A stretch of 64,000 bases of DNA from Alphaproteobacteria bacterium. Lineage in GTDB: Bacteria > Pseudomonadota > Alphaproteobacteria > VGDZ01. Positions 1 through 64,000 of this stretch are shown here, piece after piece. Made by a program: the position numbers and the translations under genes. The notes beneath the pieces are model-generated. The model saw only the letters and a program-made list of their open reading frames with translations, was not told the origin of the DNA and did no database searches. The stretch spans positions 18,804-82,803 of the forward strand of contig VGDZ01000003.1 in assembly GCA_016869515.1 (NCBI GenBank), given 5' to 3'. Within the stretch, counting starts at the first letter, position 1, and every line of letters begins with the position of its first letter.

Positions 1-853
<853 letters not shown>

Positions 854-857
<4 letters not shown>

Positions 858-1702
858 CCGAGACCCGTCGCGCCGGCTGGCTGTTCGTGACGCCGATCGG
901 GTTGCTCTATCTGCTGATCCTGCTGGCGCCGCTGTCCTATTTTCTCTTGCTCAGCATCTTCAAGTATTCGGCCTTCGAGATGTATCTGTTCGAGCCCACC
1001 GCCGAGAACTACCAGCGCCTGCTGTTCGATCCCTACTACCGCGGCGTGATCTACCGCACGCTGCGCATTGCCGCCACCACCACCGTCTTCACCTTGCTGG
1101 TGGCCTATCCGCTGGCCTATTTCCTGGCCCGCTACGGCGGACCCGGGCGCGGCGTGCTGATGTTCCTGGTGATCGCGCCGCTGATGAGCGGGGTCATCGT
1201 CCGCACCTACGGCTGGATCGTGCTGCTGGGGGCCGAGGGCACGATCAACACCGCGCTGATCTGGCTGGGCGCGATCCAGCGCCCGATCCAGATCCTGCGC
1301 ACCGAGTTTGCGGTGATCATGGCGATGGTCCACATCCTGCTGCCCTACATGGTGTTTCCGCTGTTCTCGGCCATCGTCGCCCAGGAACGCAATCTCGAAC
1401 AGGCGGCGCGCACGCTCGGCGCCTCCAACTTGCGCATCTTCCTCGAGGTCACGCTGCCCTTGTCGCGGCCGGGCATCGTCATGGGCTCGGTGTTGGTGTT
1501 CACGCTTACCGCCGGCGCCATCGTCACGCCGCAACTGCTCGGCGGCAAGGAGATGAAGGTGCTGGGCATCCTGATCTACGACCTGGTGCTGACGACGCTG
1601 AACTGGCCCTTGGCCTCGGCGGTGGCCTCGCTGCTGGTGCTGCTGCAGTTCTCGGTCATCGTCCTCTATTTCCGGGGAGCGCGCGGCCGTGCCGCGGCGT
1701 GA
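854..1702 (+). CDS. ABC transporter permease (PotB-like)
   Basis: In-frame GTG at 854 overlapping upstream stop (GTGA); multi-TM protein with EAA-like loop ERNLEQAARTLGAS; the longer ORF from 569 is an N-terminal extension overlapping the ATPase gene. Confidence 0.8.
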
Positions 1703-2519
1703 CGAGATCGGCGGCTGGGGCGCGTTGCCGCGCTTCATCGGCGCGGCGGCGGTGACTCTTACCTACCTTTTCCTGCTGGCGCCGATCGTGATCGTGATCT
1801 TCACCTCGTTCAATCCGACCGAGGCCAACGCCTTTCCGCCGACTGGACTGTCGCTGCGCTGGTACCACGAGTTCGCCGAGAGCGACGGCTTCGTCTCGGC
1901 CTTTCTGTTCAGCCTGTGGCTGGGCATTCTGGCGGCGATCGGGGCGACGGCGATCGGTTTTCTCGCCGCCTACGCGCTGCTGCGCTTCTTCGCCCGCCGC
2001 CGCGAGCTTGGCCAGGCGCTGACCATGCTGCCGATGATGATCCCGCACGTGCTGATCAGCATCTCGCTGGTGTTCATGCTGACCGTGGTCGAGCTGCCCG
2101 AGACGCTGACGCTGCTGCTGGGTCATATCATCATCTGCCTGCCCTTCACCGTCGCCGGCATCCTCTCCAGCCTGGATGCGGTCGACCGCAATCTCGAGCA
2201 TGCCGCCTTCACGCTGGGTGCCTCGCGGGCGCGGGTGATGTGGGAGGTGACGCTGCCGCTGATCGCGCCCGGGCTGCTGTCGGCGCTGATCTTCGCTTTC
2301 ATCGTCTCCTTCGGCGACGTCTACATCGCCCTGTTCCTGTCCGGTCCGGGCAAGACCACGCTGCCGATCGAGATCTTCAATTACATGAATTGGCAGAGCA
2401 CGCCGGTGATCGCCGCCATCACCAGCGTCCAGGTGGCGATGATCGTCGTCCTGGGGCTGGCGATCGAGCGGCTGGTGGGCCTGCGTCACGTCATGCGCAT
2501 CGAGGAGACACGGCGATGA
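1689..2519 (+). CDS. ABC transporter permease (PotC-like)
   Basis: GTG start overlapping end of upstream permease; TM-rich; EAA-like loop DRNLEHAAFTLGASRARVMWEVTLPL. Confidence 0.8.
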   Translation: MPRRDEIGGWGALPRFIGAAAVTLTYLFLLAPIVIVIFTSFNPTEANAFPPTGLSLRWYHEFAESDGFVSAFLFSLWLGILAAIGATAIGFLAAYALLRFFARRRELGQALTMLPMMIPHVLISISLVFMLTVVELPETLTLLLGHIIICLPFTVAGILSSLDAVDRNLEHAAFTLGASRARVMWEVTLPLIAPGLLSALIFAFIVSFGDVYIALFLSGPGKTTLPIEIFNYMNWQSTPVIAAITSVQVAMIVVLGLAIERLVGLRHVMRIEETRR

Positions 2520-3508
2520 AACAGATCCAGGTCGGCACCGCGCGCGGCCAGGCCGGCGCGCGCACCGAAGGCGTGCTCAAAGTCGGCGTGCTGCCCGACG
2601 CCCGCCCGGTCGAGCTGCCGGTGATCGTGATGCAGGGCCCGGGCGACGGTCCGGTGCTATGGTTGCAGGGTTGCATCCACGGCAACGAGCAATGCGGCAC
2701 CTTCGTCATCCACCGCTTCCTCGCCGGCTTGGATCTGTCCAAGCTCAAGGGCGCGGTGATCGCGCTGCCGGTGCTGAACCTGACCGCATTCCAGTTCAAC
2801 CGCCGCACCAGCCCGTTCGAGATCTATCACGGCGGCGATCTCAACCGCGTCTTCCCGGGCGATCCCGGCGGCAACTTCACCCAGCAGATGGCGCACGTCA
2901 TCTTCCAGGCGCTGGTCGGCAATGCCGACTGCATGGTCGACTTCCACACCGCGCACCTCAAGGAGACGCGCTGGGCGCTGTTCACCAACCTGCCGGGCGC
3001 GGTCGGCAAGCGGGCCGAGCGCATGGCGCGTGCCTGGGGCTATGTGCCGACCTTCCCCACCCCGCCGACCACGCTGACCGGCGCCGCCTACATGCAGGCC
3101 GCGACCAAGCACGGCATTCCCGGGTTGATCGTCGAATGCGGCGGCAAGGGCCCGGCTTTCGACGAGGCCGCCGTCGCCGACGGCGCCGAGCGGCTGCGCA
3201 ACGTCGCCCGCGCGCTGGGCATGATCGAGGAGCCGGTGACGCGCCACGAGGGCGTGCATTACGTTTCGGACTTTGCCTGGGTGCGCGGCCGTTCGGGCGG
3301 GCTTTACCGCAACCTGGTCGAACCCGGCCAGCGCATCAAGAAGGGCCAGGTGATCGGCAAGCTGTTCGACATTTTCGGCAAGCCGCGCGAGAGCGTGCGC
3401 GCGCCCGAAGGCGGCTTTGTGCTGACGGTCAATCCGGGTCCGCTGCTGATCAGCGGCGACACGCTGATCCATATCGGCCTCAATCCGCGCCCGGCGCCGG
3501 CGCTGTAG
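2516..3508 (+). CDS. Succinylglutamate desuccinylase/aspartoacylase (AstE/AspA, M14-like zinc deacylase) family protein, paralog 1
   Basis: ATG at 2516 overlaps upstream stop (ATGA); zinc-binding HxxE motif CIHGNEQCG; NLNRVFPG, LIVECGG and C-terminal KGQVIG motifs shared with the other three paralogs; the ORF-track extension from 1916 overlaps the permease gene. Confidence 0.8.
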   Translation: MKQIQVGTARGQAGARTEGVLKVGVLPDARPVELPVIVMQGPGDGPVLWLQGCIHGNEQCGTFVIHRFLAGLDLSKLKGAVIALPVLNLTAFQFNRRTSPFEIYHGGDLNRVFPGDPGGNFTQQMAHVIFQALVGNADCMVDFHTAHLKETRWALFTNLPGAVGKRAERMARAWGYVPTFPTPPTTLTGAAYMQAATKHGIPGLIVECGGKGPAFDEAAVADGAERLRNVARALGMIEEPVTRHEGVHYVSDFAWVRGRSGGLYRNLVEPGQRIKKGQVIGKLFDIFGKPRESVRAPEGGFVLTVNPGPLLISGDTLIHIGLNPRPAPAL

Positions 3509-3518
3509 GAGCCCTGCC

Positions 3519-4550
3519 ATGGCCAAGACCAAATCGAAGACCAAGTCCAAGCCCGCCGCCGCCAAGCGCCCGGCCGATCTTGTCCTCGGCGATGCCCGCG
3601 CCAAGCCCGGCAGCAAGGCCTCGGGCTGGCTGCGCCTGGGCGATCTGCCCGATGGCCAGCCGCTGGCGATCCCGGTGCACCTGGTCAACGGCGCCAAGCC
3701 CGGTCCCTGCCTCTGGGTGCAGGCCTGCATCCATGGCGACGAATATTGCGGCGCTTTCACCGTCAATGCCTTGGTCGAACGGCTCGATCCCAAGGCGCTG
3801 GCCGGAAGGGTGATCGCGCTGCCGGCGCTCAACATCACCGCCTTCCAGGCCGGCCGCCGCACCAGCCCGTTCGAAATGCACGGCACCGGCGATCTCAACC
3901 GCTGCTTCCCGGGCAATGCCGAGGGCACCATCACCGAGCAGATGGGCCACGGCATCTTCACCGCGCTCAAGGCCCATGCCGACTACCTGATCGACTACCA
4001 CACCGGCGGGGTCAAGGAGACGCGCTGGACGCTCTATGCCGACCTGCCGGGCAAGGTCGGCGAAGCGGGAGCTGGTCTCGCCCGCGCCTACGGCTTCAAG
4101 GTGGTGCTGCCGACGCCGCCGACCACGCTCGGCGCCTCGGCCTTCATCAATGCCGCCAAGCAGGGCATTCCTTCGCTGATCGTCGAATCCGGCGGCTTCG
4201 GCCCGGCTTTCGATTCCCACCTGGTCGAGGACGGCGCCGAGCGGCTGTGCAACGTCGCCCGCCATCTCGGCATGCTGGCGGGCAAGGTCAAGGACTTCGG
4301 CCGCCAGACTTTCATCTCGGACTTCGCCTGGATCAACGGCACCACCGGCGGCCTGTTCCGGCCCACGGTCAAGGGCGGCGAGCGCATCGCCAAGGGCCAA
4401 GTCATCGGCCGCTTCACCGATCTCTACGGCGCGCTGATCGAGGAGGCCAAGGCGCCGGCCGCCGGCATCGTCCTCACCACCCATCCCGGGCCGATGATGG
4501 CCACCGGCGACACCTTGATTCAGATCGGCCTTAACCCGAAGGAAGTCTGA
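3519..4550 (+). CDS. AstE/AspA-family (M14-like) deacylase, paralog 2
   Basis: ATG 3519 ten nt after paralog 1 stop; CIHGDEYCG, DLNRCFPG, LIVESGG; closely resembles paralog 1. Confidence 0.8.
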   Translation: MAKTKSKTKSKPAAAKRPADLVLGDARAKPGSKASGWLRLGDLPDGQPLAIPVHLVNGAKPGPCLWVQACIHGDEYCGAFTVNALVERLDPKALAGRVIALPALNITAFQAGRRTSPFEMHGTGDLNRCFPGNAEGTITEQMGHGIFTALKAHADYLIDYHTGGVKETRWTLYADLPGKVGEAGAGLARAYGFKVVLPTPPTTLGASAFINAAKQGIPSLIVESGGFGPAFDSHLVEDGAERLCNVARHLGMLAGKVKDFGRQTFISDFAWINGTTGGLFRPTVKGGERIAKGQVIGRFTDLYGALIEEAKAPAAGIVLTTHPGPMMATGDTLIQIGLNPKEV

Positions 4551-4551
4551 C

Positions 4552-5805
4552 GTGAGCCAATCCCAAGTCATCGTCGGCGGCACGCTGCTGGACGGCACCG
4601 GCGCCGACCCGGTCAAGGGCGCGATGGTGGTGATCGAAAACGGCGAGATCGTCTTCGCCGGCAAGGAAAGCGCGCGCGGCCTGCCGCGCGATGCGGCGCG
4701 GATCGACGCCTCGGGCGCCAGCATCCTGCCCGGGCTGATGGACGTGCATGTCCATATCTCGCTCAACGCGCCCGCGGACCTGGTGGCCGAGGTGGTCGGA
4801 CGGCCGCTCGGCCAGGTGGCGTTCGAGGTCGCGGCCAATCTGCGCCAGACCGTGGCCGCGGGCGTCACCACCATCCGCACCGTCAGCGACCTGGCTCATC
4901 TCGACATCGCCGCCCGCGATGCCATCCGCAAGGGCATCGCCATCGGTCCGCGCATCCATCCCTGCGGCAAGGGCCTGACCACCACCGGCGGCCATGGCCA
5001 GTTGCTGCCGTGTTGGCTGTGCCAGTCGCATGGCGAGCTCAGCGAAGTGGTCGACGGCGTCGATGCCATCCGCCGCGCCGTCCGCCTGCAGGTCCAAGCC
5101 GGCGCCGCCTGGATCAAGCTGTTCCAGACCGGCGGCGTGGTCGATCCCGAGGGCCGCATCGACGCCGAGGAATTCACGCCGAGCGAATTCGCCGCCGCGG
5201 TCGAGACCGCGCATACCGCGGGACTGCCGGTGGCGGTGCACGCCCACAACCGCGCCGGCATCCTGCGTTCGATCGCCGAGGGCTGCCGCTCGATCGAGCA
5301 CGGCATGCATTTCGACGAGGAATGCGCCGCCGCGGCGCGGGCCAAGGGCGCCTACTACGTCCCGACGCTGACGGTGATGAACCGCATCATCCGCCACGGC
5401 GCCCAGGCCGGCATTCCCGACTACATGATCAAGAACGTGCGCGAGCGCCTGACCAAGCACCACCAATACGTCAAGCACGCCTTCGACATCGGCGTCGGCC
5501 TGGCTTGCGGCACCGATGCCGGCTCGCTCTTGACGCCGCACGGCTCGGCCGGTCGCGAAGTGGCGCATTTCGTCGATTGCGGGCTGAGCGTGCCGCAGGC
5601 GGTCAGCGCGGCGACGCTGGTGTCTGCGCGCATGCTCAAGGCCGAGGACAAGGTCGGCTCGCTGGCCGGCGGCAAGCGCGGCGATGCGATCGTGGTCGAG
5701 GGCGACGTCATGGCCGATGTGCGGCGGCTGGAAGTCGCCGGCAACATGCGCGCGGTGATGGTCGACGGACGCGTTGTGGCGCGCGCCGGCCATGCCCTGA
5801 GCTGA
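4552..5805 (+). CDS. Amidohydrolase-family metal-dependent hydrolase (imidazolonepropionase / Xaa-Pro dipeptidase-like)
   Basis: GTG start 2 nt after paralog 2 stop; N-terminal HxH metal motif DVHVHISLN; later conserved His/Asp (AVHAHN, GTDAGS). Confidence 0.8.
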   Translation: MSQSQVIVGGTLLDGTGADPVKGAMVVIENGEIVFAGKESARGLPRDAARIDASGASILPGLMDVHVHISLNAPADLVAEVVGRPLGQVAFEVAANLRQTVAAGVTTIRTVSDLAHLDIAARDAIRKGIAIGPRIHPCGKGLTTTGGHGQLLPCWLCQSHGELSEVVDGVDAIRRAVRLQVQAGAAWIKLFQTGGVVDPEGRIDAEEFTPSEFAAAVETAHTAGLPVAVHAHNRAGILRSIAEGCRSIEHGMHFDEECAAAARAKGAYYVPTLTVMNRIIRHGAQAGIPDYMIKNVRERLTKHHQYVKHAFDIGVGLACGTDAGSLLTPHGSAGREVAHFVDCGLSVPQAVSAATLVSARMLKAEDKVGSLAGGKRGDAIVVEGDVMADVRRLEVAGNMRAVMVDGRVVARAGHALS

Positions 5806-5822
5806 AGCGGAAGGAACCCGTC

Positions 5823-6791
5823 ATGCGCATCGGTACGCTATCGGTCAGGCCCGGCCAACGCCGCTCGGGTCAGCTGGTGCTCGGCCATTATCCCGACGGG
5901 CCGATCGTGGCCCCGCTGACGGTGGTGCGCGGCAAGCGCCCCGGCAAGACGCTGTGGATCCAGGGCTGCCTCCACGGCCAGGAGGTCGGCGGCACCGTCG
6001 GCCTGATCCGCTTTCTCGAGCGGCTCGACCCGGCTCGGATCGAGGGCGCGGTGATCGCGGTCAAGCTGGCCAATCCGCTGGCCTTTCGCGGCTATGCCCG
6101 CAACACCCCGATCGACGGCATCAACCTCAACCGGGTCTTTCCCGGCGACGCCGCGGGCTATCACTCCCAGCAGGTGGCGCATGCGCTGATGAGCACGGCG
6201 ATCGGCCACGCCGACGCTTTGGTCGATCTGCATTCCGGCGGCGAGAGCCACATCGTGCCGTTCTACGCGCTCTATCGCGACGACGGCTCGGCCGCCTCGC
6301 GCGAGGCCGGGCGCCTGGCACGAGCCGCGGCCACGGCCGACATTTGGGCTTCGCGCGATGCTTGGCTGGACGGAGCGCTGTTGACCCATTTCACGCTGCG
6401 CGGCAAGCCCGCCGTGATCGTCGAATGCGGCGGTGGCGGCGGCGTCAGCGAGCAGCAAGTTGCCAATTTCGCCGGCGCGCTCGAAGGCATGGCGCGGGCG
6501 CTGGGCATACTGCCCGGCCGGCCGCCCAGGCGCGCGCGCTATCGGGTGATGGACCAGGCGCTGCTGGTCTACAACCGCAAGGGCGGGCTGTTCCGCCCGG
6601 CGGTCGAGCCCGGCGCCGTCGTCCGCAAGGGCCAGGCGCTGGGGGCGATGCTCGACTTCGATGGCCGCGTCGTCGAGACTTTGGTTTCGCCCAACGGTCC
6701 GGCCTATGTCGCCGCCTTGCCGCGGCGCTACATGGCGCTGCACTCGGGCGCGCTGATCGCCGAAACCATCCGCATCGTCGAGGGAGGCTGA
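5823..6791 (+). CDS. AstE/AspA-family (M14-like) deacylase, paralog 3
   Basis: ATG 5823 with the long ORF 5010..6791 trimmed to the first ATG after the amidohydrolase stop; CLHGQEVGG, NLNRVFPG, IVECGGGGG; forms a second subfamily together with paralog 4. Confidence 0.8.
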   Translation: MRIGTLSVRPGQRRSGQLVLGHYPDGPIVAPLTVVRGKRPGKTLWIQGCLHGQEVGGTVGLIRFLERLDPARIEGAVIAVKLANPLAFRGYARNTPIDGINLNRVFPGDAAGYHSQQVAHALMSTAIGHADALVDLHSGGESHIVPFYALYRDDGSAASREAGRLARAAATADIWASRDAWLDGALLTHFTLRGKPAVIVECGGGGGVSEQQVANFAGALEGMARALGILPGRPPRRARYRVMDQALLVYNRKGGLFRPAVEPGAVVRKGQALGAMLDFDGRVVETLVSPNGPAYVAALPRRYMALHSGALIAETIRIVEGG

Positions 6792-6792
6792 C

Positions 6793-7776
6793 ATGGCCGC
6801 GGCCAGGAATTTCCGCATCGGCAGCGCCCTCGCCCGTCCCGGCAAGCGGGTCGAGGGCGAGTTGGTGCTGGGCCATTATCCCGATGCGCCGATCGCCACC
6901 AAGGTCACCATCGTCTCGGGCACGCGGCCGGGGCCGGTGCTGTGGGTGCAGGGCTGCATCCACGGCCCCGAGGTCGGCGGCGTGGTCGCCATGCTGCGTT
7001 TGCTCGAACGCCTCGATCCGCGCCGCATGCGCGGCAGCATCGCCTGCATCATGCTGGCCAATCCGACCGCCTTCCGCGGCTATTCGCGCAACACGCCGGT
7101 CGATACCACCAATCTCAACCGCGTCTTCCCCGGCGCGGCCGACGGCACGCACAGCCAGCAGAATGCGCACGTCCTGATCGAGACCGCGGCTTCGGTGGCC
7201 GATGCGGTGCTGGATCTGCATTCCGGCGGCGATCGCTCGCGCGTGCCCTATTACGGGCTCTATTGGGCCGAGAATTCGGACGCCTCGCGTGAGGCCGGAC
7301 GCCTCGCCCGCGCCTGCGGTACGCGCGACATCTGGGCCTCGATCGACGATTGGCTGGGCGGCGCCATGTTCACCGTGCTGACCAAGCGCGGCATTCCCTC
7401 GCTGATCGTCGAATGCGGCGGCGGCGGCCAGGTGCCCGAAGCCCATGTCGCCAATTTCGTCGCCGCCATGACCGGCGTGGCGCAATCCATGGGCATCCTG
7501 CCCGGCCGGCCCAAGCGCTTTGCGCGCTATCGCGTGTTCGACGAAAGTGCCCTGATCTACAGCCGCAAGGGCGGACTGTTCCGGCCGCTGGTCGAACCCG
7601 GCGACATCGTCGAGAAAGGCCATGTGCTGGGCGAGATCGTCGATCTCTCGGGCAAGGTGGTGGAACGGCCGCGGGCCAGCATCGGCCCGTCCTACATCGC
7701 CTCGATCCGCCGGCCCTGGATGCCGGTCTATTCGGGCGACCAGATCGCCGAATGCAACCGCGTCATCGCGAGCTGA
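6793..7776 (+). CDS. AstE/AspA-family (M14-like) deacylase, paralog 4
   Basis: ATG 6793 two nt after paralog 3 stop; CIHGPEVGG, NLNRVFPG, LIVECGGGG; high similarity to paralog 3. Confidence 0.8.
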   Translation: MAAARNFRIGSALARPGKRVEGELVLGHYPDAPIATKVTIVSGTRPGPVLWVQGCIHGPEVGGVVAMLRLLERLDPRRMRGSIACIMLANPTAFRGYSRNTPVDTTNLNRVFPGAADGTHSQQNAHVLIETAASVADAVLDLHSGGDRSRVPYYGLYWAENSDASREAGRLARACGTRDIWASIDDWLGGAMFTVLTKRGIPSLIVECGGGGQVPEAHVANFVAAMTGVAQSMGILPGRPKRFARYRVFDESALIYSRKGGLFRPLVEPGDIVEKGHVLGEIVDLSGKVVERPRASIGPSYIASIRRPWMPVYSGDQIAECNRVIAS

Positions 7777-7783
7777 AACGCCT

Positions 7784-8701
7784 CTAATCCAGGCCGACGG
7801 CGCGGCGGTAAAGCGCCTCCGCCTCCAGCGTCACCGGCCCGGGGCAGCCGCGGCCGATGGCGCGGCCATCGACCGCGCGCACCGGCGTCACCCCGCCCAG
7901 CGTGCCGGTGACAAAGGCCTCGTCGGCCGCATAGACCTCGGCCAGCGTGAAATCGCATTCCCGCGCCTGATTTCCGGCGGCGCGCCAGGCCTCGATCACG
8001 CTGCGCTGGGTGATGCCGGGAAAGCTGTAGCGATGGGTCGAGGTCCACAGCTCGCGGCCGCGGACGATGAAGAAATTGGTCGAGTTGCAGGAGGCGACGA
8101 AACCCCGCGGATCCAGCATCAACGCCTCGTCGGCGCCGGCCTTGATCGCCTGGATCAGCGCCTGGATCAGGTTTAGCCGGCTGTGCGAATTGAGCCGCAT
8201 GTCGAACTGGTCGGGCGCGGTGGTGCGGAAGGTCGAGGTGAATAGGGCATAGCCCCGCCGCTTGGCCTCGGGCGGCGGCGCCTTGTATTCGGCCACGATC
8301 ACCACCGTCGCCCCGCCGACCACGAAACGCGGATCCTGGTTGGGCGTGCGCTTGACGCCGCGTGTCACCATCACCCGCAGATGCGCGCCGTCAGTCATGG
8401 CGTTGCGTTCCAGCGTCGCCGCGATGGCGCGCTTCAGTCCATCGCGATCAAATCCGATGTCGAGGTCGATCGCCCGCGCCCCTTCGAAAAGCCGGTCGAG
8501 ATGCGCCTCGAGGCTGATCAGCCTTCCCTTGGCCAGGCGCAGCCCCTCCCACACCCCATCGCCCAGCACGAAGCCGGAATCGAACACCGAGACCCGTGCG
8601 CGGTCGCGCGGCACGAATTCGCCATTGACGTAGACCAGCACCGCGTCGTTGCGGGGATCGGGCAGGTAGGCCTGCGCGCTTTGTGCCGCCGTCGGGTTCA
8701 T
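7784..8701 (-). CDS. Class IV (fold-type IV) aminotransferase, branched-chain amino acid / D-amino acid aminotransferase family
   Basis: 305-aa ORF with ATG at 8701; fold-type IV motifs (ExHLDRL, NxFxV, TGTLGGVTPV). Confidence 0.8.
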   Translation of the reverse strand: MNPTAAQSAQAYLPDPRNDAVLVYVNGEFVPRDRARVSVFDSGFVLGDGVWEGLRLAKGRLISLEAHLDRLFEGARAIDLDIGFDRDGLKRAIAATLERNAMTDGAHLRVMVTRGVKRTPNQDPRFVVGGATVVIVAEYKAPPPEAKRRGYALFTSTFRTTAPDQFDMRLNSHSRLNLIQALIQAIKAGADEALMLDPRGFVASCNSTNFFIVRGRELWTSTHRYSFPGITQRSVIEAWRAAGNQARECDFTLAEVYAADEAFVTGTLGGVTPVRAVDGRAIGRGCPGPVTLEAEALYRRAVGLD

Positions 8702-8711
8702 GGTTGCGACC

Positions 8712-9476
8712 TCAGAGGCTGAACTGTTTATGGCTGGCGATGAAGGCCCGAGTCGCCGCCTGACGCGGTTCCTTCAGCACCTCGGCCGGCGTCCCCTGCT
8801 CGTGGATCAGTCCATCGGCCAGGAACAGCACGCGCGAGGCGACATGATAAGCGAACCCCAGCTCGTGGGTGACCAGCAGCATGGTGCGGCCGTCCTCGGC
8901 CAAGGCGCGGATCGTCCCCAGCACCTCGCCGACCAGCGCCGGATCCAGCGCCGAGGTCGGCTCGTCGAACAGCAGCAGCGCCGGATCCATCGCCAGCGCC
9001 CGGGCGATCGCCACGCGCTGCTTCTGTCCGCCGCTGAGATGGGCCGGGTAGGCATCGGCCTTGTCGGCCAGGCCGACCCGCGCCAGCTCGGCCCGGCCCC
9101 GCGCCTCGGCCTGGACCCGGTCTTGGCCGAGCACGGTCAGCGGCCCCTCCATGACGTTGCCCAGCGCGGTCATGTGCGGAAACAGGTTGAAGTGCTGGAA
9201 CACCATCCCGACCTGACGGCGGATTTGGGTCAGTTCGCGCTCGGCATAGCGGCGGCGGCCGTCGCGCTCGCTGCCGACGACCTGGCCGCCGAATTCGACC
9301 CGGCCCTCGTCCGGCAGTTCCATGAAGTTGATGCAGCGCAGCAGCGTGCTCTTGCCCGAGCCCGATGCGCCAAGGATGGCGATGCGCTCGCCGCGCTCGA
9401 CCGTAAGGTCGATGCCGCGCAGCACCGGGTTGGCGCCGAAGCGCTTGACCAGGCCGGCGAGGCGCAACACCGTCAT
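8712..9476 (-). CDS. Polar amino-acid ABC transporter ATP-binding protein (HisP/GlnQ family)
   Basis: Walker A GASGSGKST, signature LSGGQKQRVAIARAL, Walker B LLLFDEPTSALD; start is the internal Met (MTVLRL) that overlaps the upstream permease stop (ATGA); the first 100 aa of the track ORF overlap the permease gene. Confidence 0.85.
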   Translation of the reverse strand: MTVLRLAGLVKRFGANPVLRGIDLTVERGERIAILGASGSGKSTLLRCINFMELPDEGRVEFGGQVVGSERDGRRRYAERELTQIRRQVGMVFQHFNLFPHMTALGNVMEGPLTVLGQDRVQAEARGRAELARVGLADKADAYPAHLSGGQKQRVAIARALAMDPALLLFDEPTSALDPALVGEVLGTIRALAEDGRTMLLVTHELGFAYHVASRVLFLADGLIHEQGTPAEVLKEPRQAATRAFIASHKQFSL

Positions 9477-10132
9477 TCGCCCCCCTTCAGCCGCCGCTCG
9501 AGCCAATAGCTCAGCTGCACCAGCGGCCAGAGAATGACGGAGAAAATCGCCGCCACGGCGGTATAGACCTCGATCGGATTGTAGTAGAGCGAAGCGATCA
9601 GCTTGCCCTGCTGCAGCAGCTCGACATAGGCCACCGCCGAAGCCAGCGTCGACATCTTGAAGATCTCGATGGCACGGTTGGCCAGCGCCGGCAGCATGCG
9701 CTTGATCGCCTGCGGCAGGATCACGCGCCGCATCGCCTGCAGCCAGCTCATGCCCAGCGCCCGCGCTCCGTCCCATTGGCCGCGCTCGATCGACTGGATG
9801 CCGCCGCGGTAGATCTCGGCCGAGAACGCCGCCGAGTTGAGCGAGATGCCCAGCACCGCGGCCGTCAGCGGCCCGATCTGGAACGGCAGCAGGATCGGCA
9901 GCGCGAAGAAGAACCAGATGATCTGCACCAGCACCGGCGTGTTGCGGAAGAACTCGACAAACGCGGTCGCCGGCGCCCGCAGCCAGGGATTGCGGGCATA
10001 TCGCCCGAGTCCGACCGGCAGCCCGAGCCCCAATCCCAGCACCAGGCAGATGGCGAAGATACGCAGCGTGCCGACGGCGCCGATCGCCAGCACGTCGGCA
10101 TGCTCGATCACCGTGGCGAAATCCCAGCGCAT
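9473..10132 (-). CDS. Amino-acid ABC transporter permease (HisM/GlnP family)
   Basis: Starts at MRWDFATV (Met 107 of the track ORF); TM-rich; EAA loop IERGQWDGARALGMSWLQAMRRVILPQA. Confidence 0.85.
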   Translation of the reverse strand: MRWDFATVIEHADVLAIGAVGTLRIFAICLVLGLGLGLPVGLGRYARNPWLRAPATAFVEFFRNTPVLVQIIWFFFALPILLPFQIGPLTAAVLGISLNSAAFSAEIYRGGIQSIERGQWDGARALGMSWLQAMRRVILPQAIKRMLPALANRAIEIFKMSTLASAVAYVELLQQGKLIASLYYNPIEVYTAVAAIFSVILWPLVQLSYWLERRLKGGE

Positions 10133-10809
10133 CAGCCGACCGTCCCTTCGCCGCTGCGCGCCAGCCTGAGTTCGATCCGCCGCGCCAACAGACTCGCGCC
10201 GTAGATCACGGTGAAATAGGCCAGCGCCACCGCGGTATAGGTCTCGAGCGGGCGGAAGGTCTTTTGCGACACCTCGTTGGCGGCGAACAGCAGATCGGCA
10301 TAGGAGATGGTGGCGACCAGAGTGGTGGTCTTCATCAGTTCGATGGCGCGTTCCATGAAGGCCGGGATCATGCGCTTGACCGCCTGCGGCAGGACGATGC
10401 GCCGCAGCGCCTGGCCGCGGTTCATGCCCAGCGCCCGGGCGGCGTCCCACTGGCCACGCTCGATCGATTCGATGCCGGCACGGAACACTTCGGCGAAGAA
10501 CGCCGCCGATTGGATCGAGAAGGTCACCAGCGCCGCCAGATAGGGCGTCATTTCGACGCCGACCACCAGCGGCGCCGCGAAGTAGAACCAGAACAACTGC
10601 ACCAAAGGCGGCGTGGTGCGGAAGACCTCGATCACCAACCCGGCCGGCCAGGCTGCCCAGGGCCGCCGCGACAGCCGCATCAGCGCGAGCCCGAGGCCAA
10701 GCGCGACGCCGAACGCCAGCGCCGCGCCGGTCAGGCGCAGGGTGTTGAACAGCCCGATCGCCAGCAGATCGAGATGGGCGGCGACCGGCGCGAAGTCCCA
10801 GCGATACAC
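10132..10809 (-). CDS. Amino-acid ABC transporter permease (HisQ family)
   Basis: 225 aa; MYRWDFAPV start resembles the neighbouring permease; EAA loop IERGQWDAARALGMNRGQALRRIVLPQA. Confidence 0.85.
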   Translation of the reverse strand: MYRWDFAPVAAHLDLLAIGLFNTLRLTGAALAFGVALGLGLALMRLSRRPWAAWPAGLVIEVFRTTPPLVQLFWFYFAAPLVVGVEMTPYLAALVTFSIQSAAFFAEVFRAGIESIERGQWDAARALGMNRGQALRRIVLPQAVKRMIPAFMERAIELMKTTTLVATISYADLLFAANEVSQKTFRPLETYTAVALAYFTVIYGASLLARRIELRLARSGEGTVG

Positions 10810-10825
10810 CGGCCTCGCGCCGGCG

Positions 10826-11662
10826 CTACTTGATCATTTCCTTCATCACCGGCGGCGCCAGCTTGGGATCGAGCCCGAACTCGCTCAGCGCCTGCTCGTA
10901 CCATTTCTGGGTCTGGCCGCTCTGGTAGTACTGCACCAGCTGCTTGTCGACCCAGGCGGCGAAAGCGGTGTCGCCCTTGCGCAGCGCAGCGCTCGAGGCC
11001 TGCGATTGCGCCGGCGTCGGCACCACGATCGCGCCCTTGCCCAGCCGCTGGCGCGCCGCCAGCAGCGGCGGGTGGAACAAGCAGACGGCGTCGGCGCGCC
11101 CCGACTGGAAGGCGGCGATGGCGGCGGCGTTGTCGGGATAGCGCTGGATCTCGGCCTTGGCGGCGTGCTCGGTGAGGAAGCGATCCATCGACGAAGCCTG
11201 GGGCACGGCGATGCGCACGCCCGGCTTGTTGAGATCCGCCCACGCCTTGACCGGCAGGTCCTCGCGCGCCAGCACCGCCAGCGAATAGAAGAGCAGCGGC
11301 GCTTCCGGGAAGTCGACCGCCTGGCGCCGTTCGGCGGTGGCGTCGAGCATGAACATCAAGTCGATCTTGTCCGATTGCAACGCCGCGATCGCGGTGCCCC
11401 AGGCGACCTCGACCGTCTCCATCTTGACGCCCAGCGTCTGCGCCATCGCCCGGCCCATGGCGATGCCGAGGCCGGAATTCCATTCCCCGCTGCGCGGGTC
11501 CTTGGAATACCAGGGCGGCGCCTGGGTGACGCCGATGCGGAAAGTGCCGCGTTTTTTGACGTCGTCGAGCGTGGCGGTCTGGCCAAAGGCGAGGAAGGGC
11601 TGCCCCGCAAGGCCGGCGCCGGCGGCGATGATGGCTAGGCTGTGGCGGCGGGTGATGGTCAT
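10826..11662 (-). CDS. Amino-acid ABC transporter substrate-binding protein (family 3), Tat/Sec signal peptide
   Basis: Start at the internal Met (MTITRRHSLAIIAAGAGLAG, twin-arginine-like signal), ATG at 11662; periplasmic-binding-fold sequence. Confidence 0.8.
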   Translation of the reverse strand: MTITRRHSLAIIAAGAGLAGQPFLAFGQTATLDDVKKRGTFRIGVTQAPPWYSKDPRSGEWNSGLGIAMGRAMAQTLGVKMETVEVAWGTAIAALQSDKIDLMFMLDATAERRQAVDFPEAPLLFYSLAVLAREDLPVKAWADLNKPGVRIAVPQASSMDRFLTEHAAKAEIQRYPDNAAAIAAFQSGRADAVCLFHPPLLAARQRLGKGAIVVPTPAQSQASSAALRKGDTAFAAWVDKQLVQYYQSGQTQKWYEQALSEFGLDPKLAPPVMKEMIK

Positions 11663-11854
11663 GGCGGTCCTCCCAAGCTTGGCTTTCGGGTTATCGGCGC
11701 ACTCTATCCACCGCGCCCTGGCCGGGCAACTCACGCCAAATTGCTCTTCGGCTTGGCCGAATTTCGAGGCCTGAAACTCAAGCCCGGTTCCCTATCTGTC
11801 CGCCAGGCCTCATGGGCCGGTCGGGCGTCTCACAGAGCGGTCGGCGCTGATGGC

Positions 11855-11975
11855 GTTGCCATAGCCGGTGTCGGCGTCGGCCATCACCGGAATGTCGACC
11901 GCATCGCAGACATAGCCGGGTACTTGCACCACCTCGCTCATCGTCGTCAGGCCGACACCGGGCTCGCCGACAGCG
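11855..11975 (-). pseudogene. Gene remnant: ~120-bp internal fragment of a PEP mutase/isocitrate lyase-family gene, about 95% identical to 29417..29535
   Basis: DNA read directly: gccatagccggtgtcggcgtcggccatcaccggaatgtcgaccgcatcgcagacatagccgg..ttgcaccacctcgctcatcgtcgtcaggccgaca.cgggct.gccga matches the gene at 28747..29688 with about five mismatches; encodes VGLTTMSEVVQVPGYVCDAVDIPVMADADTGYGNAI inside an otherwise unrelated 92-aa ORF. Confidence 0.6.
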
Positions 11976-12180
11976 AATAGCCCGCCTCGGCCTCGCGATG
12001 ACGGTCGGCCTTGACCCGCTCCAGCGTCATGCCGCGCATGGCGAATTGCTTGAACTCCTGAAGCATGGGCATTCTCCCGCAGGATCACGGCCGGCAGTTA
12101 GGCAGAAACCCAAACCGCCCGTACCGCGGCGGCGCGTGATCGGGGCTTGCGCCCGGTGCGGCGATGCCGACAATGTCGCC

Positions 12181-12833
12181 ATGCCGACCCGGACCGACAC
12201 CGAACTGCTCGCACGCTGCCGACGCATCGGCACCAGCACCTGGTCCGACGCGCTGGACGAATGCGGCATCGACGGCGTGGTGCGGGGGCTGGTCAAGCGC
12301 GGCGGCCAAGGCCGCGTCGCCGCCTTCGCCGTCACCGCCACCGAAATCGTCGGCCACCGCGGCCAATTCGCCAAGAGCGAATTCGGCGTCGGCCGGCTAG
12401 TCGCGGCCTGCGGCCCCGATGTCGCCTTGCTGGTCGACATGGGCGGAGCCGAGGTCTCGACCTTCGGCGGGCTGGCCTCGCTGGCGGCCTCGATGCGTCG
12501 CGCCGGCGCCGTAATCGTCGACGGCGCCTGCCGCGATGCCGACGAGATCGCCGCCACCGGCCTTTGGCTCGCCAGCCGGCACGTCACGCCCACCACCGGC
12601 AAGACGCGGGTCAAGCTGACGGCGATGGGCGAGCCGGTGACCATCGGCGGCATCGTCGCCCGCCAGGGCGATCTGGTGGTGGCCGACGACACCGGTATCG
12701 CCATCGTTCCGCGCGGCGAGGTCGCTCGCGTGCTGGCGGTGGCCGAGCGCATGCTCGGCATGGATCATCAGATCGAGCGCGCCATCCGCGACGGCCAAAG
12801 CTTCGCCGACGCCGCCAAGGCGGCCAACTACAT

Positions 12834-12837
<4 letters not shown>
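12181..12837 (+). CDS. RraA / 4-hydroxy-4-methyl-2-oxoglutarate aldolase (HMG/CHA aldolase, oxaloacetate decarboxylase) family protein
   Basis: ATG 12181 (Met 62 of the track ORF); about 218 aa; RraA-like core (GAVIVDGACRDADEIAATGL, DDTGIAIVP). Confidence 0.7.
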
Positions 12838-13873
<1,036 letters not shown>

Positions 13874-13877
<4 letters not shown>

Positions 13878-14686
13878 GGTTGTTCCTCCTCGGCTACGAA
13901 CTTGACCGGCCGCGGCCGCGTCAGCGCCTGCAAGGCCAGCAGCAGGGGCACGATCATCAGAAAGAACACCAGGGTATAGGCGCTGCCGATTTCGAGCCGC
14001 AGCGAGGCATAGGCGTCGGCCAAGCCGACCGGCAGGGTCTTGGTCAGGGGCGTGTGCAAGAGCCAGGTCATGTTGAACTCGCCCATCGACAGCGTCACCA
14101 CCATCAGCGATCCGGCCAATATGCCCGAACGGCAATTGGGCAGGACGATGTGGAAGAACCGCTGGGCGAAACCGGCGCCTAGGCTGGCGGCGCCCTCCTC
14201 CAGCGTCTTGAGATCGATCGCGCTCAGCACCGCCAGCACCGAGCGCACCATGAAGGGCAAGGTGAACAGCACATGCCCGACCAGGATGAAGCTCCACGAG
14301 GTGCGGAAGGCGCCGGCCGCACCGTAGGTCACGATCAGCGCCAACGCCGTCGCCAAGCCCGGCACCGCCACCGGCATCACCAGCAATTCCTCGATGGCGC
14401 GCGACAACGCGCTTTGACGCTTGGCCAGCACATAGGCCGCCGGCACGCCCAGCACCAGCGTGCCGGCCAGACAGCACAGCGAAATCCCGATCGAAAGAAA
14501 AATCGTCTCGCGATAGCCCGACCACACCTCGCCCACCCAGCGCAGCGTCAGCCCGCTCTGCACGCCGCTGAGGTAATTGGCGGTCAGCCCGGCCAGCATC
14601 GAAAGGATCACCGGCACGATCAGGAAGGCGCAGACCACCAGCGTGAATCCCAGCTGCAGCGAGAACAGGAGGCGCCGCTCGGCCAT
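13874..14686 (-). CDS. ABC transporter permease (PotC-like)
   Basis: Start at MAERRLLF (ATG 14686, 2 nt after upstream gene stop); TM-rich; EAA loop LEEGAASLGAGFAQRFFHIVLP. Confidence 0.8.
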
Positions 14687-14687
14687 T

Positions 14688-15521
14688 TCAGCCCGCCGCC
14701 GCCACACTCGAGCCGGCCGCCGTCCGCGCCAACGCCAGCACCACCCAGGTCACCGCGCCGAGAACGAAGCTCAGCGCTGCCGCCATCGCCATGTTGGCCT
14801 GCAGCGTGAACTCGGTATAGATCACCATCGGCAGCACGTTGATGCGCGTCGCCAGCGTGAAGGCGGTACCGAAGGCGCCGACCGCGGTGGCGAAGCAGAT
14901 CGCCCCGGCCGAGATGAAGGCCGGCTTGAGTCCCGGGATGATGACGTCCAGCACCACCCGCCAGGTCGGCGCACCGAGCGAACGCGCCGCCTCCTCCAGT
15001 TTGGGATCGAGCTTCTCGGCCGCGGCCATCACGGTGAGAATGGTGCGCGGGATCGAGAAATAGACATAGCCCATGAACAACCCGGCCATGGAATAGGCGA
15101 ACACCAGCTTCTCGCCGGTCAGGAACTGCGTGACGTCGCCGATCAGGCCCTGGCGCCCGGCCAGCATGATCACCATGAAGCCGATCACCACGCCCGGAAA
15201 AGCCAACGGCAAGGTCAGCATCGCCACCAGCAAGCCATTGCCCGGGAACTTGCGGCGCTGCAGGAACACGCCGCTCAGGCCGCTGACGATCAGCGTGGCG
15301 ACGGTGGTGGCCATCGCCAAACCGAGCGTCGACACCAGGCTGGCGAAATAATTGCGGTCGGTGACGATGGCGGCATAGGCGGCGAAGCCTTCGGCGCCGC
15401 TGCCGCCGATGAAGAACAGCCGGGTCAGCGGCAAGAGGAAAAACGCCAGGAAGAAAATTCCGGCCGGCAACAGCAGAGAAAAGAGTCGGAACGACTCGCG
15501 GCGCATGGCGGTCGCGCTCAC
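14688..15521 (-). CDS. ABC transporter permease (PotB-like)
   Basis: 277-aa TM protein; EAA loop LEEAARSLGAPTWRVVLDVIIP; GTG at 15521, alternative ATG at 15506. Confidence 0.8.
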   Translation of the reverse strand: MSATAMRRESFRLFSLLLPAGIFFLAFFLLPLTRLFFIGGSGAEGFAAYAAIVTDRNYFASLVSTLGLAMATTVATLIVSGLSGVFLQRRKFPGNGLLVAMLTLPLAFPGVVIGFMVIMLAGRQGLIGDVTQFLTGEKLVFAYSMAGLFMGYVYFSIPRTILTVMAAAEKLDPKLEEAARSLGAPTWRVVLDVIIPGLKPAFISAGAICFATAVGAFGTAFTLATRINVLPMVIYTEFTLQANMAMAAALSFVLGAVTWVVLALARTAAGSSVAAAG

Positions 15522-15570
15522 GCGGGCGGCGGGAAGTCGGGGCGGCGGCCGCCCGCCGCCCCTGGCGCGC

Positions 15571-16581
15571 TCAGTTCACTTCGTTCTTGTAGCGATCGAT
15601 GATCATCTTCTGCGCCGTCGCCAGCCGCTTGAGGTCGATCGGCTTGGCGCGGGCGTATTCGCTGTCGGGCAGGAATTTGGACTTGGCGTCGGCCGACAGC
15701 TTGTCGGCGAACACCGGCCGCAAATAGGCATTGCCCCACATCACCTGGCTGTCGTCCGACAGCGTGAAGTCCAGCACTTTCTGGCCGTTGGCCGGATTGG
15801 GTCCGCCCTTGACCAGGCCCATGACGTAGGGGAACACCACCGTCCCCTCTCTGGGGATGACGAACTGGACCGGCGCCTTGTCGGTGTACTGGCCGCGATA
15901 GGCGTTGAAGTCGTAGTCGAACAGGATCGGGATTTCGCCCGAGATCACCCGCGCATAGCTGGTCTGCTTGGGCACGATCGGCTGGTTCTTGGACAGGTCC
16001 TTGAAATACTTGATGGCGGCGTCGATGTTGTCGTAGTTGCCGCCCAGCGCCAGGTTGATCGCCATCACGCCCAACTGGCCGACCGCGGCCGAAGTCGGAT
16101 CGAGATAGCCGACCAGGCCCTTGTATTCGGGCTTGAGCAGGTCGGCCCAGGATTGCGGCACCGGCTTGTTGCCCAGCGCCTGCTTGTTGACGAACAGGCC
16201 GAGCGTGCCGGAGTGGATGGTGAACCAAAAACCGTCCGGGTCCTTGAGTCCGGCCGGAATCCGGTCCCAGCCCGCGGGCTTGTAGGGCACCAGCACGCCC
16301 GCATCCTTGGCCGGATCGGCGGCGATGCCGCCGAGATAGGTGATGTCGGCGACCGGATTGGCCTTTTCGGCGATCAGGGCGGCGATGGCCTGGCCCGAAT
16401 TCTTGTTGTCGGGCGGAACCTGGATGCCGAGCTTGGACTGGATCGCGCGCAGCTGCGAACCCCAATCGGCCCATTCCGGCGGGCAGTTGTAGCAGATGGC
16501 GCGGCTCTGGGCGGCGGTCTCGGCCGCCGGCAGCAGCGCCGCAATCACCAGCGCTGCGGCGGTCAGGATCGGTTTCAACAT
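15571..16581 (-). CDS. ABC transporter periplasmic substrate-binding protein (PotD/PotF polyamine/Fe3+/aminoethylphosphonate-type fold)
   Basis: Start at MLKPILTAAALVIAALLPAAETAAQ (signal peptide), ATG 16581; the upstream 360 aa of the track ORF are antisense to the + strand gene at 16744. Confidence 0.8.
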   Translation of the reverse strand: MLKPILTAAALVIAALLPAAETAAQSRAICYNCPPEWADWGSQLRAIQSKLGIQVPPDNKNSGQAIAALIAEKANPVADITYLGGIAADPAKDAGVLVPYKPAGWDRIPAGLKDPDGFWFTIHSGTLGLFVNKQALGNKPVPQSWADLLKPEYKGLVGYLDPTSAAVGQLGVMAINLALGGNYDNIDAAIKYFKDLSKNQPIVPKQTSYARVISGEIPILFDYDFNAYRGQYTDKAPVQFVIPREGTVVFPYVMGLVKGGPNPANGQKVLDFTLSDDSQVMWGNAYLRPVFADKLSADAKSKFLPDSEYARAKPIDLKRLATAQKMIIDRYKNEVN

Positions 16582-16743
16582 CGCGTTTTCCCCCGGCTGA
16601 AACGTTGACGATGGAGCATGATTCGAAATGCTAGAGGATGAATCGGACCGGCGCCAGAGTGTCTTCCATTCCACCGCCTGGGCGCGCGCTTGACGAAATC
16701 GGCGCGGATGCGAAAGTCCGCCAGCGGAACGGAGGACAGGTCG

Positions 16744-17631
16744 ATGGGTCAGAGCAAAGCGGCGCGGTTGCGGGCGGCGCTCGGCGGCGGGGACATCGTC
16801 GTCGCCGCCGGGGTCTACGACATGATCTCGGCGCGCATCGCCGACGGCATGGGCTTCAGCGCGCTCTACATGACCGGCTACGGCACGGTCGCCTCGGCGC
16901 TGGGCATCGCCGATGCCGGTCTGGCCAGTTATACCGAAATGGTCGAGCGCGTCGCGGTGCTGGCTGGCGGCACGGCGACGCCGATGATCTGCGACGCCGA
17001 CACCGGCTATGGCGGGCTGCTGAACGTGCGGCGCACGGTGCAGGGCTACGAGGCGGCGGGCGCCGCCGGCATCCAGATCGAGGACCAGGAGATGCCGAAG
17101 AAATGCGGTCATACGCTGGGCCGCCGCGTCGTGCCGCTGGAGGACATGGTGCTCAAGATCCGAGTCGCGGTCGAGGCGCGGCGCGATCCGGCAACGCTGA
17201 TCGTGGCGCGCACCGACTGCCGCACCACGCTCGGCATCGACGAGGCGCTGCGGCGCGGCGAGGCCTTCGCCAAGGCCGGCGCCGACGTGGTGTTCATCGA
17301 GAGTCCAGAAAGCCGCGCCGAACTCGAACGCATCGGCAAGGCGCTTTCGGGTTCGGCCTGGCTGCTGTGCAACATGGTCTATGACGGCCGCACGCCCGAG
17401 ACTCCGGCCGACGACCTCAAGCGCATGGGCTTCAGCATCGCCATCTATGCCGGCATGGCGCACAAGGCCGCGGCCGGCGCGCTGGAAGCGGCCTATCGCC
17501 ATCTCAAGGTCAAGCGCACCCAGATGGACATGCCGGGGCCGATGTATTCCAGCGCCAAGATGCACGAACTGATGGGTTTCCCCGAGGTCTGGGCGTTCGA
17601 GAAGCGCTGGGACCAGGGCCAGGCCGGCTGA
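16744..17631 (+). CDS. PEP mutase / isocitrate lyase superfamily enzyme (2-methylisocitrate lyase / dimethylmalate lyase / carboxyPEP mutase-like), paralog 1
   Basis: ATG 16744 (Met 19 of the track ORF); hallmark motifs DADTGYGG, IQIEDQ, KKCGH, VVFIE. Confidence 0.8.
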   Translation: MGQSKAARLRAALGGGDIVVAAGVYDMISARIADGMGFSALYMTGYGTVASALGIADAGLASYTEMVERVAVLAGGTATPMICDADTGYGGLLNVRRTVQGYEAAGAAGIQIEDQEMPKKCGHTLGRRVVPLEDMVLKIRVAVEARRDPATLIVARTDCRTTLGIDEALRRGEAFAKAGADVVFIESPESRAELERIGKALSGSAWLLCNMVYDGRTPETPADDLKRMGFSIAIYAGMAHKAAAGALEAAYRHLKVKRTQMDMPGPMYSSAKMHELMGFPEVWAFEKRWDQGQAG

Positions 17632-17644
17632 GCGGAGGCACGAG

Positions 17645-18322
17645 ATGGAACTGTCGAACAAGACCGCGCGTCAACTCTACGAGGAGATCAAGGCCAAGCC
17701 GCCGCGCAAGCGCATGGGCTTCGGCCGCCGCGCCGGGTTGATCAACATCGACCTGCAGCGCTCCTACACCAAGGTCGGCACCTACGTCACCGCCTACGAG
17801 ACCGACCCGCGCCAGATCGAATACGTCAACCGGCTTGCCGAGCTTTGCCGCCGCGCCGGCTTCCCGGTGGTGTGGACCTATGTCGCCTACATGGCCGACG
17901 GCTCGGATGCCTGCGCCTGGGGCACGCGCTCGAACACCCCCGACAGCCTGCAGAACATCAAGGAGGGCTCGGACCGGGCGACGCTGGACGAGCGGCTGGC
18001 GATCGACCGCCAGCGCGACATGGTGGTCAACAAGCGCATGGCCTCGGGCTTCCACGAGACGCCGGTGCTGTCCTGGTTCAACTGGCACCAGGTCGACACC
18101 GTGATCGTCACCGGCGGCTCGACCTCGGGCTGCGTGCGGGCGACGGTGGTCGACGCGATCTCGCGCGGCTTCCGGCCGGTGGTGCCCGAGGAATGCGTCG
18201 CCGACAAGCACGAAAGCCCGCACTTCTCCAATCTCTACGACATGGCGTTGAAATACGCCGACGTGATTCCGGTGTCCGAGGTGGTGGGTTGGCTGAATCA
18301 ACGGCCCGAGGCGGCGTCGTGA
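17645..18322 (+). CDS. Isochorismatase-family cysteine hydrolase (N-carbamoylsarcosine amidase / maleamate amidohydrolase-like)
   Basis: 225 aa; catalytic-Cys context VIVTGGSTSGCVRATVVDA; conserved Asp and Lys positions typical of the family. Confidence 0.8.
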   Translation: MELSNKTARQLYEEIKAKPPRKRMGFGRRAGLINIDLQRSYTKVGTYVTAYETDPRQIEYVNRLAELCRRAGFPVVWTYVAYMADGSDACAWGTRSNTPDSLQNIKEGSDRATLDERLAIDRQRDMVVNKRMASGFHETPVLSWFNWHQVDTVIVTGGSTSGCVRATVVDAISRGFRPVVPEECVADKHESPHFSNLYDMALKYADVIPVSEVVGWLNQRPEAAS

Positions 18323-19242
18323 GCGAGGCCCCGCGACGGGCCGAGCCCGGGCTTTACGATTTCGTCCCGCCGCCCAAGCGTCCGCGCATCACATGGCCGA
18401 ACGGCGCGCGGCTGGCGTTCTGGGTCGCGCCCAACATCGAGTTCTACGAGCTCGATCCGCCGCCCAACGCCGCCCGCAACATGTGGACCCGACCCAACCC
18501 CGACGCCATGAACTATGGCTGGCGCGAATTCGGCAACCGGGTCGGCGTGTGGCGCATGATCGACGTCATGGCCGCGCTCGGCATCCGCGGCTCGGTCTCG
18601 CTCAACGTCGCCATCTGCGACCATCACCCCGAGATCGTCCGGCGCTGCCTCGACCTCGGTTGGGAGCTGTTCTCCCACGGCGTCTACAACACCCGCTTCG
18701 TCGCCAACATGAGCGAGGAGCAGGAACGCGCCATGATCCGCGACGTGGTCGACACCATCCGCCGCGCCTCGGGCCAGCAGGTCGAGGGCTGGCTGTCGCC
18801 GGCGCTGTACAACAACGACCGCACCATGGATCTCCTGGCCGAGCACGGCATCCGCTACACCTGCGATCTGTTCCATGACGACCAGCCGACCCCGGTGCGG
18901 ACCAAGACCGGGCGGATGTGCAGCATCCCCTATTCGCTCGAGATGAACGACATCCTGGTCTATGCGCGGCAGATGCAGACGCCGCGCGAATACGGCCGCA
19001 TGATCAAGGCCCAGTTCGACCAGCTCTACGAGGAGGGCGCCGAAAGCGGCACGGTGATGTGCGTGCCGCTGCATCCCTACATGGTCGGCCAGGCGCATCG
19101 GCTGGAGCCGTTCGCCGAGGCGCTGGATTACGTCGCGCGCCACGACAAGGTGTGGCTGGCGACCGGGGCCGAGATCGCGCGCTGGTATCTCGACCGTCAT
19201 TTCGATGCCGCGGTCGCCGCCGCGCGCGCCCCGGGAGGCTGA
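18319..19242 (+). CDS. Polysaccharide deacetylase (CE4 / PuuE-allantoinase-like) family protein, paralog 1
   Basis: GTG 18319 overlapping upstream stop (GTGA); the upstream part of the track ORF overlaps the isochorismatase gene; CE4-like motifs (WPNGARLAFWV, HH, LHPYMVG). Confidence 0.7.
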   Translation: MSEAPRRAEPGLYDFVPPPKRPRITWPNGARLAFWVAPNIEFYELDPPPNAARNMWTRPNPDAMNYGWREFGNRVGVWRMIDVMAALGIRGSVSLNVAICDHHPEIVRRCLDLGWELFSHGVYNTRFVANMSEEQERAMIRDVVDTIRRASGQQVEGWLSPALYNNDRTMDLLAEHGIRYTCDLFHDDQPTPVRTKTGRMCSIPYSLEMNDILVYARQMQTPREYGRMIKAQFDQLYEEGAESGTVMCVPLHPYMVGQAHRLEPFAEALDYVARHDKVWLATGAEIARWYLDRHFDAAVAAARAPGG

Positions 19243-19244
19243 CC

Positions 19245-20171
19245 ATGGCGCTGCCCGAGAGCTATCTGCAATATCCCCGCCGCGGTCCGGGCATGGATCA
19301 CGATTTCTATGCCTGGTCGCCGCTGCCAAATCGCAAGCCGATCCGATGGCCGCAAGGGGCACGCATTGCGCTGTGGGTCAACCTGACGGTCGAGCACTTT
19401 CCGCTCGACGCGGTCAACAAGCCGTTCCTGCCGCCGGGCGGGCTCGAGCGCGCCTATCCCGATCTCTGGAACTACACCTTGCACGATTACGGCAATCGAG
19501 TCGGCGTCTACCGGCTCTATCGCATGCTCGAAGGGCTCGGGCTCAAGGCGACGGTGGCGATGAACGCAGCCATCGCCGATCGTTATCCCTTTCTTGTCCA
19601 GGATACGGCGCGCCGGGGCCATGAGATCATGGCCTGCGGCGTCGACATGAACCGATTGCATCACTCCGGCCTTGCGATCGAGCGCGAGCGCGAGTCGATC
19701 GGAACCTCGGTCGAGACCCTGCGCCGCGCCTCGGGGCAGAAGGTGCGCGGCTGGATGTCGCCGGCCAAGGCCGAGAGCTTCAACACGCTCGGGTTGCTGC
19801 GCGAGCACGGCATCGACTATGTCTGCGACTGGCCCAACGACGACCTGCCCTATCCGCTGACCGGGCCGGCCGCTGGCCTTCACGCCATGCCGCATGCCTC
19901 CGAGCTGTCGGATCTGTGGTGCCTGCATCAATGGCATCACACCACCGACGAATTCGCCCAGCAGATCGGCGACCAGTTCCGGCTGCTCCATGCCGAGGCG
20001 GCGAAATCGGGCGGGCGGGTGATGAGCCTGACCCTGCACCCGTGGATCGCCGGACAGCCGCATCGCATCCGCCCGATCCGCGAGGCGCTGGCGGCGATCC
20101 TCCGCCATGCCGGGGTGTGGAACGCGACCGGCGCCGAGATCCTGGACGCCTTCAAGGCCCAACCCGGCTGA
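19245..20171 (+). CDS. Polysaccharide deacetylase (CE4 / PuuE-like) family protein, paralog 2
   Basis: ATG 19245 two nt after paralog 1 stop; parallel architecture to paralog 1 (WPQGARIALWV, LHPWIAGQPHR). Confidence 0.75.
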   Translation: MALPESYLQYPRRGPGMDHDFYAWSPLPNRKPIRWPQGARIALWVNLTVEHFPLDAVNKPFLPPGGLERAYPDLWNYTLHDYGNRVGVYRLYRMLEGLGLKATVAMNAAIADRYPFLVQDTARRGHEIMACGVDMNRLHHSGLAIERERESIGTSVETLRRASGQKVRGWMSPAKAESFNTLGLLREHGIDYVCDWPNDDLPYPLTGPAAGLHAMPHASELSDLWCLHQWHHTTDEFAQQIGDQFRLLHAEAAKSGGRVMSLTLHPWIAGQPHRIRPIREALAAILRHAGVWNATGAEILDAFKAQPG

Positions 20172-20176
20172 ACGCC

Positions 20177-21439
20177 ATGGGCATGACCGCGCTGGAAAAG
20201 ATCTTCGCCCGCGCCAGCGGGGCGAAGTCGGTCGCGCCCGGCGATCTGGTGGTGGTCAACGTCGACACCGTGGTGATGCTCGACAGCAGTTTCTTTCCCT
20301 CGGTGCGGCGCGAGGTGGTCAAGGTCCACGATCCGCGCAAGGTGGCGGTGATCTACGATCATTTCGTGCCGGCGCCGGACGAAAAAGCCGCCGCCGCCCA
20401 GGCCTATGGCCGCGCCTTCGCGCGCCGCTTCGGCATCGAACGCTTCCACGACGTCGGCCCCGATCAAGGCATCAGCCACGCCGTGGTGGCGGATCACGGC
20501 TATGCCCTGCCGGGCAGCGTGCTGGTGTGCTCGGATTCGCACACTTGCGCCTCAGGGGCGTTCAACTGCGCCGCGCGCGGGATCGGCGCGCCCGACATGA
20601 TCTATGCCCTGACCACCGGCCAGACCTGGTTCCAGTTGGGCGGCACGGTGCGCTACGACCTGAGCGGTCGCCTGCGGGCAGGGGTCTCGGCCAAGGACGT
20701 GTTCCTGCATCTGGCCGGAACCTACGGCGATCACGCCAATTGCAATATCGAGTTCGGCGGCCCGGCTTTGGCCGATCTTGGCATCGGCGCGCGGCGCACG
20801 CTGGCGGCGATGGGCGCCGAGCTGAGCGCCGAGTTCGTCACCTTCGAGCCCGACCAGGCGCTGATCGACTACGTCAAGGCGCGCAATCCGGCGCCGTTCG
20901 AGCCGCAATACCCCGATGCCGAAGCGCGCTATCTCGACCGCCGCCGGGTCGATCTGGGCGCGATCGAGCCGCTGGTGGCGCGGCCGGACTCGGTGATCCG
21001 CAATTCGGTCGCGGTCGGCGCGGTCGCCGGCCAGCGCATCGACCAGGCCTTCATCGGTTCCTGCGCCAACGGCTCGCTCGACGACCTGGCCGAGGCGGCG
21101 CGCATCGTCGCAGGCCGCAAGGTGGCGCGCGGCGTGCGCTTCCTGGTGACGCCGGGTTCGCAGCGGGTCTATGCCGCCGCGCTGAAGGCAGGCCATGTCC
21201 AGACCTTGACCGAGGCCGGCGCGGTGGTCACCGCCGCCACCTGCGGCGCCTGCTTCGGCGGCCATATGGGCGTGCTGGGTCCGAACGAGGTCTGCATCAC
21301 CGCCTCGACCCGCAACTTCAAGGGCCGCATGGGCGCGGCCAGCGCCCGCATCTTCATGGCCTCGCCGGCGACGGTCGCCGCCTCGGCCATCGCCGGCAGC
21401 ATCGTCCATCCCGGCGAGTTCGCGGGAGGGCGCGCGTGA
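20177..21439 (+). CDS. Aconitase-family dehydratase large subunit (LeuC / dimethylmaleate hydratase DmdA-like, short ~420-aa type)
   Basis: ATG 20177; Fe-S cluster ligand motifs VCSDSHTC, IGSCANGS and TCGACFG. Confidence 0.8.
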   Translation: MGMTALEKIFARASGAKSVAPGDLVVVNVDTVVMLDSSFFPSVRREVVKVHDPRKVAVIYDHFVPAPDEKAAAAQAYGRAFARRFGIERFHDVGPDQGISHAVVADHGYALPGSVLVCSDSHTCASGAFNCAARGIGAPDMIYALTTGQTWFQLGGTVRYDLSGRLRAGVSAKDVFLHLAGTYGDHANCNIEFGGPALADLGIGARRTLAAMGAELSAEFVTFEPDQALIDYVKARNPAPFEPQYPDAEARYLDRRRVDLGAIEPLVARPDSVIRNSVAVGAVAGQRIDQAFIGSCANGSLDDLAEAARIVAGRKVARGVRFLVTPGSQRVYAAALKAGHVQTLTEAGAVVTAATCGACFGGHMGVLGPNEVCITASTRNFKGRMGAASARIFMASPATVAASAIAGSIVHPGEFAGGRA

Positions 21440-21930
21440 TCGCCGGCCGGGTGTGGAAGTTCGGCGACGACATCAACACCGATCTGATGCTGCCGGGATC
21501 GGTGCTGTATGCCTCGGAGGAGGAACAGAAGCGCGCCGTGTTCGCCGCCAACCGACCGGGCTGGGTCGATCAGGTCAAGCCCGGCGACGTGCTGGTGGGC
21601 GGGCGCAATTTCGGCATGGGTTCGAGCCGGCCGGCGGCGCGGTCCTTGCGCAACCTCGGCCTCGCCTGCGTACTGGCCGAGTCGATCAACGGCCTATTTT
21701 TCCGCAACGCGGTCAATTTCGGCCTGATCGCCTTGGCCTGCCCGGGCGTGCACGCGGCGTGCGAGGAGGGCGACCGGTTGGAACTGGCGATCGCGGATTG
21801 GCGGGCAAGCAACGCACGGACCGGCGTGGCGCTTGCGGTGACGCCGATCCCCGAGGCGCTGCTCAAGCTGATGACCGGCGGCGGCATCTACCCGCATCTC
21901 GAGCAGCGCGGCCTGATCCTGCCGCGTTGA
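21436..21930 (+). CDS. Aconitase-family dehydratase small subunit (LeuD/DmdB-like)
   Basis: GTG 21436 overlapping large-subunit stop (GTGA); 164 aa; swivel-domain motif NFGMGSSR. Confidence 0.75.
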   Translation: MIAGRVWKFGDDINTDLMLPGSVLYASEEEQKRAVFAANRPGWVDQVKPGDVLVGGRNFGMGSSRPAARSLRNLGLACVLAESINGLFFRNAVNFGLIALACPGVHAACEEGDRLELAIADWRASNARTGVALAVTPIPEALLKLMTGGGIYPHLEQRGLILPR

Positions 21931-21939
21931 GCGGCCGGC

Positions 21940-22956
21940 TCAACTCTTCCGTTCCGTCTGCCAAGTATCCGGATCGCGTGCGCGGCGGCGGAATTCCTCG
22001 ATCCGGTCGAGGCGATGGCAGGCAGCGTGGCGTCCCGGCTCGACTTCGAGCAGCGCGGGTTCGGCCTCGCTGCAATGGTTCTCGGCAAACGGACAGCGCG
22101 GCGCGAAGCGGCAGCCGGCGGGCGGCGTCACCAGATCCGGCGGCGCGCCGGGGATCGAGATCAGCGCGCGCCCGCCGTCGTCGAGATCGGGAAAGGCATT
22201 GCACAGCCCGAGCGTATAGGGATGCAGCGGGCGTTCGAACACGGCGCGATCCCCGGTTTCGACCGCTCTTCCGCCATACATCACGGCAATGCGGTCGCAA
22301 TTCTCGGCCACCACCGCCATGTCATGGGTGATTAGCAGCATGGTCTTGCGCTGCTCGCGGTGCAGCGAGCGGATGTGCTGCAGGATCTGGTCCTGGACGA
22401 CGACGTCGAGGCCGGTGGTCGGCTCGTCGGCCACGATCAGGTCGGGATCCAGCGCCATCGCCATGGCGATCATGGCGCGCTGGCGCATGCCGCCCGAGAA
22501 CTGGTGCGGATAGTCGTCGAGCCGTGCGATCTCCAACCCGACGCGGGCGAACAGCGCGGCGATCCGTTCGGCGCGCGCCGGCGCCGCCATGGCGCCGTGG
22601 GCCAGGATCGCTTCGTCGAGCTGGGCGCGGACGGTATAGACCGGATCGAAGGCGTTCATCGCGCTTTGCGGTACCAGCGCCATGCGCCGGCCGCGCAATT
22701 CCCGGGACCGCTCGGGATCGAGCGTCGCCAAGTCCTGGCCGCGAAACCGAATCCGGCCGGCGGCAATGCGGCCATTGGGCGGCAGGATGCCCATCACCGC
22801 CCGCGCGATGGTCGACTTGCCGCAGCCGGATTCGCCGACCAGGCCGAGGCATTCGCCTTCGGCCAGTGCCAGCGACACGCGATCGACCGCGCGCGCCTCG
22901 CCCTGGCGCGTGGCGTAGCGCACTTCCAGCCCTTCGAGCGCCAGCACCGGATCCAC
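21940..22956 (-). CDS. Dipeptide/oligopeptide-type ABC transporter ATP-binding protein (DppD/OppD-like)
   Basis: GTG 22956 three nt below the upstream permease stop; Walker [10 protein letters not shown], signature [16 protein letters not shown]-terminal oligopeptide-ATPase domain with CxxC; the upstream 260 aa of the track ORF overlap the permease in another frame. Confidence 0.8.
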
Positions 22957-22958
22957 GG

Positions 22959-23816
22959 CTAGACCGCGCGCAGCCGCGGATTGAGGATCTCTTCGTAGGC
23001 GCGGCCGACCATGAAGATCGCCATCACGAACAGCGACAGCGCCACCCCCGGCGGCAGCACCCACCACCACGCGGTACGCATGGCACCGGCGCGGAAGGCG
23101 GCATTGAGCATGATGCCCCAGCTTTGGGCGTGCGGATCGCCGAAACCGAGAAAGGACAGCGCGGCCTCGAGCATGACGCCGGTCTGCACGCCCACGGCGA
23201 CGTAGAGGAAGCTGAGCGGCAGCACGTTGGGCGCGATGTGGCGGAACAGGATCGCCCAATGGCCGGCGCCCGCGGCGCGCGCCGCCCAAACGAAAGGCCG
23301 CTCCTTGAGCGACAGCGTTTGGGCGCGGATCACCCGCGCCGTGGTCCGCCACAGGAAGAAGATCACCAAGAGGATCACCAGGCCGAGGCTGGGCTCGGCC
23401 ATGGCGATCACCACCAGCGCAAAAGGGAGGAACGGAATGCCGAAGGCGACGTCGGTCAACCGCATCAACACGTCGTCGATCCATCCGCCGAAATAGCCCG
23501 ATACCAGCCCGATCAGCGTCCCGACCACGACGCTGCCCAGCGCCGACAAGAGGCCGACCGTGAGCGCGACGCGCGAGCCCCATACCAACTGGCTGAACAC
23601 GTCCATGCCCTGATTGGTGGTGCCGAACCAATTGCGGGCCGAAGGCGGAGCCAAGCGCGGCACGCTGCGGTCGGGCCCGAACGCCACCTCGAACGGGCCG
23701 TAGGGCGCGATCAGCGGCGCGGCCACAGCCAATGCGACGAAACCGCATATCAGCGCCAAGCCGACCGCGGCCGAAGGATTGCGCCCAAGCACATCGAGGA
23801 AACGCGGCCCGGTCAC
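22959..23816 (-). CDS. Dpp/Opp-type ABC transporter permease (DppC-like)
   Basis: 285-aa TM protein with ATG 23816; typical binding-protein-dependent transport signature region. Confidence 0.85.
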   Translation of the reverse strand: MTGPRFLDVLGRNPSAAVGLALICGFVALAVAAPLIAPYGPFEVAFGPDRSVPRLAPPSARNWFGTTNQGMDVFSQLVWGSRVALTVGLLSALGSVVVGTLIGLVSGYFGGWIDDVLMRLTDVAFGIPFLPFALVVIAMAEPSLGLVILLVIFFLWRTTARVIRAQTLSLKERPFVWAARAAGAGHWAILFRHIAPNVLPLSFLYVAVGVQTGVMLEAALSFLGFGDPHAQSWGIMLNAAFRAGAMRTAWWWVLPPGVALSLFVMAIFMVGRAYEEILNPRLRAV

Positions 23817-23825
23817 CGGCCGATC

Positions 23826-24800
23826 CTACTCATAGGTAACCCGAGGATCGATCGCGCCGTAGAGCAGATCGGCGATCAGGTTCAAGGCCAAGGTCACCAG
23901 CGCCATCAGATAGAGCGCCGCTTGCGCCACCGGAAAATCGAGATGGGTCAGCGCCTGGACCAGCTCGCGTCCCAACCCCGGCCAGGCGAAGATGATCTCG
24001 AGCAGAACCTGGCCCTGGAACAGGATTCCGGTCATCACCGCGACATAGGTCACCAGCGGCAAGAGCGCATTGCGCGTGGCATGGACCACGATCCGGCCCT
24101 CGCCCAGCCCCTTGGCGCGCAACATGTCGAGAAAGTCGCTGCCCTTGACCTCCAGCATCGAGGACCGCAGCAAGAGGATCGGCCCGGTGATCTCGCGGCT
24201 GACCAGCACCAGCCCGGGCAGGACGAGATGCTTCCAATAGTCGGGCGAGGCCAGCATGCCCCACAGCGTGTCCGGCCCGCCCAGCGGCACCATCCCGCCG
24301 GGCGGCAGCCAGCGCAACTGATAGGAAAACACCATCAGCGCCAGGATGCCGACGAAGAAAGACGGCACCGAATGCAGCACCAGCGAGGTCGCCACCGCCG
24401 CGCGCTCGAACACGCTGCCGCGCGTCCAGCCGGCATAGGCGCCGATCAGGGTGCCGAACACCACGCTGACCAGCAGCGCCGGCACGATCATCAGGCAGGT
24501 GTTGCGGACCTTGTCGAGCATGATCTCGGCCACCGACTCGTTCTGAAAGAAAGGATGGCCGAAATCGAACAACAGCATGTTGCGCAGATAGCGCAGATAC
24601 TGCACCCACCACGGATCGTTCAGCCCCCACAGCATGCGCTGGCGCTGGATCATGTCCTCGGTGAAGTTGTTGTCGACGAAGATCGCGGTCGGATCGCCCG
24701 GCATCAGCTTGAACAGCAGAAACATGATGGTCAGGATGCACCAGACGACGAAGCCGGCTTGCGCCAGCCGTCGCAGCAAATAGCGCCGGAATCCCCCCAT
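23826..24800 (-). CDS. Dpp/Opp-type ABC transporter permease (DppB-like)
   Basis: 324-aa TM protein with ATG 24800. Confidence 0.85.
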   Translation of the reverse strand: MGGFRRYLLRRLAQAGFVVWCILTIMFLLFKLMPGDPTAIFVDNNFTEDMIQRQRMLWGLNDPWWVQYLRYLRNMLLFDFGHPFFQNESVAEIMLDKVRNTCLMIVPALLVSVVFGTLIGAYAGWTRGSVFERAAVATSLVLHSVPSFFVGILALMVFSYQLRWLPPGGMVPLGGPDTLWGMLASPDYWKHLVLPGLVLVSREITGPILLLRSSMLEVKGSDFLDMLRAKGLGEGRIVVHATRNALLPLVTYVAVMTGILFQGQVLLEIIFAWPGLGRELVQALTHLDFPVAQAALYLMALVTLALNLIADLLYGAIDPRVTYE

Positions 24801-24824
24801 GTGCCGTGACGCGCGCCCGGCGTC

Positions 24825-26657
24825 CTATCCGCCGAGCATCTTGAGTCCGCCCCAAGTCAGGCCAGGCTTCGAGACGCGGACCACGCGTTGCCGCCAGCCG
24901 GCGTTGACGGGCGCGGGATAGACCAACCGCCCATCGCTGGCCCAGGCGTATCCGGCCGCGCGCAGGATCTCGCGCGCCTTGCCGAGGTCGAAGCCCGGCA
25001 CCGCCGGCAGGTCGGGATTGTGCCAAGGATTGCCTTCGGCCAGGAAGGTGTTGGACTTGGGCACGCGGCCGGCGCCTTCCCAAGGAACCTTGACCAGGAA
25101 TTCGCGGTCGATGCTGTGCTGCCAGGCCAGGCGGAACTCGTAGTCGCGCCAGGGCAGCACCGAGGCCCGCACCACGCCGTGCAGCCAGTTGACGTCGGGC
25201 GTGCGCTCGATGCGCACATGCGAGGACTTGGCCAACTGGGCGGCCTGGCTCGGAGTCAGGCTGATATTGCTCGATTCGATGACGTCGATCTCGCGGCTCT
25301 CCAGCCGCCCCATCAGCCCGTCGAGCGAGGGCGTCACCACCACCCAGATGTCGTCGACTTGGGGCGGATCGAAGTGCTTCTTGTTGGCGATCAGCTGCAG
25401 CTCGGTGTCCTTGCGGTGCCGGCCGAAGCGATAGGGGCCCGAGCCGATCGGCGTGTCGATCCGCAACCGCCGCGGATCGCCGGCGGTGTTCTGCTCCTCC
25501 ATGATGTTGCCCCAGATGTGCTGGGGCAGGACGACGTTGAGCTGCATGAAATAGCTCTCGAACTGGCCGTAGGGCTGCTTGAATCGGGTACGCAGCACGC
25601 CATTGGCCTCGTCGACGATCTCGGCGCTTTCGAGGAAGCGGTTGGCGGTCCAGAATATGCCGCGCTCGTACTTGACCATGAAATCGAGGGTGAACTTGAG
25701 GTCGCGCACCGTCACCGGCCGGCCGTCGTGGAACTCCATGCCCTTGCGCAGGGTCAGGTCCCAAGTCCGCTCGTCCAGCCGCCGCCAGGATTCCACCGCC
25801 CAGGGGATGACGTTGAGGTTCTCGTCGTAATAGGCCAAGCGATCGTAGATCATGCGCCCGATGGCGCGCATGTTGTTGGTCGCGCCCAGGAGATTGGTGG
25901 TCTCGAGCAGGTTGGTCATGCCGACCCGCAGGCTCTTGCGATTGCCCTTGGGCTTGACCCGCGAGAAGCCGAGGAAGGCGTTGAAATTGCCAATACCGAA
26001 GCCGCGCGACTTGACGAAATTGTCCCAATCGCCGCCGTTATAGGCCTCGATGATCGAGGGCCCCCAGCCGAACACGCAGGGATAGAGATCCTCGGCCATG
26101 ACCCGCGCCGCCTCGCGCACCAGCTTGAGGCGCTCGGCCGGATCGCTGGCGGCGGATTGGCGGTCGATCAAGTCGTCGTATTGCTCGACCACCCATTCGC
26201 CGTAATTGCGGCGGTCGCTGCCATAGCCGCGCGAGACGATCCATTCCGCCGGATCGACCCGCTCGGGCCGGAGGACGGCGGGGTGGACCTCGATGTCGCC
26301 GTGGCGGTGGACGTTGATTTCCTCGAGCCAGCGCGCCTGGGACATCTGTTCGAGCTTGTAGCGCAAGCCCAGTTGCTCGCCGTCCTTGGACCATTTGCGG
26401 AAGGCATCCAGCCAGGCCGGCTCGGTATTGGGGATGATGACCCGGATCTCGGGCACGCGCTCGCCGGCCTGCGGCCAGGTCAGGCGCGCGGCCGTCTCCT
26501 TCACCCATTGCGGGTCCTTGATGTAGTAGCCGGCGACATCGTCGTAGAATTTGCGGTATTTGGGGTTGACGACATCGATCGCGGGCTCGGCCTGGGCCAA
26601 AGCCGGGCCGGCGGCACCGCTGGCGGCCATCAGCATCATCAGGCTGCGGCGATCCAT
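24825..26657 (-). CDS. ABC transporter substrate-binding protein, family 5 (DppA/OppA-like), Tat-type signal
   Basis: Start chosen at MDRRSLMMLMAASGAAGPALA (RR signal); alternative start at 26690; about 610 aa, typical for family 5. Confidence 0.8.
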   Translation of the reverse strand: MDRRSLMMLMAASGAAGPALAQAEPAIDVVNPKYRKFYDDVAGYYIKDPQWVKETAARLTWPQAGERVPEIRVIIPNTEPAWLDAFRKWSKDGEQLGLRYKLEQMSQARWLEEINVHRHGDIEVHPAVLRPERVDPAEWIVSRGYGSDRRNYGEWVVEQYDDLIDRQSAASDPAERLKLVREAARVMAEDLYPCVFGWGPSIIEAYNGGDWDNFVKSRGFGIGNFNAFLGFSRVKPKGNRKSLRVGMTNLLETTNLLGATNNMRAIGRMIYDRLAYYDENLNVIPWAVESWRRLDERTWDLTLRKGMEFHDGRPVTVRDLKFTLDFMVKYERGIFWTANRFLESAEIVDEANGVLRTRFKQPYGQFESYFMQLNVVLPQHIWGNIMEEQNTAGDPRRLRIDTPIGSGPYRFGRHRKDTELQLIANKKHFDPPQVDDIWVVVTPSLDGLMGRLESREIDVIESSNISLTPSQAAQLAKSSHVRIERTPDVNWLHGVVRASVLPWRDYEFRLAWQHSIDREFLVKVPWEGAGRVPKSNTFLAEGNPWHNPDLPAVPGFDLGKAREILRAAGYAWASDGRLVYPAPVNAGWRQRVVRVSKPGLTWGGLKMLGG

Positions 26658-26711
26658 CTTTGGACCTTTGAAGCGCTCTTGCCTGCTCATGTCGCGTCCC
26701 CTTCTTCTCGC

Positions 26712-27713
26712 TCAATTCCCCGACTTGCCACCAGCGACCGCACCGCGTGCGCGCGGATCGTAGACGCCCAACGACCGATCATAGCGCTCCAGCGTCTCGG
26801 GCGGCAGGTAGCGCTGTTCCAGCTCCTGAACCTTGGGAAAGCCGGTCATGTCGAAAATCCCGAAGCCACCCAATGGGTGGTTCTTGTGGCGCTGGGCGAA
26901 CTCATTGTAGGCGTCGTCGCCGCGGCGCCGGTAATCGAGCAGGAAATCGTGCATCAGGATGGCGCCGATCCGCGCCACGTGCACGCCGGTCACGCACATG
27001 CCGTATTCGCGCATCTCGGCGTCGCTGATCGGCGGGTCGATCGCCCAGGGCGTGATCTTGAGCAGGGCCTTGGGAAAGGCCTGCCGCACGGCGCCGATTT
27101 CCTCGCGCGACTGCAGCGCCTCGACATAGAGCATGTCGATGCCGGCATCGAGATAGGCGCGGCCGCGCCGCAGCACCTCGTCCATGCCGCCGCCGACGGC
27201 GCCGCGGGCGTCGGTGCGGGCGACGATGACGAAATCGGGATCGAGCGCGTCGCGTGTCTCGCAGGCGGCGCGGTACTTGCCGACCGCCTCCTCCAGCGGA
27301 ATCATCTCCTTGCCCTTGACGAAGCCGCAGCGCTTGGGCGCCACCTGGTCCTCGATGAACAGCGAGGCGGCGCCGGCGCGGATGATTTCGTCGACCGTGC
27401 GCACGACGTTGATAGCGTTGCCGAAGCCGGTGTCGCAATCGACCATCACCGGGATCGACACCGCCTGGCAGATGCGGCGGGTGTTTTCGACCAACTCGGT
27501 TTGCGTAAGAAAGCCGGCATCGGGCAACCCCAATAGATGTGTCGAGGTGTTCGAGCCCGAAATGCCGAAGAACTTGAAGCCGGTGGCCTCGGCCAGTTGG
27601 GCGTGATGGGCGGTGCCGCCCCAGATGCCGTGGATCGGCAGGGGGCCCTCGCGCAGCATGGCGCGAAAGGCCTTGGACGGCGAGCCCTGGATCGCCAGAG
27701 GACGGAGGCGCAT
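26712..27713 (-). CDS. PEP mutase / isocitrate lyase superfamily enzyme, paralog 2
   Basis: ATG 27713 (Met 50 of the track ORF) preceded by an AAGGAGA-like ribosome-binding site; motifs DCDTGFGN, FIEDQ, KRCGF. Confidence 0.8.
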   Translation of the reverse strand: MRLRPLAIQGSPSKAFRAMLREGPLPIHGIWGGTAHHAQLAEATGFKFFGISGSNTSTHLLGLPDAGFLTQTELVENTRRICQAVSIPVMVDCDTGFGNAINVVRTVDEIIRAGAASLFIEDQVAPKRCGFVKGKEMIPLEEAVGKYRAACETRDALDPDFVIVARTDARGAVGGGMDEVLRRGRAYLDAGIDMLYVEALQSREEIGAVRQAFPKALLKITPWAIDPPISDAEMREYGMCVTGVHVARIGAILMHDFLLDYRRRGDDAYNEFAQRHKNHPLGGFGIFDMTGFPKVQELEQRYLPPETLERYDRSLGVYDPRARGAVAGGKSGN

Positions 27714-27733
27714 GGCGGATTCTCCTTGCGGCG

Positions 27734-28750
27734 TCAGTTGAAACGCGGGTTCTCGATCAGATGGCAGGCGGCCTGGTGGCCCTCGCCGACCGCCACCGGC
27801 TGCGGCGCGACCTCGCGGCACAGCGTGCCGGCGTGCCGACAGCGGGGGTGGAAGTGGCAACCGCGCGGCGGGTCTATCGGGTTGGGCACCGCGCCCGGCA
27901 GGGCGATGCGCGCGCGCCGGCGTGGGCCCATCGCCGGCACCGCCGCCATCAGCGCCTGGGCATAGGGGTGCCGCGGCGAGTCGAGCACGGCGCGCGCCGG
28001 GCCGATCTCGACGATGCGGCCGAGATACATCACCGCCACGCGCCGGCAGATATGGCGCATGGTCGACAGGTCGTGCGAGACGTAGAGGATCGCCATCGCC
28101 TGCTCCTCGGCGAAGCGGCGCAGCAGGTTCAGGATTCCGGCCCGGATCGAAATGTCGAGCATCGACACCGGCTCGTCGGCCACCAGGAAACTGGGCTCGA
28201 CGGCGATGGCGCGGGCGATGGCGACGCGTTGCAATTGGCCGCCGGAAAGCTGATGCGGAAAGCGCTCGAGATAGGTCGCGACCGGACTAAGGCCGGCGCG
28301 CTCGAGCGCGCGCACTATTCGTTCCCGGCGTCCCGCCGGGCTGTCGTCGAAATGAATCGCCACCGGCTCGCCGACCGCGTCGGCCACGGTGAAGCGCGGA
28401 TTGAGCGCCTCATAGGGGTTCTGGAACACGATCTGGGCGCGGCGGCGGAATGCCTTGAGCCGCGCGCCCGAAAGTCCGGCGGTATCTTCGCCTGCAAATC
28501 GGATCTCGCCGGCGCTGGGCGAGAGCAGGCGCAGCACCGTCATGCCGGTGGTCGACTTGCCGCAGCCGCTTTCGCCGGCGAGGCCCAGCACTTCGCCCGG
28601 GACCAGGCTGAAGCCGACGCCGTCGACCGCGCGCACATGGCGTTCGACGGCGCCGGCCAGAGTCGCAATCAGGCCGCGCCGCACCGGAAACCATTTGCGC
28701 AGCGCCTCGACCGCGATCACCGGGGCGGGCCCCGGCGCCGGTGCGCTCAC
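27734..28750 (-). CDS. Dipeptide/oligopeptide-type ABC transporter ATP-binding protein (DppF/OppF-like)
   Basis: GTG 28750 overlapping upstream gene stop (GTGA); Walker [10 protein letters not shown], signature LSGGQLQRVAIARAI, Walker B LVADEPVSMLD; the upstream 160 aa of the track ORF are out-of-frame overlap. Confidence 0.8.
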   Translation of the reverse strand: MSAPAPGPAPVIAVEALRKWFPVRRGLIATLAGAVERHVRAVDGVGFSLVPGEVLGLAGESGCGKSTTGMTVLRLLSPSAGEIRFAGEDTAGLSGARLKAFRRRAQIVFQNPYEALNPRFTVADAVGEPVAIHFDDSPAGRRERIVRALERAGLSPVATYLERFPHQLSGGQLQRVAIARAIAVEPSFLVADEPVSMLDISIRAGILNLLRRFAEEQAMAILYVSHDLSTMRHICRRVAVMYLGRIVEIGPARAVLDSPRHPYAQALMAAVPAMGPRRRARIALPGAVPNPIDPPRGCHFHPRCRHAGTLCREVAPQPVAVGEGHQAACHLIENPRFN

Positions 28751-29688
28751 GGCCGGAAGCCGATCGAGCCCTCGTAACGTCGCTGCATCTCTTCGGTCGG
28801 CAGGTACTGTTCCTCGAGCTTGCGGATCGCGGGGAAGCCGACAAAGGTATGGAAATCGGCCGCCGGGTGGCCGTTGAGTTCCGGCTTGAGCCGCTCCTCC
28901 AGCGCCGCGTCCTCGCGCGCGAAATCGTGCAGATAGTCCCACATCGCCCGCGCCGCGGCGCGCATCGCGCCGCCGGCATTGGCGACCAGGAACACCTTCA
29001 TCTGGTTCATCTCGGCCAAGGTCAGGTTGGGCGAAACCCCGGTCCGGTTGTAGAGCAGCGGCGCCTTGACCTCGCGCGCCACCCGCTCCATCTCGGCGCG
29101 GCTCAGCAGGCCCTCGGGAAAGAACACGTCCATGCCGGCGTCGATGTAGGCCTTGCCGCGGCGGATGGTCTCTTCGAGGCTGCCGCCGGCAACGCCGCGC
29201 GCATCGCAGCGCGCGATCAGCACCACGTCCTTGTCGCAACGATCGCGCGTCGCCACCGCGGCGCGGTACTTGCCGACCGCTTCCTCCAGCGAGATGATCT
29301 GCTTGCCCGAGACGTGGCCGCAGCGCTTGGGCGCGACTTGGTCCTCCATGAACATGCCGCCGACGCCGGCCTTGATGAACTGCTCGACCGTGCGGATGGC
29401 GTTGATGGCGTTGCCGTAGCCGGTGTCGGCGTCGGCCATCACCGGAATGTCGACCGCATCGCAGACATAGCCGGTGACTTGCACCACCTCGCTCATCGTC
29501 GTCAGGCCGACATCGGGCTTGCCGATCAGCGTCGCCGACAGCGAATAGCCCGAGACGCCGACGGTCTCGAAGCCGGCCTTTTCGGCGATCTGCGCCGACA
29601 TGGCGTTGAACACGCCCGGCTGCACGTAGGTCTTGCCGCCCCGCAGCATTTCGCGGAAACGACGGGACATGCCCTTGAGTCCGGCCAT
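28747..29688 (-). CDS. PEP mutase / isocitrate lyase superfamily enzyme, paralog 3
   Basis: ATG 29688 (MAGLKGM); motifs DADTGYGN, FMEDQ, KRCGH; source gene of the remnant at 11855..11975. Confidence 0.8.
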   Translation of the reverse strand: MAGLKGMSRRFREMLRGGKTYVQPGVFNAMSAQIAEKAGFETVGVSGYSLSATLIGKPDVGLTTMSEVVQVTGYVCDAVDIPVMADADTGYGNAINAIRTVEQFIKAGVGGMFMEDQVAPKRCGHVSGKQIISLEEAVGKYRAAVATRDRCDKDVVLIARCDARGVAGGSLEETIRRGKAYIDAGMDVFFPEGLLSRAEMERVAREVKAPLLYNRTGVSPNLTLAEMNQMKVFLVANAGGAMRAAARAMWDYLHDFAREDAALEERLKPELNGHPAADFHTFVGFPAIRKLEEQYLPTEEMQRRYEGSIGFRP

Positions 29689-29874
29689 CGGCGCCCTCCC
29701 TTGGCGATCGATCAAGATCGAGCGATGAGTGTCAAAAGCGCGCCTGGGCGAGTCAACCCGATTTTTCCCCATGACTGCCTGGCGAAAATAGGGTTGCCGA
29801 CAGCCGTGCATGTGCCCGTTCCGGGACTAGAATGGACCTCCGGCAACGAGGCCGATCGTCTTCGGGGAACGCAC

Positions 29875-31287
29875 ATGACCGGACCACGGACATTCTTCGA
29901 GAAGGTTTGGAGCGATCACGTCATCGCCGACCTCGGCGACAACACCGCGCTGCTGCAGATCGACCGGCTGTTCCTGCACGAGATGAGCGGCTCGGTGGCG
30001 ATGCGGCAGCTGGCCGAGTCCGGTCGCGAGCCGGCCATGCGCGAGCTGGTGTTCACCGTCATCGACCACGTCATCGACACCGCGCCCGGGCGCGGGCTCG
30101 ACCAGTCGCGCTCCAAGGCCGGCCCCGAGATGATCCGCGCGGCACGCGCGGGGTCGCGCAGATACGGATTCAATTTCGTCGACGTCGACGATCCCCGCCA
30201 GGGCATCGTCCACGTCATATCGCCCGAGCTGGGCGTGGCCTTGCCTGGATTGACCCTGGTTTGCGGCGACAGCCATACCTGCACCGTCGGCGGCGTCGGC
30301 GCGCTGGCCTGGGGCATCGGCTCGACCGAGGGCGAGCACGTGCTGGCGACGCAGACCCTGCCGCAAGTCAGGCCCAAGGCGATGCGGGTCAATTTCGAGG
30401 GCAAGCCGGCGAAGGGGGTCTATCCCAAGGACATGGTGCTGGCGTTGATCGGCAAGATCGGCGCCAATGGCGGCATCGGCTATGCGGTCGAGTTCGCGGG
30501 ATCGGCGATCCGCGAAATGCCGGTCGAGGGGCGGTTGACGATCTGCAACATGGCGATCGAGTTCTCGGCCAAGTACGGCTTCGTCGCGCCCGACGAGATC
30601 ACCATCGACTATCTCAAGGGCCGCGAATATGCGCCCAAGGGTGCGGCTTGGGAGGCGGCGGTGCGCTATTGGCGATCCCTGCCCAGCGATCCCGGCGCGC
30701 GTTTCGAACACGAAGTCACGGTCGACTGCGGCGGGTTGAGCCCGCAGGTCACCTGGGGCACCAGCCCGCAGCAGGTGGTCGGCATCGACGGCCGCGTGCC
30801 CGACCCGGCGTCGGCCGACGATCCCGGCACGCGGACGCTGATCGAACGCGCGGCCGAATACGCCAAGCTCAAGCCCGGCCAGCCGATCCAGGGCGTCAAG
30901 ATCGACGTCGCCTATATCGGCTCCTGCACCAATGCGCGGCTGTCGGATCTGCGCGTGGCGGCGAACGTTCTCAAGGGCAAGCGCATCGCCGGCGGCGTGC
31001 AGGGCATTTGCGTTCCCGGCTCGACCGCGGTCAAGCGTGCGGCCGAGGCCGAGGGTCTCGACCGCGTGTTTCGCGATGCCGGCTTCGAATGGCACGAATC
31101 CGGCTGCGCCATGTGCGGTCACATGGGCAACGACCGGCTGGCGGATTTGCGCGTGATCAGCACCACCAACCGCAATTTCGAGGGTCGCCAGGGGCCGGCC
31201 ACCCGCACCCATCTCGCCAGCCCGGCGACGGTGGCGGCGTCCGCGCTGCGCGGACAGATCGCCGACGTCCGCGGCCTGATCGGCTAG
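29875..31287 (+). CDS. 3-isopropylmalate dehydratase large subunit-like (LeuC, ~470-aa bacterial type)
   Basis: ATG 29875; motifs VCGDSHTCT, IGSCTNARLSD and CAMCGHMG (Fe-S ligands). Confidence 0.85.
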   Translation: MTGPRTFFEKVWSDHVIADLGDNTALLQIDRLFLHEMSGSVAMRQLAESGREPAMRELVFTVIDHVIDTAPGRGLDQSRSKAGPEMIRAARAGSRRYGFNFVDVDDPRQGIVHVISPELGVALPGLTLVCGDSHTCTVGGVGALAWGIGSTEGEHVLATQTLPQVRPKAMRVNFEGKPAKGVYPKDMVLALIGKIGANGGIGYAVEFAGSAIREMPVEGRLTICNMAIEFSAKYGFVAPDEITIDYLKGREYAPKGAAWEAAVRYWRSLPSDPGARFEHEVTVDCGGLSPQVTWGTSPQQVVGIDGRVPDPASADDPGTRTLIERAAEYAKLKPGQPIQGVKIDVAYIGSCTNARLSDLRVAANVLKGKRIAGGVQGICVPGSTAVKRAAEAEGLDRVFRDAGFEWHESGCAMCGHMGNDRLADLRVISTTNRNFEGRQGPATRTHLASPATVAASALRGQIADVRGLIG

Positions 31288-31296
31288 GCGCGCACC

Positions 31297-31944
31297 ATGG
31301 AAAGCCTGGTGCGGATCAAGGGCGTGGCGGCGCCGCTTTTGCGCATCAATGTCGATACCGACCAGATCATCCCGGGGCCCGAGATCATGGCCTCGGTCGA
31401 CGAGAGCTATGCGCGCTGGGGCACCGGCCTGTTCGCTTATTGGCGCTATCTCGACGGCGCCGGTGGGGCGCACACGCCGAATCCCGAGTTCGTCCTCAAC
31501 CGGCCGCCCTATGACCGCGCCGTGATCCTGCTGGCGGACCGCAATTTCGGCTGCGGCTCCTCGCGCGAGCCGGCACCCAAGGCGCTGCGCGGCTTCGGAA
31601 TCCGTGCCGTGATCGCGCCGTCCTTCGGCGGCATCTTCTTCAACAACTGTTTCCGCAACGGGGTCCTGCCGATCGAGCTGTCGATCGAAGCGGTGCGCGA
31701 ACTGGCGGGCCAGGTCGAGCGCTCGCAAGGGCGCGGCGAGATATCTGTCGACCTGGAAGCCCAACGCATCACCGCGCCCGAAGGCGACGGCTACGGCTTC
31801 AGGACGCCGCCCTTGTTGCGACGCATGCTGCTCGAAGGCCTGGACGAGATCGGCGCCACGCTGGCTCGGCGCGGCGAGATCGAAGGTTTTCGCGGTCGAG
31901 ACCGATCGCGACGTCCCTGGGCCTATCGGCCCGGACTGGCTTGA
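31297..31944 (+). CDS. 3-isopropylmalate dehydratase small subunit-like (LeuD), copy 1
   Basis: 215 aa; NFGCGSSRE, APSFGGIFFNNCFRNG. Confidence 0.85.
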   Translation: MESLVRIKGVAAPLLRINVDTDQIIPGPEIMASVDESYARWGTGLFAYWRYLDGAGGAHTPNPEFVLNRPPYDRAVILLADRNFGCGSSREPAPKALRGFGIRAVIAPSFGGIFFNNCFRNGVLPIELSIEAVRELAGQVERSQGRGEISVDLEAQRITAPEGDGYGFRTPPLLRRMLLEGLDEIGATLARRGEIEGFRGRDRSRRPWAYRPGLA

Positions 31945-31955
31945 GAGGTGCCGCC

Positions 31956-32585
31956 ATGGAAAAACTGACCAAGATCTCGGCCATTGCCGCGCCGATGCTG
32001 CGCATCAACATCGACACCGACCAGATCATTCCCGCCCGCTTTTTGGTTCGCGTCACCAATGACGGCCTGGGCGAGGGCCTGTTTGCCGGCCAGCGCTACG
32101 GACGCGACGGCAAACCCAATCCCGACTTCATTCTCAATCGCGCGCCTTACGATCGCGCCGAGATCCTGCTGGCCGACCGCAATTTCGGCTGCGGCTCCTC
32201 GCGCGAGGCGGCGCCGATGGCGCTGCGGCAACGCGGCTTCCGGGCGGTGATCGCGCCCTCCTTCGGCGGCATCTTTTTCAACAATTGCTTTCGCAACGGC
32301 GTCGTTCCGGTCGAGCTGCCGATCGAGGCGGTGCGGCAGATCGCGGCCGAAGTCGAGGCGACGCAGGGCCAGGGCAAGGTCGGCGTCGATCTCGAAGGCG
32401 AGGCCGTGACCACGCCCAGCGGCGCGGTGTTCAAGTTCCGCTCGCCGCCGCTATTGCGCGAAATGCTGTTGGCGGGGGCGGACGAGGTCGATCTGACCCT
32501 GCGCCGCGGCGAACAGATCGGCGACTTTCGCGGCAAGGACTCGGCCAAGCGTCCCTGGGCCTATCGGCCGGGTCTGGCGAACTGA
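31956..32585 (+). CDS. 3-isopropylmalate dehydratase small subunit-like (LeuD), copy 2 (tandem duplicate)
   Basis: ATG 31956 preceded by GAGAGG; near-identical core motifs to copy 1 (NFGCGSSREAAP, APSFGGIFFNNCFRNG). Confidence 0.8.
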   Translation: MEKLTKISAIAAPMLRINIDTDQIIPARFLVRVTNDGLGEGLFAGQRYGRDGKPNPDFILNRAPYDRAEILLADRNFGCGSSREAAPMALRQRGFRAVIAPSFGGIFFNNCFRNGVVPVELPIEAVRQIAAEVEATQGQGKVGVDLEGEAVTTPSGAVFKFRSPPLLREMLLAGADEVDLTLRRGEQIGDFRGKDSAKRPWAYRPGLAN

Positions 32586-32622
32586 TCGCCCGGTGTCGCT
32601 GTAGGGTCCCTGGGCTTACGTC

Positions 32623-33852
32623 ATGACCGACGCGCAACGTCTTGCCGCGGGAGTCGATCCGCGCCGCGCGCTCGACTTTCTTGCCGCGATGGTTCGCCAC
32701 AAGAGCTACAGCAATACGCCGGGTGAGACCGAGCTTGCGCGCTTCATGGTGGCGGAAATGCAGAAACTCGGCATGGATGCGCGCCTGCAGCCGGTCGAGG
32801 GCGAGCGCTGCAACGCCATCGGCGTGTGGAAGGGCACGGGCGGCGGCAAGAGCCTGCTGTTCAACGGCCATCTCGATACCAATCCCGTCACCGGCGGCTG
32901 GACGGTCGATCCCTGGGGCGGGTTGGTAGACGACAAATTCATTTACGGCATCGGCGTCTCCAACATGAAGGCGGGCGACGCCGCTTATTTCTGCGCCGTG
33001 CGCAGCTTGATCGAGAACGGCGTTCGGCTGCGCGGCGACGTCGTCCTGACTTATGTTGTCGGCGAGTTGCAGGGCGGGGTTGGCACCATCAAGGCGATCG
33101 AAGCGGGCATTCGTGCCGATTATTTCATCAATGCCGAGCCGACCGACATCGCTGCCCTGACCTTGCACGCCGGCGCGTTCAACTGGACGGTCGAGCTCGA
33201 AGGCGTCACCCGCCACGTCTCCAAACGCGAGCAGGCCTGCGATGCGCTGCAGGCCGCGTCGGTGCTGGTGCCGCGACTGAACGCGCTTGAATTCAGCGGC
33301 GCCGCCAGCGAGGAGCACCGAGCCGTCAACCGCTGCCATGTCGGCGTGATGCGTTCGGCGCTGACGCCGGAATTCCACGATTGGCGCCCGCCGCAGGTAG
33401 CCGATTTCGCGCGACTGATCGGTACCGGTCGCTACGCCCCCAGCCAATCCGAGGACAGCGTCCTGGCCGACATTCGCCGCGAACTTGATTGGTTGCAACG
33501 CGAGTTTCCCGGCCTCAAGGCCAAGGTCGAACGCCAGCGCACCGGCCAGGTACAGCGGGCCTCGATGCTGCCCTTCGAGGTCGACCGATCCAGCCCGATC
33601 GTGCAGGCGATCAACGCCGCCCATCGGGCCGTCCGCCGAACGCCGCAGCCGACCGGTGCGATCGCGCCGCAATGCTATTACGGCACCGATGCCGCGCACC
33701 TGCAGCATCGCGCCGGAATGCAAGGCATCGTCTGCGGCCCGGGCGGCCGTTACAACACCATGCCCGACGAACGTGTGGACATTGTCGACTATCTCGACGC
33801 CGCCAAGATCTATCTCTTGACCGTGCTCGACATCTGCGGCCGGTCCGCCTAG
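32623..33852 (+). CDS. M20-family metallopeptidase / deacylase (ArgE/DapE/ACY1-like)
   Basis: 409 aa; metal-binding motifs NGHLDT, GVSNMKAG, and C-terminal YGTDAAHL. Confidence 0.8.
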   Translation: MTDAQRLAAGVDPRRALDFLAAMVRHKSYSNTPGETELARFMVAEMQKLGMDARLQPVEGERCNAIGVWKGTGGGKSLLFNGHLDTNPVTGGWTVDPWGGLVDDKFIYGIGVSNMKAGDAAYFCAVRSLIENGVRLRGDVVLTYVVGELQGGVGTIKAIEAGIRADYFINAEPTDIAALTLHAGAFNWTVELEGVTRHVSKREQACDALQAASVLVPRLNALEFSGAASEEHRAVNRCHVGVMRSALTPEFHDWRPPQVADFARLIGTGRYAPSQSEDSVLADIRRELDWLQREFPGLKAKVERQRTGQVQRASMLPFEVDRSSPIVQAINAAHRAVRRTPQPTGAIAPQCYYGTDAAHLQHRAGMQGIVCGPGGRYNTMPDERVDIVDYLDAAKIYLLTVLDICGRSA

Positions 33853-33915
33853 ACCGCGATTCACGGTTTGCATGGAATCGCCGACGCTGTTCCATGCAAA
33901 CCGTGAATCGCGGTC
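33852..33915. terminator. Perfect 26-bp-stem / 12-nt-loop hairpin immediately after the M20 peptidase stop codon (terminator or protein-binding palindrome)
   Basis: gaccgcgattcacggtttgcatggaa-tcgccgacgctg-ttccatgcaaaccgtgaatcgcggtc read directly; no U-tract follows. Confidence 0.55.
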
Positions 33916-33942
33916 CAGGGCGGGATCCGAGGGCATGAGTCA

Positions 33943-33978
33943 CGCTCGGTCTCGAACCATGGGGTTCTAGACCGAGCG
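33943..33978. promoter_or_regulatory. 16-bp near-perfect inverted repeat containing GAACC-N4-GGTTC, 22 bp upstream of the GntR start: candidate autoregulatory operator
   Basis: cgctcggtctcgaacc-atgg-ggttctagaccgagcg with one mismatch. Confidence 0.45.
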
Positions 33979-33999
33979 ATCTTGCCCTAGACTGACGTC

Positions 34000-34761
34000 A
34001 TGGCGCGAGTTGGAAAACCGCGCGGCTCGAGCCGGCGCGACCACTTCGGCGATGCGGTCTACGCCCAGATCAAGGCCGACATCTTCGACTTTCGCCTGCT
34101 GCCCGGCGCCCGCTTCTCGGAAAACGAGGTCGCCCGGCGGGCGCGCGTTTCGCGCACGCCGGTGCGCGAGGCACTGATGCGGCTCGAGCGGGAGGGCTAT
34201 CTTCAGGTCCACGCCAAGAGCGGTTGGAGCGTCTGCCCGCTCGATTTCGCGCAGTTCGACCACCTCTACGACCTGCGCGTCGTGCTCGAACTGGCGGCGG
34301 TGCAGAAGCTGTGCGCCGGCAAGGACATCGCCGCCCTCGATCGGCTGCGTGCGATCTGGCTGGTGAGTCCGTCCCTGCGCGTGGTCGACGGCGCCAAGCT
34401 GGCCCGGATGGACGAGGAGTTCCACTCGACCCTGGTCGCCGCCGCCGGCAATCCCGAAGTCGCGCGCATCCATCACGGCATTACCGAGCGCATCCGCATC
34501 CTGCGGCGGCTCGACTTCACTCATCCCGAACGCATCATCTACACCTATCGCGAACACGCCGAGATCCTGCGCGCGCTGCTGGCGCGCGACGCCGATCGCG
34601 CCTCGGCTTTGTTGCGCGCGCATATCGAGGCCAGCCGGGCGGTGGTGCAGACCATCACCCTGCACCGGCTGCACCTTGCGCATCTCGATGCCAAACCGTC
34701 TGCCAGGACCAACGGGGCCGCACGCAAGCCGGCCGCCGCGCGTGCCCCTCGCCGGCGCTAG
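34000..34761 (+). CDS. GntR-family transcriptional regulator (FadR/FCD subfamily)
   Basis: N-terminal wHTH (EVARRARVSRTPVREAL) and helical FCD-type C-terminal domain. Confidence 0.85.
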   Translation: MARVGKPRGSSRRDHFGDAVYAQIKADIFDFRLLPGARFSENEVARRARVSRTPVREALMRLEREGYLQVHAKSGWSVCPLDFAQFDHLYDLRVVLELAAVQKLCAGKDIAALDRLRAIWLVSPSLRVVDGAKLARMDEEFHSTLVAAAGNPEVARIHHGITERIRILRRLDFTHPERIIYTYREHAEILRALLARDADRASALLRAHIEASRAVVQTITLHRLHLAHLDAKPSARTNGAARKPAAARAPRRR

Positions 34762-34783
34762 GGCATGATCCGCAACCCGCCTT

Positions 34784-34849
34784 GAACCGCGCGGTTCACG
34801 GCCGATCGCCAATGTCCTGGGCCGCGATCGGTCCCGAACCTTGCGGTTC
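34784..34849. promoter_or_regulatory. Two further GAACC-N4-GGTTC palindromes (34784..34797 gaaccgcgcggttc; 34836..34849 gaaccttgcggttc) upstream of the NCS2 permease gene
   Basis: Read directly; same half-sites as the motif upstream of the GntR gene. Confidence 0.45.
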
Positions 34850-34876
34850 AAGACCGATCGATCCCGCCCCTGCCGA

Positions 34877-36229
34877 CTACTCTTCCTTGGGGAAGACCAG
34901 GTTCAGCCCCATCGCCAGCATGATGCCCATGACGATGCCGTCGGTGACGAGGATGCGCAGCGCCTGCGGGATGGCGTCGAACGCCCCCGGCGGCGCCGCC
35001 TGAATCCCCAAGCCCAGCCCCAGCGAGGCGGCCAGGATCAAGGCGTCGCGGCGCGAGGTCATGTTGCGGCCGATGATGTCGATGCCGACCGAGGCCACCA
35101 TCCCGAACATGAACAGCAGCACGCCGCCCAGCACCGCGTTCGGCATCAGGGCGATGATCGCTCCCACCTTCGGCACCAGCGCCATCAGGATCAGGAAGAA
35201 GCCGCCGAAGGCGACGACGAAGCGGCTGCCGACGCCGGTCAGCGAGATGACGCCGATGTTCTGCGAATAGGACGTCAATGCCATGCCGCCGAACAGGGCC
35301 GACAGCGTCGAGCCGATGCCGTCATTCGAGACCGCGCCGCGGATGCGCCAGCCTTCGGCCGGAACGCCGCAGATGCGCGATACCGCCAGGGTATGGCCGG
35401 TGGTCTCGACCGCGGTGGCGAAGAAGCACACCACCACCGCAATGATGCCGACGATGCCCGGCCATTCCAGGCCGCCATAGGGAAACGGCATCGGCACCGC
35501 GATCCAGTCGGCCTTGCCGACCGCGCTGATGTCGATCAGGCCGGCCGCGGCGGCGACGAGATAGCCGATGATCATGGTCACGAACAGCGACAGCGCGCGC
35601 ACGAACCCCTTGGCAAAGCGGCTGATGACCAGGATCAACACGATCATCAGCGCCGCCAGGCCGATGGTCAGCGGCTTGCCGAAGGCGGGCGTGCCGAAAC
35701 CCGAGGCGACGTTGATGCCGATCTTCATCAGACCGGTGCCGATCAGCAGGATGGTGGTGCCGGTGACGATCGGCGGGAAGAAGCGATGCAGTCTGCCGAT
35801 CAGCGGACTCCAGGCGAACTGCACCAGGCCGCCGATCATCAGCGCCGTCATCGCCGCCGCCAGGCTTACGTCCTTGGCGATGGCGACCATGGGGCCGATG
35901 AAGATGTAGAACACGCCCATCACGATCGGCAGGCGCGGCCCGATGAAGGACATGCCCAGCGCCGAAATCATGGTGGCGACGCCGCAGCCGATCATGGTGC
36001 CCGAGACCATCAGGATGCGGGTCTCTTCGGACAGGTTGAGCAGCCGCCCGACGATCAGCGGTCCGCCGACCATGGCGGTGAACATCACCAGCACGTGCTG
36101 AATGCCGAACAGCGCGGTCTTGACCGGCCCGGGATAGTCGTTCAGCTCGTAGTCGAGCTTGACGAAACCGCGATCGCCCCCGTGTCCGCCATGCGCTTGC
36201 GCGGCGGCTGCGTTTTCTTGGCTGCTCAT
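34877..36229 (-). CDS. Nucleobase:cation symporter-2 (NCS2) family purine/xanthine/uric-acid-type permease
   Basis: 450 aa with about 12-14 TM segments; NCS2-like glycine-rich TM composition. Confidence 0.8.
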   Translation of the reverse strand: MSSQENAAAAQAHGGHGGDRGFVKLDYELNDYPGPVKTALFGIQHVLVMFTAMVGGPLIVGRLLNLSEETRILMVSGTMIGCGVATMISALGMSFIGPRLPIVMGVFYIFIGPMVAIAKDVSLAAAMTALMIGGLVQFAWSPLIGRLHRFFPPIVTGTTILLIGTGLMKIGINVASGFGTPAFGKPLTIGLAALMIVLILVISRFAKGFVRALSLFVTMIIGYLVAAAAGLIDISAVGKADWIAVPMPFPYGGLEWPGIVGIIAVVVCFFATAVETTGHTLAVSRICGVPAEGWRIRGAVSNDGIGSTLSALFGGMALTSYSQNIGVISLTGVGSRFVVAFGGFFLILMALVPKVGAIIALMPNAVLGGVLLFMFGMVASVGIDIIGRNMTSRRDALILAASLGLGLGIQAAPPGAFDAIPQALRILVTDGIVMGIMLAMGLNLVFPKEE

Positions 36230-38055
36230 GGTTTATCCTTCCCTTCCTTGACGAAATTGCGCCAGCTGCCGAGATTCGAAATATCCCACGCCGCGCGCAC
36301 GGCGTGGGCCTCGCACAAGAACCCTTTGACCTGGGTGCCGTCTTCCAGCGCCACCGTTCCGATGCCCAGCGGCGCCGGAATGCCGTCGACGAAGCCGCCG
36401 AAGCCGGCGGCCGGCACCTCCCACACCTCGACCTCGATCGACGCGCCGGACTCGGCGCGCACCAGGCCCGGTCGCGGCGGCGAGAACTCGGTCAAGGCGT
36501 AGAAGCGATAGAGCGGCGCCGTCCGGCATTTGCGCGCCAGCCGCCCGCCGCGCTCGGTCAGCTGGTGGTTGAGCGGCAGCCCCGACATGTGCGCTCCGCA
36601 CACCGCGACCTGGATGGTGGCGTTCGCCTTGGCCGGCGCGGCCAGCGTCGCCGGTCGCCCCGACGGCAAGGCCGTTCCGGTCGCGCCCATGGTGCCGCCC
36701 GCCGCCCGCTGCAGCGCGTCGGCCAGGACGCACAGCGATTCGTCGGCGAAGGCCGGGGCGATCAGGGTGATGCCGAAAGGCAGCCCGTCGGCTTGAAAGC
36801 CCGCCGGCAGCGCGATCGCCGACAGGTCGAGCAGGTTCATGAAATTGGTGTAGTGGCCAAGATTGCTGTTGGTGCGGATCGGATCGGCTTCGACCTCGGA
36901 GATCCGGTAGATGGTTCCCGCGGTCGGCGTCACCAGGATGTCGAATTCGTCCCAGACCGGCGCGGTCTCCCGCCGCAGCGCCTTCAAGCGATCGAACGCG
37001 GCGAACGCATCGACCGCGGTGAAGCGCGTCGCCCCGCCGATGATCTTCCGCGTCACCGGGTGCAGCGCCTCGGGCCGTTTTTCGATGAAGTCGCGGATGG
37101 CGACATAGCGCTCGGCTACCCAAGGCCCTTCGTAAAGCAGCCGCGCGGTGGCGAAGAACGGCGCAAAATCCACCTCCGCCCTCTCGGCCCCGAGCGCATC
37201 CAGTCGCGCCATCGCCTGTTCGAACAGGCCGGCGGCGTCGCGGTTGCCGAAGAACTCCAATTGATTCTTGCGCGGCACGCCGATGCGGAGACCTGCGAAC
37301 GCGATCGGCACAGCCCCATGGCCAGCGCCTCGATCCGGGCGCGAATAGGGGTCGGCAGCATCGAACCCGCGCGCCACCCGCAACACCGACGCCGCGTCGG
37401 CCGCGGTCAAGGCGAAGATCGACACGCAATCGAGCGACCGGCAGGCCGGCACGACCCCACGCGTGCTAAGCAGCCCGCAGCTGGGCTTGAGTCCGATCAG
37501 GTTGTTGAACGCCGCCGGCACTCGACCGGAGCCGGCGGTGTCGGTGCCGAGCGCGAAGCTGGCAAGCCCGGCGGCGACCGCGATCGCCGAGCCCGAGCTG
37601 GAACCGCCCGGGACATAGTCCGCATCGAAGCTGTTGGCGGGCACGCCATAGGGCGACCGCACGCCGACCAGGCCGGTGGCGAACTGGTCGAGATTGGTCT
37701 TGCCGATGGGGATCGCCCCCGCCGCCACCAGTTTTTCGACCACCGGCGCCGAGCCGCCCGCGAGGTAGCGGAAATCCGGGCAGCCGGCGGTGGTGGGGTG
37801 CCCGGCGAGGTCGATGTTGTCCTTGATCGCGAAAGGGATGCCGTAGAGCGGCAGACCGTCCGGCCCGCGGCGCTCGAGTGCCGCAGCCTGGGCCCGCAAG
37901 GCGTCGTCGGCCAGGCGGTGGATCCAGACCTTGTCGTCGCCGCGCCTGGACAGCCGCCGCAGCAATCCCTCGACCATCTGGCTTGGACGCAGCGCCCCGG
38001 CCCGATACCGCGCGCCGAGCGTATCCAGGTCGAGCGAGTCCCCCTCATCCAGCAT
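36226..38055 (-). CDS. Allophanate hydrolase-like protein (amidase-signature domain plus C-terminal AtzF-type domain)
   Basis: Start at MLDEGDSLDL (ATG 38055) because the track start at 38112 is a TTG inside the upstream palindromic region; amidase-signature stretch GGSSSGSAIAVAAGLASFALGTDTAGSGRVPAAFNNLIGLKPS; about 600 aa as expected for allophanate hydrolase. Confidence 0.8.
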   Translation of the reverse strand: MLDEGDSLDLDTLGARYRAGALRPSQMVEGLLRRLSRRGDDKVWIHRLADDALRAQAAALERRGPDGLPLYGIPFAIKDNIDLAGHPTTAGCPDFRYLAGGSAPVVEKLVAAGAIPIGKTNLDQFATGLVGVRSPYGVPANSFDADYVPGGSSSGSAIAVAAGLASFALGTDTAGSGRVPAAFNNLIGLKPSCGLLSTRGVVPACRSLDCVSIFALTAADAASVLRVARGFDAADPYSRPDRGAGHGAVPIAFAGLRIGVPRKNQLEFFGNRDAAGLFEQAMARLDALGAERAEVDFAPFFATARLLYEGPWVAERYVAIRDFIEKRPEALHPVTRKIIGGATRFTAVDAFAAFDRLKALRRETAPVWDEFDILVTPTAGTIYRISEVEADPIRTNSNLGHYTNFMNLLDLSAIALPAGFQADGLPFGITLIAPAFADESLCVLADALQRAAGGTMGATGTALPSGRPATLAAPAKANATIQVAVCGAHMSGLPLNHQLTERGGRLARKCRTAPLYRFYALTEFSPPRPGLVRAESGASIEVEVWEVPAAGFGGFVDGIPAPLGIGTVALEDGTQVKGFLCEAHAVRAAWDISNLGSWRNFVKEGKDKP

Positions 38056-38093
38056 CGATTGGCCCTTGGCGAAGTTCCCTGATCCGGCACTAG

Positions 38094-38124
38094 TATACAA
38101 CATGGTATACAAAGCAACCTATAC
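38094..38124. promoter_or_regulatory. Low-GC divergent promoter region with repeated GTATAC-type GntR-like boxes between the allophanate hydrolase and fdrA genes
   Basis: tagtatacaacatggtatacaaagcaacctatacagatat: GTATAC at 38094 and 38105, CTATAC at 38119. Confidence 0.4.
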
Positions 38125-38154
38125 AGATATTGGGACCGGTGCTAGAGTTTGTTC

Positions 38155-39693
38155 ATGGTGAGCGCGACCCGGATCTTCCCCAACCTCTACCGCGACTCCA
38201 TCTCCCTGATGCAACTATCGGCCGTGCTGGCGGCGCGGCCGGGCATCGACAACGTCTCGGCGGTGATGGCGACGCCGGCCAATTTGGCGCTGCTGGCCGA
38301 GGCGGGATTGGCGCCGGGCCGCGTCGCCGCCGGACCCAACGACCTGCTGATCGTCGCCCGCGGCAAGGACTCGGCGGCGGTAACGGCGGCGCTCGATGCC
38401 GCCGCCGCCGAGATCGCCAGGCCGACCGTTGCCGCCGCCGGCGTCGCTGGTCCGAGTCTGCCGCGCAGCCTGCGCTCCGCCCGGCTGCAGGTTCCGGCCG
38501 CCAATCTGGCGCTGGTTTCGACCCCGGGCGAATACGCCGCCGCCGAGGCGATGAAGGCGTTGCGCCTGGGCCTCAACGTCATGCTGTTCAGCGACAACGT
38601 GGATCTCGACGACGAGGTCGCGCTCAAGCGCCTGGCCAAGGCGCGCGGGCTGATGGTGATGGGGCCCGATTGCGGCACCGCCATCGTCAACGGCGTTCCG
38701 CTCGGCTTCGCCAATGCGGTGCGACGCGGCGCGATCGGCGTGGTCGGCGCCTCGGGCACCGGCACCCAGCAGGTGACTTGCCTGGTGCACCGGCTCGGCG
38801 CCGGCATTTCCCACGCCATCGGCACCGGCGGCCACGACCTCAGCCGCCGGGTGGGCGGCATCACCATGGTGCAGGGCATCCGGGCGCTGGCTGCCGACCA
38901 GGCGACCAAGGTCATCGTGCTGATCTCCAAGCCACCGGCGCCGGAGGTGGCGCGGGCCGTGCTCAAGGCGGCCAGAAACTGCGGCAAGCCGGTGGTGGTG
39001 AACTTCATCGGCGCCGCGCCGGACAGCGTGCGCGGCCAGAATCTGCATGTCGCCGCTACCCTCGATCACGCGGCCCGCGTCGCCGTCGCCCTGGCGCAAG
39101 GAGGCGCGCCGCCCGGCCCCGATCTCGGGCAGCTGCCGCCGGTGCGTCTCGGCCCCATGGCCGCCGGCCAAAGATACGTTCGCGGCCTCTATAGCGGCGG
39201 CACCTTCTGCTACGAGGCATCCGCCATGCTGGGCGCTGCGCTGGGGACGGTCTGGTCCAATGCGCCGGTCGATCCCAGGCGGCGGCTGGGCGATGCCCGC
39301 AAGTCGAAGGGCCATACCCTGATCGACCTCGGCGACGACGCATTCACCCGCGGCCACCCGCATCCGATGATCGACTTCCGCCTGCGCAACGAACGCCTCT
39401 TGCGCGAGGCCGAGGATGCGGAAGTGGCGGCGATCGTGCTCGACGTGGTGCTGGGCTTCGGTGCCCACCCCGATCCGGCGGCCGAACTGGCGCCGGTGAT
39501 CGAAAAGGCGCGGGCGACCGTGCGCCGACGGGGTCGCGAGATCGCCGTGGTCGGCTTCGTTTGCGGGACCGAACTTGACCCGCAAGGTTTGGACCGCCAG
39601 GCAAATGCGCTGCGTTCCGCCGGCATGATCCTGACCGAAAGCAATGCGCAGGCGGCGCGGCTGGCTGCGTCGATTGCAGGAGGGCGCCGATGA
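38155..39693 (+). CDS. fdrA: FdrA-family protein (CoA-binding/succinyl-CoA-synthetase-like; oxamate carbamoyltransferase-associated)
   Basis: About 510 aa with FdrA-like architecture (N-terminal domain plus CoA-ligase-like repeats, GPDCGTAIVNG, VGASGTGTQ); ATG 38155, track start TTG at 38149. Confidence 0.75.
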   Translation: MVSATRIFPNLYRDSISLMQLSAVLAARPGIDNVSAVMATPANLALLAEAGLAPGRVAAGPNDLLIVARGKDSAAVTAALDAAAAEIARPTVAAAGVAGPSLPRSLRSARLQVPAANLALVSTPGEYAAAEAMKALRLGLNVMLFSDNVDLDDEVALKRLAKARGLMVMGPDCGTAIVNGVPLGFANAVRRGAIGVVGASGTGTQQVTCLVHRLGAGISHAIGTGGHDLSRRVGGITMVQGIRALAADQATKVIVLISKPPAPEVARAVLKAARNCGKPVVVNFIGAAPDSVRGQNLHVAATLDHAARVAVALAQGGAPPGPDLGQLPPVRLGPMAAGQRYVRGLYSGGTFCYEASAMLGAALGTVWSNAPVDPRRRLGDARKSKGHTLIDLGDDAFTRGHPHPMIDFRLRNERLLREAEDAEVAAIVLDVVLGFGAHPDPAAELAPVIEKARATVRRRGREIAVVGFVCGTELDPQGLDRQANALRSAGMILTESNAQAARLAASIAGGRR

Positions 39694-41096
39694 ATCCGCT
39701 GCTCTCGGCGCCGCTGTCGGTGCTCAATGTCGGCGTCGGTTCCTTCGCCGACGCCATCGCGTCCCAAGGCGGCACGGCGACGCGAATCGATTGGACCCCG
39801 CCCGCGCAGGGCGATCGGGCCGCCGGCATGGCGCTTGCCCGCTTGGTCAACCATCCCAGGATCGAGGCCGCCAACGCCAAGGCCTATCGAAAGCTTGTGG
39901 CGGCGCAGCCGCGGCTGATCGGAATCGGCGTCGCCGGCAAGACCTTGCCGGGCATAGGCCGGCGCATGATCCTGCACGCCGGGCCGCCGATCGCATGGGC
40001 GCGCATGTGCGGCCCGATGCAGGGCGCCATCATCGGCGCCATCCTGTTCGAGGGCTGGGCGACCAGCGCCGCCAAGGCGCGGGCGCTGGCGGCCAGCGGC
40101 AAGATCGGCTTCGCGCCTTGTCATCATCACGGCGCGGTCGGCCCAATGGCCGGCATCATCAGCCCCTCGATGCCGGTGTGGGCGATCGAGAACGCCGCCG
40201 GCGGCAACCGCACCTACAGCAATCTCAACGAGGGCCTGGGCAAGGTGCTGCGCTTCGGCGCCAACGGCGCCGAAGTGATCGAGCGCTTGCGCTGGATGAG
40301 GACCGTCCTGGCGCCGACCCTGCAGGCCGGCCTCGCGCGCCTCGGTCCGGTCGAACTCAAGCCGCTGATGGCCCAGGCCCTGCACATGGGCGACGAAGTG
40401 CACAACCGCAACGCCGCCGCGACCTCGCTGCTGATCAAGAAGCTGGCGCCGGCGCTGCTCAAGAGCGGCGCGGCATCGGCCGACATCGCCGCCACCATCG
40501 AGTTCATGGCCGGGACCGACCACTTCTTTCTCAACCTGTCGATGGCGGCCTGCAAGGCGATGCTCGACGCCGCGCACGGCGTGCCCTACAGCAGCCTGGT
40601 GACGACCATGGCGCGCAACGGCGTCGATTTCGGGATCCGCGTCGGCGGGCTGGGCCGCCGCTGGTTCACGGCGCCGGCGCCGGTAGTCGACGGACTCTAT
40701 TTCGCCGGCTACGCGATGGCCGACGCCGCCGCCGATCTCGGCGACAGCGCCATCACCGAGACCGCCGGCATCGGCGGCTTCGCCATGGCGGCGGCGCCGG
40801 CGATCGTCAAGTTCGTCGGCGGCACCGCCGCCGATGCCTTGGCCAACACCGTGGCGATGACCCACATCACCCTCGGGCGCAACAACGCCTTCACCCTGCC
40901 GGCGCTGGATTTCGCCGGCACGCCTTGCGGCATCGATGCGCGGCTTGTGGTCGACACCGGCATCCTGCCGGTGATCAACACCGGCATCGCCCACAAGGCG
41001 CCGGGCGTGGGCCAGATCGGTGCCGGCGTCACCCGCGCCCCGCTTGCCTGCTTCACGCAGGCCGTGACGGCGCTGGCAGCCGCGGTCAAGGGCTAG
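39690..41096 (+). CDS. DUF1116-family protein (YlbE-like)
   Basis: ATG overlapping the fdrA stop (ATGA); 468 aa; gene order fdrA-DUF1116-carbamate kinase as in enterobacterial fdrA-ylbE-ylbF-arcC clusters. Confidence 0.7.
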   Translation: MNPLLSAPLSVLNVGVGSFADAIASQGGTATRIDWTPPAQGDRAAGMALARLVNHPRIEAANAKAYRKLVAAQPRLIGIGVAGKTLPGIGRRMILHAGPPIAWARMCGPMQGAIIGAILFEGWATSAAKARALAASGKIGFAPCHHHGAVGPMAGIISPSMPVWAIENAAGGNRTYSNLNEGLGKVLRFGANGAEVIERLRWMRTVLAPTLQAGLARLGPVELKPLMAQALHMGDEVHNRNAAATSLLIKKLAPALLKSGAASADIAATIEFMAGTDHFFLNLSMAACKAMLDAAHGVPYSSLVTTMARNGVDFGIRVGGLGRRWFTAPAPVVDGLYFAGYAMADAAADLGDSAITETAGIGGFAMAAAPAIVKFVGGTAADALANTVAMTHITLGRNNAFTLPALDFAGTPCGIDARLVVDTGILPVINTGIAHKAPGVGQIGAGVTRAPLACFTQAVTALAAAVKG

Positions 41097-41103
41097 CGCC
41101 GTC

Positions 41104-42051
41104 ATGTCGGCGCGCGGTCTGGCGGTGCTGGCGATCGGCGGCAATGCCTTGATCCGCGATCGCCAGCACGAATCGATTCCCGATCAGTCCCGCATGGTCG
41201 AAGCCATCGCCGTCGACATCGCCGACATGATCGTCGAGGGATGGAACGTGGTGGTCACCCACGGCAACGGCCCTCAGGTCGGCTTCATTTTGCGGCGTTC
41301 GGAAATCTCGATCGACGAAGTGCCGCCGGTGCCGATGGACTACGCCGGCGCCGACATCCAGGGCGCGGTCGGTTGGATGTTCGTGCGGGCCTTGCGCAAC
41401 GAATTCCGCCGCCGCGGCATGGCGCGCGAGGCGGTGGCGGTGGTGACGCAGACCGTGGTCGATCGTGCCGATCCGGCCTTCGCCGCGCCGACCAAGCCGA
41501 TCGGTTCGCACATGGACGAAAGCAAGGCCAAGCTCCTTGCTGGCAAGTACGGCTGGACGGTGCGCGAGGATGCCGGGCGCGGCTGGCGGCGGGTGGTGCC
41601 CTCGCCGCGGCCGATCGCCATCGTCGAGGCTGCCGTCATTCGCGACTTGGTCCGGGCCGGCTACGTGGTGGTGGCCTGCGGCGGCGGCGGCATCCCGGTG
41701 GTCAAGGAAGACAACGGCGATCTGCGCGGCGTCGAGGCGGTGATCGACAAGGATCTCGCCTCCAGCCTGCTGGCGCGCAACCTGGGTGCCGACGCGTTGG
41801 TGCTGCCGACCGGCGTCGAGAAAGTCGCGCTCGACTTCAACAAGCCGACCCAGCGCTGGATCGATCGCATGACCCTGGCCGAAGCCAGGCGCCATGCGGC
41901 CGAAGATCAGTTCGACAAGGGCAGCATGGGACCCAAGGTCGCCGCCCTGATCGATTTCGTCGGCGGCGGCGGCAAGCTCGGCCTGATCACCAATCCGCCC
42001 AACCTGCCGCGCGCCTTGCGCGGCGAAACCGGAACCCGCATCGTCGCGTAG
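41104..42051 (+). CDS. arcC: Carbamate kinase
   Basis: Motifs IGGNAL, VTHGNGPQVG, VVACGGGGIPV; 315 aa. Confidence 0.85.
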   Translation: MSARGLAVLAIGGNALIRDRQHESIPDQSRMVEAIAVDIADMIVEGWNVVVTHGNGPQVGFILRRSEISIDEVPPVPMDYAGADIQGAVGWMFVRALRNEFRRRGMAREAVAVVTQTVVDRADPAFAAPTKPIGSHMDESKAKLLAGKYGWTVREDAGRGWRRVVPSPRPIAIVEAAVIRDLVRAGYVVVACGGGGIPVVKEDNGDLRGVEAVIDKDLASSLLARNLGADALVLPTGVEKVALDFNKPTQRWIDRMTLAEARRHAAEDQFDKGSMGPKVAALIDFVGGGGKLGLITNPPNLPRALRGETGTRIVA

Positions 42052-42233
42052 GGCCTCGCCTCGGCCAGCGATGGCCGCAGTTGCTCCAGTCGATTCGAGC
42101 CAGGCGGTTACGGCAATCGATCGCAGCCCTTGGCTCGCTTTTCCGAGTCCTTCCGGATCCCGCCGTCACCCTCCACGGACCACGCCGCGTCCAGGCACGC
42201 GATCGCGCCCAGTTCCGGCGCGTACCCTGCCGC

Positions 42234-43790
42234 TTATTTGCGGTAGGTCCGACCTTTGGGGCCGAGCTGCTCGGGCAAGATGCGATAGGCATCCTCGACC
42301 CAATCGCAAAGCCGTGCGCGGGTTTCGCGCGGATCGATGATGTCGGGCACGCGAAAGCGCTCGGCGGTCAGGAAGGGCGAGGCCAAGTGCTCGTATTTGG
42401 CGTCGAACTCGATCAGGCGCTGCGCGCGCTCCTCGGGCGACAGGCCATCGAGTTCGCGCCGATAGGCGGCGGCGATGCCGCCCTCGAACGGGATCGAACC
42501 CCAGCGCCCCGATGGCCAAGCATAGTGCAAGTTGATGCCCTGCATTCGGGCATAGGCGGTGCCGGCCAGACCGAACAGCCGGCGAATGACGATGGCGCAC
42601 CACGGCACCTTGCTCTGCTCGATCGCCGAGACCACGCGCACCGAGCCGCGGACATTGCCTTGGCGCTCACCCTCGATTCCCACCACCGTGCCGGGCTGAT
42701 CGACGAAATTGACGATCGGCAGATGGAAGGTGTCGCAGAAGTCGACGAAGGTCTCCATTTTCTCGGCCGCCGGGCGATTGAGCCCGCCGCCGAACTTGTA
42801 GGGATCGTTGGCGATGACGCCGACCGGGTAGCCGTCGAGCCGCGCCAGGCAGGTAACCACCGAGCCGCCGAAATTGGGCGTCATCTCGAACACCGAGTCC
42901 CGGTCCATCACCAGTTCGACGATGCGGCGGACCTTGTAGACCTGCCGGCGATCGCGCGGAATGATCGACAGCAGCGCTTCCTCGGCGCGATTGGGGTCGT
43001 CCCCCGATTGCCTGCGCGGCGGCATTTGAAATACCGAATCCGGCACATAGGACAGCCAGCGCCGAATCAGGGCGAAGGCGTGCTCCTCGCTCTCGGCCTC
43101 GTTGTCGATCACGCCCGATTGCCGGGTGTGAAGCGCGGAGCCGCCCAACGCCTCCTTGTCCGGACGCGAGCCCATGCCGCGCTCGACCACCGGCGGCCCG
43201 CCCGCCATGACCTGGCTGGTGCCCTTGACCATGACCGAAAAATGCGCGCAGGCCGCTTTTAGCGCTCCCAGTCCGGCGCAGGGTCCCATGGCGATGGCGG
43301 CGACCGGGATGTAGCCCAGCAAGCCGACCATCTGCCAGGTCGGATAGCCCGGAATCTTGGTCGAGCCCTGCTGCTCGACCAGCCGCACCGAGCCGCCGGC
43401 ACTTTCGACCAGCCGGATCAGCGGCATGCGATGCTCGAAGGCGTAGTTTTCCGAGTAGATCCATTTCTCCGACACCGTCGCCTCGGACGAACCGCCGCGC
43501 ACGGTGAAATCGTCGGCGTCGATCGAGACCTTGCGGCCGTCCAGCCTGGCGGTGCCGATGATGGTGTTGGAGGGACGCACCGCGACCAGCCGATGATTCT
43601 TGTCGTATTCGGCCTTTCCCGCCAGCATGCCGAGTTCCCGCCAGCTGCCCTTGTCGACCAGCCGGTCGATCCGCTCGCGGGCCGTCAGGCGGCCTTCGGC
43701 GTGCTGCCGCTCGATTCCCTCCTTGCCGCCCAGTTCCAACGCGAAGGCACGCCGCCGCTTCAGTTCCTCGACCTCAGGCCCCCAACTCAT
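42234..43790 (-). CDS. Acyl-CoA carboxylase carboxyltransferase subunit (propionyl-CoA carboxylase beta / methylmalonyl-CoA carboxyltransferase 12S-like), paralog 1
   Basis: Start at MSWGPEVEEL (Met 162 of the track ORF); two crotonase-like CT domains (GGSxE, GPCAGLGA, IANDPYKFGG). Confidence 0.85.
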   Translation of the reverse strand: MSWGPEVEELKRRRAFALELGGKEGIERQHAEGRLTARERIDRLVDKGSWRELGMLAGKAEYDKNHRLVAVRPSNTIIGTARLDGRKVSIDADDFTVRGGSSEATVSEKWIYSENYAFEHRMPLIRLVESAGGSVRLVEQQGSTKIPGYPTWQMVGLLGYIPVAAIAMGPCAGLGALKAACAHFSVMVKGTSQVMAGGPPVVERGMGSRPDKEALGGSALHTRQSGVIDNEAESEEHAFALIRRWLSYVPDSVFQMPPRRQSGDDPNRAEEALLSIIPRDRRQVYKVRRIVELVMDRDSVFEMTPNFGGSVVTCLARLDGYPVGVIANDPYKFGGGLNRPAAEKMETFVDFCDTFHLPIVNFVDQPGTVVGIEGERQGNVRGSVRVVSAIEQSKVPWCAIVIRRLFGLAGTAYARMQGINLHYAWPSGRWGSIPFEGGIAAAYRRELDGLSPEERAQRLIEFDAKYEHLASPFLTAERFRVPDIIDPRETRARLCDWVEDAYRILPEQLGPKGRTYRK

Positions 43791-43922
43791 CGTCCCGCTC
43801 CTTCCGCCGAGGGTTCGCCACCGCCGGCCGTATCGTTTTCGGGTTTGCACGTGCGCTTGTTGACAATCATACACGAACAACGTTGACTGAACGCAAGCAT
43901 CGCACGGGAGTTTTGCGCCGCC

Positions 43923-45458
43923 ATGGCATTCGAGAAGCACATCGCCGAGCACGCGCAGCGCCTGGCCAAGGTCAAGGCCATGGGAGGACCGGCCAAGCTC
44001 AAGCGGCTCTCGGACCAGGGACTGCTCAACGCGCGACAGCGGGTCGACTACCTGTTCGATCCCGGCAGTTTCCTGGAGGTCGGAGAATTCGCGGTCTCGG
44101 ATCGCGCCGACGCCAAGGACGACACCCCGGCCGACGGCAAGGTCACCGGCTATGGCCGCATCGACGGCCGCGAGGCGGCGGTGGTGTCGCACGACATCAC
44201 CGTCAAGAGCGCCTCGTCCTCGCCGATCAATGTCCGCAAGATGGCGCATATGCGCCGCGTCTCGCAAAGCCAAGGCATCCCCTTGGTGCTCCTGAACGAA
44301 AGCTCAGGCGCGCGAATTCCCGACACCATGGGCGCGATCGGCACCGGCACGCTTGGCCAGGACCCGTCGCAGTTCGTGCGCTTCCGCGAGAACCCCTATG
44401 TCTCGGCGGTGCTGGGCCCGGCCTTCGGCACCGCCTGCTGGTTCTCGATGCTGTCGGATTTCGTGGTGATGCGGAAGGGCGCGCAGCTGGCGATCTCCAG
44501 CCCGCGGGTGACGTCGATCGCCATCAACCAGCACATCGATCCCGAGGAACTGGCCGGCGCGCGCATGCACCAAGAGGTCACCGGCAAGGTCGATTTCGTG
44601 GTCGATTCCGACCAGGCCGCGATCGACATGGTCAAACGTTTCCTGTCCTACCTTCCCAGCCACCACAACGAATTGCCGCCGGTGGCGGCGGTTCCGGCCG
44701 GTTCGGACGACGCCGCGCGCGGCCTGCTCGACATCGTTCCCGAGGATCGAGCCAAGGTCTACGACGTCCGCAAGGTGATTGCCGCCATCGCCGACACCGG
44801 CAGCGTGCTGCCGCTGAAGGAGAAGTTCGCCCGCACCGCGGTCACTGCGCTCGGGCGCATCGAAGGGCAGACGGTCGGCTTCGTCGCCTCCAATCCGCTG
44901 ATCAAGGCCGGCTCGCTGGATGCCGATTCCTGCGACAAGATCACCACCTTCCTGGTGCTGTGCGATTCCTTCAACATCCCGATCGTCCTGCTGGTCGATA
45001 CCCCGGGGTTCCTGATCGGGGTCGAGGGCGAGCGCAAGAAGGCGCCCGGCCGGGTGATGAACTTCATGGCCGCGCTGCAGATGTGCACGGTGCCCAAGTT
45101 CTCGATCGTCATGCGCAAGAGCTACGGCCAGGCCTATCTCAACATGGGCGGAACGCGCAACACCGACGAGATGCTGGCCTGGTACTGCGCCGATGTCGGC
45201 TTCATGGATCCCAATGTCGGCGTCAACGTGGTCTATGGCGTGACGCGCGAGAAGGAGCCCGAGCGCTTCCAGCAACTGGTCGACGAGATCCGCCGCGGCT
45301 CCGGCCCCTACGACCTGGCGTCGATCTTCGCCGCGCAGAAGGTGATCGATCCGCGCGAAAGCCGCTCGGTGCTGGCGCGCCTGCTGCAGGTCCATCGCAA
45401 GCGCCCCAGCCGCGGCATTGGCAAGCACCATCTGGGCAATTGGCCCACGACCTTCTAG
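43923..45458 (+). CDS. Acyl-CoA carboxylase carboxyltransferase subunit, paralog 2 (divergently transcribed)
   Basis: 511 aa; same two-domain CT architecture as paralog 1 (ITVKSASS, GPAFGTACWFS, VASNPLIKAGSLD). Confidence 0.85.
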   Translation: MAFEKHIAEHAQRLAKVKAMGGPAKLKRLSDQGLLNARQRVDYLFDPGSFLEVGEFAVSDRADAKDDTPADGKVTGYGRIDGREAAVVSHDITVKSASSSPINVRKMAHMRRVSQSQGIPLVLLNESSGARIPDTMGAIGTGTLGQDPSQFVRFRENPYVSAVLGPAFGTACWFSMLSDFVVMRKGAQLAISSPRVTSIAINQHIDPEELAGARMHQEVTGKVDFVVDSDQAAIDMVKRFLSYLPSHHNELPPVAAVPAGSDDAARGLLDIVPEDRAKVYDVRKVIAAIADTGSVLPLKEKFARTAVTALGRIEGQTVGFVASNPLIKAGSLDADSCDKITTFLVLCDSFNIPIVLLVDTPGFLIGVEGERKKAPGRVMNFMAALQMCTVPKFSIVMRKSYGQAYLNMGGTRNTDEMLAWYCADVGFMDPNVGVNVVYGVTREKEPERFQQLVDEIRRGSGPYDLASIFAAQKVIDPRESRSVLARLLQVHRKRPSRGIGKHHLGNWPTTF

Positions 45459-45492
45459 TGGTTTCCGGTCAACCGACAAGTGGAGCGAAAAC

Positions 45493-45714
45493 GTGGCCGT
45501 CGAAAAAGTAAAATCCGAGATCACCGGCAAGGTCTGGAAGCTGATCGCCAAGCCCGGCCAGAAACTGGCCGAAGAAGAGACCATCATCCTGATCGAATCG
45601 ATGAAGATGGAAATCCCGGTGATGGCGCCCGCCGCCTGCACGCTCAAGCGCGTTCTGGTCGGCGAGGGCGACGATGTGGCCGAGGGCCAGGATCTGGCGG
45701 AGATCGAGCTTTGA
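45493..45714 (+). CDS. Small biotin carboxyl-carrier / biotinyl-domain protein (~73 aa)
   Basis: GTG 45493 preceded by a GGAG ribosome-binding site; biotinylation motif IESMKMEIPV. Confidence 0.7.
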   Translation: MAVEKVKSEITGKVWKLIAKPGQKLAEEETIILIESMKMEIPVMAPAACTLKRVLVGEGDDVAEGQDLAEIEL

Positions 45715-45787
45715 CCGGTTCGCGCCGCCGCCGTTTCCGCCCGCCGTGCTAGGCTCCGGTACGATGCCGGCTGCGGGGAATAGTGGC

Positions 45788-46525
45788 ATGAGCAAGACGC
45801 CCTTTCGCGGCGCCGCGGGCGCCTTCGGCCGCGACGACCTGAACTGGACGCCCAGCCGCGTCGCGCAGACATTGTCGCTGTCGGAGCAGATCGCCGGCAA
45901 CGTCGGCAATGCCATCATCAGGGGCGACTACCAGCCCGGCCAGCGCGTGCAGGAACAGGAACTGGCCGACCAGTTCCATGTCAGCCGCGGCCCGGTGCGC
46001 GAGGCGCTGCGGCTGCTGGAGCGCGACGGGCTGGTGCAGATCCATGCCCGCCGCGGCGCCCACGTCACCCAGCTCGGCCGCGACGAGGTCAGCGATCTGT
46101 TCGAGGTGCGGATCGTGCTGATCGGGTTGGCCGCCAAGATCATCGCCGAGAACCGCAATCCCGACGTGGTGCGCGAGATCCGCCGCGGCGTCGAGCAGCT
46201 CGGGCGCCTGGTCAAGGACCGCGCCGGCACCGACAGCTATGTCGGCGCGATCTATCGGCTCAATCTGGTGCTGGCCGAGGGCAGCGGCAATCCCTATCTC
46301 GGCGACATGATCTTTTCGCTGGCGCATCGCACGCTGCGCTATGCCCGGCTGGGCCTGTCGACCGAGGCGCGACGCCAGCAATCGGTGCGAACCTGGCGCC
46401 AGGTGATCGCGGCGATCGAACGCGGCGACGCCGATGCGGCGCGCGCTCAGGCCGAAAAGCTGGTGCGCGCCAGCCGCGACATGGCGGTCAGTCTCTTGCC
46501 CGCGCCGACGTCGAAGCCGGATTAG
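45788..46525 (+). CDS. GntR-family transcriptional regulator (FCD subfamily)
   Basis: wHTH LADQFHVSRGPVREAL; FCD-type C-terminal domain; alternative ATG at 45764. Confidence 0.8.
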   Translation: MSKTPFRGAAGAFGRDDLNWTPSRVAQTLSLSEQIAGNVGNAIIRGDYQPGQRVQEQELADQFHVSRGPVREALRLLERDGLVQIHARRGAHVTQLGRDEVSDLFEVRIVLIGLAAKIIAENRNPDVVREIRRGVEQLGRLVKDRAGTDSYVGAIYRLNLVLAEGSGNPYLGDMIFSLAHRTLRYARLGLSTEARRQQSVRTWRQVIAAIERGDADAARAQAEKLVRASRDMAVSLLPAPTSKPD

Positions 46526-47970
46526 CCGGTCGAGCCGGCGCTGCGCTCGAATCCCGCTACCGCGGCCAGGGCGATTGCGGCCTGGCTCATCTCGTCGAAC
46601 ACCGGAATGCCGAGCGCGACCGCGCGCGCACGATAACCGCGCTTGCGGGCGTCGACCTCGGCCGAGCCGTCGGAGCGCAACACCAGGACCAGATGCGCGG
46701 CGCCGGGATGCCGCGATCGTGCCCGCAGCGCCGCCTGCACCAGGTTCTCGACGAAATCGGCGCGTTGATCGGCCGAGGCGGCGAAGACCGGCAGGTTGAT
46801 GTGCATGACCACCGCGTCGGGCCGCTCGAGCCGCAGCACGGCGTCGAGGACCCGCTCGGCGACGCGGCCTTCGTCCTGGCGCAAGGCCCCGGCCGGGGCG
46901 TCGATCGGATTGACCACGCTCGTGCCGGGCGGCAGCTGCAAGGCCTCCAGCGCCGCGATCGCGTCCGGCGCCATCGCCGCCACCGACAGGCCGGCGCGGG
47001 CGAAGGCGTCGGCCGCCAGCACGCTGGTTCCTCCGCCATTGCCGAACAGCACCACCCGCCGCGTTCCCGCGCCGGGGCGCGGCGCCAGGGTCTGGAAAGC
47101 CAACAGCGTGTCCAGGAACCGATCGAGCGTGCTCGTCATCGCCGCGCCGGTCTGGCGGGCAAGGCCGCTCCAGATGCGGGCATCCGAGGCCAGCGATCCG
47201 GTGTGCGAGGCGGCGGCCTTGCGTCCCTGCTCGGTCTGGCCGCCGAGCAGCAGCACCACCGGCTTGACGCCGCGGGCCGCGCGCATGGCCTCGAAGAAGC
47301 GGCGGCCGTCCTTGACGTCCTCGAGATAGAGCCCGATCGCCCGCGTCGCCGGATCGTCGAGGTAGAATGCCAGCAAATCGGCCGGACCGAGGTCGAGGCT
47401 GTTGCCGATGGTGACCACGCCCGAAAACCCCAAGCCGCGCTGGGCGCCGCGCAAGATGATGTCGACCGCGAGACCGCCCGATTGCGAGACGATGCCGATC
47501 GCGCCCTCGGCCGGCGGCGAACCGCCGACGAAACTGATGCGGCCGCGCGGGCTGTAGGTGCCGAGGCAGTTGGGCCCCAGCAGCCTCACCCCGCTCTCGG
47601 CCACCGCCGCCCGCAGCTTGGCGTCGAGCGCTTGACCCGCAGCGATCTCGCCGAAGCCCGAGGAGATCACTTGGGCGAAACGCAACTTGCCCTTGGCGCC
47701 GGCGATCACCGCCGGCACTTGGGTCGCGCCGACCGCGACATAGGCATAGTCGACCGGCTCCGGCAGCTCGGCAAAGCCGCGCGCGCAGGGCAAGCCCTCG
47801 ATGCTGGCCGCGGTGGGATGAATCGGAACGATCTTGCCGGCGAAACCCAATGCCAGGCTGTGGCGAATGAATTCGTTGCCGGGCGTGATTCCGGTCGCGG
47901 ACGCGCCGATCACCGCGACCGTGCGCGGCGCGAACAACGGCGCAAAGCGCGCGCCGATCGGATCGCTCAT
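46522..47970 (-). CDS. Acyl-CoA synthetase (ADP/NDP-forming) alpha-type CoA-binding subunit
   Basis: 482 aa; CoA-binding N-terminus (VAVIGAS, KIVPIHP) and succinyl-CoA-synthetase-alpha-like ligase domain (GPNCLG, IVSQSGG). Confidence 0.75.
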   Translation of the reverse strand: MSDPIGARFAPLFAPRTVAVIGASATGITPGNEFIRHSLALGFAGKIVPIHPTAASIEGLPCARGFAELPEPVDYAYVAVGATQVPAVIAGAKGKLRFAQVISSGFGEIAAGQALDAKLRAAVAESGVRLLGPNCLGTYSPRGRISFVGGSPPAEGAIGIVSQSGGLAVDIILRGAQRGLGFSGVVTIGNSLDLGPADLLAFYLDDPATRAIGLYLEDVKDGRRFFEAMRAARGVKPVVLLLGGQTEQGRKAAASHTGSLASDARIWSGLARQTGAAMTSTLDRFLDTLLAFQTLAPRPGAGTRRVVLFGNGGGTSVLAADAFARAGLSVAAMAPDAIAALEALQLPPGTSVVNPIDAPAGALRQDEGRVAERVLDAVLRLERPDAVVMHINLPVFAASADQRADFVENLVQAALRARSRHPGAAHLVLVLRSDGSAEVDARKRGYRARAVALGIPVFDEMSQAAIALAAVAGFERSAGSTG

Positions 47971-48677
47971 GCCGGCACGATCCGGGCGTCGCAGGCGACC
48001 GCGCCCCGGGGCGCGACGATCAGCGGATTGACGTCGAGCGATCGAATCGACGCCCCCAGCCGCTCCATCAAACCTCCAGCGCCCCCTACCGCCAGCAGCG
48101 CCGCGACCACTGCCGCTTCGTCAAGGCGGGGACCGCCGCGCGCGCCGCGCAGCAGGGCCACCGCACGCAACTCCTCTAGCATGTCCTTTGCGTCGGCGGG
48201 CGCGACCGGGCAGACGCGAAACGCCACGTCTTCGAACAGTTCGACGAATATCCCGCCCAGCCCGGCCATGATCACAGGACCGAAGCGCGGGTCGACCACG
48301 CCGCCGATCACCATCTCGCAACCGGCCGGCGCGGTCTCCTCGACCAGCAGGCCGTCCAAACCGAGGCCGCGCTCGCGCGCCAGGCGGGCCAAGGCCTCAA
48401 GCGCCTCCAGCAGCGCTGCCGCATCGCTTAGGCCCAGCCGAACGCCCCCGAGATCGCTCTTGTGGACGGCGTCGGGCGAGACCAGCTTGGCCACCAGCGG
48501 GAAGGTCAAGCCCGCGGTCGCCGCGGCCCGCGCCGCCGCCGCCGGATCCGCGCCGACCACGCCCCGCGGAACCGCGATTCCGGCATCGACCAGGATGCGC
48601 TTGGAAGACACTTCGTCCAGCGCGGTACGCCCTTCGGCCCGGGCGGCCGCCACCAATCGCTTGGCGAGGTCCATAGC
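47967..48677 (-). CDS. Acyl-CoA synthetase (ADP-forming) beta-type ATP-grasp subunit
   Basis: Start at MDLAKRL (Met 132 of the track ORF); ATP-grasp-like (FPLVAKLVSPDAVHKSDLGGV); 4-bp overlap with the downstream alpha subunit. Confidence 0.7.
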   Translation of the reverse strand, partial: AMDLAKRLVAAARAEGRTALDEVSSKRILVDAGIAVPRGVVGADPAAAARAAATAGLTFPLVAKLVSPDAVHKSDLGGVRLGLSDAAALLEALEALARLARERGLGLDGLLVEETAPAGCEMVIGGVVDPRFGPVIMAGLGGIFVELFEDVAFRVCPVAPADAKDMLEELRAVALLRGARGGPRLDEAAVVAALLAVGGAGGLMERLGASIRSLDVNPLIVAPRGAVACDARIVPA

Positions 48678-49426
48678 TAGCGACCCCCGCCGACATCGAC
48701 GATCGCCCCGGCGACATAGGACGCGCCGGGAGAGGCCAGCCAGAGAATGGCGTCGGCAACTTCGACGGCGTCGCCGGCGCGCCGCATCGGAATCTGGGTC
48801 TTGGCCTTTTCGACGCGATCGGGCAGCCCTGCCGCGACATGGATCTCGGTATCGATCAGGCCGGGGCGGACGCAATTGACCCGGATGCCCTCGCCGGCCA
48901 GCTCCTGGGCCGCGCCGATGGTGAAGGCATCGAGCGCGCCCTTGCTGGCGGCATAGTCGACCCAAAGACCCGGCGCCCCCACCCGCGCTGCCAGCGAACC
49001 CACCACCACGATCGATCCGCCCTTGCCGCCATGGCGGGTGGACATGCGGCGGATGGCCTCGCGCGCGCACAGAATGACGCCGGTGACGTTGACCGCCAGC
49101 AGGGCATTGATGTCGGCGGCCACGGCCGCTTCGAGGTGCCGCCTGCGGCCACCGGAGGTGCCGGCATTGGCGACCACCGCGTCGATCCGTCCGAATTCGG
49201 CGTCGACGGCAGCGAACATCCGCACGATGTCCGCTTCCTGGGCCATGTCGGCCTGGACGGCGAGCGCGCGACGGCCCGCGGCACGCACGGCCTCGGCCAC
49301 GCCCAGCGCCGCCGGACCGTCGCGCCGGTAGGCGATGGCGACATCCCAGCCGCGCTCGGCCGCCAGACGGGCGGTGGCGGCGCCGATGCCGCGGCTGCCG
49401 CCGGTGACCAGCATCACCCCGGTCAT
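48677..49426 (-). CDS. SDR-family short-chain dehydrogenase/reductase
   Basis: TGGSRGIG cofactor motif, NAG, catalytic YAASKGA (YxxxK). Confidence 0.8.
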   Translation of the reverse strand: MTGVMLVTGGSRGIGAATARLAAERGWDVAIAYRRDGPAALGVAEAVRAAGRRALAVQADMAQEADIVRMFAAVDAEFGRIDAVVANAGTSGGRRRHLEAAVAADINALLAVNVTGVILCAREAIRRMSTRHGGKGGSIVVVGSLAARVGAPGLWVDYAASKGALDAFTIGAAQELAGEGIRVNCVRPGLIDTEIHVAAGLPDRVEKAKTQIPMRRAGDAVEVADAILWLASPGASYVAGAIVDVGGGR

Positions 49427-49467
49427 CGCCACTCCTTCAATTGACGCCTCGCGCCATTGCCAGGACA

Positions 49468-50391
49468 ATGCCGACCCCTATGAACGAGAGTCAACAAGAC
49501 GAATGTCACCCCGAGGCGCCGGCTTGGTTCCGCTGGGCCTTGGCCCAGCCGGTCGAGGCGCGGGAGATCGCCGTTGCCGGCACCGTCATCCGCTATCGCC
49601 GCTGGGGCGGCGCCGGCAAGCCCGGCCTGCTTCTGGTCCACGGCAACGGCGCCCATTCGCGCTGGTGGGATTTCATCGCGCCCTGGTTCGCAAGCACGGC
49701 GACGGTGGCGGCGCTCGACCTGGCGGGCATGGGCGACAGCGGCCAGCGCGCCGACTACACGCCGGAAAGCTACGGCGCCGACATTCGCGCCGTGGCCGGC
49801 GACATGGATGCGGCGGGGCCGATCGATTTGGTGGCGCATAGCTTCGGTGGCCTGGTCGGCGTGGTGGCGGTGCGGGACCGGCCAGACCTGTTCGCGCGCG
49901 TGATGGCGATCGACACCCCTTACGATATGAGGCGGCGCGGCTCGGCGCCGCCGAGTTTCGATCGCAACCCGGCCAAGACCTATTATCCCGATTTCGCCGC
50001 GGCGCGCGCCCGGTTTCGCCTGCTGCCGGCGCAGGACTGCCGCCACGCCTTCATTCTGGATCATGTCGCCCGGCATTCGATCAAGCGCACCGCGGACGGG
50101 TTCTGCTGGAAGTTCGAGGCCAATCCGTGGAATTTCCCCGGCTTCGATCGCGGCTTTTGGAACATGCTGCGCGCGACGGTGCCGATATTGCCGCGCCCGA
50201 TGGCCTTCTTGCGCGGCGCCGACAGCGCGCTTTGTACATCCGAGACCGAGGACGATTGGCGGCGCTTGCGCCCCGAGGCGCCGATCGTCGTCCTGCCCGA
50301 GGCTCGCCATCATGTCTGGCTGGATCAACCGTTGGAGCTGGTGGCGGCGCTCCGTGCTTTGCGGGCCGGGTGGCGCGCCCCAAGCGCATAA
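49468..50391 (+). CDS. Alpha/beta-fold hydrolase
   Basis: HGNGAHS and nucleophile elbow AHSFGG (GxSxG); start ambiguous (TTG 49441, ATG 49468, ATG 49480). Confidence 0.7.
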   Translation: MPTPMNESQQDECHPEAPAWFRWALAQPVEAREIAVAGTVIRYRRWGGAGKPGLLLVHGNGAHSRWWDFIAPWFASTATVAALDLAGMGDSGQRADYTPESYGADIRAVAGDMDAAGPIDLVAHSFGGLVGVVAVRDRPDLFARVMAIDTPYDMRRRGSAPPSFDRNPAKTYYPDFAAARARFRLLPAQDCRHAFILDHVARHSIKRTADGFCWKFEANPWNFPGFDRGFWNMLRATVPILPRPMAFLRGADSALCTSETEDDWRRLRPEAPIVVLPEARHHVWLDQPLELVAALRALRAGWRAPSA

Positions 50392-50537
50392 GCCGTCCCT
50401 CGCCGATATTGGCGACGAGCAAGTCGCGCCGGCCGCCGCTGTCCATCGCCATGCCGTTGGGATCGCTGCCCATGGTCCCGATCAAGGCCTGATCGCCGTC
50501 GGGACCGATCCTGACCGCGCCGCCGCGACCTTGGCGG

Positions 50538-51449
50538 TCACGGGGCTAGGGCATGATCGCTCGACGCGATGCGGGCTAGACGGACGACGTCGTCGATCGA
50601 ATCCGCCACGCGCGCGCCGGCCGCGCGCAGCATGGCGCGCTTTTCAGTGGCCGAATCGCCCGAGCCGGCGATCATCGCCGCGACGTGGCCGAAACTGACG
50701 CCGGCGGGATAGCGTTCCTGGAAGCGCCCGGCAATCAGGGCGATTATCGGCTTGGTCAGTTCGCCGGCGCGCATGGCCTGCGCGACGCCGGCCTCGTTGT
50801 CGGTCCCGGGTTCGCCGAAGATCACCATGGCGCGGGTTTCCGGGTCGGCCTGAAACAGGCGCAGATACTCGACCATCTTGCGGCCGGTCAGCGGATCTCC
50901 GCCCATCGAGATGCAGGTCGAGACGCCGAGACCGACTTGCTTGAGCGCGACCGCAAGCTCCGCCGACATCCCGCCCGAGCGCGACACGATTCCGACCGCA
51001 CCGGGGACATAGAGATCGGCGGTGCGATCGCCGCCGATCCCGCCGAGCCGGCATTTCCCCGGAGAAATCGCGCCGTTGGTGTTGAAGCCGATCAAAGTGG
51101 TGCCGGCTGTCCGCGCCAGCGCGATCGCCGCGGCGGCATCGTGCCGCGGCACGTTCTCGGCGGTCGCCAAGATGACCTTGACGCCGGCCTCGACCGCCTC
51201 GGTCACCGCATCCTTGACGCCGCGCGCCGGCACATAGAGCACGCTGGCATCCGCCCCCGTCGCGGCGACGGCGGCAGCCACCGTATCGAACACCGGCACG
51301 CCCTCGACCACCTCGCCGCCGCGACCCGGGGTCACCCCGGCGACGATGCGCGTGCCGTAGGCCAGGCAATAGCGGGTATCGAACCGGCCCTGATTGCCGG
51401 TGATGCCCTGCACGACGACGCGCGTGTCGCGATCGATCAGGATGCTCAC
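50538..51449 (-). CDS. Succinyl-CoA synthetase alpha subunit-like (SucD-like CoA ligase alpha)
   Basis: GTG 51449 overlapping the upstream stop (GTGA); motifs VVVQGITGNQG, GIVSRSGG, catalytic-His context GHVAAMIAGSG. Confidence 0.8.
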   Translation of the reverse strand: MSILIDRDTRVVVQGITGNQGRFDTRYCLAYGTRIVAGVTPGRGGEVVEGVPVFDTVAAAVAATGADASVLYVPARGVKDAVTEAVEAGVKVILATAENVPRHDAAAAIALARTAGTTLIGFNTNGAISPGKCRLGGIGGDRTADLYVPGAVGIVSRSGGMSAELAVALKQVGLGVSTCISMGGDPLTGRKMVEYLRLFQADPETRAMVIFGEPGTDNEAGVAQAMRAGELTKPIIALIAGRFQERYPAGVSFGHVAAMIAGSGDSATEKRAMLRAAGARVADSIDDVVRLARIASSDHALAP

Positions 51450-52642
51450 GATCCCGGCCCCCGCTGGGCCATGGCCGCCAACGCGGCGCGAACCGCGTCG
51501 CTCAGGCTGGCCTCCCGCGGCAGGTATTGGATCCCCGGCAGCGTCGCCGCGATGGCGCGCGCTTCCGCCTCCTTCGGTCCGAACAACCGCACCACGATCG
51601 GAAAACGCCGTGGATCGATGGCCTTTTCGCGCAGCACCGACACCAAAGCCTCGATCACCAAGTCGCACGGCGCCATTTGCAGGAAGTTGTACCCGATCAG
51701 CAGCCCGCGGACCCTGGGGTTGGACAGCATGGCATCGATCAGGGCACGCGGCTTGTCGACCGTCGGTGCCGGCGACAGGTCGGTATGGCAAGCCGGGCGC
51801 CCGCCAAGATCGACCACGAGGTCGTGCTGCACCAGTCCGGCCCCGCCTCCGGCGACCATCAACGCAAGATCGCCGTCCAACTCGGTGTATCGGATGGCGC
51901 CGCCGGAGAATTTCCGATCGGCCGCGATCACGGCGCGCTCGCGCGCGTTCCGTGCCTGAAGCAGGTCGGCGGCTTCCAGCGACTGCCATTCGGGATGCCG
52001 GAACAAGGCCGCATCGTCGATCTCGACCATGGCTCCGACCAGGGTCAATGTCTCAGCCGCGTCGAGCGCGATCGGGTTGAGCTCGAGCATAAGGGCGTCG
52101 CCGGCACGGAAAGCCTCGCCTAGGGAGGCCGTCAATCGCGCCAACTTGGGCAACAAGGGGCCCGAGATCCCTGCCTCGGTCCAAAGCGCCGTCGCCTCCC
52201 ACGGCCGCAAGCCGCGCGCCGGATCGATATCGCGGGTGGCGATCGCGGCAGGACTGTCGCGATGCACCTGTTCGATCTCGACTCCGCCTTCGCGGCAGGC
52301 CATGACCCGCGGTAGGATCGAGCCGAAAGCGAAGCCGAGATAGAATTCGCGGACGATGGCGACGGCGCGCTCGACATAGACCCGCTCGACCGCATGCCCG
52401 GCGATGCTCCGCCCCAGCAGGGCAGCGGCGGCGGCCTCGGCTTCCGACGGGGTGGTCGCCAGCGCCACCCCGCCCGCCTTGCCGCGACGGCCGGCGGGTA
52501 TCAGCGCCTTGACCGCAACCCGGCCGCCGAATCGCGCCGCGGCCTCCGCGACCGCCGCAGGCGAGGATGCCGCCATGCCTTCGGGAACCGGAAGGCCCTG
52601 GCCGCGCAGCCACGCCTTGGCATGGTCCTCGGTCAAGCGCAT
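51446..52642 (-). CDS. Succinyl-CoA synthetase beta subunit-like (SucC-like ATP-grasp CoA ligase beta)
   Basis: 398 aa; ATP-grasp N-terminus (VAVKALIPAGRRGKAGGV) and ligase C-terminal domain. Confidence 0.8.
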   Translation of the reverse strand: MRLTEDHAKAWLRGQGLPVPEGMAASSPAAVAEAAARFGGRVAVKALIPAGRRGKAGGVALATTPSEAEAAAAALLGRSIAGHAVERVYVERAVAIVREFYLGFAFGSILPRVMACREGGVEIEQVHRDSPAAIATRDIDPARGLRPWEATALWTEAGISGPLLPKLARLTASLGEAFRAGDALMLELNPIALDAAETLTLVGAMVEIDDAALFRHPEWQSLEAADLLQARNARERAVIAADRKFSGGAIRYTELDGDLALMVAGGGAGLVQHDLVVDLGGRPACHTDLSPAPTVDKPRALIDAMLSNPRVRGLLIGYNFLQMAPCDLVIEALVSVLREKAIDPRRFPIVVRLFGPKEAEARAIAATLPGIQYLPREASLSDAVRAALAAMAQRGPGS

Positions 52643-52845
52643 GCGTGGAATTCCGCCTTTGGCATCGTCTGAGTTTGAGCTATTGTATTCGTGTTAACAA
52701 GCTGCCTGTTGACGCCAAAGCGGGACATCGGAAAGGATGTGCCCGCCAGGCCGCGGACCGCCGCGGGAAAGTCGGCGTCGACGGGTTGACAGGGCCGCGG
52801 CCAGCGCCGGAGAGTCGGCGCTGCGCGGGAGAAGGGGGAAAGGCA

Positions 52846-53865
52846 ATGACCAATCGTTCGTTCCGAGGGGCAATCGTCCATGCCGTCGTGGCGGCATTCT
52901 CCTTGTGCTGCGTCGCCGCAAGCGCGCAAGAGCGTTTGGCCCGCATCTCCTATCATTGGGCGCCCGACCACGAAAGCGCGCAGCACTCGAAAAAGTTCAC
53001 CGACCTGGCGAATGCCGCCCTGGGCGGCAAGCTCAAGATCGATACGTTTCACTCCGGCCAGCTCTACACCATCCGCCAGATCGTCGGCGCGCTGTCGGCC
53101 GGATCGGTCGAGATGGGCGGGGTGGTGACCTTCAACCAATTCACCGCCATCGACAAGGACTGGAACATCACCGTCTTTCCGGGCTACTTCAAATCGATCG
53201 AGCACCAGCGCAAGTTCTTCGACGAAGTGCCGGAGGGCATCGCGCTGCGCAAGCGGGTGCTGGAGAAGACCGGGCTGGTGCACATCGCCTACGTTCCCGT
53301 CGGCCCCTACGTCACCTTCTCGACCAAGAGCGAGATGAAGACCGTGGCCAGCATGGCCGGGCTCAAGGCCCGCGCCTTGGCGCCCAACGAACGGCCCGGC
53401 TATGTCGCCCGCAAGATGGACGTGGTGTCGCTGTCGACCGAGGAGATCTTCACGGCGCTGCAAAGCGGCATGGTCGACACGCTTTCGACCGTGCCGACGG
53501 CGGTCAAGGCATACAACTGGTGGCAGTATCTGAAATACGTCCAACTGCCCTATTCGGTCTATGCCGATTCCGAGATCATGGCCAACGGCAAGTGGTTCGC
53601 CGGGCTGCCGGCCGACATGCAGAAATCCCTGCTTGAAATCGGTGCCAGGATTTCCGAGGAAGCCACTCGCAACACCATGGCCGGCAACGACGCGGCGCTG
53701 AAGGAGATGGTCGAGAAGCACGGCGGCAAGATCACGCATCTCGAGGGCGCGGCCCTGGCCGAGTTCCAGAAGCTGGATCGCGAGCGTACCGAGGTCGAAT
53801 TGGCCAAGATGGTGTCGCCCGAGATTTTGGCCGCGGCGCGGCGCTATATCGGCCGAACCAACTGA
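52846..53865 (+). CDS. dctP: TRAP transporter substrate-binding protein (DctP family)
   Basis: ATG 52846 preceded by a GAAGGGGGAAAGG ribosome-binding site; signal peptide; DctP-like fold. Confidence 0.85.
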   Translation: MTNRSFRGAIVHAVVAAFSLCCVAASAQERLARISYHWAPDHESAQHSKKFTDLANAALGGKLKIDTFHSGQLYTIRQIVGALSAGSVEMGGVVTFNQFTAIDKDWNITVFPGYFKSIEHQRKFFDEVPEGIALRKRVLEKTGLVHIAYVPVGPYVTFSTKSEMKTVASMAGLKARALAPNERPGYVARKMDVVSLSTEEIFTALQSGMVDTLSTVPTAVKAYNWWQYLKYVQLPYSVYADSEIMANGKWFAGLPADMQKSLLEIGARISEEATRNTMAGNDAALKEMVEKHGGKITHLEGAALAEFQKLDRERTEVELAKMVSPEILAAARRYIGRTN

Positions 53866-53889
53866 TCGTCCAGGGGCCGGCGATCGGCG

Positions 53890-54420
53890 ATGCGGTTTCT
53901 GGGTCGGCTCAAGGGCATCAACGATGTCCTTGAGCGGGTGGTGCGAGGGCTCGGGGGTGCGCTGATCGCGGTCATCCTGTTTGCCTTGTTCGCCAGCGCC
54001 GCGACCCGCTATGTCACCGGCATCGGCTACGACTGGCTGACCGAATTGCCGCCGCAATTGCTGCCGTGGATCGTGTTTCCGATGATCGGCGTGCTGCTGC
54101 GCCATGACGGCCATGTCACGGTCGATGTGCTGCCGCATTTCCTGCACGGCCGCAACCTGACCCGGCTTCGCGCCGTGGTATTCGCGTTCTCGACCCTGGC
54201 GTGCCTCGCCTTCGCGATCTTCGGCGTCGACGCCGTCGGGTTCTATCAGCGCCTTGGCCAGCGGACCGCGACCGAAGTCGAGATTCCGCTGTGGCTGCTG
54301 TACCTGTCCTTTCCCATCGGCTTCTTCATGGCGGCGAGCTTTACCGGCGAAGCTCTGCTGCGGCTGTTGGTCAGGCGCGAGGGCGATGCGCCCGTGGCCG
54401 CGCCCGGCGGGCGGGCATGA
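53890..54420 (+). CDS. dctQ: TRAP transporter small permease (DctQ family)
   Basis: 176 aa with 4 TM segments between dctP and dctM. Confidence 0.8.
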   Translation: MRFLGRLKGINDVLERVVRGLGGALIAVILFALFASAATRYVTGIGYDWLTELPPQLLPWIVFPMIGVLLRHDGHVTVDVLPHFLHGRNLTRLRAVVFAFSTLACLAFAIFGVDAVGFYQRLGQRTATEVEIPLWLLYLSFPIGFFMAASFTGEALLRLLVRREGDAPVAAPGGRA

Positions 54421-55682
54421 TCGCGCTGTTTGGCCTGTCGGCCTTGGCGCTGGCGATCCTGTCGGTGCCGATCTTCCTGGTCTTCGGCGTGTCCTCCACC
54501 GCGGTGGCATTGTGGGGCCTCAAGCTGCCCTCGGCCATGCTGATGCAGATCAGCTTTGACGCCATGACCAAGCAGGTGCTGGTGGCGATCCCGTTGTTTC
54601 TGTTTGCCGGCAACGTCATGCTCAAGGGCGGCACCGCCAGGCGCTTGGTCGATCTCAGCTTGGCGGCCGTCGGCCACCTGCCCGGCGGGTTGGCGCTGGC
54701 GATGATCCTGGCGATGGCGTTTTTCGCGGCATTCTGCGGCTCGATCCTGGCCGCGATCGGGGCGATCGGCACGGTGCTGCTGCCGACCATGATCGAGCGC
54801 GGCTATCCCAAGGCCTTCGTCATCGTGCTGGCGGCCTGCGCCGCCATCATCGAGGCTCTGATCCCGCCTTCCAATACCGCCATCCTCTATTCGGCCATCA
54901 CCCATGTCCCGGTAACCAAGACTTTCGCCGCGGGAGTGCTTCCCGGGCTGGTGCTGATGACGTTGCTCATGCTGTACACGCTCTTGGTGTGCCGGAACAT
55001 GCCGCGCCCGCCGCGGGCGTCTTGGCCGGTCTTGCGCGACGCCGTGCTCGGTGCCCTGCCGGCGCTGTTGACGCCGGTGATCATCATCGGCGGCATCTAT
55101 GGCGGCTTGTTCACCGCCGCCGAATCCGCCGCCGTGGCCGGCGTCTGGGGCATTGTCCTCGGCCGTTACATCTACCGCGAGCTGACCCTGAAGGGCTTGT
55201 GGGAGGCGTTGAAGGCGACCGCCGAGTCGACCACGGTGATTTTCGCCATCATCGCCATGGCGATCTTCCTGTCGATCGTCCTGACCTACACCAAGACGCC
55301 CCAGGCGATCGTCGAATACATGGTCCAGCTGGGCATCACCCAGGTCACGTTCTTCCTCGCCGCCGGACTGACGCTGCTGTTTCTCGGCGCATTCATCGAA
55401 GTGGTGCCGGTTTTCTATTTGACCCTGCCGATTTTCATTCCGGTCATCCACTCCCTGAAGATCGACACGCTGCAGTTCTACGTCTTTTTCACCGGCTTGG
55501 TCGGGATCGGCCTGTTGACGCCGCCGGTCTGCGTCGGCGTCTACATGGCGGCGTCGGTGGTGCGCGAGCCGCCCGAGCGGGTCTTCAAGGCGGTGCCGGG
55601 CTTCATCGTCATCGGCATCATCTACGCCGCGATCATGGCCAGCTTCCCCTGGCTGGCGACGTGGCTTCCCTCGAAGCTCTAG
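54417..55682 (+). CDS. dctM: TRAP transporter large permease (DctM family)
   Basis: ATG overlapping the dctQ stop (ATGA); 421-aa polytopic membrane protein. Confidence 0.85.
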   Translation: MIALFGLSALALAILSVPIFLVFGVSSTAVALWGLKLPSAMLMQISFDAMTKQVLVAIPLFLFAGNVMLKGGTARRLVDLSLAAVGHLPGGLALAMILAMAFFAAFCGSILAAIGAIGTVLLPTMIERGYPKAFVIVLAACAAIIEALIPPSNTAILYSAITHVPVTKTFAAGVLPGLVLMTLLMLYTLLVCRNMPRPPRASWPVLRDAVLGALPALLTPVIIIGGIYGGLFTAAESAAVAGVWGIVLGRYIYRELTLKGLWEALKATAESTTVIFAIIAMAIFLSIVLTYTKTPQAIVEYMVQLGITQVTFFLAAGLTLLFLGAFIEVVPVFYLTLPIFIPVIHSLKIDTLQFYVFFTGLVGIGLLTPPVCVGVYMAASVVREPPERVFKAVPGFIVIGIIYAAIMASFPWLATWLPSKL

Positions 55683-55834
55683 CAGGCTGCTGAAAAACTT
55701 GGTGGGAATGGTGAAACACGAAACGAAAGAATCGTGGCGTGCGTAACGACGAAAGATCAGAATCGAAAGTCGATCCATTTTGATTCAATGTTGCTCGCTG
55801 ACACGCCTCGAAACCCTTATTCAGCAGCCTGCTA
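55678..55834. mobile_element. MITE-like element: 16-bp perfect terminal inverted repeats (ctagcaggctgctgaa / ttcagcagcctgctag) flanking ~125 bp of low-GC sequence with GAAAGAATC-like reiterations
   Basis: Read directly; the left inverted repeat overlaps the dctM stop codon; interior cgaaacgaaagaatcg...cgaaagatcagaatcgaaagtcgatcc. Confidence 0.4.
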
Positions 55835-56050
55835 GCGCCCATAACAGGGAAACTGTCCGAGCGAACACGGAATTCGCGCTATCGAGCAGGGATTCAAACT
55901 CCGACCAGGCACCGGGCAAATGCGTCGCCGAATTTTCTTTGCTTTGTCTGTCTTCTCTGCGGTCGAGTCCGTGAGGATAGAGTGGCCGCATGGCTGAATC
56001 CGCCCACTCCATCACCATTGCCGCAGCCCCATTTTGGACACTGGCCGGGA

Positions 56051-56842
56051 TCACGCTTTTATTTCCGGAGCAACACCGCCATCGCGCGGCAGCGGCCAGA
56101 TTTCGGCCAGTTCCTTGGCCGCATCCATGACCACCGGGGCGATTTCGAGGGCGCGGGCCTCGGTCAGTCGGAACGCCGGGCCGGAGACGCTGACCGCGCC
56201 GACGGCACGTCCCGAATTCCGTTCGCGGATGGCAACCGCCACGGTCGCGATTCCCTGAACCATCTCTTCGAACGACAGGCCGAAACCCCGCTGCTTGATC
56301 TTGGAAAGCTCGGTGACCAGGCTTGCCTCGTCCGTTACCGCCGACCGGATATAGGTCGGCGGAAGAATGAAACCCCTGGCCTTGACCAAGGCTACCGCGT
56401 CTTCCGTCGGCATCGTGGCAAGCCAGACGCGGCCATTGGCCGTAGCTTGCGGTGCCGTGATGATCCGCCCCAATTCTTCGTCGTATCGGACGCCAGTCGA
56501 CGCGCCTTGGGCGTTGGCAACAAATATCATGGACCCGGACTCGACCACCGCCAGTCGCGCCAATTCGGCCGTGCGAGCAGCCAATCGGTCGAGCACCGGC
56601 TGGCATAAGTCGATCAGCCCCGCCTTGCCGAAAAAACGATGTCCGATCACGGCGAATCGTATGGCAAGCCGGTAACGCTTGCTGACCTCGTCCTGAACCG
56701 CATAGCCGCGCTTAATGAAGATGCTGAGCAGCCGATGCGCCTCGCTCTTGGAGGTCTTGAGACGGCGTGCCACGTCGGAGATCGGAATCCCCTCCGGAAA
56801 GTCCGCCAAAAGCTCGACCACGTTGAAAACGCGATCAATCAT
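56051..56842 (-). CDS. IclR-family transcriptional regulator
   Basis: N-terminal wHTH (ISDVARRLKTSKSEAHRLL) and IclR effector domain; start at MIDRVFNVV. Confidence 0.8.
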   Translation of the reverse strand: MIDRVFNVVELLADFPEGIPISDVARRLKTSKSEAHRLLSIFIKRGYAVQDEVSKRYRLAIRFAVIGHRFFGKAGLIDLCQPVLDRLAARTAELARLAVVESGSMIFVANAQGASTGVRYDEELGRIITAPQATANGRVWLATMPTEDAVALVKARGFILPPTYIRSAVTDEASLVTELSKIKQRGFGLSFEEMVQGIATVAVAIRERNSGRAVGAVSVSGPAFRLTEARALEIAPVVMDAAKELAEIWPLPRDGGVAPEIKA

Positions 56843-57039
56843 CGACCCGGCAGGCACACGAACCCCTTGTACGAACGTTGTTATTTGAATTTGGATTATA
56901 ACACACAGAAATCTGATCAGAAAATGCTTTATTTACGAATGTCGTTCTGTTATAGGCCATTTTATGAATAACCAGGTGGCGCCGCTCAACGCCAAAAAAG
57001 CTGAACGGAACCGCGGAACCGACTGGGAGCAAGTTCGCA

Positions 57040-59142
57040 ATGGGTGATCGGCCGAAAGCCGTTCTGTCGGTGGACATTGGCGGGACGTTTACCGATGTCG
57101 TAGTGCGCTGGGGCGAGCGTTTGGCCACGGCAAAGGTCCTGACTACGCCCAAGGCTCCGGCTGACGGCGTGATGACCGGCATCGCCCAGGTTCTCGGTTC
57201 CGCCGTCTTGGCGCCGACCGATATCGGATTGATCGTCCATGGAACCACGCTTGCGACCAATGCCCTGATCGAGCGCAAGGGCGCCCGTACGGCCCTCGTA
57301 ACCACCGCTGGATTCAGGGACGTGATCGAAATCGCCTGCGAACACCGTTTCGAGCAGTACGACATCCACATCGACAAGCCCCTGCCCCTTGTGCCGCGCC
57401 GTTGGCGGTTCGAAGTCGCCGAAAGACTGGACGCAAGGGGCCGGGTCCTGGTCCCGCTGGACGAAAAGGGAGTCGATCAAGTCGGCTATGCACTGCTTGC
57501 GGCCAAGATCGAGAGCGTCGCCATCGGCTTCCTGCATAGCTACATCGACGCCAGCCACGAACGCCGTGCTGCGGAACTCCTGCGCCGCCGCCTGCCCGAT
57601 GCGTATTTCAGCCTGTCGTCGGAAGTGTGCCCCGAGATTCGGGAATACAACCGGTTTTCGACGGTCTGCGCCAACGCCTACGTCCAGCCGCTGATGGCCC
57701 GCTATCTCTCCTTGTTGCGGCAGGATTTGGCCGAGGCCGGGTTTCGGGCGCCGGTACTGCTGATGACGTCCGGCGGCGGCCTTACGACCCTCGATACCGC
57801 CATTCGCTATCCGATCCGTCTGGTCGAATCCGGACCAGCCGGCGGCGCCATCCTGGCCTCGACCCTATCCCGCCAACGCGGATTGGATCGCGTGCTGTCC
57901 TTCGACATGGGCGGAACCACCGCCAAAATCTGCTTGATCGACGACGGCGAAGCCCAAGCGACGCGGGACTTCGAGGTGGCACGCGCCTACCGCTTCGCAA
58001 AGGGCAGCGGCCTGCCGCTGCGGATTCCCGTGATCGAGATGGTCGAGATCGGCGCCGGGGGCGGCTCGATCGCCAGCGTCGACAATTTGGGCCGGATCCA
58101 GGTCGGACCGGAAAGCGCGAACTCGGATCCGGGGCCGGCTTGTTACGGTCTGGGCGGCAACGCGCCGACGGTCACCGACGCCGACTTGATCGTCGGACGA
58201 ATCGATCCCGATCGATTCGCCGGCGGACGAATCGCCTTGTCGCGCGATCACAGCGAACGCGCCATCGCTTCGGCCGTCGGCAACAAGCTGCTTCTCGGCG
58301 TCGTCCAGTCATCGGCCGGCATCGCCGAAATCGTCGAGGAAAACATGGCGAGCGCCGCCCGCGTCCATGCGGTCGAGCGCGGCAAGCAACTCGACGATCG
58401 GACCTTGATTGCCTTCGGCGGAGCCGCACCGCTGCATGCCGCGCGGCTGGCCGAAAAACTCGGCATCCGCCACGTCGTCGTTCCGGCTAGTGCCGGCGTC
58501 GGGTCTGCAGTCGGCTTCCTGTTGGCGCCGGTAGCCTTCGAGGTGGTGCGGAGTCACCCCATTCGACTTGACGATCTGGTCGTGTCCGAGCTGCAGGCCT
58601 TGCTCGACGGCATGCATGCCGAGGCGCTCGAGGTCGTTGGCTCCGCCGTACCCGACGCGCCGCTTGAGATCGTTCGGCATGCCGACATGCGCTATGTCGG
58701 CCAAGGGCATGAAATCTCGGTTTTGCTGCCTTCGGGTCGGGTCGACCCTCGATTCGTCGGCGAGTTGAGGAACCGCTTCTCGGCGCTGTACGAGCGCCTG
58801 TATACCCGCTCCATCCCAAGTCTCGAAATCGAAATCTTGAGTTGGTCCGTGCGCCTGGCCGAACGGCGGGCCGCGCCGCCGCGGTGCCAGGCGCCCAAGG
58901 TCAATGGGGCATCGCCACCGCTGGCCGGTTCGCGGGCGGTGTTCGATCCGGATCTCGAGTCCATGATCGCGGCCAAGATTGTCCGCCGCGACACTTTCGC
59001 CGAAGGCACTTCGATAGTCGGCCCGGCATTGATCGTCGAGGACGAGACCACGACCTATGTCACTCCGAATTTCGTCGCGGCAATCAATGTGCTGGGTCAT
59101 ATCGAGATGTGGGCTAGAGACAAGAGCGGGGGCCGCGCGTGA
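57040..59142 (+). CDS. hyuA: Hydantoinase/oxoprolinase family protein, A subunit (HyuA / N-methylhydantoinase A-like)
   Basis: 700 aa; N-terminal LSVDIGGTFTDVV ATPase-fold motif. Confidence 0.85.
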   Translation: MGDRPKAVLSVDIGGTFTDVVVRWGERLATAKVLTTPKAPADGVMTGIAQVLGSAVLAPTDIGLIVHGTTLATNALIERKGARTALVTTAGFRDVIEIACEHRFEQYDIHIDKPLPLVPRRWRFEVAERLDARGRVLVPLDEKGVDQVGYALLAAKIESVAIGFLHSYIDASHERRAAELLRRRLPDAYFSLSSEVCPEIREYNRFSTVCANAYVQPLMARYLSLLRQDLAEAGFRAPVLLMTSGGGLTTLDTAIRYPIRLVESGPAGGAILASTLSRQRGLDRVLSFDMGGTTAKICLIDDGEAQATRDFEVARAYRFAKGSGLPLRIPVIEMVEIGAGGGSIASVDNLGRIQVGPESANSDPGPACYGLGGNAPTVTDADLIVGRIDPDRFAGGRIALSRDHSERAIASAVGNKLLLGVVQSSAGIAEIVEENMASAARVHAVERGKQLDDRTLIAFGGAAPLHAARLAEKLGIRHVVVPASAGVGSAVGFLLAPVAFEVVRSHPIRLDDLVVSELQALLDGMHAEALEVVGSAVPDAPLEIVRHADMRYVGQGHEISVLLPSGRVDPRFVGELRNRFSALYERLYTRSIPSLEIEILSWSVRLAERRAAPPRCQAPKVNGASPPLAGSRAVFDPDLESMIAAKIVRRDTFAEGTSIVGPALIVEDETTTYVTPNFVAAINVLGHIEMWARDKSGGRA

Positions 59143-60827
59143 ACCGCCATCCCTCGCTGTCGCCGATTCGCGTTCAAATCCTCTGGAACCGACTGATCTC
59201 CGTGGTCGAGGAGCAGGCGCAAACCTTGATTCGATGCGGATTCAGCACGTCGACCCGCGAAGCCGGAGACCTTTCGGCCGGCGTTTTCGACATCGACGGC
59301 CAGATGCTGGCGCAGGCCGTCACCGGGACTCCAGGGCACGTCAACTCCATGGCCGGCGCCGTAGGCCATTTCCTGCGCCGCTTCCCGCTCGCGACCATGC
59401 GGCCGGGGGATTCCTTCGTCACCAACGATCCCTGGGTCGGGACCGGCCATCTCAACGACTTCACCGTCGTCACTCCGATTTTTCGCGGCACCCAGCCGGT
59501 GGCGCTGGTGGCCTCGACCTGCCACGTCGTCGACATCGGCGGTCTCGGAACCAGTGCGGACGGCCGCCAGGTTTTCGAGGAAGGCCTGACGATTCCGGTG
59601 ATGCGGCTGGCCGAGGCACGCGGCGTCAACGAGGACTTGATCGAGATCGTGCGGGCCAATGTGCGCGAGCCGATCCAGGTGGTGGGCGACCTCTATTCCT
59701 TGGTCGCCTGCAACGAAGTCGCGGGTCGGCGTCTCAACGAGGTGATGGACGAATTCGAGCTGGCCGACATAGACGCATTGGCGCGCGAAATCCTGGAGCG
59801 ATCCAAAGCCGGCATGTCGGCAGAGATCGCGAAATTGCCGCGCGGGACCTATGCCTACAGCATGGAGGTCGACGGCATGGACGAGCCGATCCGGCTTGCC
59901 GCCAGCATGTCGATCGGCCCTGCCGGCATCGAAGTCGATTTCGAGGGAAGTTCCGGGCCGGCGGCACGCGGCGTCAACGTACCGCTGCAATATACGGCCG
60001 CCTATGCCTCCTACGGCGTCAAATGCGTGGTCGCGCCCACCATTCCCAACAACGCCGGATCGCTCTCCACCATGCGGTTCGCGGCGCCCGAAAACACCAT
60101 TCTCAACGCCAGGCGACCGGCGGCGGTCTGCGCGCGCCACGCTGTCGGACAGCTGTTGCCGGACCTGATGTTCGGCTGTCTGCGACAGGCCGTACCCGAG
60201 CGAGTTCCAGCCGAGGGTTGTTCGGCGCTTTGGAGCCTGTTCCTGTCCGGCGGCTTCGGCCGGGTGGATGCCGATGCCAAGGGTCTGGCAAACGCCACCC
60301 CCTTCAGCGTCCTCAGCTTTCATTCCGGCGGCGTCGGAGCGCGACCGGCCAAGGACGGACTTTCGGCGACCGCCTTCCCCAGCGGCGTTAGGTCGGTTCC
60401 GACCGAGATCACCGAGGCGATATCGCCGGTCCTGATCTGGCGCAAGGAGCTTCGCGCCGACTCGGCCGGCGCCGGCCGCTATCGCGGCGGATACGGCCAG
60501 ATCATGGAAGTCGCCAATCGCGAAGGCGCGGCTTTCACAATCGACGCCATGATGGACCGCATCGATCATCCGGCTCAAGGCGCCATGGGCGGGGGTCCCG
60601 GTACCGCTGGCCGGCTGCGGCTCGCCTCGGGCAAGTCACTGCGCGGCAAAGGCAAGCAAGTCGTGCCTGCGGGCGACCGGTTGATCGTCGAAATGCCCGG
60701 CGGCGGCGGGTACGGCGATCCTCGCGAGCGCGATCCGGCATCGATCGCCGCGGACATGGCCGATGGCCTGCTGTCTGGCGACGAAGCCGCCCGCGTCTAC
60801 GGGTACCCAAGCCGCTCGAAAACCTGA
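59139..60827 (+). CDS. hyuB: Hydantoinase B/oxoprolinase family protein (HyuB)
   Basis: GTG overlapping the hyuA stop (GTGA); 562 aa HyuB-like. Confidence 0.85.
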   Translation: MNRHPSLSPIRVQILWNRLISVVEEQAQTLIRCGFSTSTREAGDLSAGVFDIDGQMLAQAVTGTPGHVNSMAGAVGHFLRRFPLATMRPGDSFVTNDPWVGTGHLNDFTVVTPIFRGTQPVALVASTCHVVDIGGLGTSADGRQVFEEGLTIPVMRLAEARGVNEDLIEIVRANVREPIQVVGDLYSLVACNEVAGRRLNEVMDEFELADIDALAREILERSKAGMSAEIAKLPRGTYAYSMEVDGMDEPIRLAASMSIGPAGIEVDFEGSSGPAARGVNVPLQYTAAYASYGVKCVVAPTIPNNAGSLSTMRFAAPENTILNARRPAAVCARHAVGQLLPDLMFGCLRQAVPERVPAEGCSALWSLFLSGGFGRVDADAKGLANATPFSVLSFHSGGVGARPAKDGLSATAFPSGVRSVPTEITEAISPVLIWRKELRADSAGAGRYRGGYGQIMEVANREGAAFTIDAMMDRIDHPAQGAMGGGPGTAGRLRLASGKSLRGKGKQVVPAGDRLIVEMPGGGGYGDPRERDPASIAADMADGLLSGDEAARVYGYPSRSKT

Positions 60828-60880
60828 TGGCACAACCGACAGCACGACCAACCAGGGAAACGGAAAAGGAGGCTAGTGAC

Positions 60881-62035
60881 ATGACAACGCAAACGAGGAT
60901 GGGCGTCGTTGCCTTATTCCTGGGCGCGGCGATGTCAAGTTCGGGCATGGCGCAAGAGCCGATCAAGATCGGCCTGACGTCCAGCTTTACAGGCACGGCA
61001 GCGTTGTTCGGCCAGCACGATCGCTATGGGGTCGAAATGGCGTTGGCCGAACTAAACGACAAAGGCGGCGTGCTGGGGCGCCGATTTGTGCTCGAGGCGG
61101 AAGACAACAAATGCAGCCCGGCCGAAGGCGTCAAGGCCGCGACAAAGCTGCTATCCGAGCACAAGGTCACGGCGATCATCGGAGCGATGTGCAGCTCGGT
61201 CACGCTGGCCATCATGCCGCTGATCCAACGCGCCGAAACGCCGCTGGTCATCCCGGTCTCGACCAGCCCGGCGATCTCGCCGCTCTCGGGCAAGGGCGGA
61301 AACAATTGGGCCTTCCGGACTACGCCTTCCGACGACGGCATGGCCATGGCGATCGGGCGCTACCTCAAGGACAAGGGGGTCAAGCGCATGGCGGTCGTGG
61401 CCGAAGATACCGACTATGGGCGCGGCGGCGCGAGGGGCATGACCGAAGCGCTGAAGGCGGTCGGAATCAGCCTGGTCGCGACCGAGTTCATTCCCCAAAA
61501 TACGCCCGATTTCACGACGCTGCTGACCAAGATCGACGCCATGAACGTCGACCGGGTCGCGGTCTATCTGTTGTCGACCGATGTCCAAAACTTCTTTCGG
61601 CAATACGAGGCGCTCGGGGCCCGCACGCGCGTGACCGGCCGTGCCGAGATGTCGGTGGTGCGAGGGGCCGTCACACCGGAATTCCTCGCCAAGGGCGGCC
61701 TCGACGGCACCAGCGGCCTGAACCCCTATGCCTTCGGCCTGGACACGCCGGAAAACAAGGATTTCGTCGCTCGCTTCCGGGCGCGCTACAACACCGATCC
61801 GATCCAGATGAGTTTCTACTCGTACGAAGCCACCAAGGTTCTCGCGGAAGCCATCGCCCGGGCCGGCAAGGTCGACCGCCACGCCATTCGCGAGGCGCTG
61901 GCCAAGACCAAGTACAAATCGATCATGGGCGGCCAGATCGAATTCGACGACTTCAATCAGTCTCACAACAATACCATCATGATCGAACTCAAGGACGGCG
62001 GTAAAGTCGCCATCGTCGGGCTCTACAAGAGCTGA
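60881..62035 (+). CDS. livK: Branched-chain amino-acid ABC transporter substrate-binding protein (LivK/LivJ family)
   Basis: ATG 60881 preceded by an AAAAGGAGG ribosome-binding site; signal peptide; type-I periplasmic-binding-fold. Confidence 0.85.
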   Translation: MTTQTRMGVVALFLGAAMSSSGMAQEPIKIGLTSSFTGTAALFGQHDRYGVEMALAELNDKGGVLGRRFVLEAEDNKCSPAEGVKAATKLLSEHKVTAIIGAMCSSVTLAIMPLIQRAETPLVIPVSTSPAISPLSGKGGNNWAFRTTPSDDGMAMAIGRYLKDKGVKRMAVVAEDTDYGRGGARGMTEALKAVGISLVATEFIPQNTPDFTTLLTKIDAMNVDRVAVYLLSTDVQNFFRQYEALGARTRVTGRAEMSVVRGAVTPEFLAKGGLDGTSGLNPYAFGLDTPENKDFVARFRARYNTDPIQMSFYSYEATKVLAEAIARAGKVDRHAIREALAKTKYKSIMGGQIEFDDFNQSHNNTIMIELKDGGKVAIVGLYKS

Positions 62036-62053
62036 TCGGAAGCGAATCGAGTC

Positions 62054-62079
62054 GGCCCCCGCGTCGGAACGCGCGGGGG
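62054..62079 (+). terminator. GC-rich hairpin between livK-like and livH-like genes (attenuator/terminator-like)
   Basis: cccccgcg-tcggaa-cgcggggg read directly. Confidence 0.4.
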
Positions 62080-62108
62080 GCGGCTTGCCGAAAGCGGCGA
62101 GAATAGGC

Positions 62109-62984
62109 GTGGAACTCCAATACCTCCTGCAGTTGGCAGCGAACGGCATCGTCATCGGCAGCGTATATGCGCTGCTGGCGATCGGCTTGTCGCTGATCTT
62201 CGGTATTCTCGGCGTGGTCAACTTTGCCCATGGCGAGTTCTACATGCTCGGTGCGACCGCAACCTACGCTTTGGTCGCGTTGCTCGGCCTCGACTATTGG
62301 GTCTCGATCGTTCTGGTGATGTTGGTCGCGGCCGCGATCGGGATCGCGCTGCACGATCTCTTCCTCAAGCGCATCGGACGCCACGAGTTCGAGCGCAGCA
62401 TGCTGCTTACCCTCGGCCTTGCCATGATCCTGCAGAACGGTGCGCTCGCGATCTGGGGCGCCGATCCCAAGTTCGTCAGGGTGCCCGCCTTGAGCGGCCT
62501 GATTTCGCCCTTCGAAGTCCGCATCCCCCTCACCCGTGCCGCCGCCTTCGCGGCGGCGATCGCTGGGCTTTTCGGGCTGATCTACCTGCTTCACCGCACG
62601 CGTCTGGGCCAGGCCATGCGCGCGGTCGCTTCGAATCCGACCGCCGCATCCGTGGTCGGCATTCCCGCCAATCTCATCGCCCGGGCGACGGTCGCGGTCG
62701 GATTGGCGATGTGCGGACTGGCAGGGGCCGCGCTGGCGCCGATCTATACCGTCCACCCGCTGATGGGAACCCTGTTCGTCTTCAAGGCATTCGCCATCGT
62801 CATCATCGGCGGCATGGGCAGCCTGAGCGGCGCCGCGATCGTCGCCTTCGCTCTCGGCATCGTCGAAAGCACGGTCGGCGCCTATGTCTCGCTGTCGACC
62901 ACCGAGGGCATCGTCTTCGCGGTCATGATCGCCGTCCTGTTGTTCCGGCCGCTGGGCCTGTTCGGGCGAGGCCTGCGCGTATGA
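62109..62984 (+). CDS. livH: Branched-chain amino-acid ABC transporter permease (LivH family)
   Basis: TM protein; start GTG 62109 (VELQYLLQLAANG) preferred over the TTG at 62085. Confidence 0.8.
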   Translation: MELQYLLQLAANGIVIGSVYALLAIGLSLIFGILGVVNFAHGEFYMLGATATYALVALLGLDYWVSIVLVMLVAAAIGIALHDLFLKRIGRHEFERSMLLTLGLAMILQNGALAIWGADPKFVRVPALSGLISPFEVRIPLTRAAAFAAAIAGLFGLIYLLHRTRLGQAMRAVASNPTAASVVGIPANLIARATVAVGLAMCGLAGAALAPIYTVHPLMGTLFVFKAFAIVIIGGMGSLSGAAIVAFALGIVESTVGAYVSLSTTEGIVFAVMIAVLLFRPLGLFGRGLRV

Positions 62985-63979
62985 ATGAAACGGGAGCGCG
63001 ACCGCGCAGGCTCGAACTCGGGATCGGGGCAGCGGCCGCAGCCCTGCTCTACCTGCTGCCGACGGCCGGATTCTCGGACTACGTCATGGCGGTTGCGACC
63101 AGTGCCTGCGCCTACTGCATCCTCGCAGTGGGATTGAACCTGGTCTACGGCTACACTGGGCTCTTGTCGCTGGGCCAAGTGGCTTTCTGGGGTCTCGGCG
63201 CCTATGTCGCAGCGCTTGCCGCCGTCGACCTGAAATGGTCGATCTGGGCTGGGGTATTGGTCGGCGGCGTCATAGCCGGAATATCGGGCATCGCCGTCGC
63301 CTTCAGTTCGCTCCGTCTGTCGCGTCACGCCTTCGCCATAGTGACCTTGATTTTCGCGTTGTTGATGCAACTGATCGCGCGCGACTGGTCCGAAGTCACC
63401 CGCGGCCCGCTCGGCATTCCGGCCCTGCCGCAGCCGACTCTCGACCTGCCCGGCTTGGGCCGCTTCGTATTCGACACGCCAGCGCGATACTACGTCCTGA
63501 TGCTGACGCTGGCCCTGGCATCGATCGTCGTCGTCTATTCGATCGTGCACTCTCGCATCGGTCGCGCCTTGGTGGCGATCCGCGACAATGAGGCCTTGGC
63601 CGAATCCCAGGGCATGAACACGCTGCACTACAAGCTGCTGGCGGTCGGGGTATCCGCAGCCTTGGCGGGCTTGGCGGGTGGTCTGTACGTCTTTCACCTT
63701 TCGGTGGTCGATCCGTCGATCTTCGATTTCGCCTATACCGAGGCCACCGTCATCATGGTCATCGTCGGCGGCCCGGGCTGCTTTTGGGCCGTGATCGCAA
63801 GCAGCATCGGCTTTTCGATTTTGCCGGAAGCGCTGCGCGTGACCGACCGCGTGCGCTACGTGTTGTATGGGGCGATTCTCGTTGCGGCGATGCTGGTGAT
63901 GCCGAAGGGCATCGGCGGCCTGCTGCAACAGCGTCGCATCGCGGCCATGCGCCCGCGCCCGGGGCAAGGCGGAACATGA
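62981..63979 (+). CDS. livM: Branched-chain amino-acid ABC transporter permease (LivM family)
   Basis: ATG overlapping the livH stop (ATGA); 332-aa TM protein. Confidence 0.85.
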   Translation: MNETGARPRRLELGIGAAAAALLYLLPTAGFSDYVMAVATSACAYCILAVGLNLVYGYTGLLSLGQVAFWGLGAYVAALAAVDLKWSIWAGVLVGGVIAGISGIAVAFSSLRLSRHAFAIVTLIFALLMQLIARDWSEVTRGPLGIPALPQPTLDLPGLGRFVFDTPARYYVLMLTLALASIVVVYSIVHSRIGRALVAIRDNEALAESQGMNTLHYKLLAVGVSAALAGLAGGLYVFHLSVVDPSIFDFAYTEATVIMVIVGGPGCFWAVIASSIGFSILPEALRVTDRVRYVLYGAILVAAMLVMPKGIGGLLQQRRIAAMRPRPGQGGT

Positions 63980-64000
63980 GTGCGGCCGCGCCCTTCTTTC
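63976..64000 (+). CDS. Start of next gene (probably LivG-type ATPase), 3' truncated by window end
   Basis: ATG 63976 overlapping the livM stop (ATGA); only 8 codons visible. Confidence 0.3.

Follow-up and report, generated by a model that had tools for sequence, protein, structure and literature searches.

The locus studied here lies at the left end of a 64,000-nucleotide stretch of DNA from an Alphaproteobacteria bacterium (the window), where genes for an ABC importer are followed by genes for putative hydrolases, four of them paralogs that were named P1 to P4 in their order along the strand. The features are as follows.

6..857, + strand: ABC transporter ATPase, PotA-like; open reading frame with its 5' end clipped by the window edge
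857..1702, + strand: ABC permease 1, BPD_transp_1 type, from its translation; its place is kept in all related loci
1689..2519, + strand: ABC permease 2; its stop shares 4 nt (ATGA) with the P1 start codon
2516..3508, + strand: P1, deacylase of clade A with Lys at position 211 ('AK' type), 330 aa; PF24827 E = 2.9e-23
3519..4550, + strand: P2, deacylase of clade A with a hydrophobic residue, Phe, at position 211 ('AΦ' type), 343 aa; PF24827 E = 4.4e-26
4552..5805, + strand: amidohydrolase-superfamily hydrolase, COG1228-like, 417 aa; Pfam Amidohydro_1 E = 1.4e-41
5823..6791, + strand: P3, deacylase of clade B at the first (B1) place, 322 aa; PF24827 E = 1.3e-23
6793..7776, + strand: P4, clade-B deacylase, B2 type, 327 aa; PF24827 E = 3.5e-24

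The start codon of permease 1 is uncertain, as the longest reading frame opens at 569, with translation likely to begin right behind the ATPase stop. Operon spacing amounts to a 4 nt overlap or gaps of 1-17 nt, the P4 start being 1 nt past the P3 stop; adjoining genes of the array are in different reading frames, and a Shine-Dalgarno sequence precedes every one of them (GAGGAG in the case of P1). Internal promoter and terminator signals were sought within the operon, and none was found above chance expectation. P2 carries a Lys-rich N-terminal tail. The neighbors of the array in the window are the ABC permeases, the COG1228 amidohydrolase and a class IV aminotransferase. A preliminary description of this DNA had treated 2516-7776 as a deacylase array; the four genes are indeed there, but the array is interrupted by the 417-aa amidohydrolase gene, which is located between P1/P2 and P3/P4. 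This hydrolase contains the HxH motif DVHVH, and its best NCBIfam match was the Caulobacter-type Xaa-Pro dipeptidase, with a score (272 bits) under the 500-bit cut-off.

All four paralogs belong to the AstE/AspA-type (M14-like) family; with Pfam PF24827 (AstE_AspA_cat), whose cut-off is 25 bits, they score 82.8-92.1 bits (E = 1e-23 to 1e-26). P1-P4 all keep H55, E58, R97, N110, R111, H144 and E207, and the same zinc and catalytic set was found in nearly all of the ~166 relatives with near-full coverage. The zinc site consists of H-x-x-E (H55, E58) and the distal H144, while E207 is the catalytic Glu; R97, N110 and R111 correspond to R63, N70 and R71 of aspartoacylase, which bind the substrate carbonyl and α-carboxylate. 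P1, the sole paralog that was modeled, gave an AlphaFold2 model of high confidence (pLDDT 96.2), in which the predicted fold has two domains, a catalytic α/β domain and a C-terminal β domain, and superimposes on EutE/DoeB (6TWM) with a TM score of 0.81 and on 3NA6 with 0.79.

The proposal that the array comprises two subfamilies was clearly borne out, as the separation is far above chance and the four paralogs are not equidistant. In BLASTP comparison, P1 and P2 were 52% identical (E = 1e-121) and P3 and P4 58.6% (E = 2e-140), whereas all cross pairs were 33-38% identical (E = 1e-50 to 3e-61). The motifs quoted earlier as common to each pair are present, although some differ by one residue between the paralogs: LPTPPTTL is exact in P2 alone (FPTPPTTL in P1), YARNTP is found in P3 (YSRNTP in P4), and LIVECGGGG and SRKGG are the P4 versions of VIVECGGGG and NRKGG in P3. 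The statement that conservation between the subfamilies is confined to the catalytic core was too strong, since 68 columns are invariant and include the N-terminal strands and the C-terminal β domain; examples are G261, G262, L263, R265, K276, G277, D285 and G314. In neighbor-joining trees, built from distances and bootstrapped, clades A (P1, P2) and B (P3, P4) separated with 87-100% support, and single-copy and Bacillales relatives branched closer to B than A does. P4 clustered with genes of the B2 type from other loci, while the assignment of P3 to the B1 orthologs is uncertain because it has B2-like residues at the diagnostic positions 53 and 86. Since the deep nodes within clade A had bootstrap values of 16-49, we make no claim that P1 of the window is orthologous to the Lys-type genes elsewhere.

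The grouping ((P1,P2),(P3,P4)) in both the identity matrix and the trees means that each pair arose by tandem duplication. The preliminary description had instead suggested that an ancestral two-gene (α/β) unit was duplicated, for which the expected topology is ((P1,P3),(P2,P4)). We regard this origin as extremely improbable: it accounts for the superficial two-plus-two layout about a central gene and for nothing else, while the identities within and across the pairs are the opposite of its expectation, the two clades separate with strong support and with single-copy relatives on the B side, and related loci exist that have the A pair but no B gene, or B1 alone. Its rescue would need strong gene conversion, of which no sign was seen in the third codon positions (identity of 0.59-0.63 within pairs and 0.48-0.55 across) or in the longest identical nucleotide runs between paralogs (20-21 nt). 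The same two measures ruled out gene conversion as the origin of the shared stretches. The duplications are old and kept by selection at the protein level. The pairing of P1 with P2 and of P3 with P4 is a genuine and old one, and the pairs are conserved units, with orthologous pairs, identically ordered, in other genomes.

About 90 related loci share an arrangement of binding protein, ABC ATPase, two permeases and the clade-A pair, followed by optional amidohydrolase, B1 and B2 genes; this sample is biased, as the metagenome scan was seeded with an alignment of clade-A-specific fragments, and the set includes several near-duplicates and many contigs that are broken off. The order binding protein-ATPase-permease-permease-A-A was seen in dozens of loci. 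The ATPase orthologs have the ABC_tran and TOBE_2 domains and lie directly 5' of the two permeases, and permease 2 leads directly into the clade-A pair in nearly all loci. The amidohydrolase, which the module may have or lack, occurs in the same place in L081, L083, L085, L087, L092 and others. Where the contig ran on for 1.2 kb or more past the last family gene, 15 arrays consisted of the A pair alone, five had B1 in addition, four the amidohydrolase, one the amidohydrolase and B1, and eight had both B1 and B2 next to the A pair, whether the amidohydrolase was there or not. B1 was found without B2 in at least nine loci, and B2 without B1 in none of the related loci. The loci present a stepwise and optional gain of genes, namely the A pair, then the amidohydrolase, then B1, then B2, and such additive composition fits a toolkit of separate enzymes. 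A scan of a genome collection with the alignment of the four paralogs returned at least three close loci among the matches listed, while a plasmid collection yielded no relative above 32% identity. The hosts are alpha- and betaproteobacteria, mostly uncultured. Downstream neighbors, compared over 31 loci, included no conserved partner gene. The module often adjoins genes of the ATP-dependent HyuA/HyuB lactamase/hydantoinase type, and sometimes genes of lysine catabolism.

Position 211, four residues past the catalytic Glu207, differed between the members of the clade-A pair in a regular manner. Wherever both clade-A genes were complete, in 52 loci, one was a Lys/Arg-211 and the other a hydrophobic-211 member, and the identity within these pairs was 50-72%. 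The order of the two types is reversed in the subgroup to which the window belongs, and yet the complementarity is kept. Given this reversed order, and since the two Lys-type groups are not joined in the trees, it may have originated or been re-sorted repeatedly. Next to the catalytic residues, positions 211 and 151 distinguish the paralogs in most loci, and P1 and P2 differ at 52, 57, 146, 208 and 211. Position 211 is the most consistent marker of the proposed within-pair difference in specificity.

This regularity bears on how the paralogs may work. Should they be redundant isozymes, retained for dosage with no meaningful difference within a pair, their common fold and catalytic residues and their presence in one operon would be natural. 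However, the pairs are old (~50-60% identity) and their members have been kept separately across many genomes, and redundant copies would lose the fixed difference at 211 seen in all 52 pairs and would usually be lost themselves; we therefore consider redundancy very unlikely.

The same observation, that both clade-A types are adjacent and co-occur in all 52 complete pairs, could also indicate that P1 and P2, and perhaps P3 and P4, assemble as mixed oligomers. In such heteromers, the Lys-type and hydrophobic-type subunits may make up one enzyme with active sites of two kinds, or else one of them may stabilize or regulate the other. The Lys/Arg type was never found without a hydrophobic-type partner, as would be expected of an obligate partner subunit and counter to the autonomy of this type; B2 was always accompanied by B1; and the complementarity at 211 survived the reversal of gene order. 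Duplicates of homo-oligomeric enzymes often retain cross-interaction, and since relatives of the array proteins are homo-oligomeric, such as the CphZ dimer, cross-assembly of the paralogs is physically plausible. Nonetheless, the catalytic set is complete in all members, leaving no pseudo-enzyme partner, and the spacing between stop and start is no tighter inside pairs than between them: the gaps within A pairs are 4-95 nt, while B1 often overlaps the second clade-A gene or follows it by 1 nt. Some further evidence against obligate heteromers comes from clade-A singletons of the hydrophobic type (L144, L145, L158, L159), which are nested inside the clade of paired genes, and from the arrays with B1 only, suggesting that these partners work alone. 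Lastly, collections of 5.8 billion and 1.8 billion proteins yielded no close relative in which two family domains are fused, and all close homologs there were of 190-372 aa. Among the best 150 representatives, P0287 (483 aa) had two matched stretches, and three others above 400 aa had one each (P0349, 415 aa; P0323, 470 aa; P0373, 645 aa), but at 30-35% identity none of the four is a close relative. On balance, we view mixed oligomers as a possible but rather unlikely arrangement. Its specific form, in which the clade-A pair is an obligate heterodimeric M14-like deacylase of one Lys/Arg-type and one hydrophobic-type subunit, is doubtful to a slightly greater degree; if true, the AstE/AspA family would thereby gain its first heteromeric enzyme, one dedicated to an imported compound that is possibly lactam-derived or lysine-yielding.

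The reading that we prefer, with a confidence somewhat better than even, is that the paralogs are autonomous enzymes of diverged specificity encoded in one uncharacterized catabolic operon; the single occurrences of hydrophobic-type A and of B1 were counted in favor of such autonomous members. The region 2516-7776 is the enzyme half of an operon that starts with a PotABCD-like ABC importer, the binding protein of which, together with an IclR-type regulator, is presumably placed past the left edge of the window. The enzymes are five metal-dependent amidohydrolases, i.e., four zinc deacylases of the AstE/AspA/DoeB type and the COG1228 amidohydrolase. Each paralog, catalytically competent and assembling independently of the others, would cleave an N-acyl or isopeptide bond beside a free α-carboxylate, and those within a pair would differ in their preference for substrate or acyl group; this divergence is suggested by a few sequence positions, with the nearest characterized enzyme, EutE/DoeB, being ~26% identical. 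Acting sequentially or in parallel, the enzymes would strip several amide bonds off an imported compound or a family of compounds. The gene neighborhood offers weak hints that the import may be a lactam, an acyl-amino acid or a lysine-yielding compound.

In a broader context, the operon defines two uncharacterized subfamilies of a known deacylase family that are tied to a PotD-type ABC importer. The finding is ordinary to modestly interesting and touches on no major open question, and heteromer formation is a hypothesis; nevertheless, identifying the substrate would close an annotation gap in the catabolism of dissolved organic nitrogen in soil and sea, and the Lys/hydrophobic dichotomy at 211 is a concrete handle for experiments on specificity or assembly.

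A literature search found no account of tandem AstE/AspA pairs or of an operon of this type. The founding members of Pfam AstE_AspA, namely the succinylglutamate desuccinylase AstE and the mammalian aspartoacylase and aminoacylase 3, share the catalytic machinery and the hydrolysis of N-acyl amino acids, but are remote structural matches to the P1 model (TM 0.5-0.57). The array proteins had no AstE match in NCBIfam and scored 18.7 bits with the aspartoacylase model against a cut-off of 180, and the ast operon context of AstE is absent here. CphZ/AotO, the hydrolase of cyanophycin dipeptides (β-Asp-Arg/Lys; PDB 8EIN), has the same superfamily fold and H-E-H zinc triad, and cleaves an isopeptide bond beside a free carboxylate to yield Arg or Lys; it is a homodimer (PMC9974463). 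However, it is only ~14% identical (TM ~0.73), belongs to a distinct subfamily (cd06250), and is single-copy and tied to cyanophycin genes rather than to a PotD-type ABC importer. Three alphaproteobacterial proteins belong to the same EutE-like subgroup in both sequence and fold, namely 3CDX (Rhodobacter sphaeroides), 3NA6 (Ruegeria sp. TM1040) and 2QJ8 (Mesorhizobium loti), although these are uncharacterized structural-genomics proteins of 21-27% identity that are not known as tandem pairs.

The best match of solved structure was EutE/DoeB of Ruegeria pomeroyi (PDB 6TWL/6TWM; E ~1e-23, TM 0.81), the Nα-acetyl-L-2,4-diaminobutyrate deacetylase of ectoine catabolism. That P1-P4 are themselves DoeB/EutE was rejected on two grounds, the score with the NCBIfam DoeB model and the gene context. 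The model (TIGR02994) gave P1-P4 89.2-109.7 bits, under the cut-off of 402.7. A juxtaposed eutD/doeA gene has been used as a criterion for DoeB/EutE (PMC8739950), but such an M24 ectoine hydrolase gene is absent beside the array, where the COG1228 amidohydrolase is found instead, and it is likewise absent in the related loci. In addition, the identity to the array members is ~26%, EutE is a single gene in its cluster (PMC8739950) as opposed to the tandem pairs here, and its transporter is of the TRAP type rather than an ABC system; no stable EutD/EutE complex was observed in vitro (PMC8739950). What EutE/DoeB has in common with P1-P4 is the two-domain architecture, the H-x-x-E...H zinc site and the catalytic Glu, and it is likewise encoded in a transporter-linked catabolic operon (PMC8739950).

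The four AstE/AspA-type deacylase paralogues (P1 to P4) lie at 2516-7776, where the preliminary description had placed a deacylase array, but a gene of the amidohydrolase superfamily is interposed within the same coordinates.

Genes of the array and of the region downstream (window coordinates, strand)
6-857, +, ABC ATPase, 3' part
about 857-1702, +, ABC permease 1
1689-2519, +, ABC permease 2
2516-3508, +, P1 deacylase, 330 aa
3519-4550, +, P2 deacylase, 343 aa
4552-5805, +, amidohydrolase-superfamily gene, 417 aa (Pfam Amidohydro_1)
5823-6791, +, P3 deacylase, 322 aa
6793-7776, +, P4 deacylase, 327 aa
7784-8701, -, class IV (branched-chain or D-amino-acid) aminotransferase gene, converging on P4
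8712-9776, -, polar-amino-acid-type ABC ATPase
9473-10450 and 10132-10809, -, two polar-amino-acid-type ABC permeases
10826-11734, -, polar-amino-acid-type ABC binding protein

Since the spacing from the ATPase to P4 ranges only from a 4 nt overlap to a 17 nt gap, each gene of the array has its own Shine-Dalgarno sequence, and a scan of the array found no promoter-like site and no excess of terminator-like sites (6, within the chance expectation of 3.9 ± 2.3), the simplest reading is that these genes form one operon. The stop codons of P4 and the aminotransferase gene are 7 nt apart, and the latter gene is not kept beside the array in other loci; the transporter downstream of it (8712-11734, minus strand) may be an operon of its own for amino-acid uptake.

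All four paralogues match Pfam AstE_AspA_cat at 82.8-92.1 bits (cut-off 25). The BLASTP identity matrix bore out the proposed division into two subfamilies, as P1 and P2 are 52% identical (E = 1e-121) and P3 and P4 58.6% (E = 2e-140), versus 33-38% when P1/P2 are compared with P3/P4. The motifs said to be shared within each pair are present, albeit with one-residue slips in the quoted forms, but conservation across the subfamilies is not limited to the catalytic core, as had been thought: 68 columns are invariant in P1 to P4, the C-terminal beta domain included. The zinc ligands H55, E58 and H144, the catalytic E207, and R97, N110 and R111 for carbonyl/carboxylate binding are kept in all four; these roles we take to be those of the corresponding residues of aspartoacylase and carboxypeptidase A. 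From its predicted start codon, P2 begins with a Lys-rich low-complexity tail, MAKTKSKTKSKPAAAKRPA (3519-3575); its orthologue in L083, one of the related loci from other genomes and metagenomes (L-numbers), has a similar tail, MAAKKPAKSKAKKSAKPKTNRP (4304-4370), while the N-terminal extensions of the L081 and L092 orthologues are not Lys-rich.

Related loci came from exact-protein look-up, from a genome scan and from a scan of metagenomes that used a clade-A-specific motif as its seed. In a neighbor-joining (NJ) tree of 65 members, clade A (P1, P2 and relatives; 87% bootstrap) stands apart from clade B (P3, P4 and relatives; 97%), with single-copy proteins and independent Bacillales arrays branching closer to B. 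The nearest relatives are adjacent genes, P1 with P2 and P3 with P4, which argues for tandem duplication. Origin from a duplicated ancestral two-gene unit, as originally suggested, would instead make P1 resemble P3 and P2 resemble P4, and is contradicted by both the identities and the NJ trees. At third codon positions, identity within pairs (0.59-0.63) is barely above the 0.48-0.55 found across pairs, and no identical nucleotide run is longer than 20-21 nt; thus, the shared stretches stem from protein-level selection, and recent gene conversion was rejected as their source on the same two measures. The duplications behind both pairs are old. The Bacillales arrays consist of three to five tandem paralogues of the same family (L008 5148-10981; L012; L015), plasmid NZ_CP062791.1 of Cytobacillus oceanisediminis being among the carriers; since they make up a clade of their own close to clade B, multi-copy arrays recur in the AstE/AspA-type family.

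In 52 of 52 loci with both clade-A genes complete, one member has Lys or Arg at position 211 (P1 numbering, four residues past E207; the Lys type) and the other Ile, Leu, Met, Val, Phe or Tyr (the hydrophobic type), and Val versus Thr at position 151 goes with this split in most loci. On the confident AlphaFold2 model of P1 (pLDDT 96.2), residue 211 directly follows the strand with E207, and residue 151 is in the hairpin past the strand with H144. Such strict adjacent co-occurrence of both types favors the proposal that the paralogues form heteromeric pairs, and so does the dependence of the Lys type on a hydrophobic-type partner, as no Lys/Arg type was found alone among the surveyed loci. An obligate heteromer is nonetheless at odds with the occurrence of hydrophobic-type genes alone, in four or five singletons, all of this type and nested inside the paired clade. 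The hydrophobic type most commonly comes first and the Lys type second; in the window, L081, L083 and L092 this order is the reverse of that in all other loci, with P1 as the Lys type and P2 as a Phe/Tyr type. P1 and P2 are about equally identical (50-51%) to both types of other loci, and the trees do not resolve the deep nodes inside clade A; since they leave the two Lys-type groups unjoined, the reversal could be due to either gene-order inversion or convergent origin. In the MAG locus L090 (regions 8003-8981 and 9007-9993), the second clade-A gene is split in two frames (model positions 1-106 and 104-325), which indicates a frameshift or assembly error, and in B1 the first zinc-ligand His is replaced by Tyr.

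In clade B, the gene at the first position (B1) often occurs without that at the second (B2), while B2 without B1 was never seen among the surveyed loci; the dependence of B2 on B1 again fits a heteromer, and the solitary B1 genes again speak against an obligate one. Because B2-like residues occupy the positions diagnostic of B1 and B2 in both P3 and its L083 orthologue, the B pair of the window may be a lineage-specific re-duplication. In arrays with B1 but no B2, the FPG that otherwise always follows the Asn-Arg motif is lost from the B1 proteins (NRLFEKP, NRLFGPP and NRLFDPV in L086 10983-11972, L091 10983-11951 and L093 10983-11963, respectively), which form a separate, well-supported subclade.

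Further evidence on assembly is likewise divided. Known relatives are homo-oligomers, the relative CphZ being a dimer (PMC9974463), which makes cross-assembly of duplicates plausible. Against an obligate heteromer, the catalytic set is complete in every member apart from isolated cases (H55Y in L090 B1; H144Q in L101 B2), close relatives show no domain fusions, and the gaps from stop to start codon are no shorter inside a pair than between pairs. Moreover, several residues that discriminate P1 from P2 (52, 57, 146, 208 and 211) lie at most four residues from catalytic ones in sequence, which weakly favors altered specificity. Judged on sequence evidence, the pairs are real and conserved, although their proposed origin was wrong; we lean towards autonomous paralogous enzymes that would have diverged in specificity, and heteromeric pairs are the less likely reading.

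The array belongs to a conserved module, ordered as an IclR regulator (not always present), an SBP_bac_8 binding protein, an ATPase with TOBE_2, two permeases, two clade-A genes and a variable tail. The following counts are only indicative, for the set includes several near-duplicate loci and the metagenome scan started from a clade-A seed.

Architectures of arrays whose contig extends 1.2 kb or more past the last family gene
A pair only, 15 loci
A pair and B1, 5 loci (B1 upstream in one)
A pair and amidohydrolase, 4 loci
A pair, amidohydrolase and B1, 1 locus
A pair, amidohydrolase, B1 and B2, 6 loci
A pair, B1 and B2, 2 loci
Single clade-A gene in other context, 4 loci

This range makes the four-paralogue layout of the window one state in an additive series rather than a fixed unit. 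Cultured carriers include Oceanibacterium hippocampi (L085), with the complete series of two clade-A genes, amidohydrolase and two clade-B genes, and Falsiroseomonas sp. HW251 (L089), in which four consecutive deacylase genes occur. Where 4.5 kb or more of sequence precedes the ATPase gene (21 loci), the binding-protein gene was found in all 21, the IclR gene in 14 and HyuA/HyuB-type genes, mostly divergently transcribed, in 12; the corresponding region of the window's own importer lies beyond the window edge. Divergent HyuA/HyuB-type genes lie upstream of the importer in L085 (1-3586), L086 (1037-5072), L089 (282-4222), L091, L093, L097, L147, L163 and L001. They are caprolactamase-like (481 bits, cut-off 1000).

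In this operon, an importer with a PotD-like binding protein stands beside as many as five amidohydrolases, which would recognise a free carboxylate next to the scissile amide; this combination points to uptake and catabolism of an N-acyl amino acid, isopeptide or small multi-amide compound. The frequent HyuA/HyuB association suggests, as a lead only, that the pathway also includes ATP-dependent opening of a lactam or hydantoin ring. Genes for L-piperidine-6-carboxylate (alpha-aminoadipate semialdehyde) dehydrogenase adjoin the array in L085 (15882-17390; 822 bits, cut-off 730), L088 (11016-12524) and L144 (932-2665), and a saccharopine-dehydrogenase-like pair adjoins the array in L087 (12020-14628) and L125; such genes beside the array in a few loci hint at lysine as a product, again only a lead. 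Downstream neighbors showed no conservation among the related loci compared, and a literature search found no publication on this operon.

Regarding known systems, the amidohydrolase of the window is closest to the Caulobacter-type Xaa-Pro dipeptidase model, at 272 bits, below the 500-bit cut-off. The top solved match to the P1 model is EutE/DoeB (6TWM; TM 0.81, 26% identity); 3NA6, 3CDX, 2QJ8 and then CphZ come next, in agreement with PDB sequence searches. Identity with DoeB itself was rejected for P1 to P4, which score 89-110 bits against an equivalog cut-off of 402.7 and have no adjoining ectoine hydrolase gene. P1 to P4 add new members to an enzyme family that is already known; their catabolic operon is conserved, but of an ordinary kind.

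Follow-up and report, generated by a model that had tools for sequence, protein, structure and literature searches.

The 518-bp gap at positions 11663-12180 of the window (the whole stretch of DNA that was analysed, 64 kb) contains a piece of PEP-mutase paralogue 3 (P3), an intact gene elsewhere in the same window. The piece itself encodes nothing. It is very probably a non-functional, ectopic partial copy of P3 that was left by a recent illegitimate rearrangement upstream of an ABC operon. An initial annotation of this DNA had already suggested recent intragenomic duplication or recombination in a dynamic region, and that part of it stands, since the piece is a 94% copy of a P3 gene in the same genome and lies at a synteny breakpoint.

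The gap and its flanking genes

The gap has 66% GC, near the window average of 67%. The following features were mapped by GC3-based gene finding together with Pfam, and by the other evidence named with each.

7784-11662, minus strand: ABC operon of an SBP_bac_3 protein, two permeases, an ATPase and a class IV aminotransferase (Pfam)
10826..11662, minus strand: SBP_bac_3 solute-binding protein (SBP), first gene of that operon (Pfam; operon conserved in 80 related loci)
11663..11828, minus strand: leader and presumed promoter of the amino-acid ABC operon, 166 nt (sequence reading)
11829..11984, minus strand: disabled partial copy of PEP-mutase paralogue 3 (local alignment, lesions, PF13714 positions 44-91 of 240)
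11810..12088, minus strand: 92-aa GTG ORF of the initial annotation, crossing the mscL-like start out of frame into the P3 fragment
11947..12066, minus strand: chimeric 39-aa ORF with an MscL-like N-terminus, 16 further codons and P3 codons 47-52
11985..12030, no strand assigned: 46-nt stretch between the mscL-like start and the P3 fragment, no match found
12031..12066, minus strand: probable first 12 codons (MLQEFKQFAMRG) of an mscL-type gene (weak Pfam PF01741 match, NCBI product name)
12181..12837, plus strand: RraA-like/HMG-aldolase-like protein, 218 aa (PF03737; identical to P0001)
12834 to ~16600, minus strand: second ABC operon (gene finding and Pfam)
16690-17631, plus strand: PEP-mutase paralogue 1 (Pfam PF13714)
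26712-27860, minus strand: PEP-mutase paralogue 2 (Pfam PF13714)
28747..29688, minus strand: P3, intact PEP_mutase/isocitrate-lyase-family gene, 313 aa (PF13714 E 1.3e-48; GGAGGG ribosome-binding site)
29383..29552, minus strand: donor segment within P3 (BLASTN and alignment; ancestral residues retained)

The gap had been described as lying between two ABC operons. An ABC operon does lie on one side, but on the other the RraA-like gene precedes the second operon. The RraA-like product is identical to a protein on record (P0001, 'RraA family protein') from the Alphaproteobacteria source MAG. The RraA-like gene, on the plus strand, runs towards the minus-strand ATPase gene of the second operon and overlaps it by 4 nt at 12834-12837, which leaves no room for a terminator. 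The leader of the first operon ends in GGGAGGA (11668-11674), ahead of the SBP ATG at 11660-11662, and is identical in an independent contig. For the 46-nt stretch at 11985..12030, comparison with P3, the remaining window and related loci gave nothing significant.

Both the 41-aa and the 92-aa ORFs that lie over the fragment are chimeric. The 92-aa ORF, which the initial annotation had recognised as a chimera, passes out of frame over the mscL-like start and then enters the P3 fragment; only its residues 37-83 match PF13714, its product is not on record in the assembly collection, and it is spurious. In the 39-aa ORF a 13-nt deletion shifts the frame to a stop codon at 11947. This ORF has no homologue but itself among 5.8 billion proteins.

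The N-terminus of the 39-aa ORF is MscL-like, a feature that the initial annotation missed. A GGGAGA Shine-Dalgarno sequence (12073-12078) lies 6 nt upstream of the ATG at 12064-12066, and a further in-frame ATG is found at 12070-12072. Among 24,736 Pfam models, MscL (PF01741) is the sole match of the N-terminal peptide, over positions 1-14 and below threshold (E 0.07-0.16). The identical 39-aa product is named 'MscL family protein' at NCBI (P0121, source MAG). Genuine PF01741 proteins begin MLQEFKKFAMRGN, MLNEFKQFAMRGN or MSMLQEFKTFAMRGN, identical to the ORF start at 11 of 12 residues, and the motif of the MscL N-terminal amphipathic S1 helix (ML.EFK.FAMRGN) is present. The two transmembrane helices and the C-terminal bundle of MscL (~120-140 aa) are missing from this 39-aa ORF, whose residues past G12 are unrelated. 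The ORF is not an MscL gene, since just the first 12-14 residues are present, and 12031..12066 is probably the 5' stump of an mscL gene as judged from those 12-14 residues.

A search with a composite MscL query returned only MscL proteins of other organisms, with no exact N-terminal match. Residues 14-44 of this query were modelled on MscL itself, so the search is partly circular and establishes no more than that the first 12 residues are typical of MscL. PDB phmmer and NCBIfam report no MscL similarity for the ORF, no mscL gene was found elsewhere in the 64-kb window, and tblastn of the 166-nt leader finds nothing of mscL or GntR at E <10. A PEP-mutase-like N-terminus was also considered for the ORF (FKQFAMRG against FREMLRGG) and rejected, as the Pfam alignment stops short of it and the fit to MscL is much closer.

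About 40 nt upstream of the mscL-like start, at 12104-12133 on the minus strand, a GC-rich hairpin is followed by TTGGGTTTCT in the manner of an intrinsic terminator. It has no upstream gene on the minus strand to terminate and is possibly an orphan remnant, but it is within chance expectation.

Match to P3 and decay of the copy

All three full paralogues in the window belong to PF13714 by Pfam, as the initial annotation had read them. P3 covers profile positions 1-235 and has 35% and 45% protein identity to paralogues 1 and 2, respectively. P3 passes none of the NCBIfam equivalog cut-offs for PrpB, CPEP mutase and PEP mutase, nor do paralogues 1 and 2 pass any, and an exact look-up of the P3 protein finds it not on record.

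The fragment (11829-11984) is a same-orientation copy of 29383-29552, which corresponds to codons 46-102 of P3. In a BLASTN search of 11301-12600 against the whole window, P3 is the sole strong non-self match of the gap region, with 11837-11975 aligned to 29392-29531 at 93.6% over 140 columns (E 1e-55); the runner-up is paralogue 2, with 77% over 69 nt. Gapped local alignment lengthens this pair to 11829-11984 against 29383-29552 once deletions of 13 nt and 1 nt in the fragment are allowed, with 147 of 156 aligned columns identical and 9 mismatches (94%). The earlier reading of ~95% identity over ~120 bp, for 11855..11975 against 29417..29535, is thus sound, with the true match slightly longer and the coordinates a few bases off. 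The longest exact run is 58 nt (11862-11919).

Self-BLAST of the 64-kb window recovers the 94% pair, and no other repeat in it is both above 88% identity and longer than 50 bp. No extra copy of the fragment is present in the window other than the P3 segment. The true paralogue pairs reach 66-76% DNA identity, with 72% between paralogues 2 and 3. The identity of the fragment to P3 (94%, core 97%) is far above this background, as in a duplicated pseudogene fragment.

Identity is uneven along the match. Over the 132 columns of the core (11853-11984) there are 4 mismatches (97%), whereas the final 24 columns (11829-11852) have 5 mismatches and the 1-nt deletion, giving ~75% identity while still in register. 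The edge is more diverged than the core by Fisher's test (p 0.005). A single recent copy event does not account for this diverged 24-nt edge.

The 13-nt deletion is flanked by GCCGA direct repeats, where P3 reads GGGCT-TGCCGATCAGCG-TCGCCGA. It spans exactly the distance from one GCCGA to the other, which is a signature of slippage, and all 21 bases past it match P3. The substitutions fall 3/3/3 over codon positions 1/2/3 and 6 of the 9 are non-synonymous, although these are small numbers. Disabling lesions without codon-position bias are again those of a duplicated pseudogene fragment. The amino-acid changes include D59G, N96S, I98D (a codon with two adjacent changes) and T100S, and at D59, N96, I98 and T100 P3 retains a state shared with or similar to that of paralogues 1 and 2. 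P3 therefore carries the ancestral state. With two frameshifting deletions and codon-blind substitutions, the fragment appears to be decaying neutrally, with P3 as the conserved donor.

The fragment is not a PEP-mutase-family gene, since both its length and its reading frame fail. PF13714 aligns to it at profile positions 44-91 of 240 only, with E 1e-4 and below the gathering score, and the full-length barrel of ~240 profile positions was not found in it. The lack of a start or stop context of its own, noted in the initial annotation, is borne out: the P3 frame has no start codon, carries two frameshifts and offers no uninterrupted frame between a start and a stop of the fragment's own. The metal-binding block PVMADADTGYGN is present and identical to P3 in frame-1 translation, as a fragment only, and the region of the DADTGYG motif is included.

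The stretch might instead act as a sense decoy in the leader, as an antisense RNA affecting P3, or through a real 39-aa protein. In favour are the match of about 156 nt to P3 mRNA, at 94% identity or complementarity, the good spacing of the GGGAGA site ahead of the 39-aa ORF, and the retention of the locus in two samples. These two samples are nearly identical throughout, so that its retention is uninformative, and the substitutions and indels look neutral. The 39-aa ORF stands without a homologue but itself, and for an RNA there is no Rfam family, excess structure or promoter-like site. With Rfam 15 at a permissive threshold, the best hits in the gap score 14-20 bits against gathering scores of 40-64 (E >0.5). 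Fold z-scores are -0.55 for the leader, -1.35 for the ORF region and -0.63 for the RraA-proximal part, with no unusual structure. No sigma-70-like site was found in the gap, and the terminator scan of the gap gives one hairpin (12133-12114, minus strand), within chance expectation. A functional RNA or small protein is very improbable here. That a P3-derived stretch in the ABC-operon leader, or an antisense transcript of it, might couple P3 expression to the neighbouring genes is speculative.

A further possibility is that a chimeric join or collapsed repeat in the assembly put P3 reads into the gap. The source is a MAG, and two contigs from one run break inside this repeat, which shows that it confuses assemblers. 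The exact SBP and RraA proteins are found on independently assembled Logan contigs. Run SRR7985589 gave two of these, L081 and L095, which match the window at 100% identity; they stop at 11891 and 11928, both within exact-repeat runs. De Bruijn assemblers break contigs inside exact repeats when two copies exist, and such breaks are thus expected from two real copies. A contig from a second run (L094, SRR16108672) spans 10922-13289 in one piece at 99.92% identity and covers the complete gap with the same two junctions, which argues against misassembly. Since the copy also differs from P3 by 9 substitutions and 2 deletions, an artefact is extremely unlikely.

The locus is carried by these two sequencing runs only. 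L094 differs from the window at 11920-11921 alone (GT to TG), where it bears the P3 state; the lineage of the window has gained one more change after copying. Its core differs from P3 at 2 positions, so that core identity ranges from 97% to 98.5%. Ongoing conversion was considered for the two differences between L094 and the window and set aside, since they amount to one dinucleotide event in a fragment that makes up ~6% of the contig and are not significant.

Elsewhere in the window, AstE/AspA-type (succinylglutamate desuccinylase/aspartoacylase) genes form tandem pairs at 2585-7776, with 69% identity between 2585-3487 and 3639-4538 and 70% between 5826-6780 and 6814-7768, and an amidohydrolase gene sits between the two pairs. 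Adjacent Aconitase_C small-subunit genes (31297-31944 and 31941-32585) have 73% DNA identity and a 4-nt overlap, and at 19916-21439 there is a separate gene for an aconitase-family large subunit. A near-perfect 72-nt palindrome at 33848-33919 (~30-nt arms, -72.8 kcal/mol, z -8.9) overlaps the stop of an M20 peptidase gene (32623-33852, plus strand) just upstream of an opposite-strand ORF at 33967-34851. Its arm sequence occurs nowhere else in the window, and the palindrome may serve as a bidirectional terminator or represent a palindromic element.

Related loci and the origin of the fragment

Eighty related loci were collected from species-representative genomes with the SBP protein as query (SBP identity 67-84%), from Reyranella, Tagaea, Rhodospirillales and also Burkholderiales. 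Upstream genes were counted in the 75 loci whose upstream sequence is 800 nt or longer. A conserved GntR/FCD regulator gene (~240 aa, co-oriented and ending right at the SBP start) is found in 54 of the 75. Neither a PEP-mutase nor an RraA gene precedes the orthologous ABC operon in any locus (0 of 80, and 0 of the 75 with usable upstream sequence), and none of the 80 has DNA similarity to the gap. The gap is a synteny breakpoint at the place where most relatives hold the regulator of the operon.

The ABC/aminotransferase operon in the window is without an adjacent GntR/FCD regulator and may be deregulated or differently controlled. The GntR genes in the window, at 34057-34500 and 45875-46219, are distant paralogues only. 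A faint 'SAKPK' likeness of the leader to GntR C-termini is visible by eye, and nothing is claimed for it.

The RraA side gives a similar picture. Homologues of RraA at 60-69% identity have unrelated neighbours, among which there is no PEP-mutase or mscL gene. A scan of metagenomes with RraA yields 12 loci, with at most 68% identity over the full protein and none of them syntenic, and BLAST against plasmids gives distant gene matches only. No mobile-element features (IS, MITE or REP) are seen in the gap, with no terminal, direct or inverted repeats and no target duplications beyond chance-length matches.

The initial annotation took the fragment for the remnant of a full-length PEP-mutase gene at this site, which the comparison with relatives and the flanks both contradict. 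Such a gene is in place in none of the 75 loci. In Smith-Waterman alignments of the flanks (11663-11828 and 11985-12075) with collinear P3 sequence, the scores are below the median of random window segments; short flank matches from MAFFT, such as AAGGCCG..ACCGTC, are not above background in this test and were discarded. Neither mark of a unitary pseudogene, collinear flank similarity or an orthologue in place in relatives, was found here. With no flank similarity and no PEP-mutase gene in relatives, the fragment is best read as an ectopic partial copy and not as in-place decay. Since the core is 97-98.5% identical to P3, point mutation cannot have erased the rest of a gene, which must either never have been here or have been deleted.

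In-place origin could be kept if an older fourth paralogue was mostly deleted and its surviving piece was recently converted by P3. One weak hint of this is the fall in identity to ~75% in the last 24 columns, in register with P3. The fragment also covers the most conserved block of the family, the block where paralogue 2 has its 77% match, and it is there that conversion between diverged paralogues would be seeded. However, the other boundary of the fragment is abrupt, and beyond 11829 and 11984 there is no collinear similarity to P3 or to paralogues 1 and 2. The start of the upstream ORF is MscL-like, with the PEP-mutase Pfam alignment ending before it. The absence of such a gene from the related loci and from beside the RraA homologues also argues against conversion, and this origin is unlikely.

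Under the preferred reading, an ectopic partial copy, an internal P3 piece of ~170 nt was copied into the gap in direct orientation. The P3 copy lies 46 nt from the truncated mscL-type start, and the gap is a mosaic of two unrelated gene pieces. The copy then lost 13 nt by GCCGA slippage and 1 nt more, and gained codon-blind substitutions, with the extra GT/TG change in one lineage. Since the relatives have at most 84% protein identity for the flanking genes, we infer the order of these events.

Two routes may have led to the copy. In the first, a tandem duplication of ~11985-29552 would have been followed by almost complete deletion of the first copy. The junction 11984|11985, equivalent to 29552|11985, is the exact join of such a duplication, and the direct orientation fits, so that this route is compatible with the data. 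In the second, loose pieces of DNA may have been captured during end-joining repair of a break. Neither route explains the diverged 24-nt edge.

The piece may also have come from another strain, whose P3 allele would have entered by transformation or conjugation and been integrated illegitimately. Part of the 6% divergence could then predate insertion, and NHEJ can integrate exogenous DNA (PMC6379672). Against this, the changes are mostly non-synonymous and at conserved residues, which fits decay after copying and not a functional allele, and the core in L094 is so close to P3 (2 positions). Direct orientation and linkage within 17.6 kb also favour a local event, and import is highly unlikely.

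Comparison with known systems and consequences

Tandem duplication followed by partial deletion leaves junction remnants of segmental duplications, as is established in bacterial genetics. Like such remnants, the fragment is a direct repeat, and its 29552|11985 join is as expected for a 17.6-kb duplication. In contrast to them, no other part of the second copy is left, and an independent deletion of ~17.4 kb must be assumed.

In pilS/pilE-type systems, ectopic conversion draws on silent partial cassettes of a surface antigen with a variable-region architecture. The fragment resembles these cassettes in being a partial copy, without a promoter, that is closely similar to a gene expressed from another locus of the genome. 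It differs in being a single, decaying, frameshifted copy of a metabolic enzyme gene without variable-region architecture.

The fragment belongs to a well-known class, the duplicated pseudogene fragment. Disabled gene fragments are common in prokaryotes (Liu et al. 2004 survey, PMC522871), and Pseudofinder detects such pseudogene fragments (PMC9336565). Like such fragments, it is a truncated and frameshifted same-genome copy in an unusually long spacer with short spurious ORF calls (PMC522871, PMC9336565). Unlike typical members, it is very short (52 codons' worth) and very young (97-98.5% core identity), is joined to a second, unrelated gene piece, and does not occupy the position of an orthologous intact gene.

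In Sinorhizobium meliloti, bacterial NHEJ (Ku/LigD) captures DNA fragments at double-strand breaks (Dupuy et al., PMC6379672). The gap shares with that system an alphaproteobacterial host, short unrelated pieces, no border homology and an implied deletion at the site. The S. meliloti case involved electroporated exogenous cassettes and an I-SceI cut, whereas the donor here is chromosomal (PMC6379672). The gap could be a natural multi-fragment patching of an alphaproteobacterial chromosomal break, in which the mscL 5' end and the P3 piece were inserted where most relatives have the GntR gene of the operon, but this is doubtful. If it is true, loss of the regulator and capture of the fragments would be one end-joining event. 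Current understanding is not challenged by the fragment; its interest would be modest, and then only on proof that it is a natural end-joining capture.

For annotation, the value of the finding is that the public 39-aa 'MscL family protein' and the 92-aa ORF are broken gene pieces and not genes. For the history of the chromosome, the fragment shows that the rearrangement at the synteny breakpoint ahead of the conserved ABC/aminotransferase operon was very recent.

A distance of 17.56 kb separates the direct repeats formed by the fragment and P3, which share the 58-nt exact run. Between them lie the RraA gene, an ABC operon, two PEP-mutase paralogues, an isochorismatase gene, an aconitase-like gene and a peptide ABC system. 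If the fragment and P3 recombined, this intervening catabolic block could be deleted or amplified, and that is the only likely consequence of the fragment.

Follow-up and report, generated by a model that had tools for sequence, protein, structure and literature searches.

Positions 21940–29688 of the window, the 64-kb stretch of DNA that was analysed, carry seven genes on the minus strand which, read 5′ to 3′, encode a lyase paralog of the ICL/PEP-mutase superfamily (PM3), a DppF-like ATPase, a second lyase paralog (PM2), a family-5 periplasmic binding protein (SBP), two permeases and a DppD-like ATPase. PM3 (28747–29688, 313 aa) was recognised by Pfam PEP_mutase and NCBIfam models; its ATG at 29688 is preceded by a GGGAGG ribosome-binding site, and its public homologues are 313 aa long. 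The DppF-type ATPase (27734–28750, 338 aa; ABC_tran and oligo_HPY domains) is the first transporter gene of the operon and is followed by PM2 (26712–27713, 333 aa; Pfam PEP_mutase), which forms a distinct orthologous group. Next come the binding protein (24825–26690, 621 aa with an RR-containing signal peptide; SBP_bac_5), a DppB/OppB-type permease (23826–24800, 324 aa; BPD_transp_1 and BPD_transp_1_N), a DppC/OppC-type permease (22959–23816, 285 aa; BPD_transp_1 and OppC_N) and, as the last gene, the DppD-type ATPase (21940–22956, 338 aa; ABC_tran and oligo_HPY). Pfam and NCBIfam identities bear out the order and strand of the original prediction, with all seven genes lying where it had placed them; the binding-protein gene was correctly located, but its start is more likely at 26690, the position given by the public gene call P0121, than at 26657.

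The successive gaps from PM3 to the D-type ATPase are −4, 20, 21, 24, 9 and 2 nt, the first being the predicted GTGA overlap between the PM3 stop and the start of the F-type ATPase. No terminator-like sites were found in the intergenic gaps of this unit, and coding on the minus strand throughout is backed by the codon-position GC pattern. The unit is bounded by a convergent gene that ends at 21930 and a divergent gene that starts at 29875, and the spacing suggests that the seven genes form one operon and would be co-transcribed. The divergent intergenic region (29689–29874) probably holds promoter and operator elements; it contains an inverted repeat, CAACCCGATTTT-N19-AAAATAGGGTTG, at 29754–29796, and no consensus sigma-70 site was found within it.

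Beyond this region, on the plus strand, lie genes for a LeuC-type large subunit (29875–31287; Aconitase domain) and two LeuD-type small subunits (31297–31944 and 31941–32585; Aconitase_C domains). LeuC2 scores 559.6 against a cut-off of 560.25 for the leuC equivalog TIGR00170, and 662 bits against 531 for the NF009116 subfamily; LeuD1 matches the “LeuD/DmdB family” model. Their setting is catabolic, divergent from the importer and with LeuD in two copies, and the window showed neither leuA nor leuB. Last among the enzyme genes of this unit is one for an ArgE/DapE-type M20 deacylase (32623–33852, plus strand; Peptidase_M20, with ArgE/DapE scores below cut-offs), which is probably a lineage-specific addition since it is not conserved across related loci. 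A GntR/FCD-family protein (34000–34761, plus strand; GntR and FCD domains) is the likely regulator of the module. Genes of this family also flank the module in L001, L009, L010, L037, L092 and L094, and divergent LeuC/LeuD genes are present in L001, L002, L009, L010 and L037. Other hydrolases encoded nearby include four AstE/AspA paralogs, an amidohydrolase, two PuuE-like deacetylases and an isochorismatase. Given these genes, a precursor that is amide-linked or N-acylated is conceivable in the window organism.

The two ATPases are 42% identical to each other. The one encoded at 27734–28750 has its top NCBIfam matches among DppF-type proteins (PRK11308 at 336 bits, DppF at 290 bits), and that at 21940–22956 among DppD/OppD-type proteins (294 and 291 bits), with both missing the equivalog cut-offs (DppF 290 against 660; DppD 294 against 541). 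Both are intact, as the original prediction had supposed, with Walker A, Q-loop, signature (LSGGQ and FSGGM), Walker B, D-loop and H-loop all present, and neither is a pseudogene. Each also has four C-terminal cysteines spaced like the [4Fe-4S] ligands of E. coli DppD/DppF (PMC12136057); in the D-type protein, the spacing of Cys282/288/295/313 equals that of the E. coli DppD cluster ligands.

The ATPase genes were said to lie 5 kb apart (4777 nt as measured), and this separation raises the possibility that they serve different transporters, the F-like gene being an orphan, or a partner of permeases elsewhere, in an incidental position. Such an arrangement has some parallels, as F-A and B-C-D are on opposite strands in L024, L027, L033 and L038–L043, and some related clusters have permeases with no ATPase nearby (L006). 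However, the 64-kb window holds a single Opp-type permease pair (one OppB-type and one OppC-type gene) and only two oligo_HPY ATPases, one of D-type and one of F-type, and sequence comparison on this basis supports assigning both to one transporter. The window encodes three further ABC ATPases, none more than 35% identical and all from other ABC families. Moreover, the window F and D each share 43–55% identity with their counterparts in outgroup ABCDF operons and are thus an orthologous pair, and throughout the clade described below the F gene adjoins that of the binding protein. E. coli DppBCDF requires both ATPases for assembly, each with a [4Fe-4S] cluster (PMC12136057). We therefore regard separate transporters as very unlikely.

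Taken as a single importer, the products resemble E. coli DppABCDF and the PepT family (TC 3.A.1.5) in having a cluster-C/family-5 SBP, BPD_transp_1_N and OppC_N permeases, and D and F ATPases each with oligo_HPY and four cluster-binding cysteines. They differ in that the canonical A-B-C-D-F order, with D and F together, is replaced by PM3-F-PM2-A-B-C-D, with enzyme genes inside the operon, and in that the binding protein is about 100 aa longer and its chain is rearranged. The family-5 (cluster C) fold is circularly permuted in this protein, whose topology is matched by no solved structure. AccA, AgaA, MoaA, CntA, NikA and EppA, by comparison, have the canonical chain order and other operon partners, none being tied to lyase/LeuCD modules.

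Approximately 35 related loci were collected using the binding protein as query, and the synteny comparison proposed in the original prediction found the same gene order in independent assemblies and in isolate genomes. The F-type ATPase gene is upstream of the binding-protein gene in all of them, that is, in every member of the ~620-aa clade, and in about ten PM2 lies between F and A. The complete PM3-F-PM2-A-B-C-D order is also found in L002 and L037 (Lautropia), and F-PM2-A-B-C-D in the isolates Verticiella sediminum and Bradyrhizobium sp. LHD-71 and in L018, L028, L030, L031 and L032, while in 21 further loci F is directly upstream of A with no lyase between. Most loci are flanked by LeuCD pairs and further lyase paralogs; those lacking lyases are flanked by PrpD-family genes. 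Recurrence in independent genomes puts this arrangement well outside what chance would produce, and because the synteny is conserved in Alpha-, Beta- and Deltaproteobacteria, the predicted functional tie between lyases and transporter is supported.

The window derives from a metagenome-assembled alphaproteobacterial contig, and a 140-nt partial copy of a PM3 segment, located 17.5 kb away, points to recent DNA shuffling, both of which would fit a recent local rearrangement or a chimeric assembly. With the identical order in independent assemblies and isolates, and GC content and codon-position pattern uniform across the junctions, we give this explanation practically no weight. The original prediction was nevertheless right that the separation of D and F reflects a rearrangement, because the relatives at ~30% identity to the binding protein are all A-B-C-D-F (and without lyases) whereas the clade always has F upstream of A; the event did not take place in the window genome. 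Nor does the separation of D from F depend on the lyase genes, since 21 loci join F to A without one. In neighbour-joining trees rooted on the distant outgroup, the ingroup is monophyletic (100/100), with the PM2-bearing lineages basal (73/100) and sister to the F-A-only clades (96/100 and 100/100). These trees suggest that F-PM2-A-B-C-D was ancestral to the clade, that PM2 was lost at least three times and that PM3 was added later. The gene order is therefore best described as inherited, conserved and probably ancestral for a distinct transporter clade, whose hallmarks are a ~620-aa circularly permuted family-5 SBP and a 5′ F-type ATPase gene beside the SBP gene.

The lyase paralogs all exceed the Pfam PEP_mutase gathering threshold of 31.5 bits (PM3 165.5, PM2 137.8 and PM1, a third paralog, 145.4). 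PM3 has the catalytic loop EDQVAPKRCGH and the metal motif DADTGYG, PM1 the loop KKCGH, and PM2, 45.6% identical to PM3, the loop EDQVAPKRCGF with DCDTGFG. The pattern of the C–C lyase branch (K-[KR]-C-G-H, D-x-D-T-G, EDQ) is thus present, with PM2 keeping the cysteine and replacing histidine by phenylalanine. The PM2 group is monophyletic, and KRCGF and DCDTGFG are invariant across all orthologues seen. PM2 may differ in its chemistry because this phenylalanine stands where characterised lyases have histidine. By their motifs, PM1–PM3 are predicted to act as C–C lyases of the ICL/PEP-mutase superfamily, and the earlier label “PEP mutase” is misleading. The Pfam family name, CPEP_Pphonmut scores of 150–188 bits and one homologue annotated ‘carboxyvinyl-carboxyphosphonate phosphorylmutase’ could be taken to indicate phosphonate enzymes (PEP mutase, phosphonopyruvate hydrolase or CPEP mutase) in an operon for phosphonate import or synthesis. 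The scores for all phosphonate equivalogs are, however, well short of the cut-offs (PEP mutase, TIGR02320, 90–98 against 319.55; CPEP, TIGR02319, 150–188 against 420; phosphonopyruvate hydrolase, TIGR02321, 110–113 against 374), the K-R-C-G loop carries the lyase-branch catalytic cysteine, and the best solved relatives are lyases, those of PM3 being methylisocitrate lyase, petal death protein and 2,3-dimethylmalate lyase. The window showed no phosphonate pathway genes, and the partners are aconitase- and PrpD-family dehydratases, so that a phosphonate operon is highly improbable.

The module resembles the methylcitrate cycle (PrpB with PrpD/AcnB or AcnD/PrpF) in pairing a K-R-C-G-H lyase of the ICL superfamily with a dehydratase/hydratase that prepares a cleavable hydroxy-tricarboxylate, and related loci have PrpD-family or aconitase-family partners. 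Identity with PrpB (2-methylisocitrate lyase) was rejected, the scores against TIGR02317 (cut-off 354.4) being 192 for PM2, 225 for PM3 and 238 bits for PM1. The module further differs from that cycle in its LeuCD-type hydratase, in having no PrpC/PrpE and in its dedicated importer, which means that the substrate would be exogenous; the window products scanned included no citrate-synthase-like or PrpD gene. A second parallel is the nicotinate fermentation of Eubacterium barkeri, in which dimethylmaleate hydratase (LeuCD/DmdAB type) acts together with 2,3-dimethylmalate lyase. There too a two-subunit aconitase-family hydratase feeds an ICL/PEPM-family lyase, and the solved dimethylmalate lyase among the top relatives is fungal; unlike E. 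barkeri, the window has no other nicotinate-pathway genes, an aerobic proteobacterial host and a coupled ABC importer.

The cargo was originally suggested to be peptide-like or opine-like. Classical family-5 SBPs bind peptides, opines and metal–opine complexes, and PDB matches of the binding protein include AppA, DppA, AccA, AgaA, MoaA and CntA. Given an M20 deacylase gene after the LeuCD genes and numerous further deacylases encoded within 25 kb, the cargo could be a conjugate resembling a peptide, an N-acyl amino acid or an opine, deacylated to free an acid for LeuCD and the lyases. Against this, neither the M20 gene nor the other hydrolases are conserved with the transporter, and the smallest conserved locus, that of Verticiella, comprises only the transporter, a GntR regulator, LeuCD and PM2, with no hydrolase or oxidase. 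The binding protein falls far short of the NCBIfam peptide, opine and nickel equivalogs (nikA 84 against 393, DppA 35 against 1005, CntA 40 against 800, GsiB 25 against 594), and no opine oxidase or dehydrogenase was found among 57 window products scanned. Furthermore, PrpD-family enzymes occur in sister loci, and TctABC/TctC carboxylate transporters serve the same enzyme core: a PM2-type lyase, LeuCD and GntR accompany TctBAC in L094 and lie near TctC in another contig, while in L004 the genes for PM3-like lyases and for TctC alternate. L094 has the same enzyme and regulator set in the same divergent layout, with a secondary TTT transporter in place of the ABC importer and the loop KRCGY rather than KRCGF. 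The peptide- or opine-like proposal thus finds no support in the Verticiella locus, the PrpD sister loci or the TctABC-linked core, and we consider a conjugate cargo unlikely. PM2-type genes, when sampled independently, do not always adjoin an importer of the permuted-SBP clade.

Guilt by association points instead to a substituted malate/citrate-type polycarboxylate as the likely cargo, because the constant partners are lyases resembling ICL and methylisocitrate lyase and carrying the catalytic cysteine loop, LeuCD- or PrpD-type dehydratases and a GntR/FCD regulator, and the same core occurs with TctABC. We propose that such a polycarboxylate would be captured by the periplasmic binding protein and imported by BCDF, after which the divergent LeuCD-type hydro-lyase would isomerise or hydrate it to a cleavable hydroxy-acid isomer. 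PM2, together with PM3 in the window lineage, would then cut the Cα–Cβ bond to yield a small 2-oxo acid or glyoxylate and a carboxylic acid, with both divergent units under GntR/FCD control. Altogether, we think it probable that the locus is a complete PepT-family importer operon with two built-in C–C lyases and an inherited F-first order, dedicated to polycarboxylate uptake and cleavage. A broader reading, which is conceivable and which we advance tentatively, is that the permuted SBP, the F-first order and the PM2 KRCG[F/Y] lyase mark an unrecognised clade of Dpp/Opp importers that bring alkylmalate/citrate-like acids, such as plant or fungal 2-alkylmalates or methylcitrate-type acids, into a LeuCD/PrpD and lyase pathway. 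No account of a lyase-embedded importer module was found by searching the literature.

Dpp/Opp operons evidently need not keep D and F adjacent. The usual annotation of family-5 ABC systems is ‘peptide/nickel transporters’, which for the permuted-SBP clade is probably wrong because its loci consistently link the transporter to enzymes of citrate/alkylmalate chemistry, namely lyases and dehydratases. If the proposal is correct, it would add a carbon-source pathway together with its importer, a new substrate class for a ‘peptide’ transporter family, and a lyase subgroup of the ICL/PEP-mutase superfamily in which the loop histidine is replaced by phenylalanine or tyrosine. It would likewise offer a natural circular permutant of the cluster-C SBP fold, of relevance to protein evolution and biosensor design. 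The clade has members in Alpha-, Beta- and Deltaproteobacteria of soil and fresh water, culturable strains among them.

The predicted operon studied here has seven genes on the minus strand, in the order PM3-F-PM2-A-B-C-D. F and D are the DppF-type and DppD-type ATPases, A is the family-5 binding protein, B and C are the permeases, and PM2 and PM3 are lyase paralogs of the ICL/PEP-mutase superfamily. The G+C content of the window is ∼67%, and coding frames are cleanly resolved by the codon-position GC pattern. The genes encode PM3 (PEP_mutase/ICL family, 28747-29688), F (ABC_tran plus oligo_HPY, 27734-28750, best NCBIfam matches DppF-type), PM2 (PEP_mutase/ICL family, 26712-27713), the binding protein (24825-26690), the two permeases (23826-24800 and 22959-23816) and D (21940-22956, best NCBIfam matches DppD/OppD). 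The layout of the original prediction was correct, with one amendment: position 26690 is the more probable start of the binding-protein gene, whose product then has 621 residues and matches the public gene call. Intergenic gaps of -4, 20, 21, 24, 9 and 2 nt run along the operon, which is flanked by a convergent plus-strand gene ending at 21930 and a divergent gene starting at 29875. A scan for promoters and terminators returned a single promoter-like site, within the gene for permease B, terminator-like matches fell only within coding sequence (8 observed, 4.4 ± 2.2 expected), and Rfam detected no RNA families in the window.

F and D lie 4777 nt apart. As had been thought, both are intact, with every canonical ATPase motif present, and each carries four C-terminal cysteines whose spacing is that of the [4Fe-4S] ligands borne by E. 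coli DppD and DppF (PMC12136057). Used as queries in a local search of all 64 kb, the seven operon products found one Opp-type permease pair, one family-5 binding protein and no second Opp-type permease set, so that within the window nothing assigns the two ATPases to different transporters. F and D, which share 42% identity, are the only oligo_HPY ATPases in the window; three further ABC ATPases reach no more than 35% identity and belong to separate operons from other ABC families.

The window comes from a metagenome-assembled alphaproteobacterial contig. Gene order was compared across other genomes, first by context look-ups, which gave L002 and the two isolates below, and then by a binding-protein alignment scan (one genome per species), with neighbouring genes mapped by BLASTP against the window proteins. 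The order PM3-F-PM2-A-B-C-D is identical in L002, a separate assembly with ∼80% protein identity, and the isolates Verticiella sediminum and Bradyrhizobium sp. LHD-71 have F-PM2-A-B-C-D. Within the clade of ∼620-residue binding proteins (loci L012-L046, ≥54% identity), F is directly upstream of A in 21 loci and separated from it by PM2 alone in about nine others, with B-C-D downstream on the same strand or convergent. The distant relatives (L047-L091, 27-34% identity) have A-B-C-D-F in all cases and no lyase or LeuCD genes in their loci; with their counterparts in these operons, F and D of the window each share 43-55% identity. At the base of the clade, therefore, F has been relocated from the operon's 3' end to its 5' end. 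The original prediction of a rearranged Dpp operon thus holds for the transporter order, and its core intuition, that this operon is functionally welded to the lyases, agrees with the conserved synteny; the idea of a local event does not survive the recurrence of the same order in L002, Verticiella and Bradyrhizobium. The synteny comparison it had proposed, extended to another assembly and to isolates, shows that the layout is conserved, and probably ancestral, in an as yet uncharacterised module of transporter and enzymes.

A neighbour-joining tree of the binding proteins (A-B-C-D-F outgroup as root, 100 bootstraps) recovered ingroup monophyly with a bootstrap of 100. The PM2-bearing loci L031, L032 and L034 are basal (bootstrap 73), the PM2 clade of the window is sister to a clade with F-A only (96), and the PM2-bearing loci L028 and L030 cluster with another F-A-only clade (100). 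The PM2 proteins themselves form a single clade with an invariant KRCGF/DCDTGFG signature. We considered PM2 as a derived insertion in one subclade; this was rejected, as the rooted, bootstrapped tree places PM2 lineages in basal and scattered positions and PM2 is monophyletic. The most economical reading of these simple trees is that F-PM2-A-B-C-D would be ancestral, with PM2 lost at least three times and PM3 added later upstream of F. The PM3 addition would have occurred in the window, L001, L002, L037 and L046, and separately in L028 and L030.

Several loci depart from these arrangements. A Burkholderiales MAG chromosome (CP070753.1; L001, 10001-12461) carries a decayed remnant of the module, in which GntR-LeuC-LeuD-LeuD runs divergently to PM3, F and a PM2 truncated to 142 residues; unrelated genes follow, and the binding protein, permeases and D are missing. 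Tandem or split duplicate matches within one locus were seen for PM2 (L028, L031) and for the binding protein (L023, L030, L044), which may be true duplications or frameshifts.

Judged from its sequence, the binding protein (24825-26690) is circularly permuted: what stands C-terminally in canonical DppA/OppA-type proteins makes up its first ∼250 residues, and its Pfam match is confined to residues 294-590. When the profile of its family was compared with three canonical-order binding proteins, the matches came in two pieces with the order swapped: profile positions 283-591 aligned to the N-terminal and middle parts, and positions 109-233 to the C-termini (i-Evalues 1e-9, 2e-6 and 4e-3). Against a doubled canonical sequence, a single profile alignment crossed the junction. 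Residues 40-250, searched against 1.84 billion cluster representatives, gave only 63 matches, the segment being N-terminal in most full-length matches and C-terminal in four (P0279, P0293, P0295 and P0303). Firmicutes, Synergistetes and Deltaproteobacteria have relatives (∼30% identity) that are collinear with the window protein, and the permutation is therefore older than the move of F to the first position. A manually permuted query gained no score in a PDB sequence search, where permuting brought the two DppA pieces into collinear order, the second being weak (i-Evalue 2.7); the evidence for the permutation came from the profile comparison and the cluster search. The chain order of the window protein occurs in no solved structure.

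PM2, PM3 and their paralog PM1, which lies in a separate unit, are placed by sequence within the ICL/PEP-mutase superfamily, in its C-C lyase branch. All three share a loop of the form K-[KR]-C-G that holds the catalytic cysteine, and have the metal-binding motifs; their scores are well under the curated thresholds of PrpB, PEP mutase, CPEP mutase and phosphonopyruvate hydrolase. Among solved structures they are closest to methylisocitrate lyase, petal death protein, 2,3-dimethylmalate lyase and oxaloacetate acetylhydrolase. The loop histidine is replaced by phenylalanine in PM2, and by tyrosine in the PM2-type lyase of L094. A 140-nt relic of the PM3 gene lies 17.5 kb from PM3 (11837-11975, minus strand; 93.6% nucleotide identity to 29392-29531; 49 codons, 82% identical), in an intergenic site with a polar-amino-acid ABC operon on one side and an RraA-like aldolase gene on the other.

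The genes divergent from the operon encode a LeuC of bacterial type, two paralogous LeuD proteins, an M20 deacylase and a GntR/FCD-family regulator. The two LeuD-type small-subunit genes are in tandem after the single LeuC-type large-subunit gene (31297-32585, plus strand), a triplet also found in L001, L002 and L037, with one LeuD in Verticiella. A second lyase/hydratase unit, convergent with the operon (16690-21930, plus strand), encodes PM1 (loop KKCGH), an isochorismatase-family hydrolase, two PuuE-like polysaccharide-deacetylase-family proteins and a HacA/DmdB-type LeuCD pair.

Throughout the clade, the transporter has lyase paralogs and LeuCD pairs as constant neighbours; in loci that have neither, MmgE/PrpD-family genes flank it on one or both sides. 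The smallest locus, that of Verticiella, consists of GntR, LeuCD, PM2 and the transporter only. When PM2-type genes were sampled without reference to the binding protein, four such genes showed that a constant association of PM2 with this binding protein was an ascertainment artefact. One (L094, 7089-14197) belongs to a GntR-LeuC-LeuD/lyase core (loop KRCGY) in which TctB-TctA-TctC stands where the ABC importer would be, a clean transporter swap, and the same core lies near a TctC gene in another contig. The remaining two adjoin a canonical-order Dpp system in S. meliloti (L092) or lie in an IS-ridden region (L093). In a further locus (L004, 6992-11971), PM3-like lyases alternate with TctC genes (lyase-TctC-lyase-TctC) beside a third lyase and a LeuCD pair, so that interleaved lyase paralogs and transporter components recur in a different transporter class. 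A DctP gene follows the binding-protein gene in L011.

Because carboxylate-specific TTT systems replace the ABC importer and its partners are aconitase- and PrpD-family enzymes, the cargo is likely to be a substituted malate- or citrate-type polycarboxylate; the same observations do not point to the peptide- or opine-like cargo first proposed. The main rival, that a conjugated precursor is imported in the window's organism, is given some room by the additional M20 and other deacylases in the window, and we regard it as rather unlikely beside the polycarboxylate.

In the literature library searched, nothing was found on the lyase-transporter module or on permuted cluster-C binding proteins. We consider the finding real, its most novel elements being the permutation of the binding protein and the lyase subgroup of PM2.

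Some further features were noted. L006 (6193-19603) has a canonical-order family-5 binding protein and two permeases with no ATPase gene, followed downstream by three lyase and LeuCD sets and an HMGL-like (isopropylmalate/citramalate-synthase-type) gene. In the window, an unusual pile-up of four AstE/AspA-family (succinylglutamate desuccinylase/aspartoacylase) paralogs surrounds an Amidohydro_1 gene (2516-7776, plus strand), downstream of a PotABC-like ABC system. A nitrogen-heterocycle or oxamate-type set (34877-42051) encodes a xanthine/uracil permease, allophanate hydrolase, and FdrA-like, AllG-family and carbamate-kinase-like proteins. The lowest-GC part of the window (0.61-0.63) is a stretch of ∼1.6 kb with no called gene (55683-57321), just before the hydantoinase A/B genes.

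Follow-up and report, generated by a model that had tools for sequence, protein, structure and literature searches.

A LeuC-like large subunit gene followed by two divergent LeuD-like small subunit genes in a lyase-linked bacterial locus with a probable catabolic role

Gene content of the locus

The analyzed window, a stretch of 64,000 nucleotides, hosts a LeuC-like gene followed by two LeuD-like genes, LeuD1 (D1) and LeuD2 (D2), all of them intact (Table 1). The original prediction of a 470-residue large subunit with three Fe-S cysteine motifs was confirmed. Cys351 within GSCTN as well as Cys411 and Cys414 within GCAMC provide all three [4Fe-4S] ligands, which we take to be the counterparts of the E. 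coli cluster ligands, and the aconitase domain match extends over residues 9-460, i.e., full length. On NCBIfam level, LeuC passes the model of a paralog-rich subfamily (NF009116, 662 bits; cutoff 531) and falls just under that of the leuC equivalog (TIGR00170, 559.6 bits; cutoff 560.25).

A gap of 9 nt separates LeuC from LeuD1. Both small subunits exceed the PF00694 gathering cutoff of 22.8 bits and the cutoff of the leuD model TIGR00171 (189.2 bits for D1, 184.2 for D2; cutoff 116.25), and both stay under the cutoff of 108.95 bits of the short-type LeuD/DmdB model TIGR02087 (66.6 and 78.9 bits). As predicted, they share NFGCGSSRE and APSFGGIFFNNCFRNG and diverge elsewhere, with an overall identity of 61%; NFGCGSSRE was also found in every ortholog. 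The prediction of two complete tandem genes of 215 and 210 residues held for their integrity and for the length of D1, while D2 comprises 209 residues from its conserved start. This start is best read as the ATG at 31956, since all orthologs begin with MEK or MEQ at the same position; the alternative TTG at 31941, opening the longest reading frame, would result in a 4-nt overlap with LeuD1. The putative ribosome-binding site GAGAGG lies 7 nt upstream of the ATG and overlaps the LeuD1 TGA stop (31942-31944). With the genes being 11 nt apart, the overlap formerly assigned to D2 thus applies to its ribosome-binding site, not to the gene. D1, the copy that was modeled, gave an AlphaFold structure with a pLDDT of 94.3, for which Foldseek returned the LeuD entries 3Q3W, 2HCU, and 3H5J (TM 0.93-0.95, rmsd 1.3-1.9 Å) followed by aconitase domain 4. 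The best match was C. jejuni LeuD 3Q3W (TM 0.93), and the model shows D1 to adopt the predicted LeuD fold.

Table 1. Features of the LeuC-D1-D2 locus and its surroundings, with window coordinates.
Feature	Coordinates	Strand	Details
PEPm1, third ICL/PEP-mutase-family lyase	16690..17631	+	KKCGH loop; PF13714 145.4 bits
Short-type aconitase-family pair, LeuC_S (20177-21439) and LeuD_S (21436-21930)	20177..21930	+	NF001614 430 bits; TIGR02087 124.1 bits; both above cutoff
Second ABC ATPase	21940 to about 22950	-	Pfam ABC_tran, oligo_HPY
Two Opp/Dpp permeases	23826-24800, 22959-23816	-	Pfam BPD_transp_1, OppC_N
Family-5 solute-binding protein, atypical layout	24825..26690	-	621 aa; PF00496 only residues 294-590
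PEPm2, ICL/PEP-mutase family	26712..27713	-	Variant KRCGF loop; about 333 aa; PF13714 137.2 bits
Opp/Dpp-type ABC ATPase between the two lyase genes	27734..28750	-	PF00005 and PF08352; start approximate, candidate GTG 28750
PEPm3, ICL/PEP-mutase-family lyase	28747..29688	-	KRCGH loop; about 313 aa; PF13714 165.5 bits
Divergent intergenic (putative promoter) region between lyase/transporter operon and LeuC operon	29689..29874	.	Orthologous regions carry TGTCAAC ... GTTGACA boxes
LeuC-like Fe-S large subunit, long (bacterial) type	29875..31287	+	470 aa; PF00330 498.5 bits
LeuD1, small subunit type D1	31297..31944	+	215 aa; PF00694 96.8 bits; GSSRE
Predicted ribosome-binding site for LeuD2	31943..31948	+	GAGAGG, read directly from sequence
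LeuD2, small subunit type D2	31956..32585	+	209 aa; PF00694 98 bits; GSSRE
M20 (ArgE/DapE-type) deacylase	32623..33852	+	PF01546; TIGR01910 141 bits, below cutoff
GntR/FCD-family regulator	34000..34761	+	PF00392 and PF07729

The PEP-mutase-family genes noted earlier in the neighborhood were recovered, three in number, in tight and recurrent linkage and with the lyase catalytic loop. All three products retain the loop cysteine (PF13714, 137-166 bits). The K(K/R)CGH form of this loop marks the lyase branch of the ICL/PEP mutase superfamily, and PEPm1 and PEPm3 combine it with a PEP_mutase/ICL domain and the Mg-binding DxDTG/EDQ motifs. In this superfamily, the cysteine has been named as proposed catalytic acid (PMC7609661). 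The start codon of PEPm3 is most likely the ATG at 29688, preceded by GGGAGGG and giving the 313 residues found in its orthologs, within a reading frame extending to 29811. Among solved structures, PEPm3 is closest to methylisocitrate lyase 3EOO, petal death protein 1ZLP, and 2,3-dimethylmalate lyase 3FA3 (E 1e-41 to 3FA3), and orthologs with conserved KRCGH (79-82% identical) adjoin LeuC in the loci L081, L083, L085, L086, and L088. PEPm2 starts at ATG 27713 with an AAGGAG site (reading frame to 27860). Its loop reads KRCGF in all eight aligned orthologs, keeping the cysteine and replacing the histidine by phenylalanine, which renders its activity uncertain. PEPm1 heads the operon that ends in the short LeuCD pair. 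A search for equivalog-level matches to PrpB, ICL, or CPEP mutase was negative for these proteins (best TIGR02317 prpB, 191-238 bits; cutoff 354.4), leaving the lyase substrates undefined.

The ATPase gene between the two lyase genes is found in the same position in L081, L083, L085, and L086. Orthologs of the binding protein span 628-630 residues. In the window protein, the N-terminal 260 residues show a weak match to the C-terminal lobe in SBP5 structures. The importer is of the peptide/nickel/opine type, not an obvious choice for di- or tricarboxylates. The deacylase gene, 37 nt 3' of LeuD2, is accessory and not conserved, its place being taken by different genes in other loci. In L085 and L086, the gene immediately upstream of LeuC encodes a GntR regulator of the FCD type; in NCBIfam, the GntR regulators score best, though below threshold, against a phosphonate-utilization regulator. 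Many amidohydrolase genes together with the importer give the surroundings the appearance of a catabolic island.

The original assignment of a separate short-type pair was corroborated by both family models. Among the small subunits of the window, only LeuD_S passes TIGR02087. The two short genes overlap each other, and short and long LeuC types are only about 35% identical. In L091-L099, short pairs with 65-70% identity adjoin LeuC-LeuD(GKEIM) and two lyase genes.

Divergence of the two small subunits

Comparison of D1 and D2 by segment showed the divergence at the sequence level to be localized almost exclusively to residues 27-62, the segment opening with the five-residue substrate-recognition region. 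Identity amounts to 0.75 in residues 1-26, 0.38 in 27-62, 0.82 in 63-125, and 0.60 from 126 to the end, with the values outside 27-62 being near those within each type. Nine of the 11 type-diagnostic columns, including all five recognition-region residues, fall within residues 27-62 (Fisher p=1.7e-6), and a tenth, P92, is situated immediately behind GSSRE. In D1, the recognition region reads GPEIM (residues 27-31) and is accompanied by a three-residue insertion (..RWG, residues 39-42); G27, E29, I30, M31, and R40-W41-G42 are the same in all 12 orthologs compared, while position 28 is occupied by P, S, or A. The corresponding region of D2 is ARFLV. Further variants within the family comprise ALFLG, GKELV, GKEIM, GRELI, TRFLL, VPEMT, and others.

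The dN/dS ratios across orthologs (0.2-0.4 for D1, 0.27-0.44 for D2) indicate that both copies are maintained under purifying selection. The D1 type also dominates the database search with D1, accounting for about 32 of the 36 best homologs. When residues 27-62 are set aside, D2 resembles D1 (0.68) just as closely as it does D2-like single copies (0.64-0.67). The D1 and D2 clades are poorly supported in neighbor-joining trees (bootstrap ~0.2) and lose this support upon omission of the recognition-region columns, so that the orthology of either type rests mainly on this segment and on gene order.

Recurrence of the arrangement in other genomes

The order D1 then D2 recurs in L082, L083/L084, L085 (= L090), L086, L087, L088, L126, L151, and L160, with D2 orthologs in second position throughout; this recurrence of the same order is more than chance and no one-off. 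In total, approximately 10 contigs carry the arrangement, as LeuC-D1-D2 in the window, L083, and L085-L088 and as D1-D2 alone on shorter contigs. The carriers include a complete Burkholderiales genome (CP070753.1, L086) and alphaproteobacterial-like contigs. Wherever the contig extends far enough, exactly one LeuC is positioned directly upstream of D1-D2 with gaps of 8-25 nt, and two PEP-mutase/isocitrate-lyase-family genes in divergent orientation, an ABC ATPase gene, and a gene for a family-5 binding protein of 620-630 residues adjoin the locus. On the level of the whole clade, a PEP_mutase-family gene adjoins LeuC-LeuD in most loci, and the lyase clade tracks the recognition-region type.

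Window LeuC is 73-80% identical to LeuC of the other D1-D2 loci, compared with 44-51% for LeuC encoded beside KQFLK-type (housekeeping) LeuD. LeuC proteins beside GPEIM- or GKEIM-type LeuD reach 75-80%, those beside ARFLV-like or ALFLG single copies 62-71%. This co-variation of LeuC with the D1 lineage makes D2 look like an added second partner of LeuC. A single small subunit can suffice, as loci with one LeuD exist: L113 and L115 contain LeuC with only a D2-like LeuD and L091-L099 only a D1-related one. L085 harbors an extra long-type LeuC-LeuD pair upstream in the same operon, and in view of this pair and of the short-type LeuC in the window, position is no proof of partner assignment.

Function of the operon and comparison with known systems

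The absence of a leucine-biosynthesis context, postulated in the original prediction, was verified by tblastn with Bacillus leu-operon proteins, which found no homolog of leuA, leuB, or ilvC in the 64 kb window; these genes were likewise missing from the related loci up to a distance of 10 kb. leuB adjoins only LeuD loci with at most 50% identity to D1 (42-50%), and leuB-linked long-type LeuD carries KQFLK in the recognition region. In the phylogeny proposed as a check against true (leuB-linked) LeuD, the whole clade containing D1 and D2 stands apart with bootstrap values of 0.99-1.0, neither copy grouping with leuB-linked LeuD. Because of the missing leuA/leuB, the restriction of leuB to the neighborhood of distant LeuD, and the separate clade, it is well supported by sequence comparison that LeuC, D1, and D2 do not belong to housekeeping leucine biosynthesis. 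An ordinary leucine-type LeuCD with a redundantly duplicated leuD would share the long-type architecture, the fold, the Fe-S ligands, and GSSRE, and the TIGR00171 scores of both copies will lead pipelines to name either one 3-isopropylmalate dehydratase small subunit. However, this reading is largely refuted by gene context, phylogeny, and recognition loops, and at 61% identity and with loops conserved by type, the paralogs do not represent a recent redundant copy; we regard it as extremely improbable.

By a narrow measure, we favor the explanation that one LeuC pairs alternately with D1 or D2 and feeds substituted malates to the lyases, for which the isopropylmalate isomerase of Arabidopsis offers a precedent. 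LeuC-D1-D2 would form one operon, in which a [4Fe-4S] large subunit is encoded together with two small subunits that can replace one another. The result would be two heterodimeric isoforms with hydro-lyase/isomerase activity, LeuC:D1 and LeuC:D2. These would share the catalytic machinery (the three cysteine ligands and the GSSRE Ser/Arg motif) and read different substrate side chains via GPEIM plus the RWG insertion in D1 and via ARFLV in D2. Compounds taken up by the Opp-like ABC importer would be hydrated as substituted maleates, or isomerized from 2-substituted to 3-substituted malates, and PEPm3 and PEPm2 would subsequently cleave the C2-C3 bond to yield glyoxylate or pyruvate and a carboxylic acid. 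Given its place beside carbon-carbon lyases and an importer, the operon probably serves the breakdown of two types of substituted malate rather than leucine synthesis. We infer the binding of both D1 and D2 to window LeuC, the differing specificity of the two complexes, and the catabolic direction; the substrate class is suggested by the chemistry of the aconitase and ICL families. The specificity swapping proposed originally is thereby partly supported, in that the small subunits differ specifically in the recognition region. Our literature search found no paper on this LeuC-D1-D2/lyase cluster.

Eubacterium barkeri employs the dehydratase DmdAB together with 2,3-dimethylmalate lyase in nicotinate fermentation. 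As in this pair, in aconitase/PrpD with PrpB, and in aconitase with isocitrate lyase, an aconitase-family enzyme of the window would prepare a substituted malate for cleavage by an ICL-family enzyme. PEPm3 matches dimethylmalate lyase and methylisocitrate lyases, and TIGR02087 is named "LeuD/DmdB family" in NCBIfam. DmdB, however, is of the short type, with only LeuD_S of the window passing this model (124 against 109 bits; D1 67, D2 79), and the PrpB equivalog cutoff is missed (225 against 354 bits). To our knowledge, no DmdAB- or PrpB-like system has two small subunits.

The layout of one large and multiple small subunit genes, known here from the genes themselves, is found in Arabidopsis, where the large subunit LSU1 is combined with three small subunits SSU1-3 and the recognition region sets the substrate preference (PMC7308503). 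In both cases, GSSRE is retained by the small subunits, and their differences lie in the recognition region of five residues. In contrast, the plant genes are nuclear, unlinked, active in different tissues or plastid types, and biosynthetic (leucine versus methionine chain elongation), whereas those of the window are bacterial, arranged in tandem, co-transcribed with the large subunit gene, and in linkage with lyase and importer genes. The same loop sets specificity in Methanocaldococcus jannaschii (PMC7308503). There, the five positions after DTDxIxP read ARYLV in the IPMI/citramalate isomerase (3VBA) and GPYLR in homoaconitase (2PKP). ARFLV of D2 resembles the former, and D1 shares the GP start of the latter, but has Glu and Met in place of Tyr and Arg as well as the three-residue insertion. 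Differing from the window genes, LeuCD and HacAB of this archaeon are short-type and biosynthetic, with small subunits of ~160-170 residues and an own large subunit each.

Aconitase-type isomerization is split over two enzymes in the methylcitrate cycle (PrpD and aconitase) and in fungal/Thermus lysine biosynthesis (homoaconitate formation). These precedents count for a division of labor on one substrate, with LeuC:D1 and LeuC:D2 performing two half-reactions or two binding modes of a cis-unsaturated intermediate, e.g., one isoform dehydrating the 2-substituted malate and the other hydrating to the 3-substituted malate. The constant co-transcription of D1 and D2, whose order is fixed and whose gaps measure 10-25 nt, and the confinement of divergence to the active-site loop region fit this model as well. 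We nevertheless consider it unlikely, given that related loci manage with one small subunit per LeuC, that two lyase paralogs alongside two small subunits fit two parallel substrates better, and that differences of this kind are established as discriminating between side chains rather than binding modes (PMC7308503). The fixed ratio of one LeuC to two LeuD in at least five loci with full context and the ribosome-binding site over the D1 stop, suggestive of coupled translation, could alternatively point to an obligate three-subunit enzyme, a single complex of LeuC (or a LeuC dimer) with both D1 and D2, of which one would be catalytic and the other would have a structural or regulatory role. In the aconitase fold, to which the Foldseek matches assign D1, a single domain-4 equivalent closes each active site, and with full GSSRE and similar dN/dS neither copy looks degenerate; no three-subunit enzyme is known to us in the aconitase family, and such a complex seems quite unlikely.

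One of the small subunits might instead serve another large subunit, be it the short-type LeuC, a housekeeping LeuC, or another paralog. The window does contain a second LeuC 8 kb away, the operon of L085 a second long-type LeuC, and the clusters of this family are modular with varying numbers of LeuC and LeuD. Yet the short LeuC is equipped with its own overlapping LeuD and is distant from the long type, in L083, L086, L087, and L088 the available sequence contains LeuC-D1-D2 and no further LeuC, and the similarity of D2 to D1 outside residues 27-62 is compatible with a shared partner, which makes this assignment very unlikely. PEP-mutase-family and aconitase-like enzymes also co-occur in phosphinothricin and FR-900098 biosynthesis. 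This counts for a biosynthetic role, i.e., chain elongation or isomerization toward a secondary metabolite or phosphonate-type compound with the PEP-mutase-family proteins acting as mutases, as does the sub-threshold match of the GntR regulators. All three PEP-mutase-family proteins, however, carry the lyase-type Cys loop and have lyases as closest relatives, no LeuA/homocitrate-type synthase, LeuB-type dehydrogenase, or other biosynthetic gene was found, and the genes are embedded with importer and amidohydrolases; a biosynthetic direction is very improbable indeed.

Extending the favored reading of alternating small subunits beyond this locus, we tentatively propose, as a possibility somewhat short of even, that co-transcribed alternative small subunits give one Fe-S large subunit two specificities in bacteria. 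The window would represent one member of a large, modular family of catabolic LeuCD-like and isocitrate-lyase-like enzymes, with the recognition region as a substrate code matched to the lyase clades. If true, these modules would define new degradation routes for alkyl- or carboxyalkyl-malates and maleates, e.g., plant, fungal, or ring-cleavage acids. All genes of these modules are currently annotated as leucine-biosynthesis genes.

Gene anatomy and conservation of the tandem arrangement

By means of the codon-position G+C profile, reading frames could be assigned unambiguously from 15 to 37 kb in the window (G+C ~68%). The LeuC gene followed by two LeuD genes, as described in the original prediction, was found intact, with cysteines 351, 411, and 414 of LeuC lying in the motifs GSCTN and GCAMC, and the two small subunits, D1 and D2, sharing 61% identity. 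A homology search retrieved P0001, a protein encoded on a 96-kb contig of an alphaproteobacterial MAG, which is 100% identical to D1. The longest open reading frame of D2 starts at TTG 31941; all D2 orthologs start with MEK or MEQ where ATG 31956 lies. The GAGAGG motif (31943-31948) lies over the D1 stop codon, 7 nt 5' of this ATG. Of the predicted overlap between D2 and D1, the ribosome-binding site stood, while the coding region proved to be separated by an 11-nt gap. A simple promoter/terminator scan yielded no signal above background and, in particular, no terminator between LeuC, D1, and D2. The short-type LeuC/LeuD pair and the PEP_mutase/ICL-family genes expected elsewhere in the window are likewise present, the latter three in number (PEPm1, PEPm2, and PEPm3).

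Features of the LeuC-D1-D2 cluster and of its surroundings in the window
Feature	Coordinates	Strand	Remarks
Separate operon	16690-21930	+	PEPm1 (KKCGH), isochorismatase-like hydrolase, two PuuE-like deacetylases, short-type LeuC and LeuD
Short-type LeuC and LeuD	20177-21439 and 21436-21930	+	End of the separate operon
Two permeases, second ATPase		-	End of the operon diverging from LeuC
Family-5 solute-binding protein	24825-26690	-	Divergent operon; 621 aa
PEPm2	26712-27713	-	Divergent operon
Opp/Dpp-type ABC ATPase	27734-28750	-	Divergent operon; between PEPm3 and PEPm2
PEPm3	28747-29688	-	First gene of the divergent operon; start chosen to match orthologs
LeuC	29875-31287		470 aa; full-length Aconitase domain, 498.5 bits
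LeuD1 (D1)	31297-31944		215 aa; 9 nt after LeuC; matches Aconitase_C
LeuD2 (D2)	31956-32585		209 aa; matches Aconitase_C
Xanthine/uracil permease, allophanate hydrolase (Amidase and AH_C), FdrA-like CoA-ligase-fold protein, AllG, carbamate kinase	34877-42051

Further loci with the order D1-then-D2 (L082, L083/L084, L085 (= L090), L086, L087, L088, and the short contigs L126, L151, and L160) came from a metagenome scan and from the contigs on which closer metagenomic homologs lie; one of them, L086, is in the complete Burkholderiales genome CP070753.1. Wherever the contig is long enough, exactly one LeuC lies directly 5' of D1, and PEPm3, ATPase, PEPm2, binding protein, and permeases are arranged divergently upstream; L085 carries one extra LeuC-LeuD pair ahead of LeuC-D1-D2. 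The LeuC-D1-D2 arrangement is a real and conserved feature. Between loci, dN/dS amounts to 0.2-0.4 for D1 and D2 alike, with dS probably being compressed by codon bias in these comparisons. A scan of the GTDB representative genomes with D1 returned no LeuD-LeuD tandem and only matches of ≤66% identity; these relatives have one LeuD per LeuC and nearly all adjoin a PEP_mutase-family gene. No D1 ortholog was found in the plasmid collection, the best match being 57% identical.

An apparent LeuC-LeuD-LeuC-LeuD locus (L081, 6424-10639) was rejected and left out of the tandem counts because both units share 94% identity at the DNA level and the second LeuD proved to be a hybrid, composed of a D1 N-terminal half and a D2 C-terminal half in comparison with L082. 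This double unit has arisen either by misassembly of the metagenome or by recombination between tandem paralogs. Directly 3' of the last LeuD, L081 (10684-11394) and L082 (1635-2345) encode a 236-aa class I SAM methyltransferase. Its assignment as a trans-aconitate-type enzyme was rejected on account of weak, generic methyltransferase matches and no match to a trans-aconitate methyltransferase model. Further loci combine the subunits differently. In L125, a D2-type LeuD is directly followed by a GRELIRVH-type LeuD and a lyase gene, and in L091-L099 a LeuC-LeuD(GKEIMRGS) pair is convergent with a short LeuD-LeuC pair and two lyase genes. Clusters seem to have exchanged small subunits with one another. 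The recurrence of long LeuC-LeuD(GKEIM), short LeuCD, and two lyase genes in L091-L099 therefore makes the mix of long type, short type, and lyases in the window a recurring association.

Localised divergence of the two small subunits

The five-residue recognition region directly after the DTDxIxP motif (D1 residues 27-31), together with the invariant GSSRE, is an established specificity determinant of archaeal and plant enzymes (PMC7308503). At the aligned position, the M. jannaschii structures carry ARYLV (IPMI/citramalate isomerase, 3VBA) and GPYLR (homoaconitase, 2PKP), and leuB-linked LeuD proteins carry KQFLK. D1 reads GPEIM, with an insertion of three residues behind it that ends in RWG; G27, E29, I30, M31, and R40-W41-G42 do not vary among 12 orthologs, and position 28 is occupied by P, S, or A. 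The conserved Glu and the insertion have no characterised counterpart. D2 reads ARFLV, and this loop resembles the one in an enzyme whose substrates are small alkyl malates.

Segment identities were calculated from the seven loci having both D1 and D2. Within residues 27-62, D1-D2 identity drops to 0.38 compared with 0.71-0.75 within each type. Outside this segment it is close to the within-type values, with 0.75 (within-type 0.79-0.83) for residues 1-26, 0.82 (0.84-0.86) for residues 63-125, and 0.60 (0.57-0.64) from residue 126 to the end. Nine of the 11 strictly type-diagnostic columns fall into residues 27-62, including all five positions of the recognition region (Fisher p=1.7e-6); a tenth, P92, is located directly behind GSSRE. 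The AlphaFold model of D1, built on a 104-sequence alignment, reached a pLDDT of 94.3 and a TM score of 0.93 on bacterial LeuD structures. Both sequence and fold place the genes in the aconitase family.

Phylogenetic analysis placed both copies in a lyase-linked LeuD clade, separate from leuB-linked LeuD with bootstrap values of 0.99-1.0. Clean D1 and D2 clades, which had been expected within it, were rejected, as both groups obtained an NJ bootstrap of only ~0.2 and lost it once the recognition-region columns were removed. Therefore, no resolved orthologous clades are claimed; the D1 and D2 types are defined by loop and gene order, and outside the loop both are either homogenised or equally constrained. 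The large subunit follows the loop type of its adjacent LeuD: identity to the window LeuC is 75-80% beside GPEIM/GKEIM-type LeuD, 62-71% beside ARFLV-like or ALFLG singles, and 44-51% beside the KQFLK housekeeping LeuD, so that D1 looks like the cognate partner of LeuC and D2 like an added one. As a short motif, the recognition region offers a practical handle for sorting paralogs and choosing candidates in substrate discovery.

Lyases and the surrounding genes

PEPm1 and PEPm3 contain the catalytic Cys within a K(K/R)CGH loop. PEPm2 and all 8 aligned orthologs (including those in L003, L011, L027, L028, L081, L083, and L085) carry KRCGF instead, having kept the catalytic Cys and lost the His. 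None of the three lyase-family proteins reaches an equivalog cutoff. The nearest solved relatives of PEPm3 are methylisocitrate lyases, the petal death protein, 2,3-dimethylmalate lyase, and oxaloacetate acetylhydrolase. Lyase clades track the LeuD loop types, the abundant Burkholderiales ALFLGGTD-type LeuD always being found beside one particular lyase clade.

The ABC ATPase gene is placed between both lyase genes with gene ends that overlap, and this lyase-ATPase-lyase order, kept in L081, L083, L085, and L086, is an unusual interleaving of a transporter gene with enzyme genes. The binding protein (628-630 aa in orthologs) matches Pfam over residues 294-590 only, ending at profile position 291 of 368, and over its first 260 aa there is a weak match to the C-terminal lobe (about residues 281-498) in the structures of AgaA and DppA; the protein may be circularly permuted. 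In orthologous loci, the PEPm3-LeuC intergenic regions (L083 7132-7392, L085 5645-5793, L086 7562-7755, L088 1228-1639) all have TGTCAAC close to one end and GTTGACA close to the opposite one, which look like putative divergent -35 boxes. In the window (29689-29874), the minus-strand box alone is clear (GTGTCAA, GAGTCAAC).

On its 3' side, D2 is followed by genes for an M20 deacylase, a GntR/FCD regulator, and the xanthine/uracil permease; this permease and the genes beyond it, up to that for carbamate kinase, form an oxalurate/ureide-type nitrogen catabolism set adjoining the cluster, in which AllG is an oxamate carbamoyltransferase subunit. The separate operon, whose two PuuE-like proteins are of the polysaccharide-deacetylase family, suggests another hydratase-lyase pair, supplied by the hydrolysis of amides or ureides. 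Further signs of an N-acyl/amide-compound island are found at 3468-8773 and 11851-12837, where two AstE/AspA-type desuccinylase/aspartoacylase homologs are accompanied by an amidohydrolase, a class IV aminotransferase, and an RraA-like aldolase amid several ABC transporters. In agreement with the predicted lack of a leucine-biosynthesis context, no leuA, leuB, or ilvC homolog was found in the 64-kb window.

Proposed alternation of small subunits and competing readings

Swapping of substrate specificity through alternative small subunits, as originally proposed, is the best available explanation; it fits all sequence evidence while being unproven. A single Fe-S LeuC would have D1 and D2 as alternating partners, and the two resulting hydro-lyase/isomerase isoforms would differ in side-chain preference. 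The starting compounds would enter through the ABC system; from them, the isoforms would hydrate substituted maleates or convert 2-substituted into 3-substituted malates by isomerisation, and the two ICL-family enzymes would cleave the products. We infer the pairing of both small subunits with LeuC, their distinct specificities, the pathway direction, and the substrate class, and consider such a system feeding the lyases somewhat probable.

Binding of the same LeuC by D1 and D2 is compatible with, though not proven by, their similarity outside residues 27-62, where the similarity of D2 to D1 (0.68) is on a par with that to single-copy D2-like proteins (0.64-0.67). A division of labour, with D1 and D2 each taking one of two half-reactions, appears unlikely, and an obligate three-subunit complex rather more so. 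That one LeuD works with another large subunit is doubtful to a still greater degree. The region overall looks like a catabolic island, and for a biosynthetic role we see marginally less of a chance again. By context, clade, and loop, the genes are not housekeeping LeuCD, and redundant housekeeping copies are the least credible reading, being highly improbable.

The functional logic of alternative small subunits is the same as in Arabidopsis IPMI, where one large subunit is combined with three small subunits differing in the recognition region. The logic of hydratase plus lyase is shared with DmdAB and dimethylmalate lyase as well as with aconitase/PrpD and PrpB. In a literature search of limited reach, neither the LeuC-D1-D2 cluster nor a bacterial LeuCD with two tandem small subunits was found to be described, an absence which is weak evidence because of this limited coverage, and nothing relevant came up on a link of such lyases to maleate hydratase or to the catabolism of citraconate/citramalate. 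If correct, the proposed system would be the first bacterial, operon-encoded case of the IPMI principle, in which exchange of the small subunit lets one large subunit of the aconitase family serve a wider range of substrates. It is directly testable, co-expression being easy because the genes lie in one operon.

The finding also flags a widespread gene clade, which was encountered here in Burkholderiales as well as Alphaproteobacteria and is common in metagenomes from soil and freshwater. Despite the pipeline names '3-isopropylmalate dehydratase' and 'methylisocitrate lyase/carboxyvinyl-carboxyphosphonate phosphorylmutase', its genes most likely form unknown catabolic pathways.
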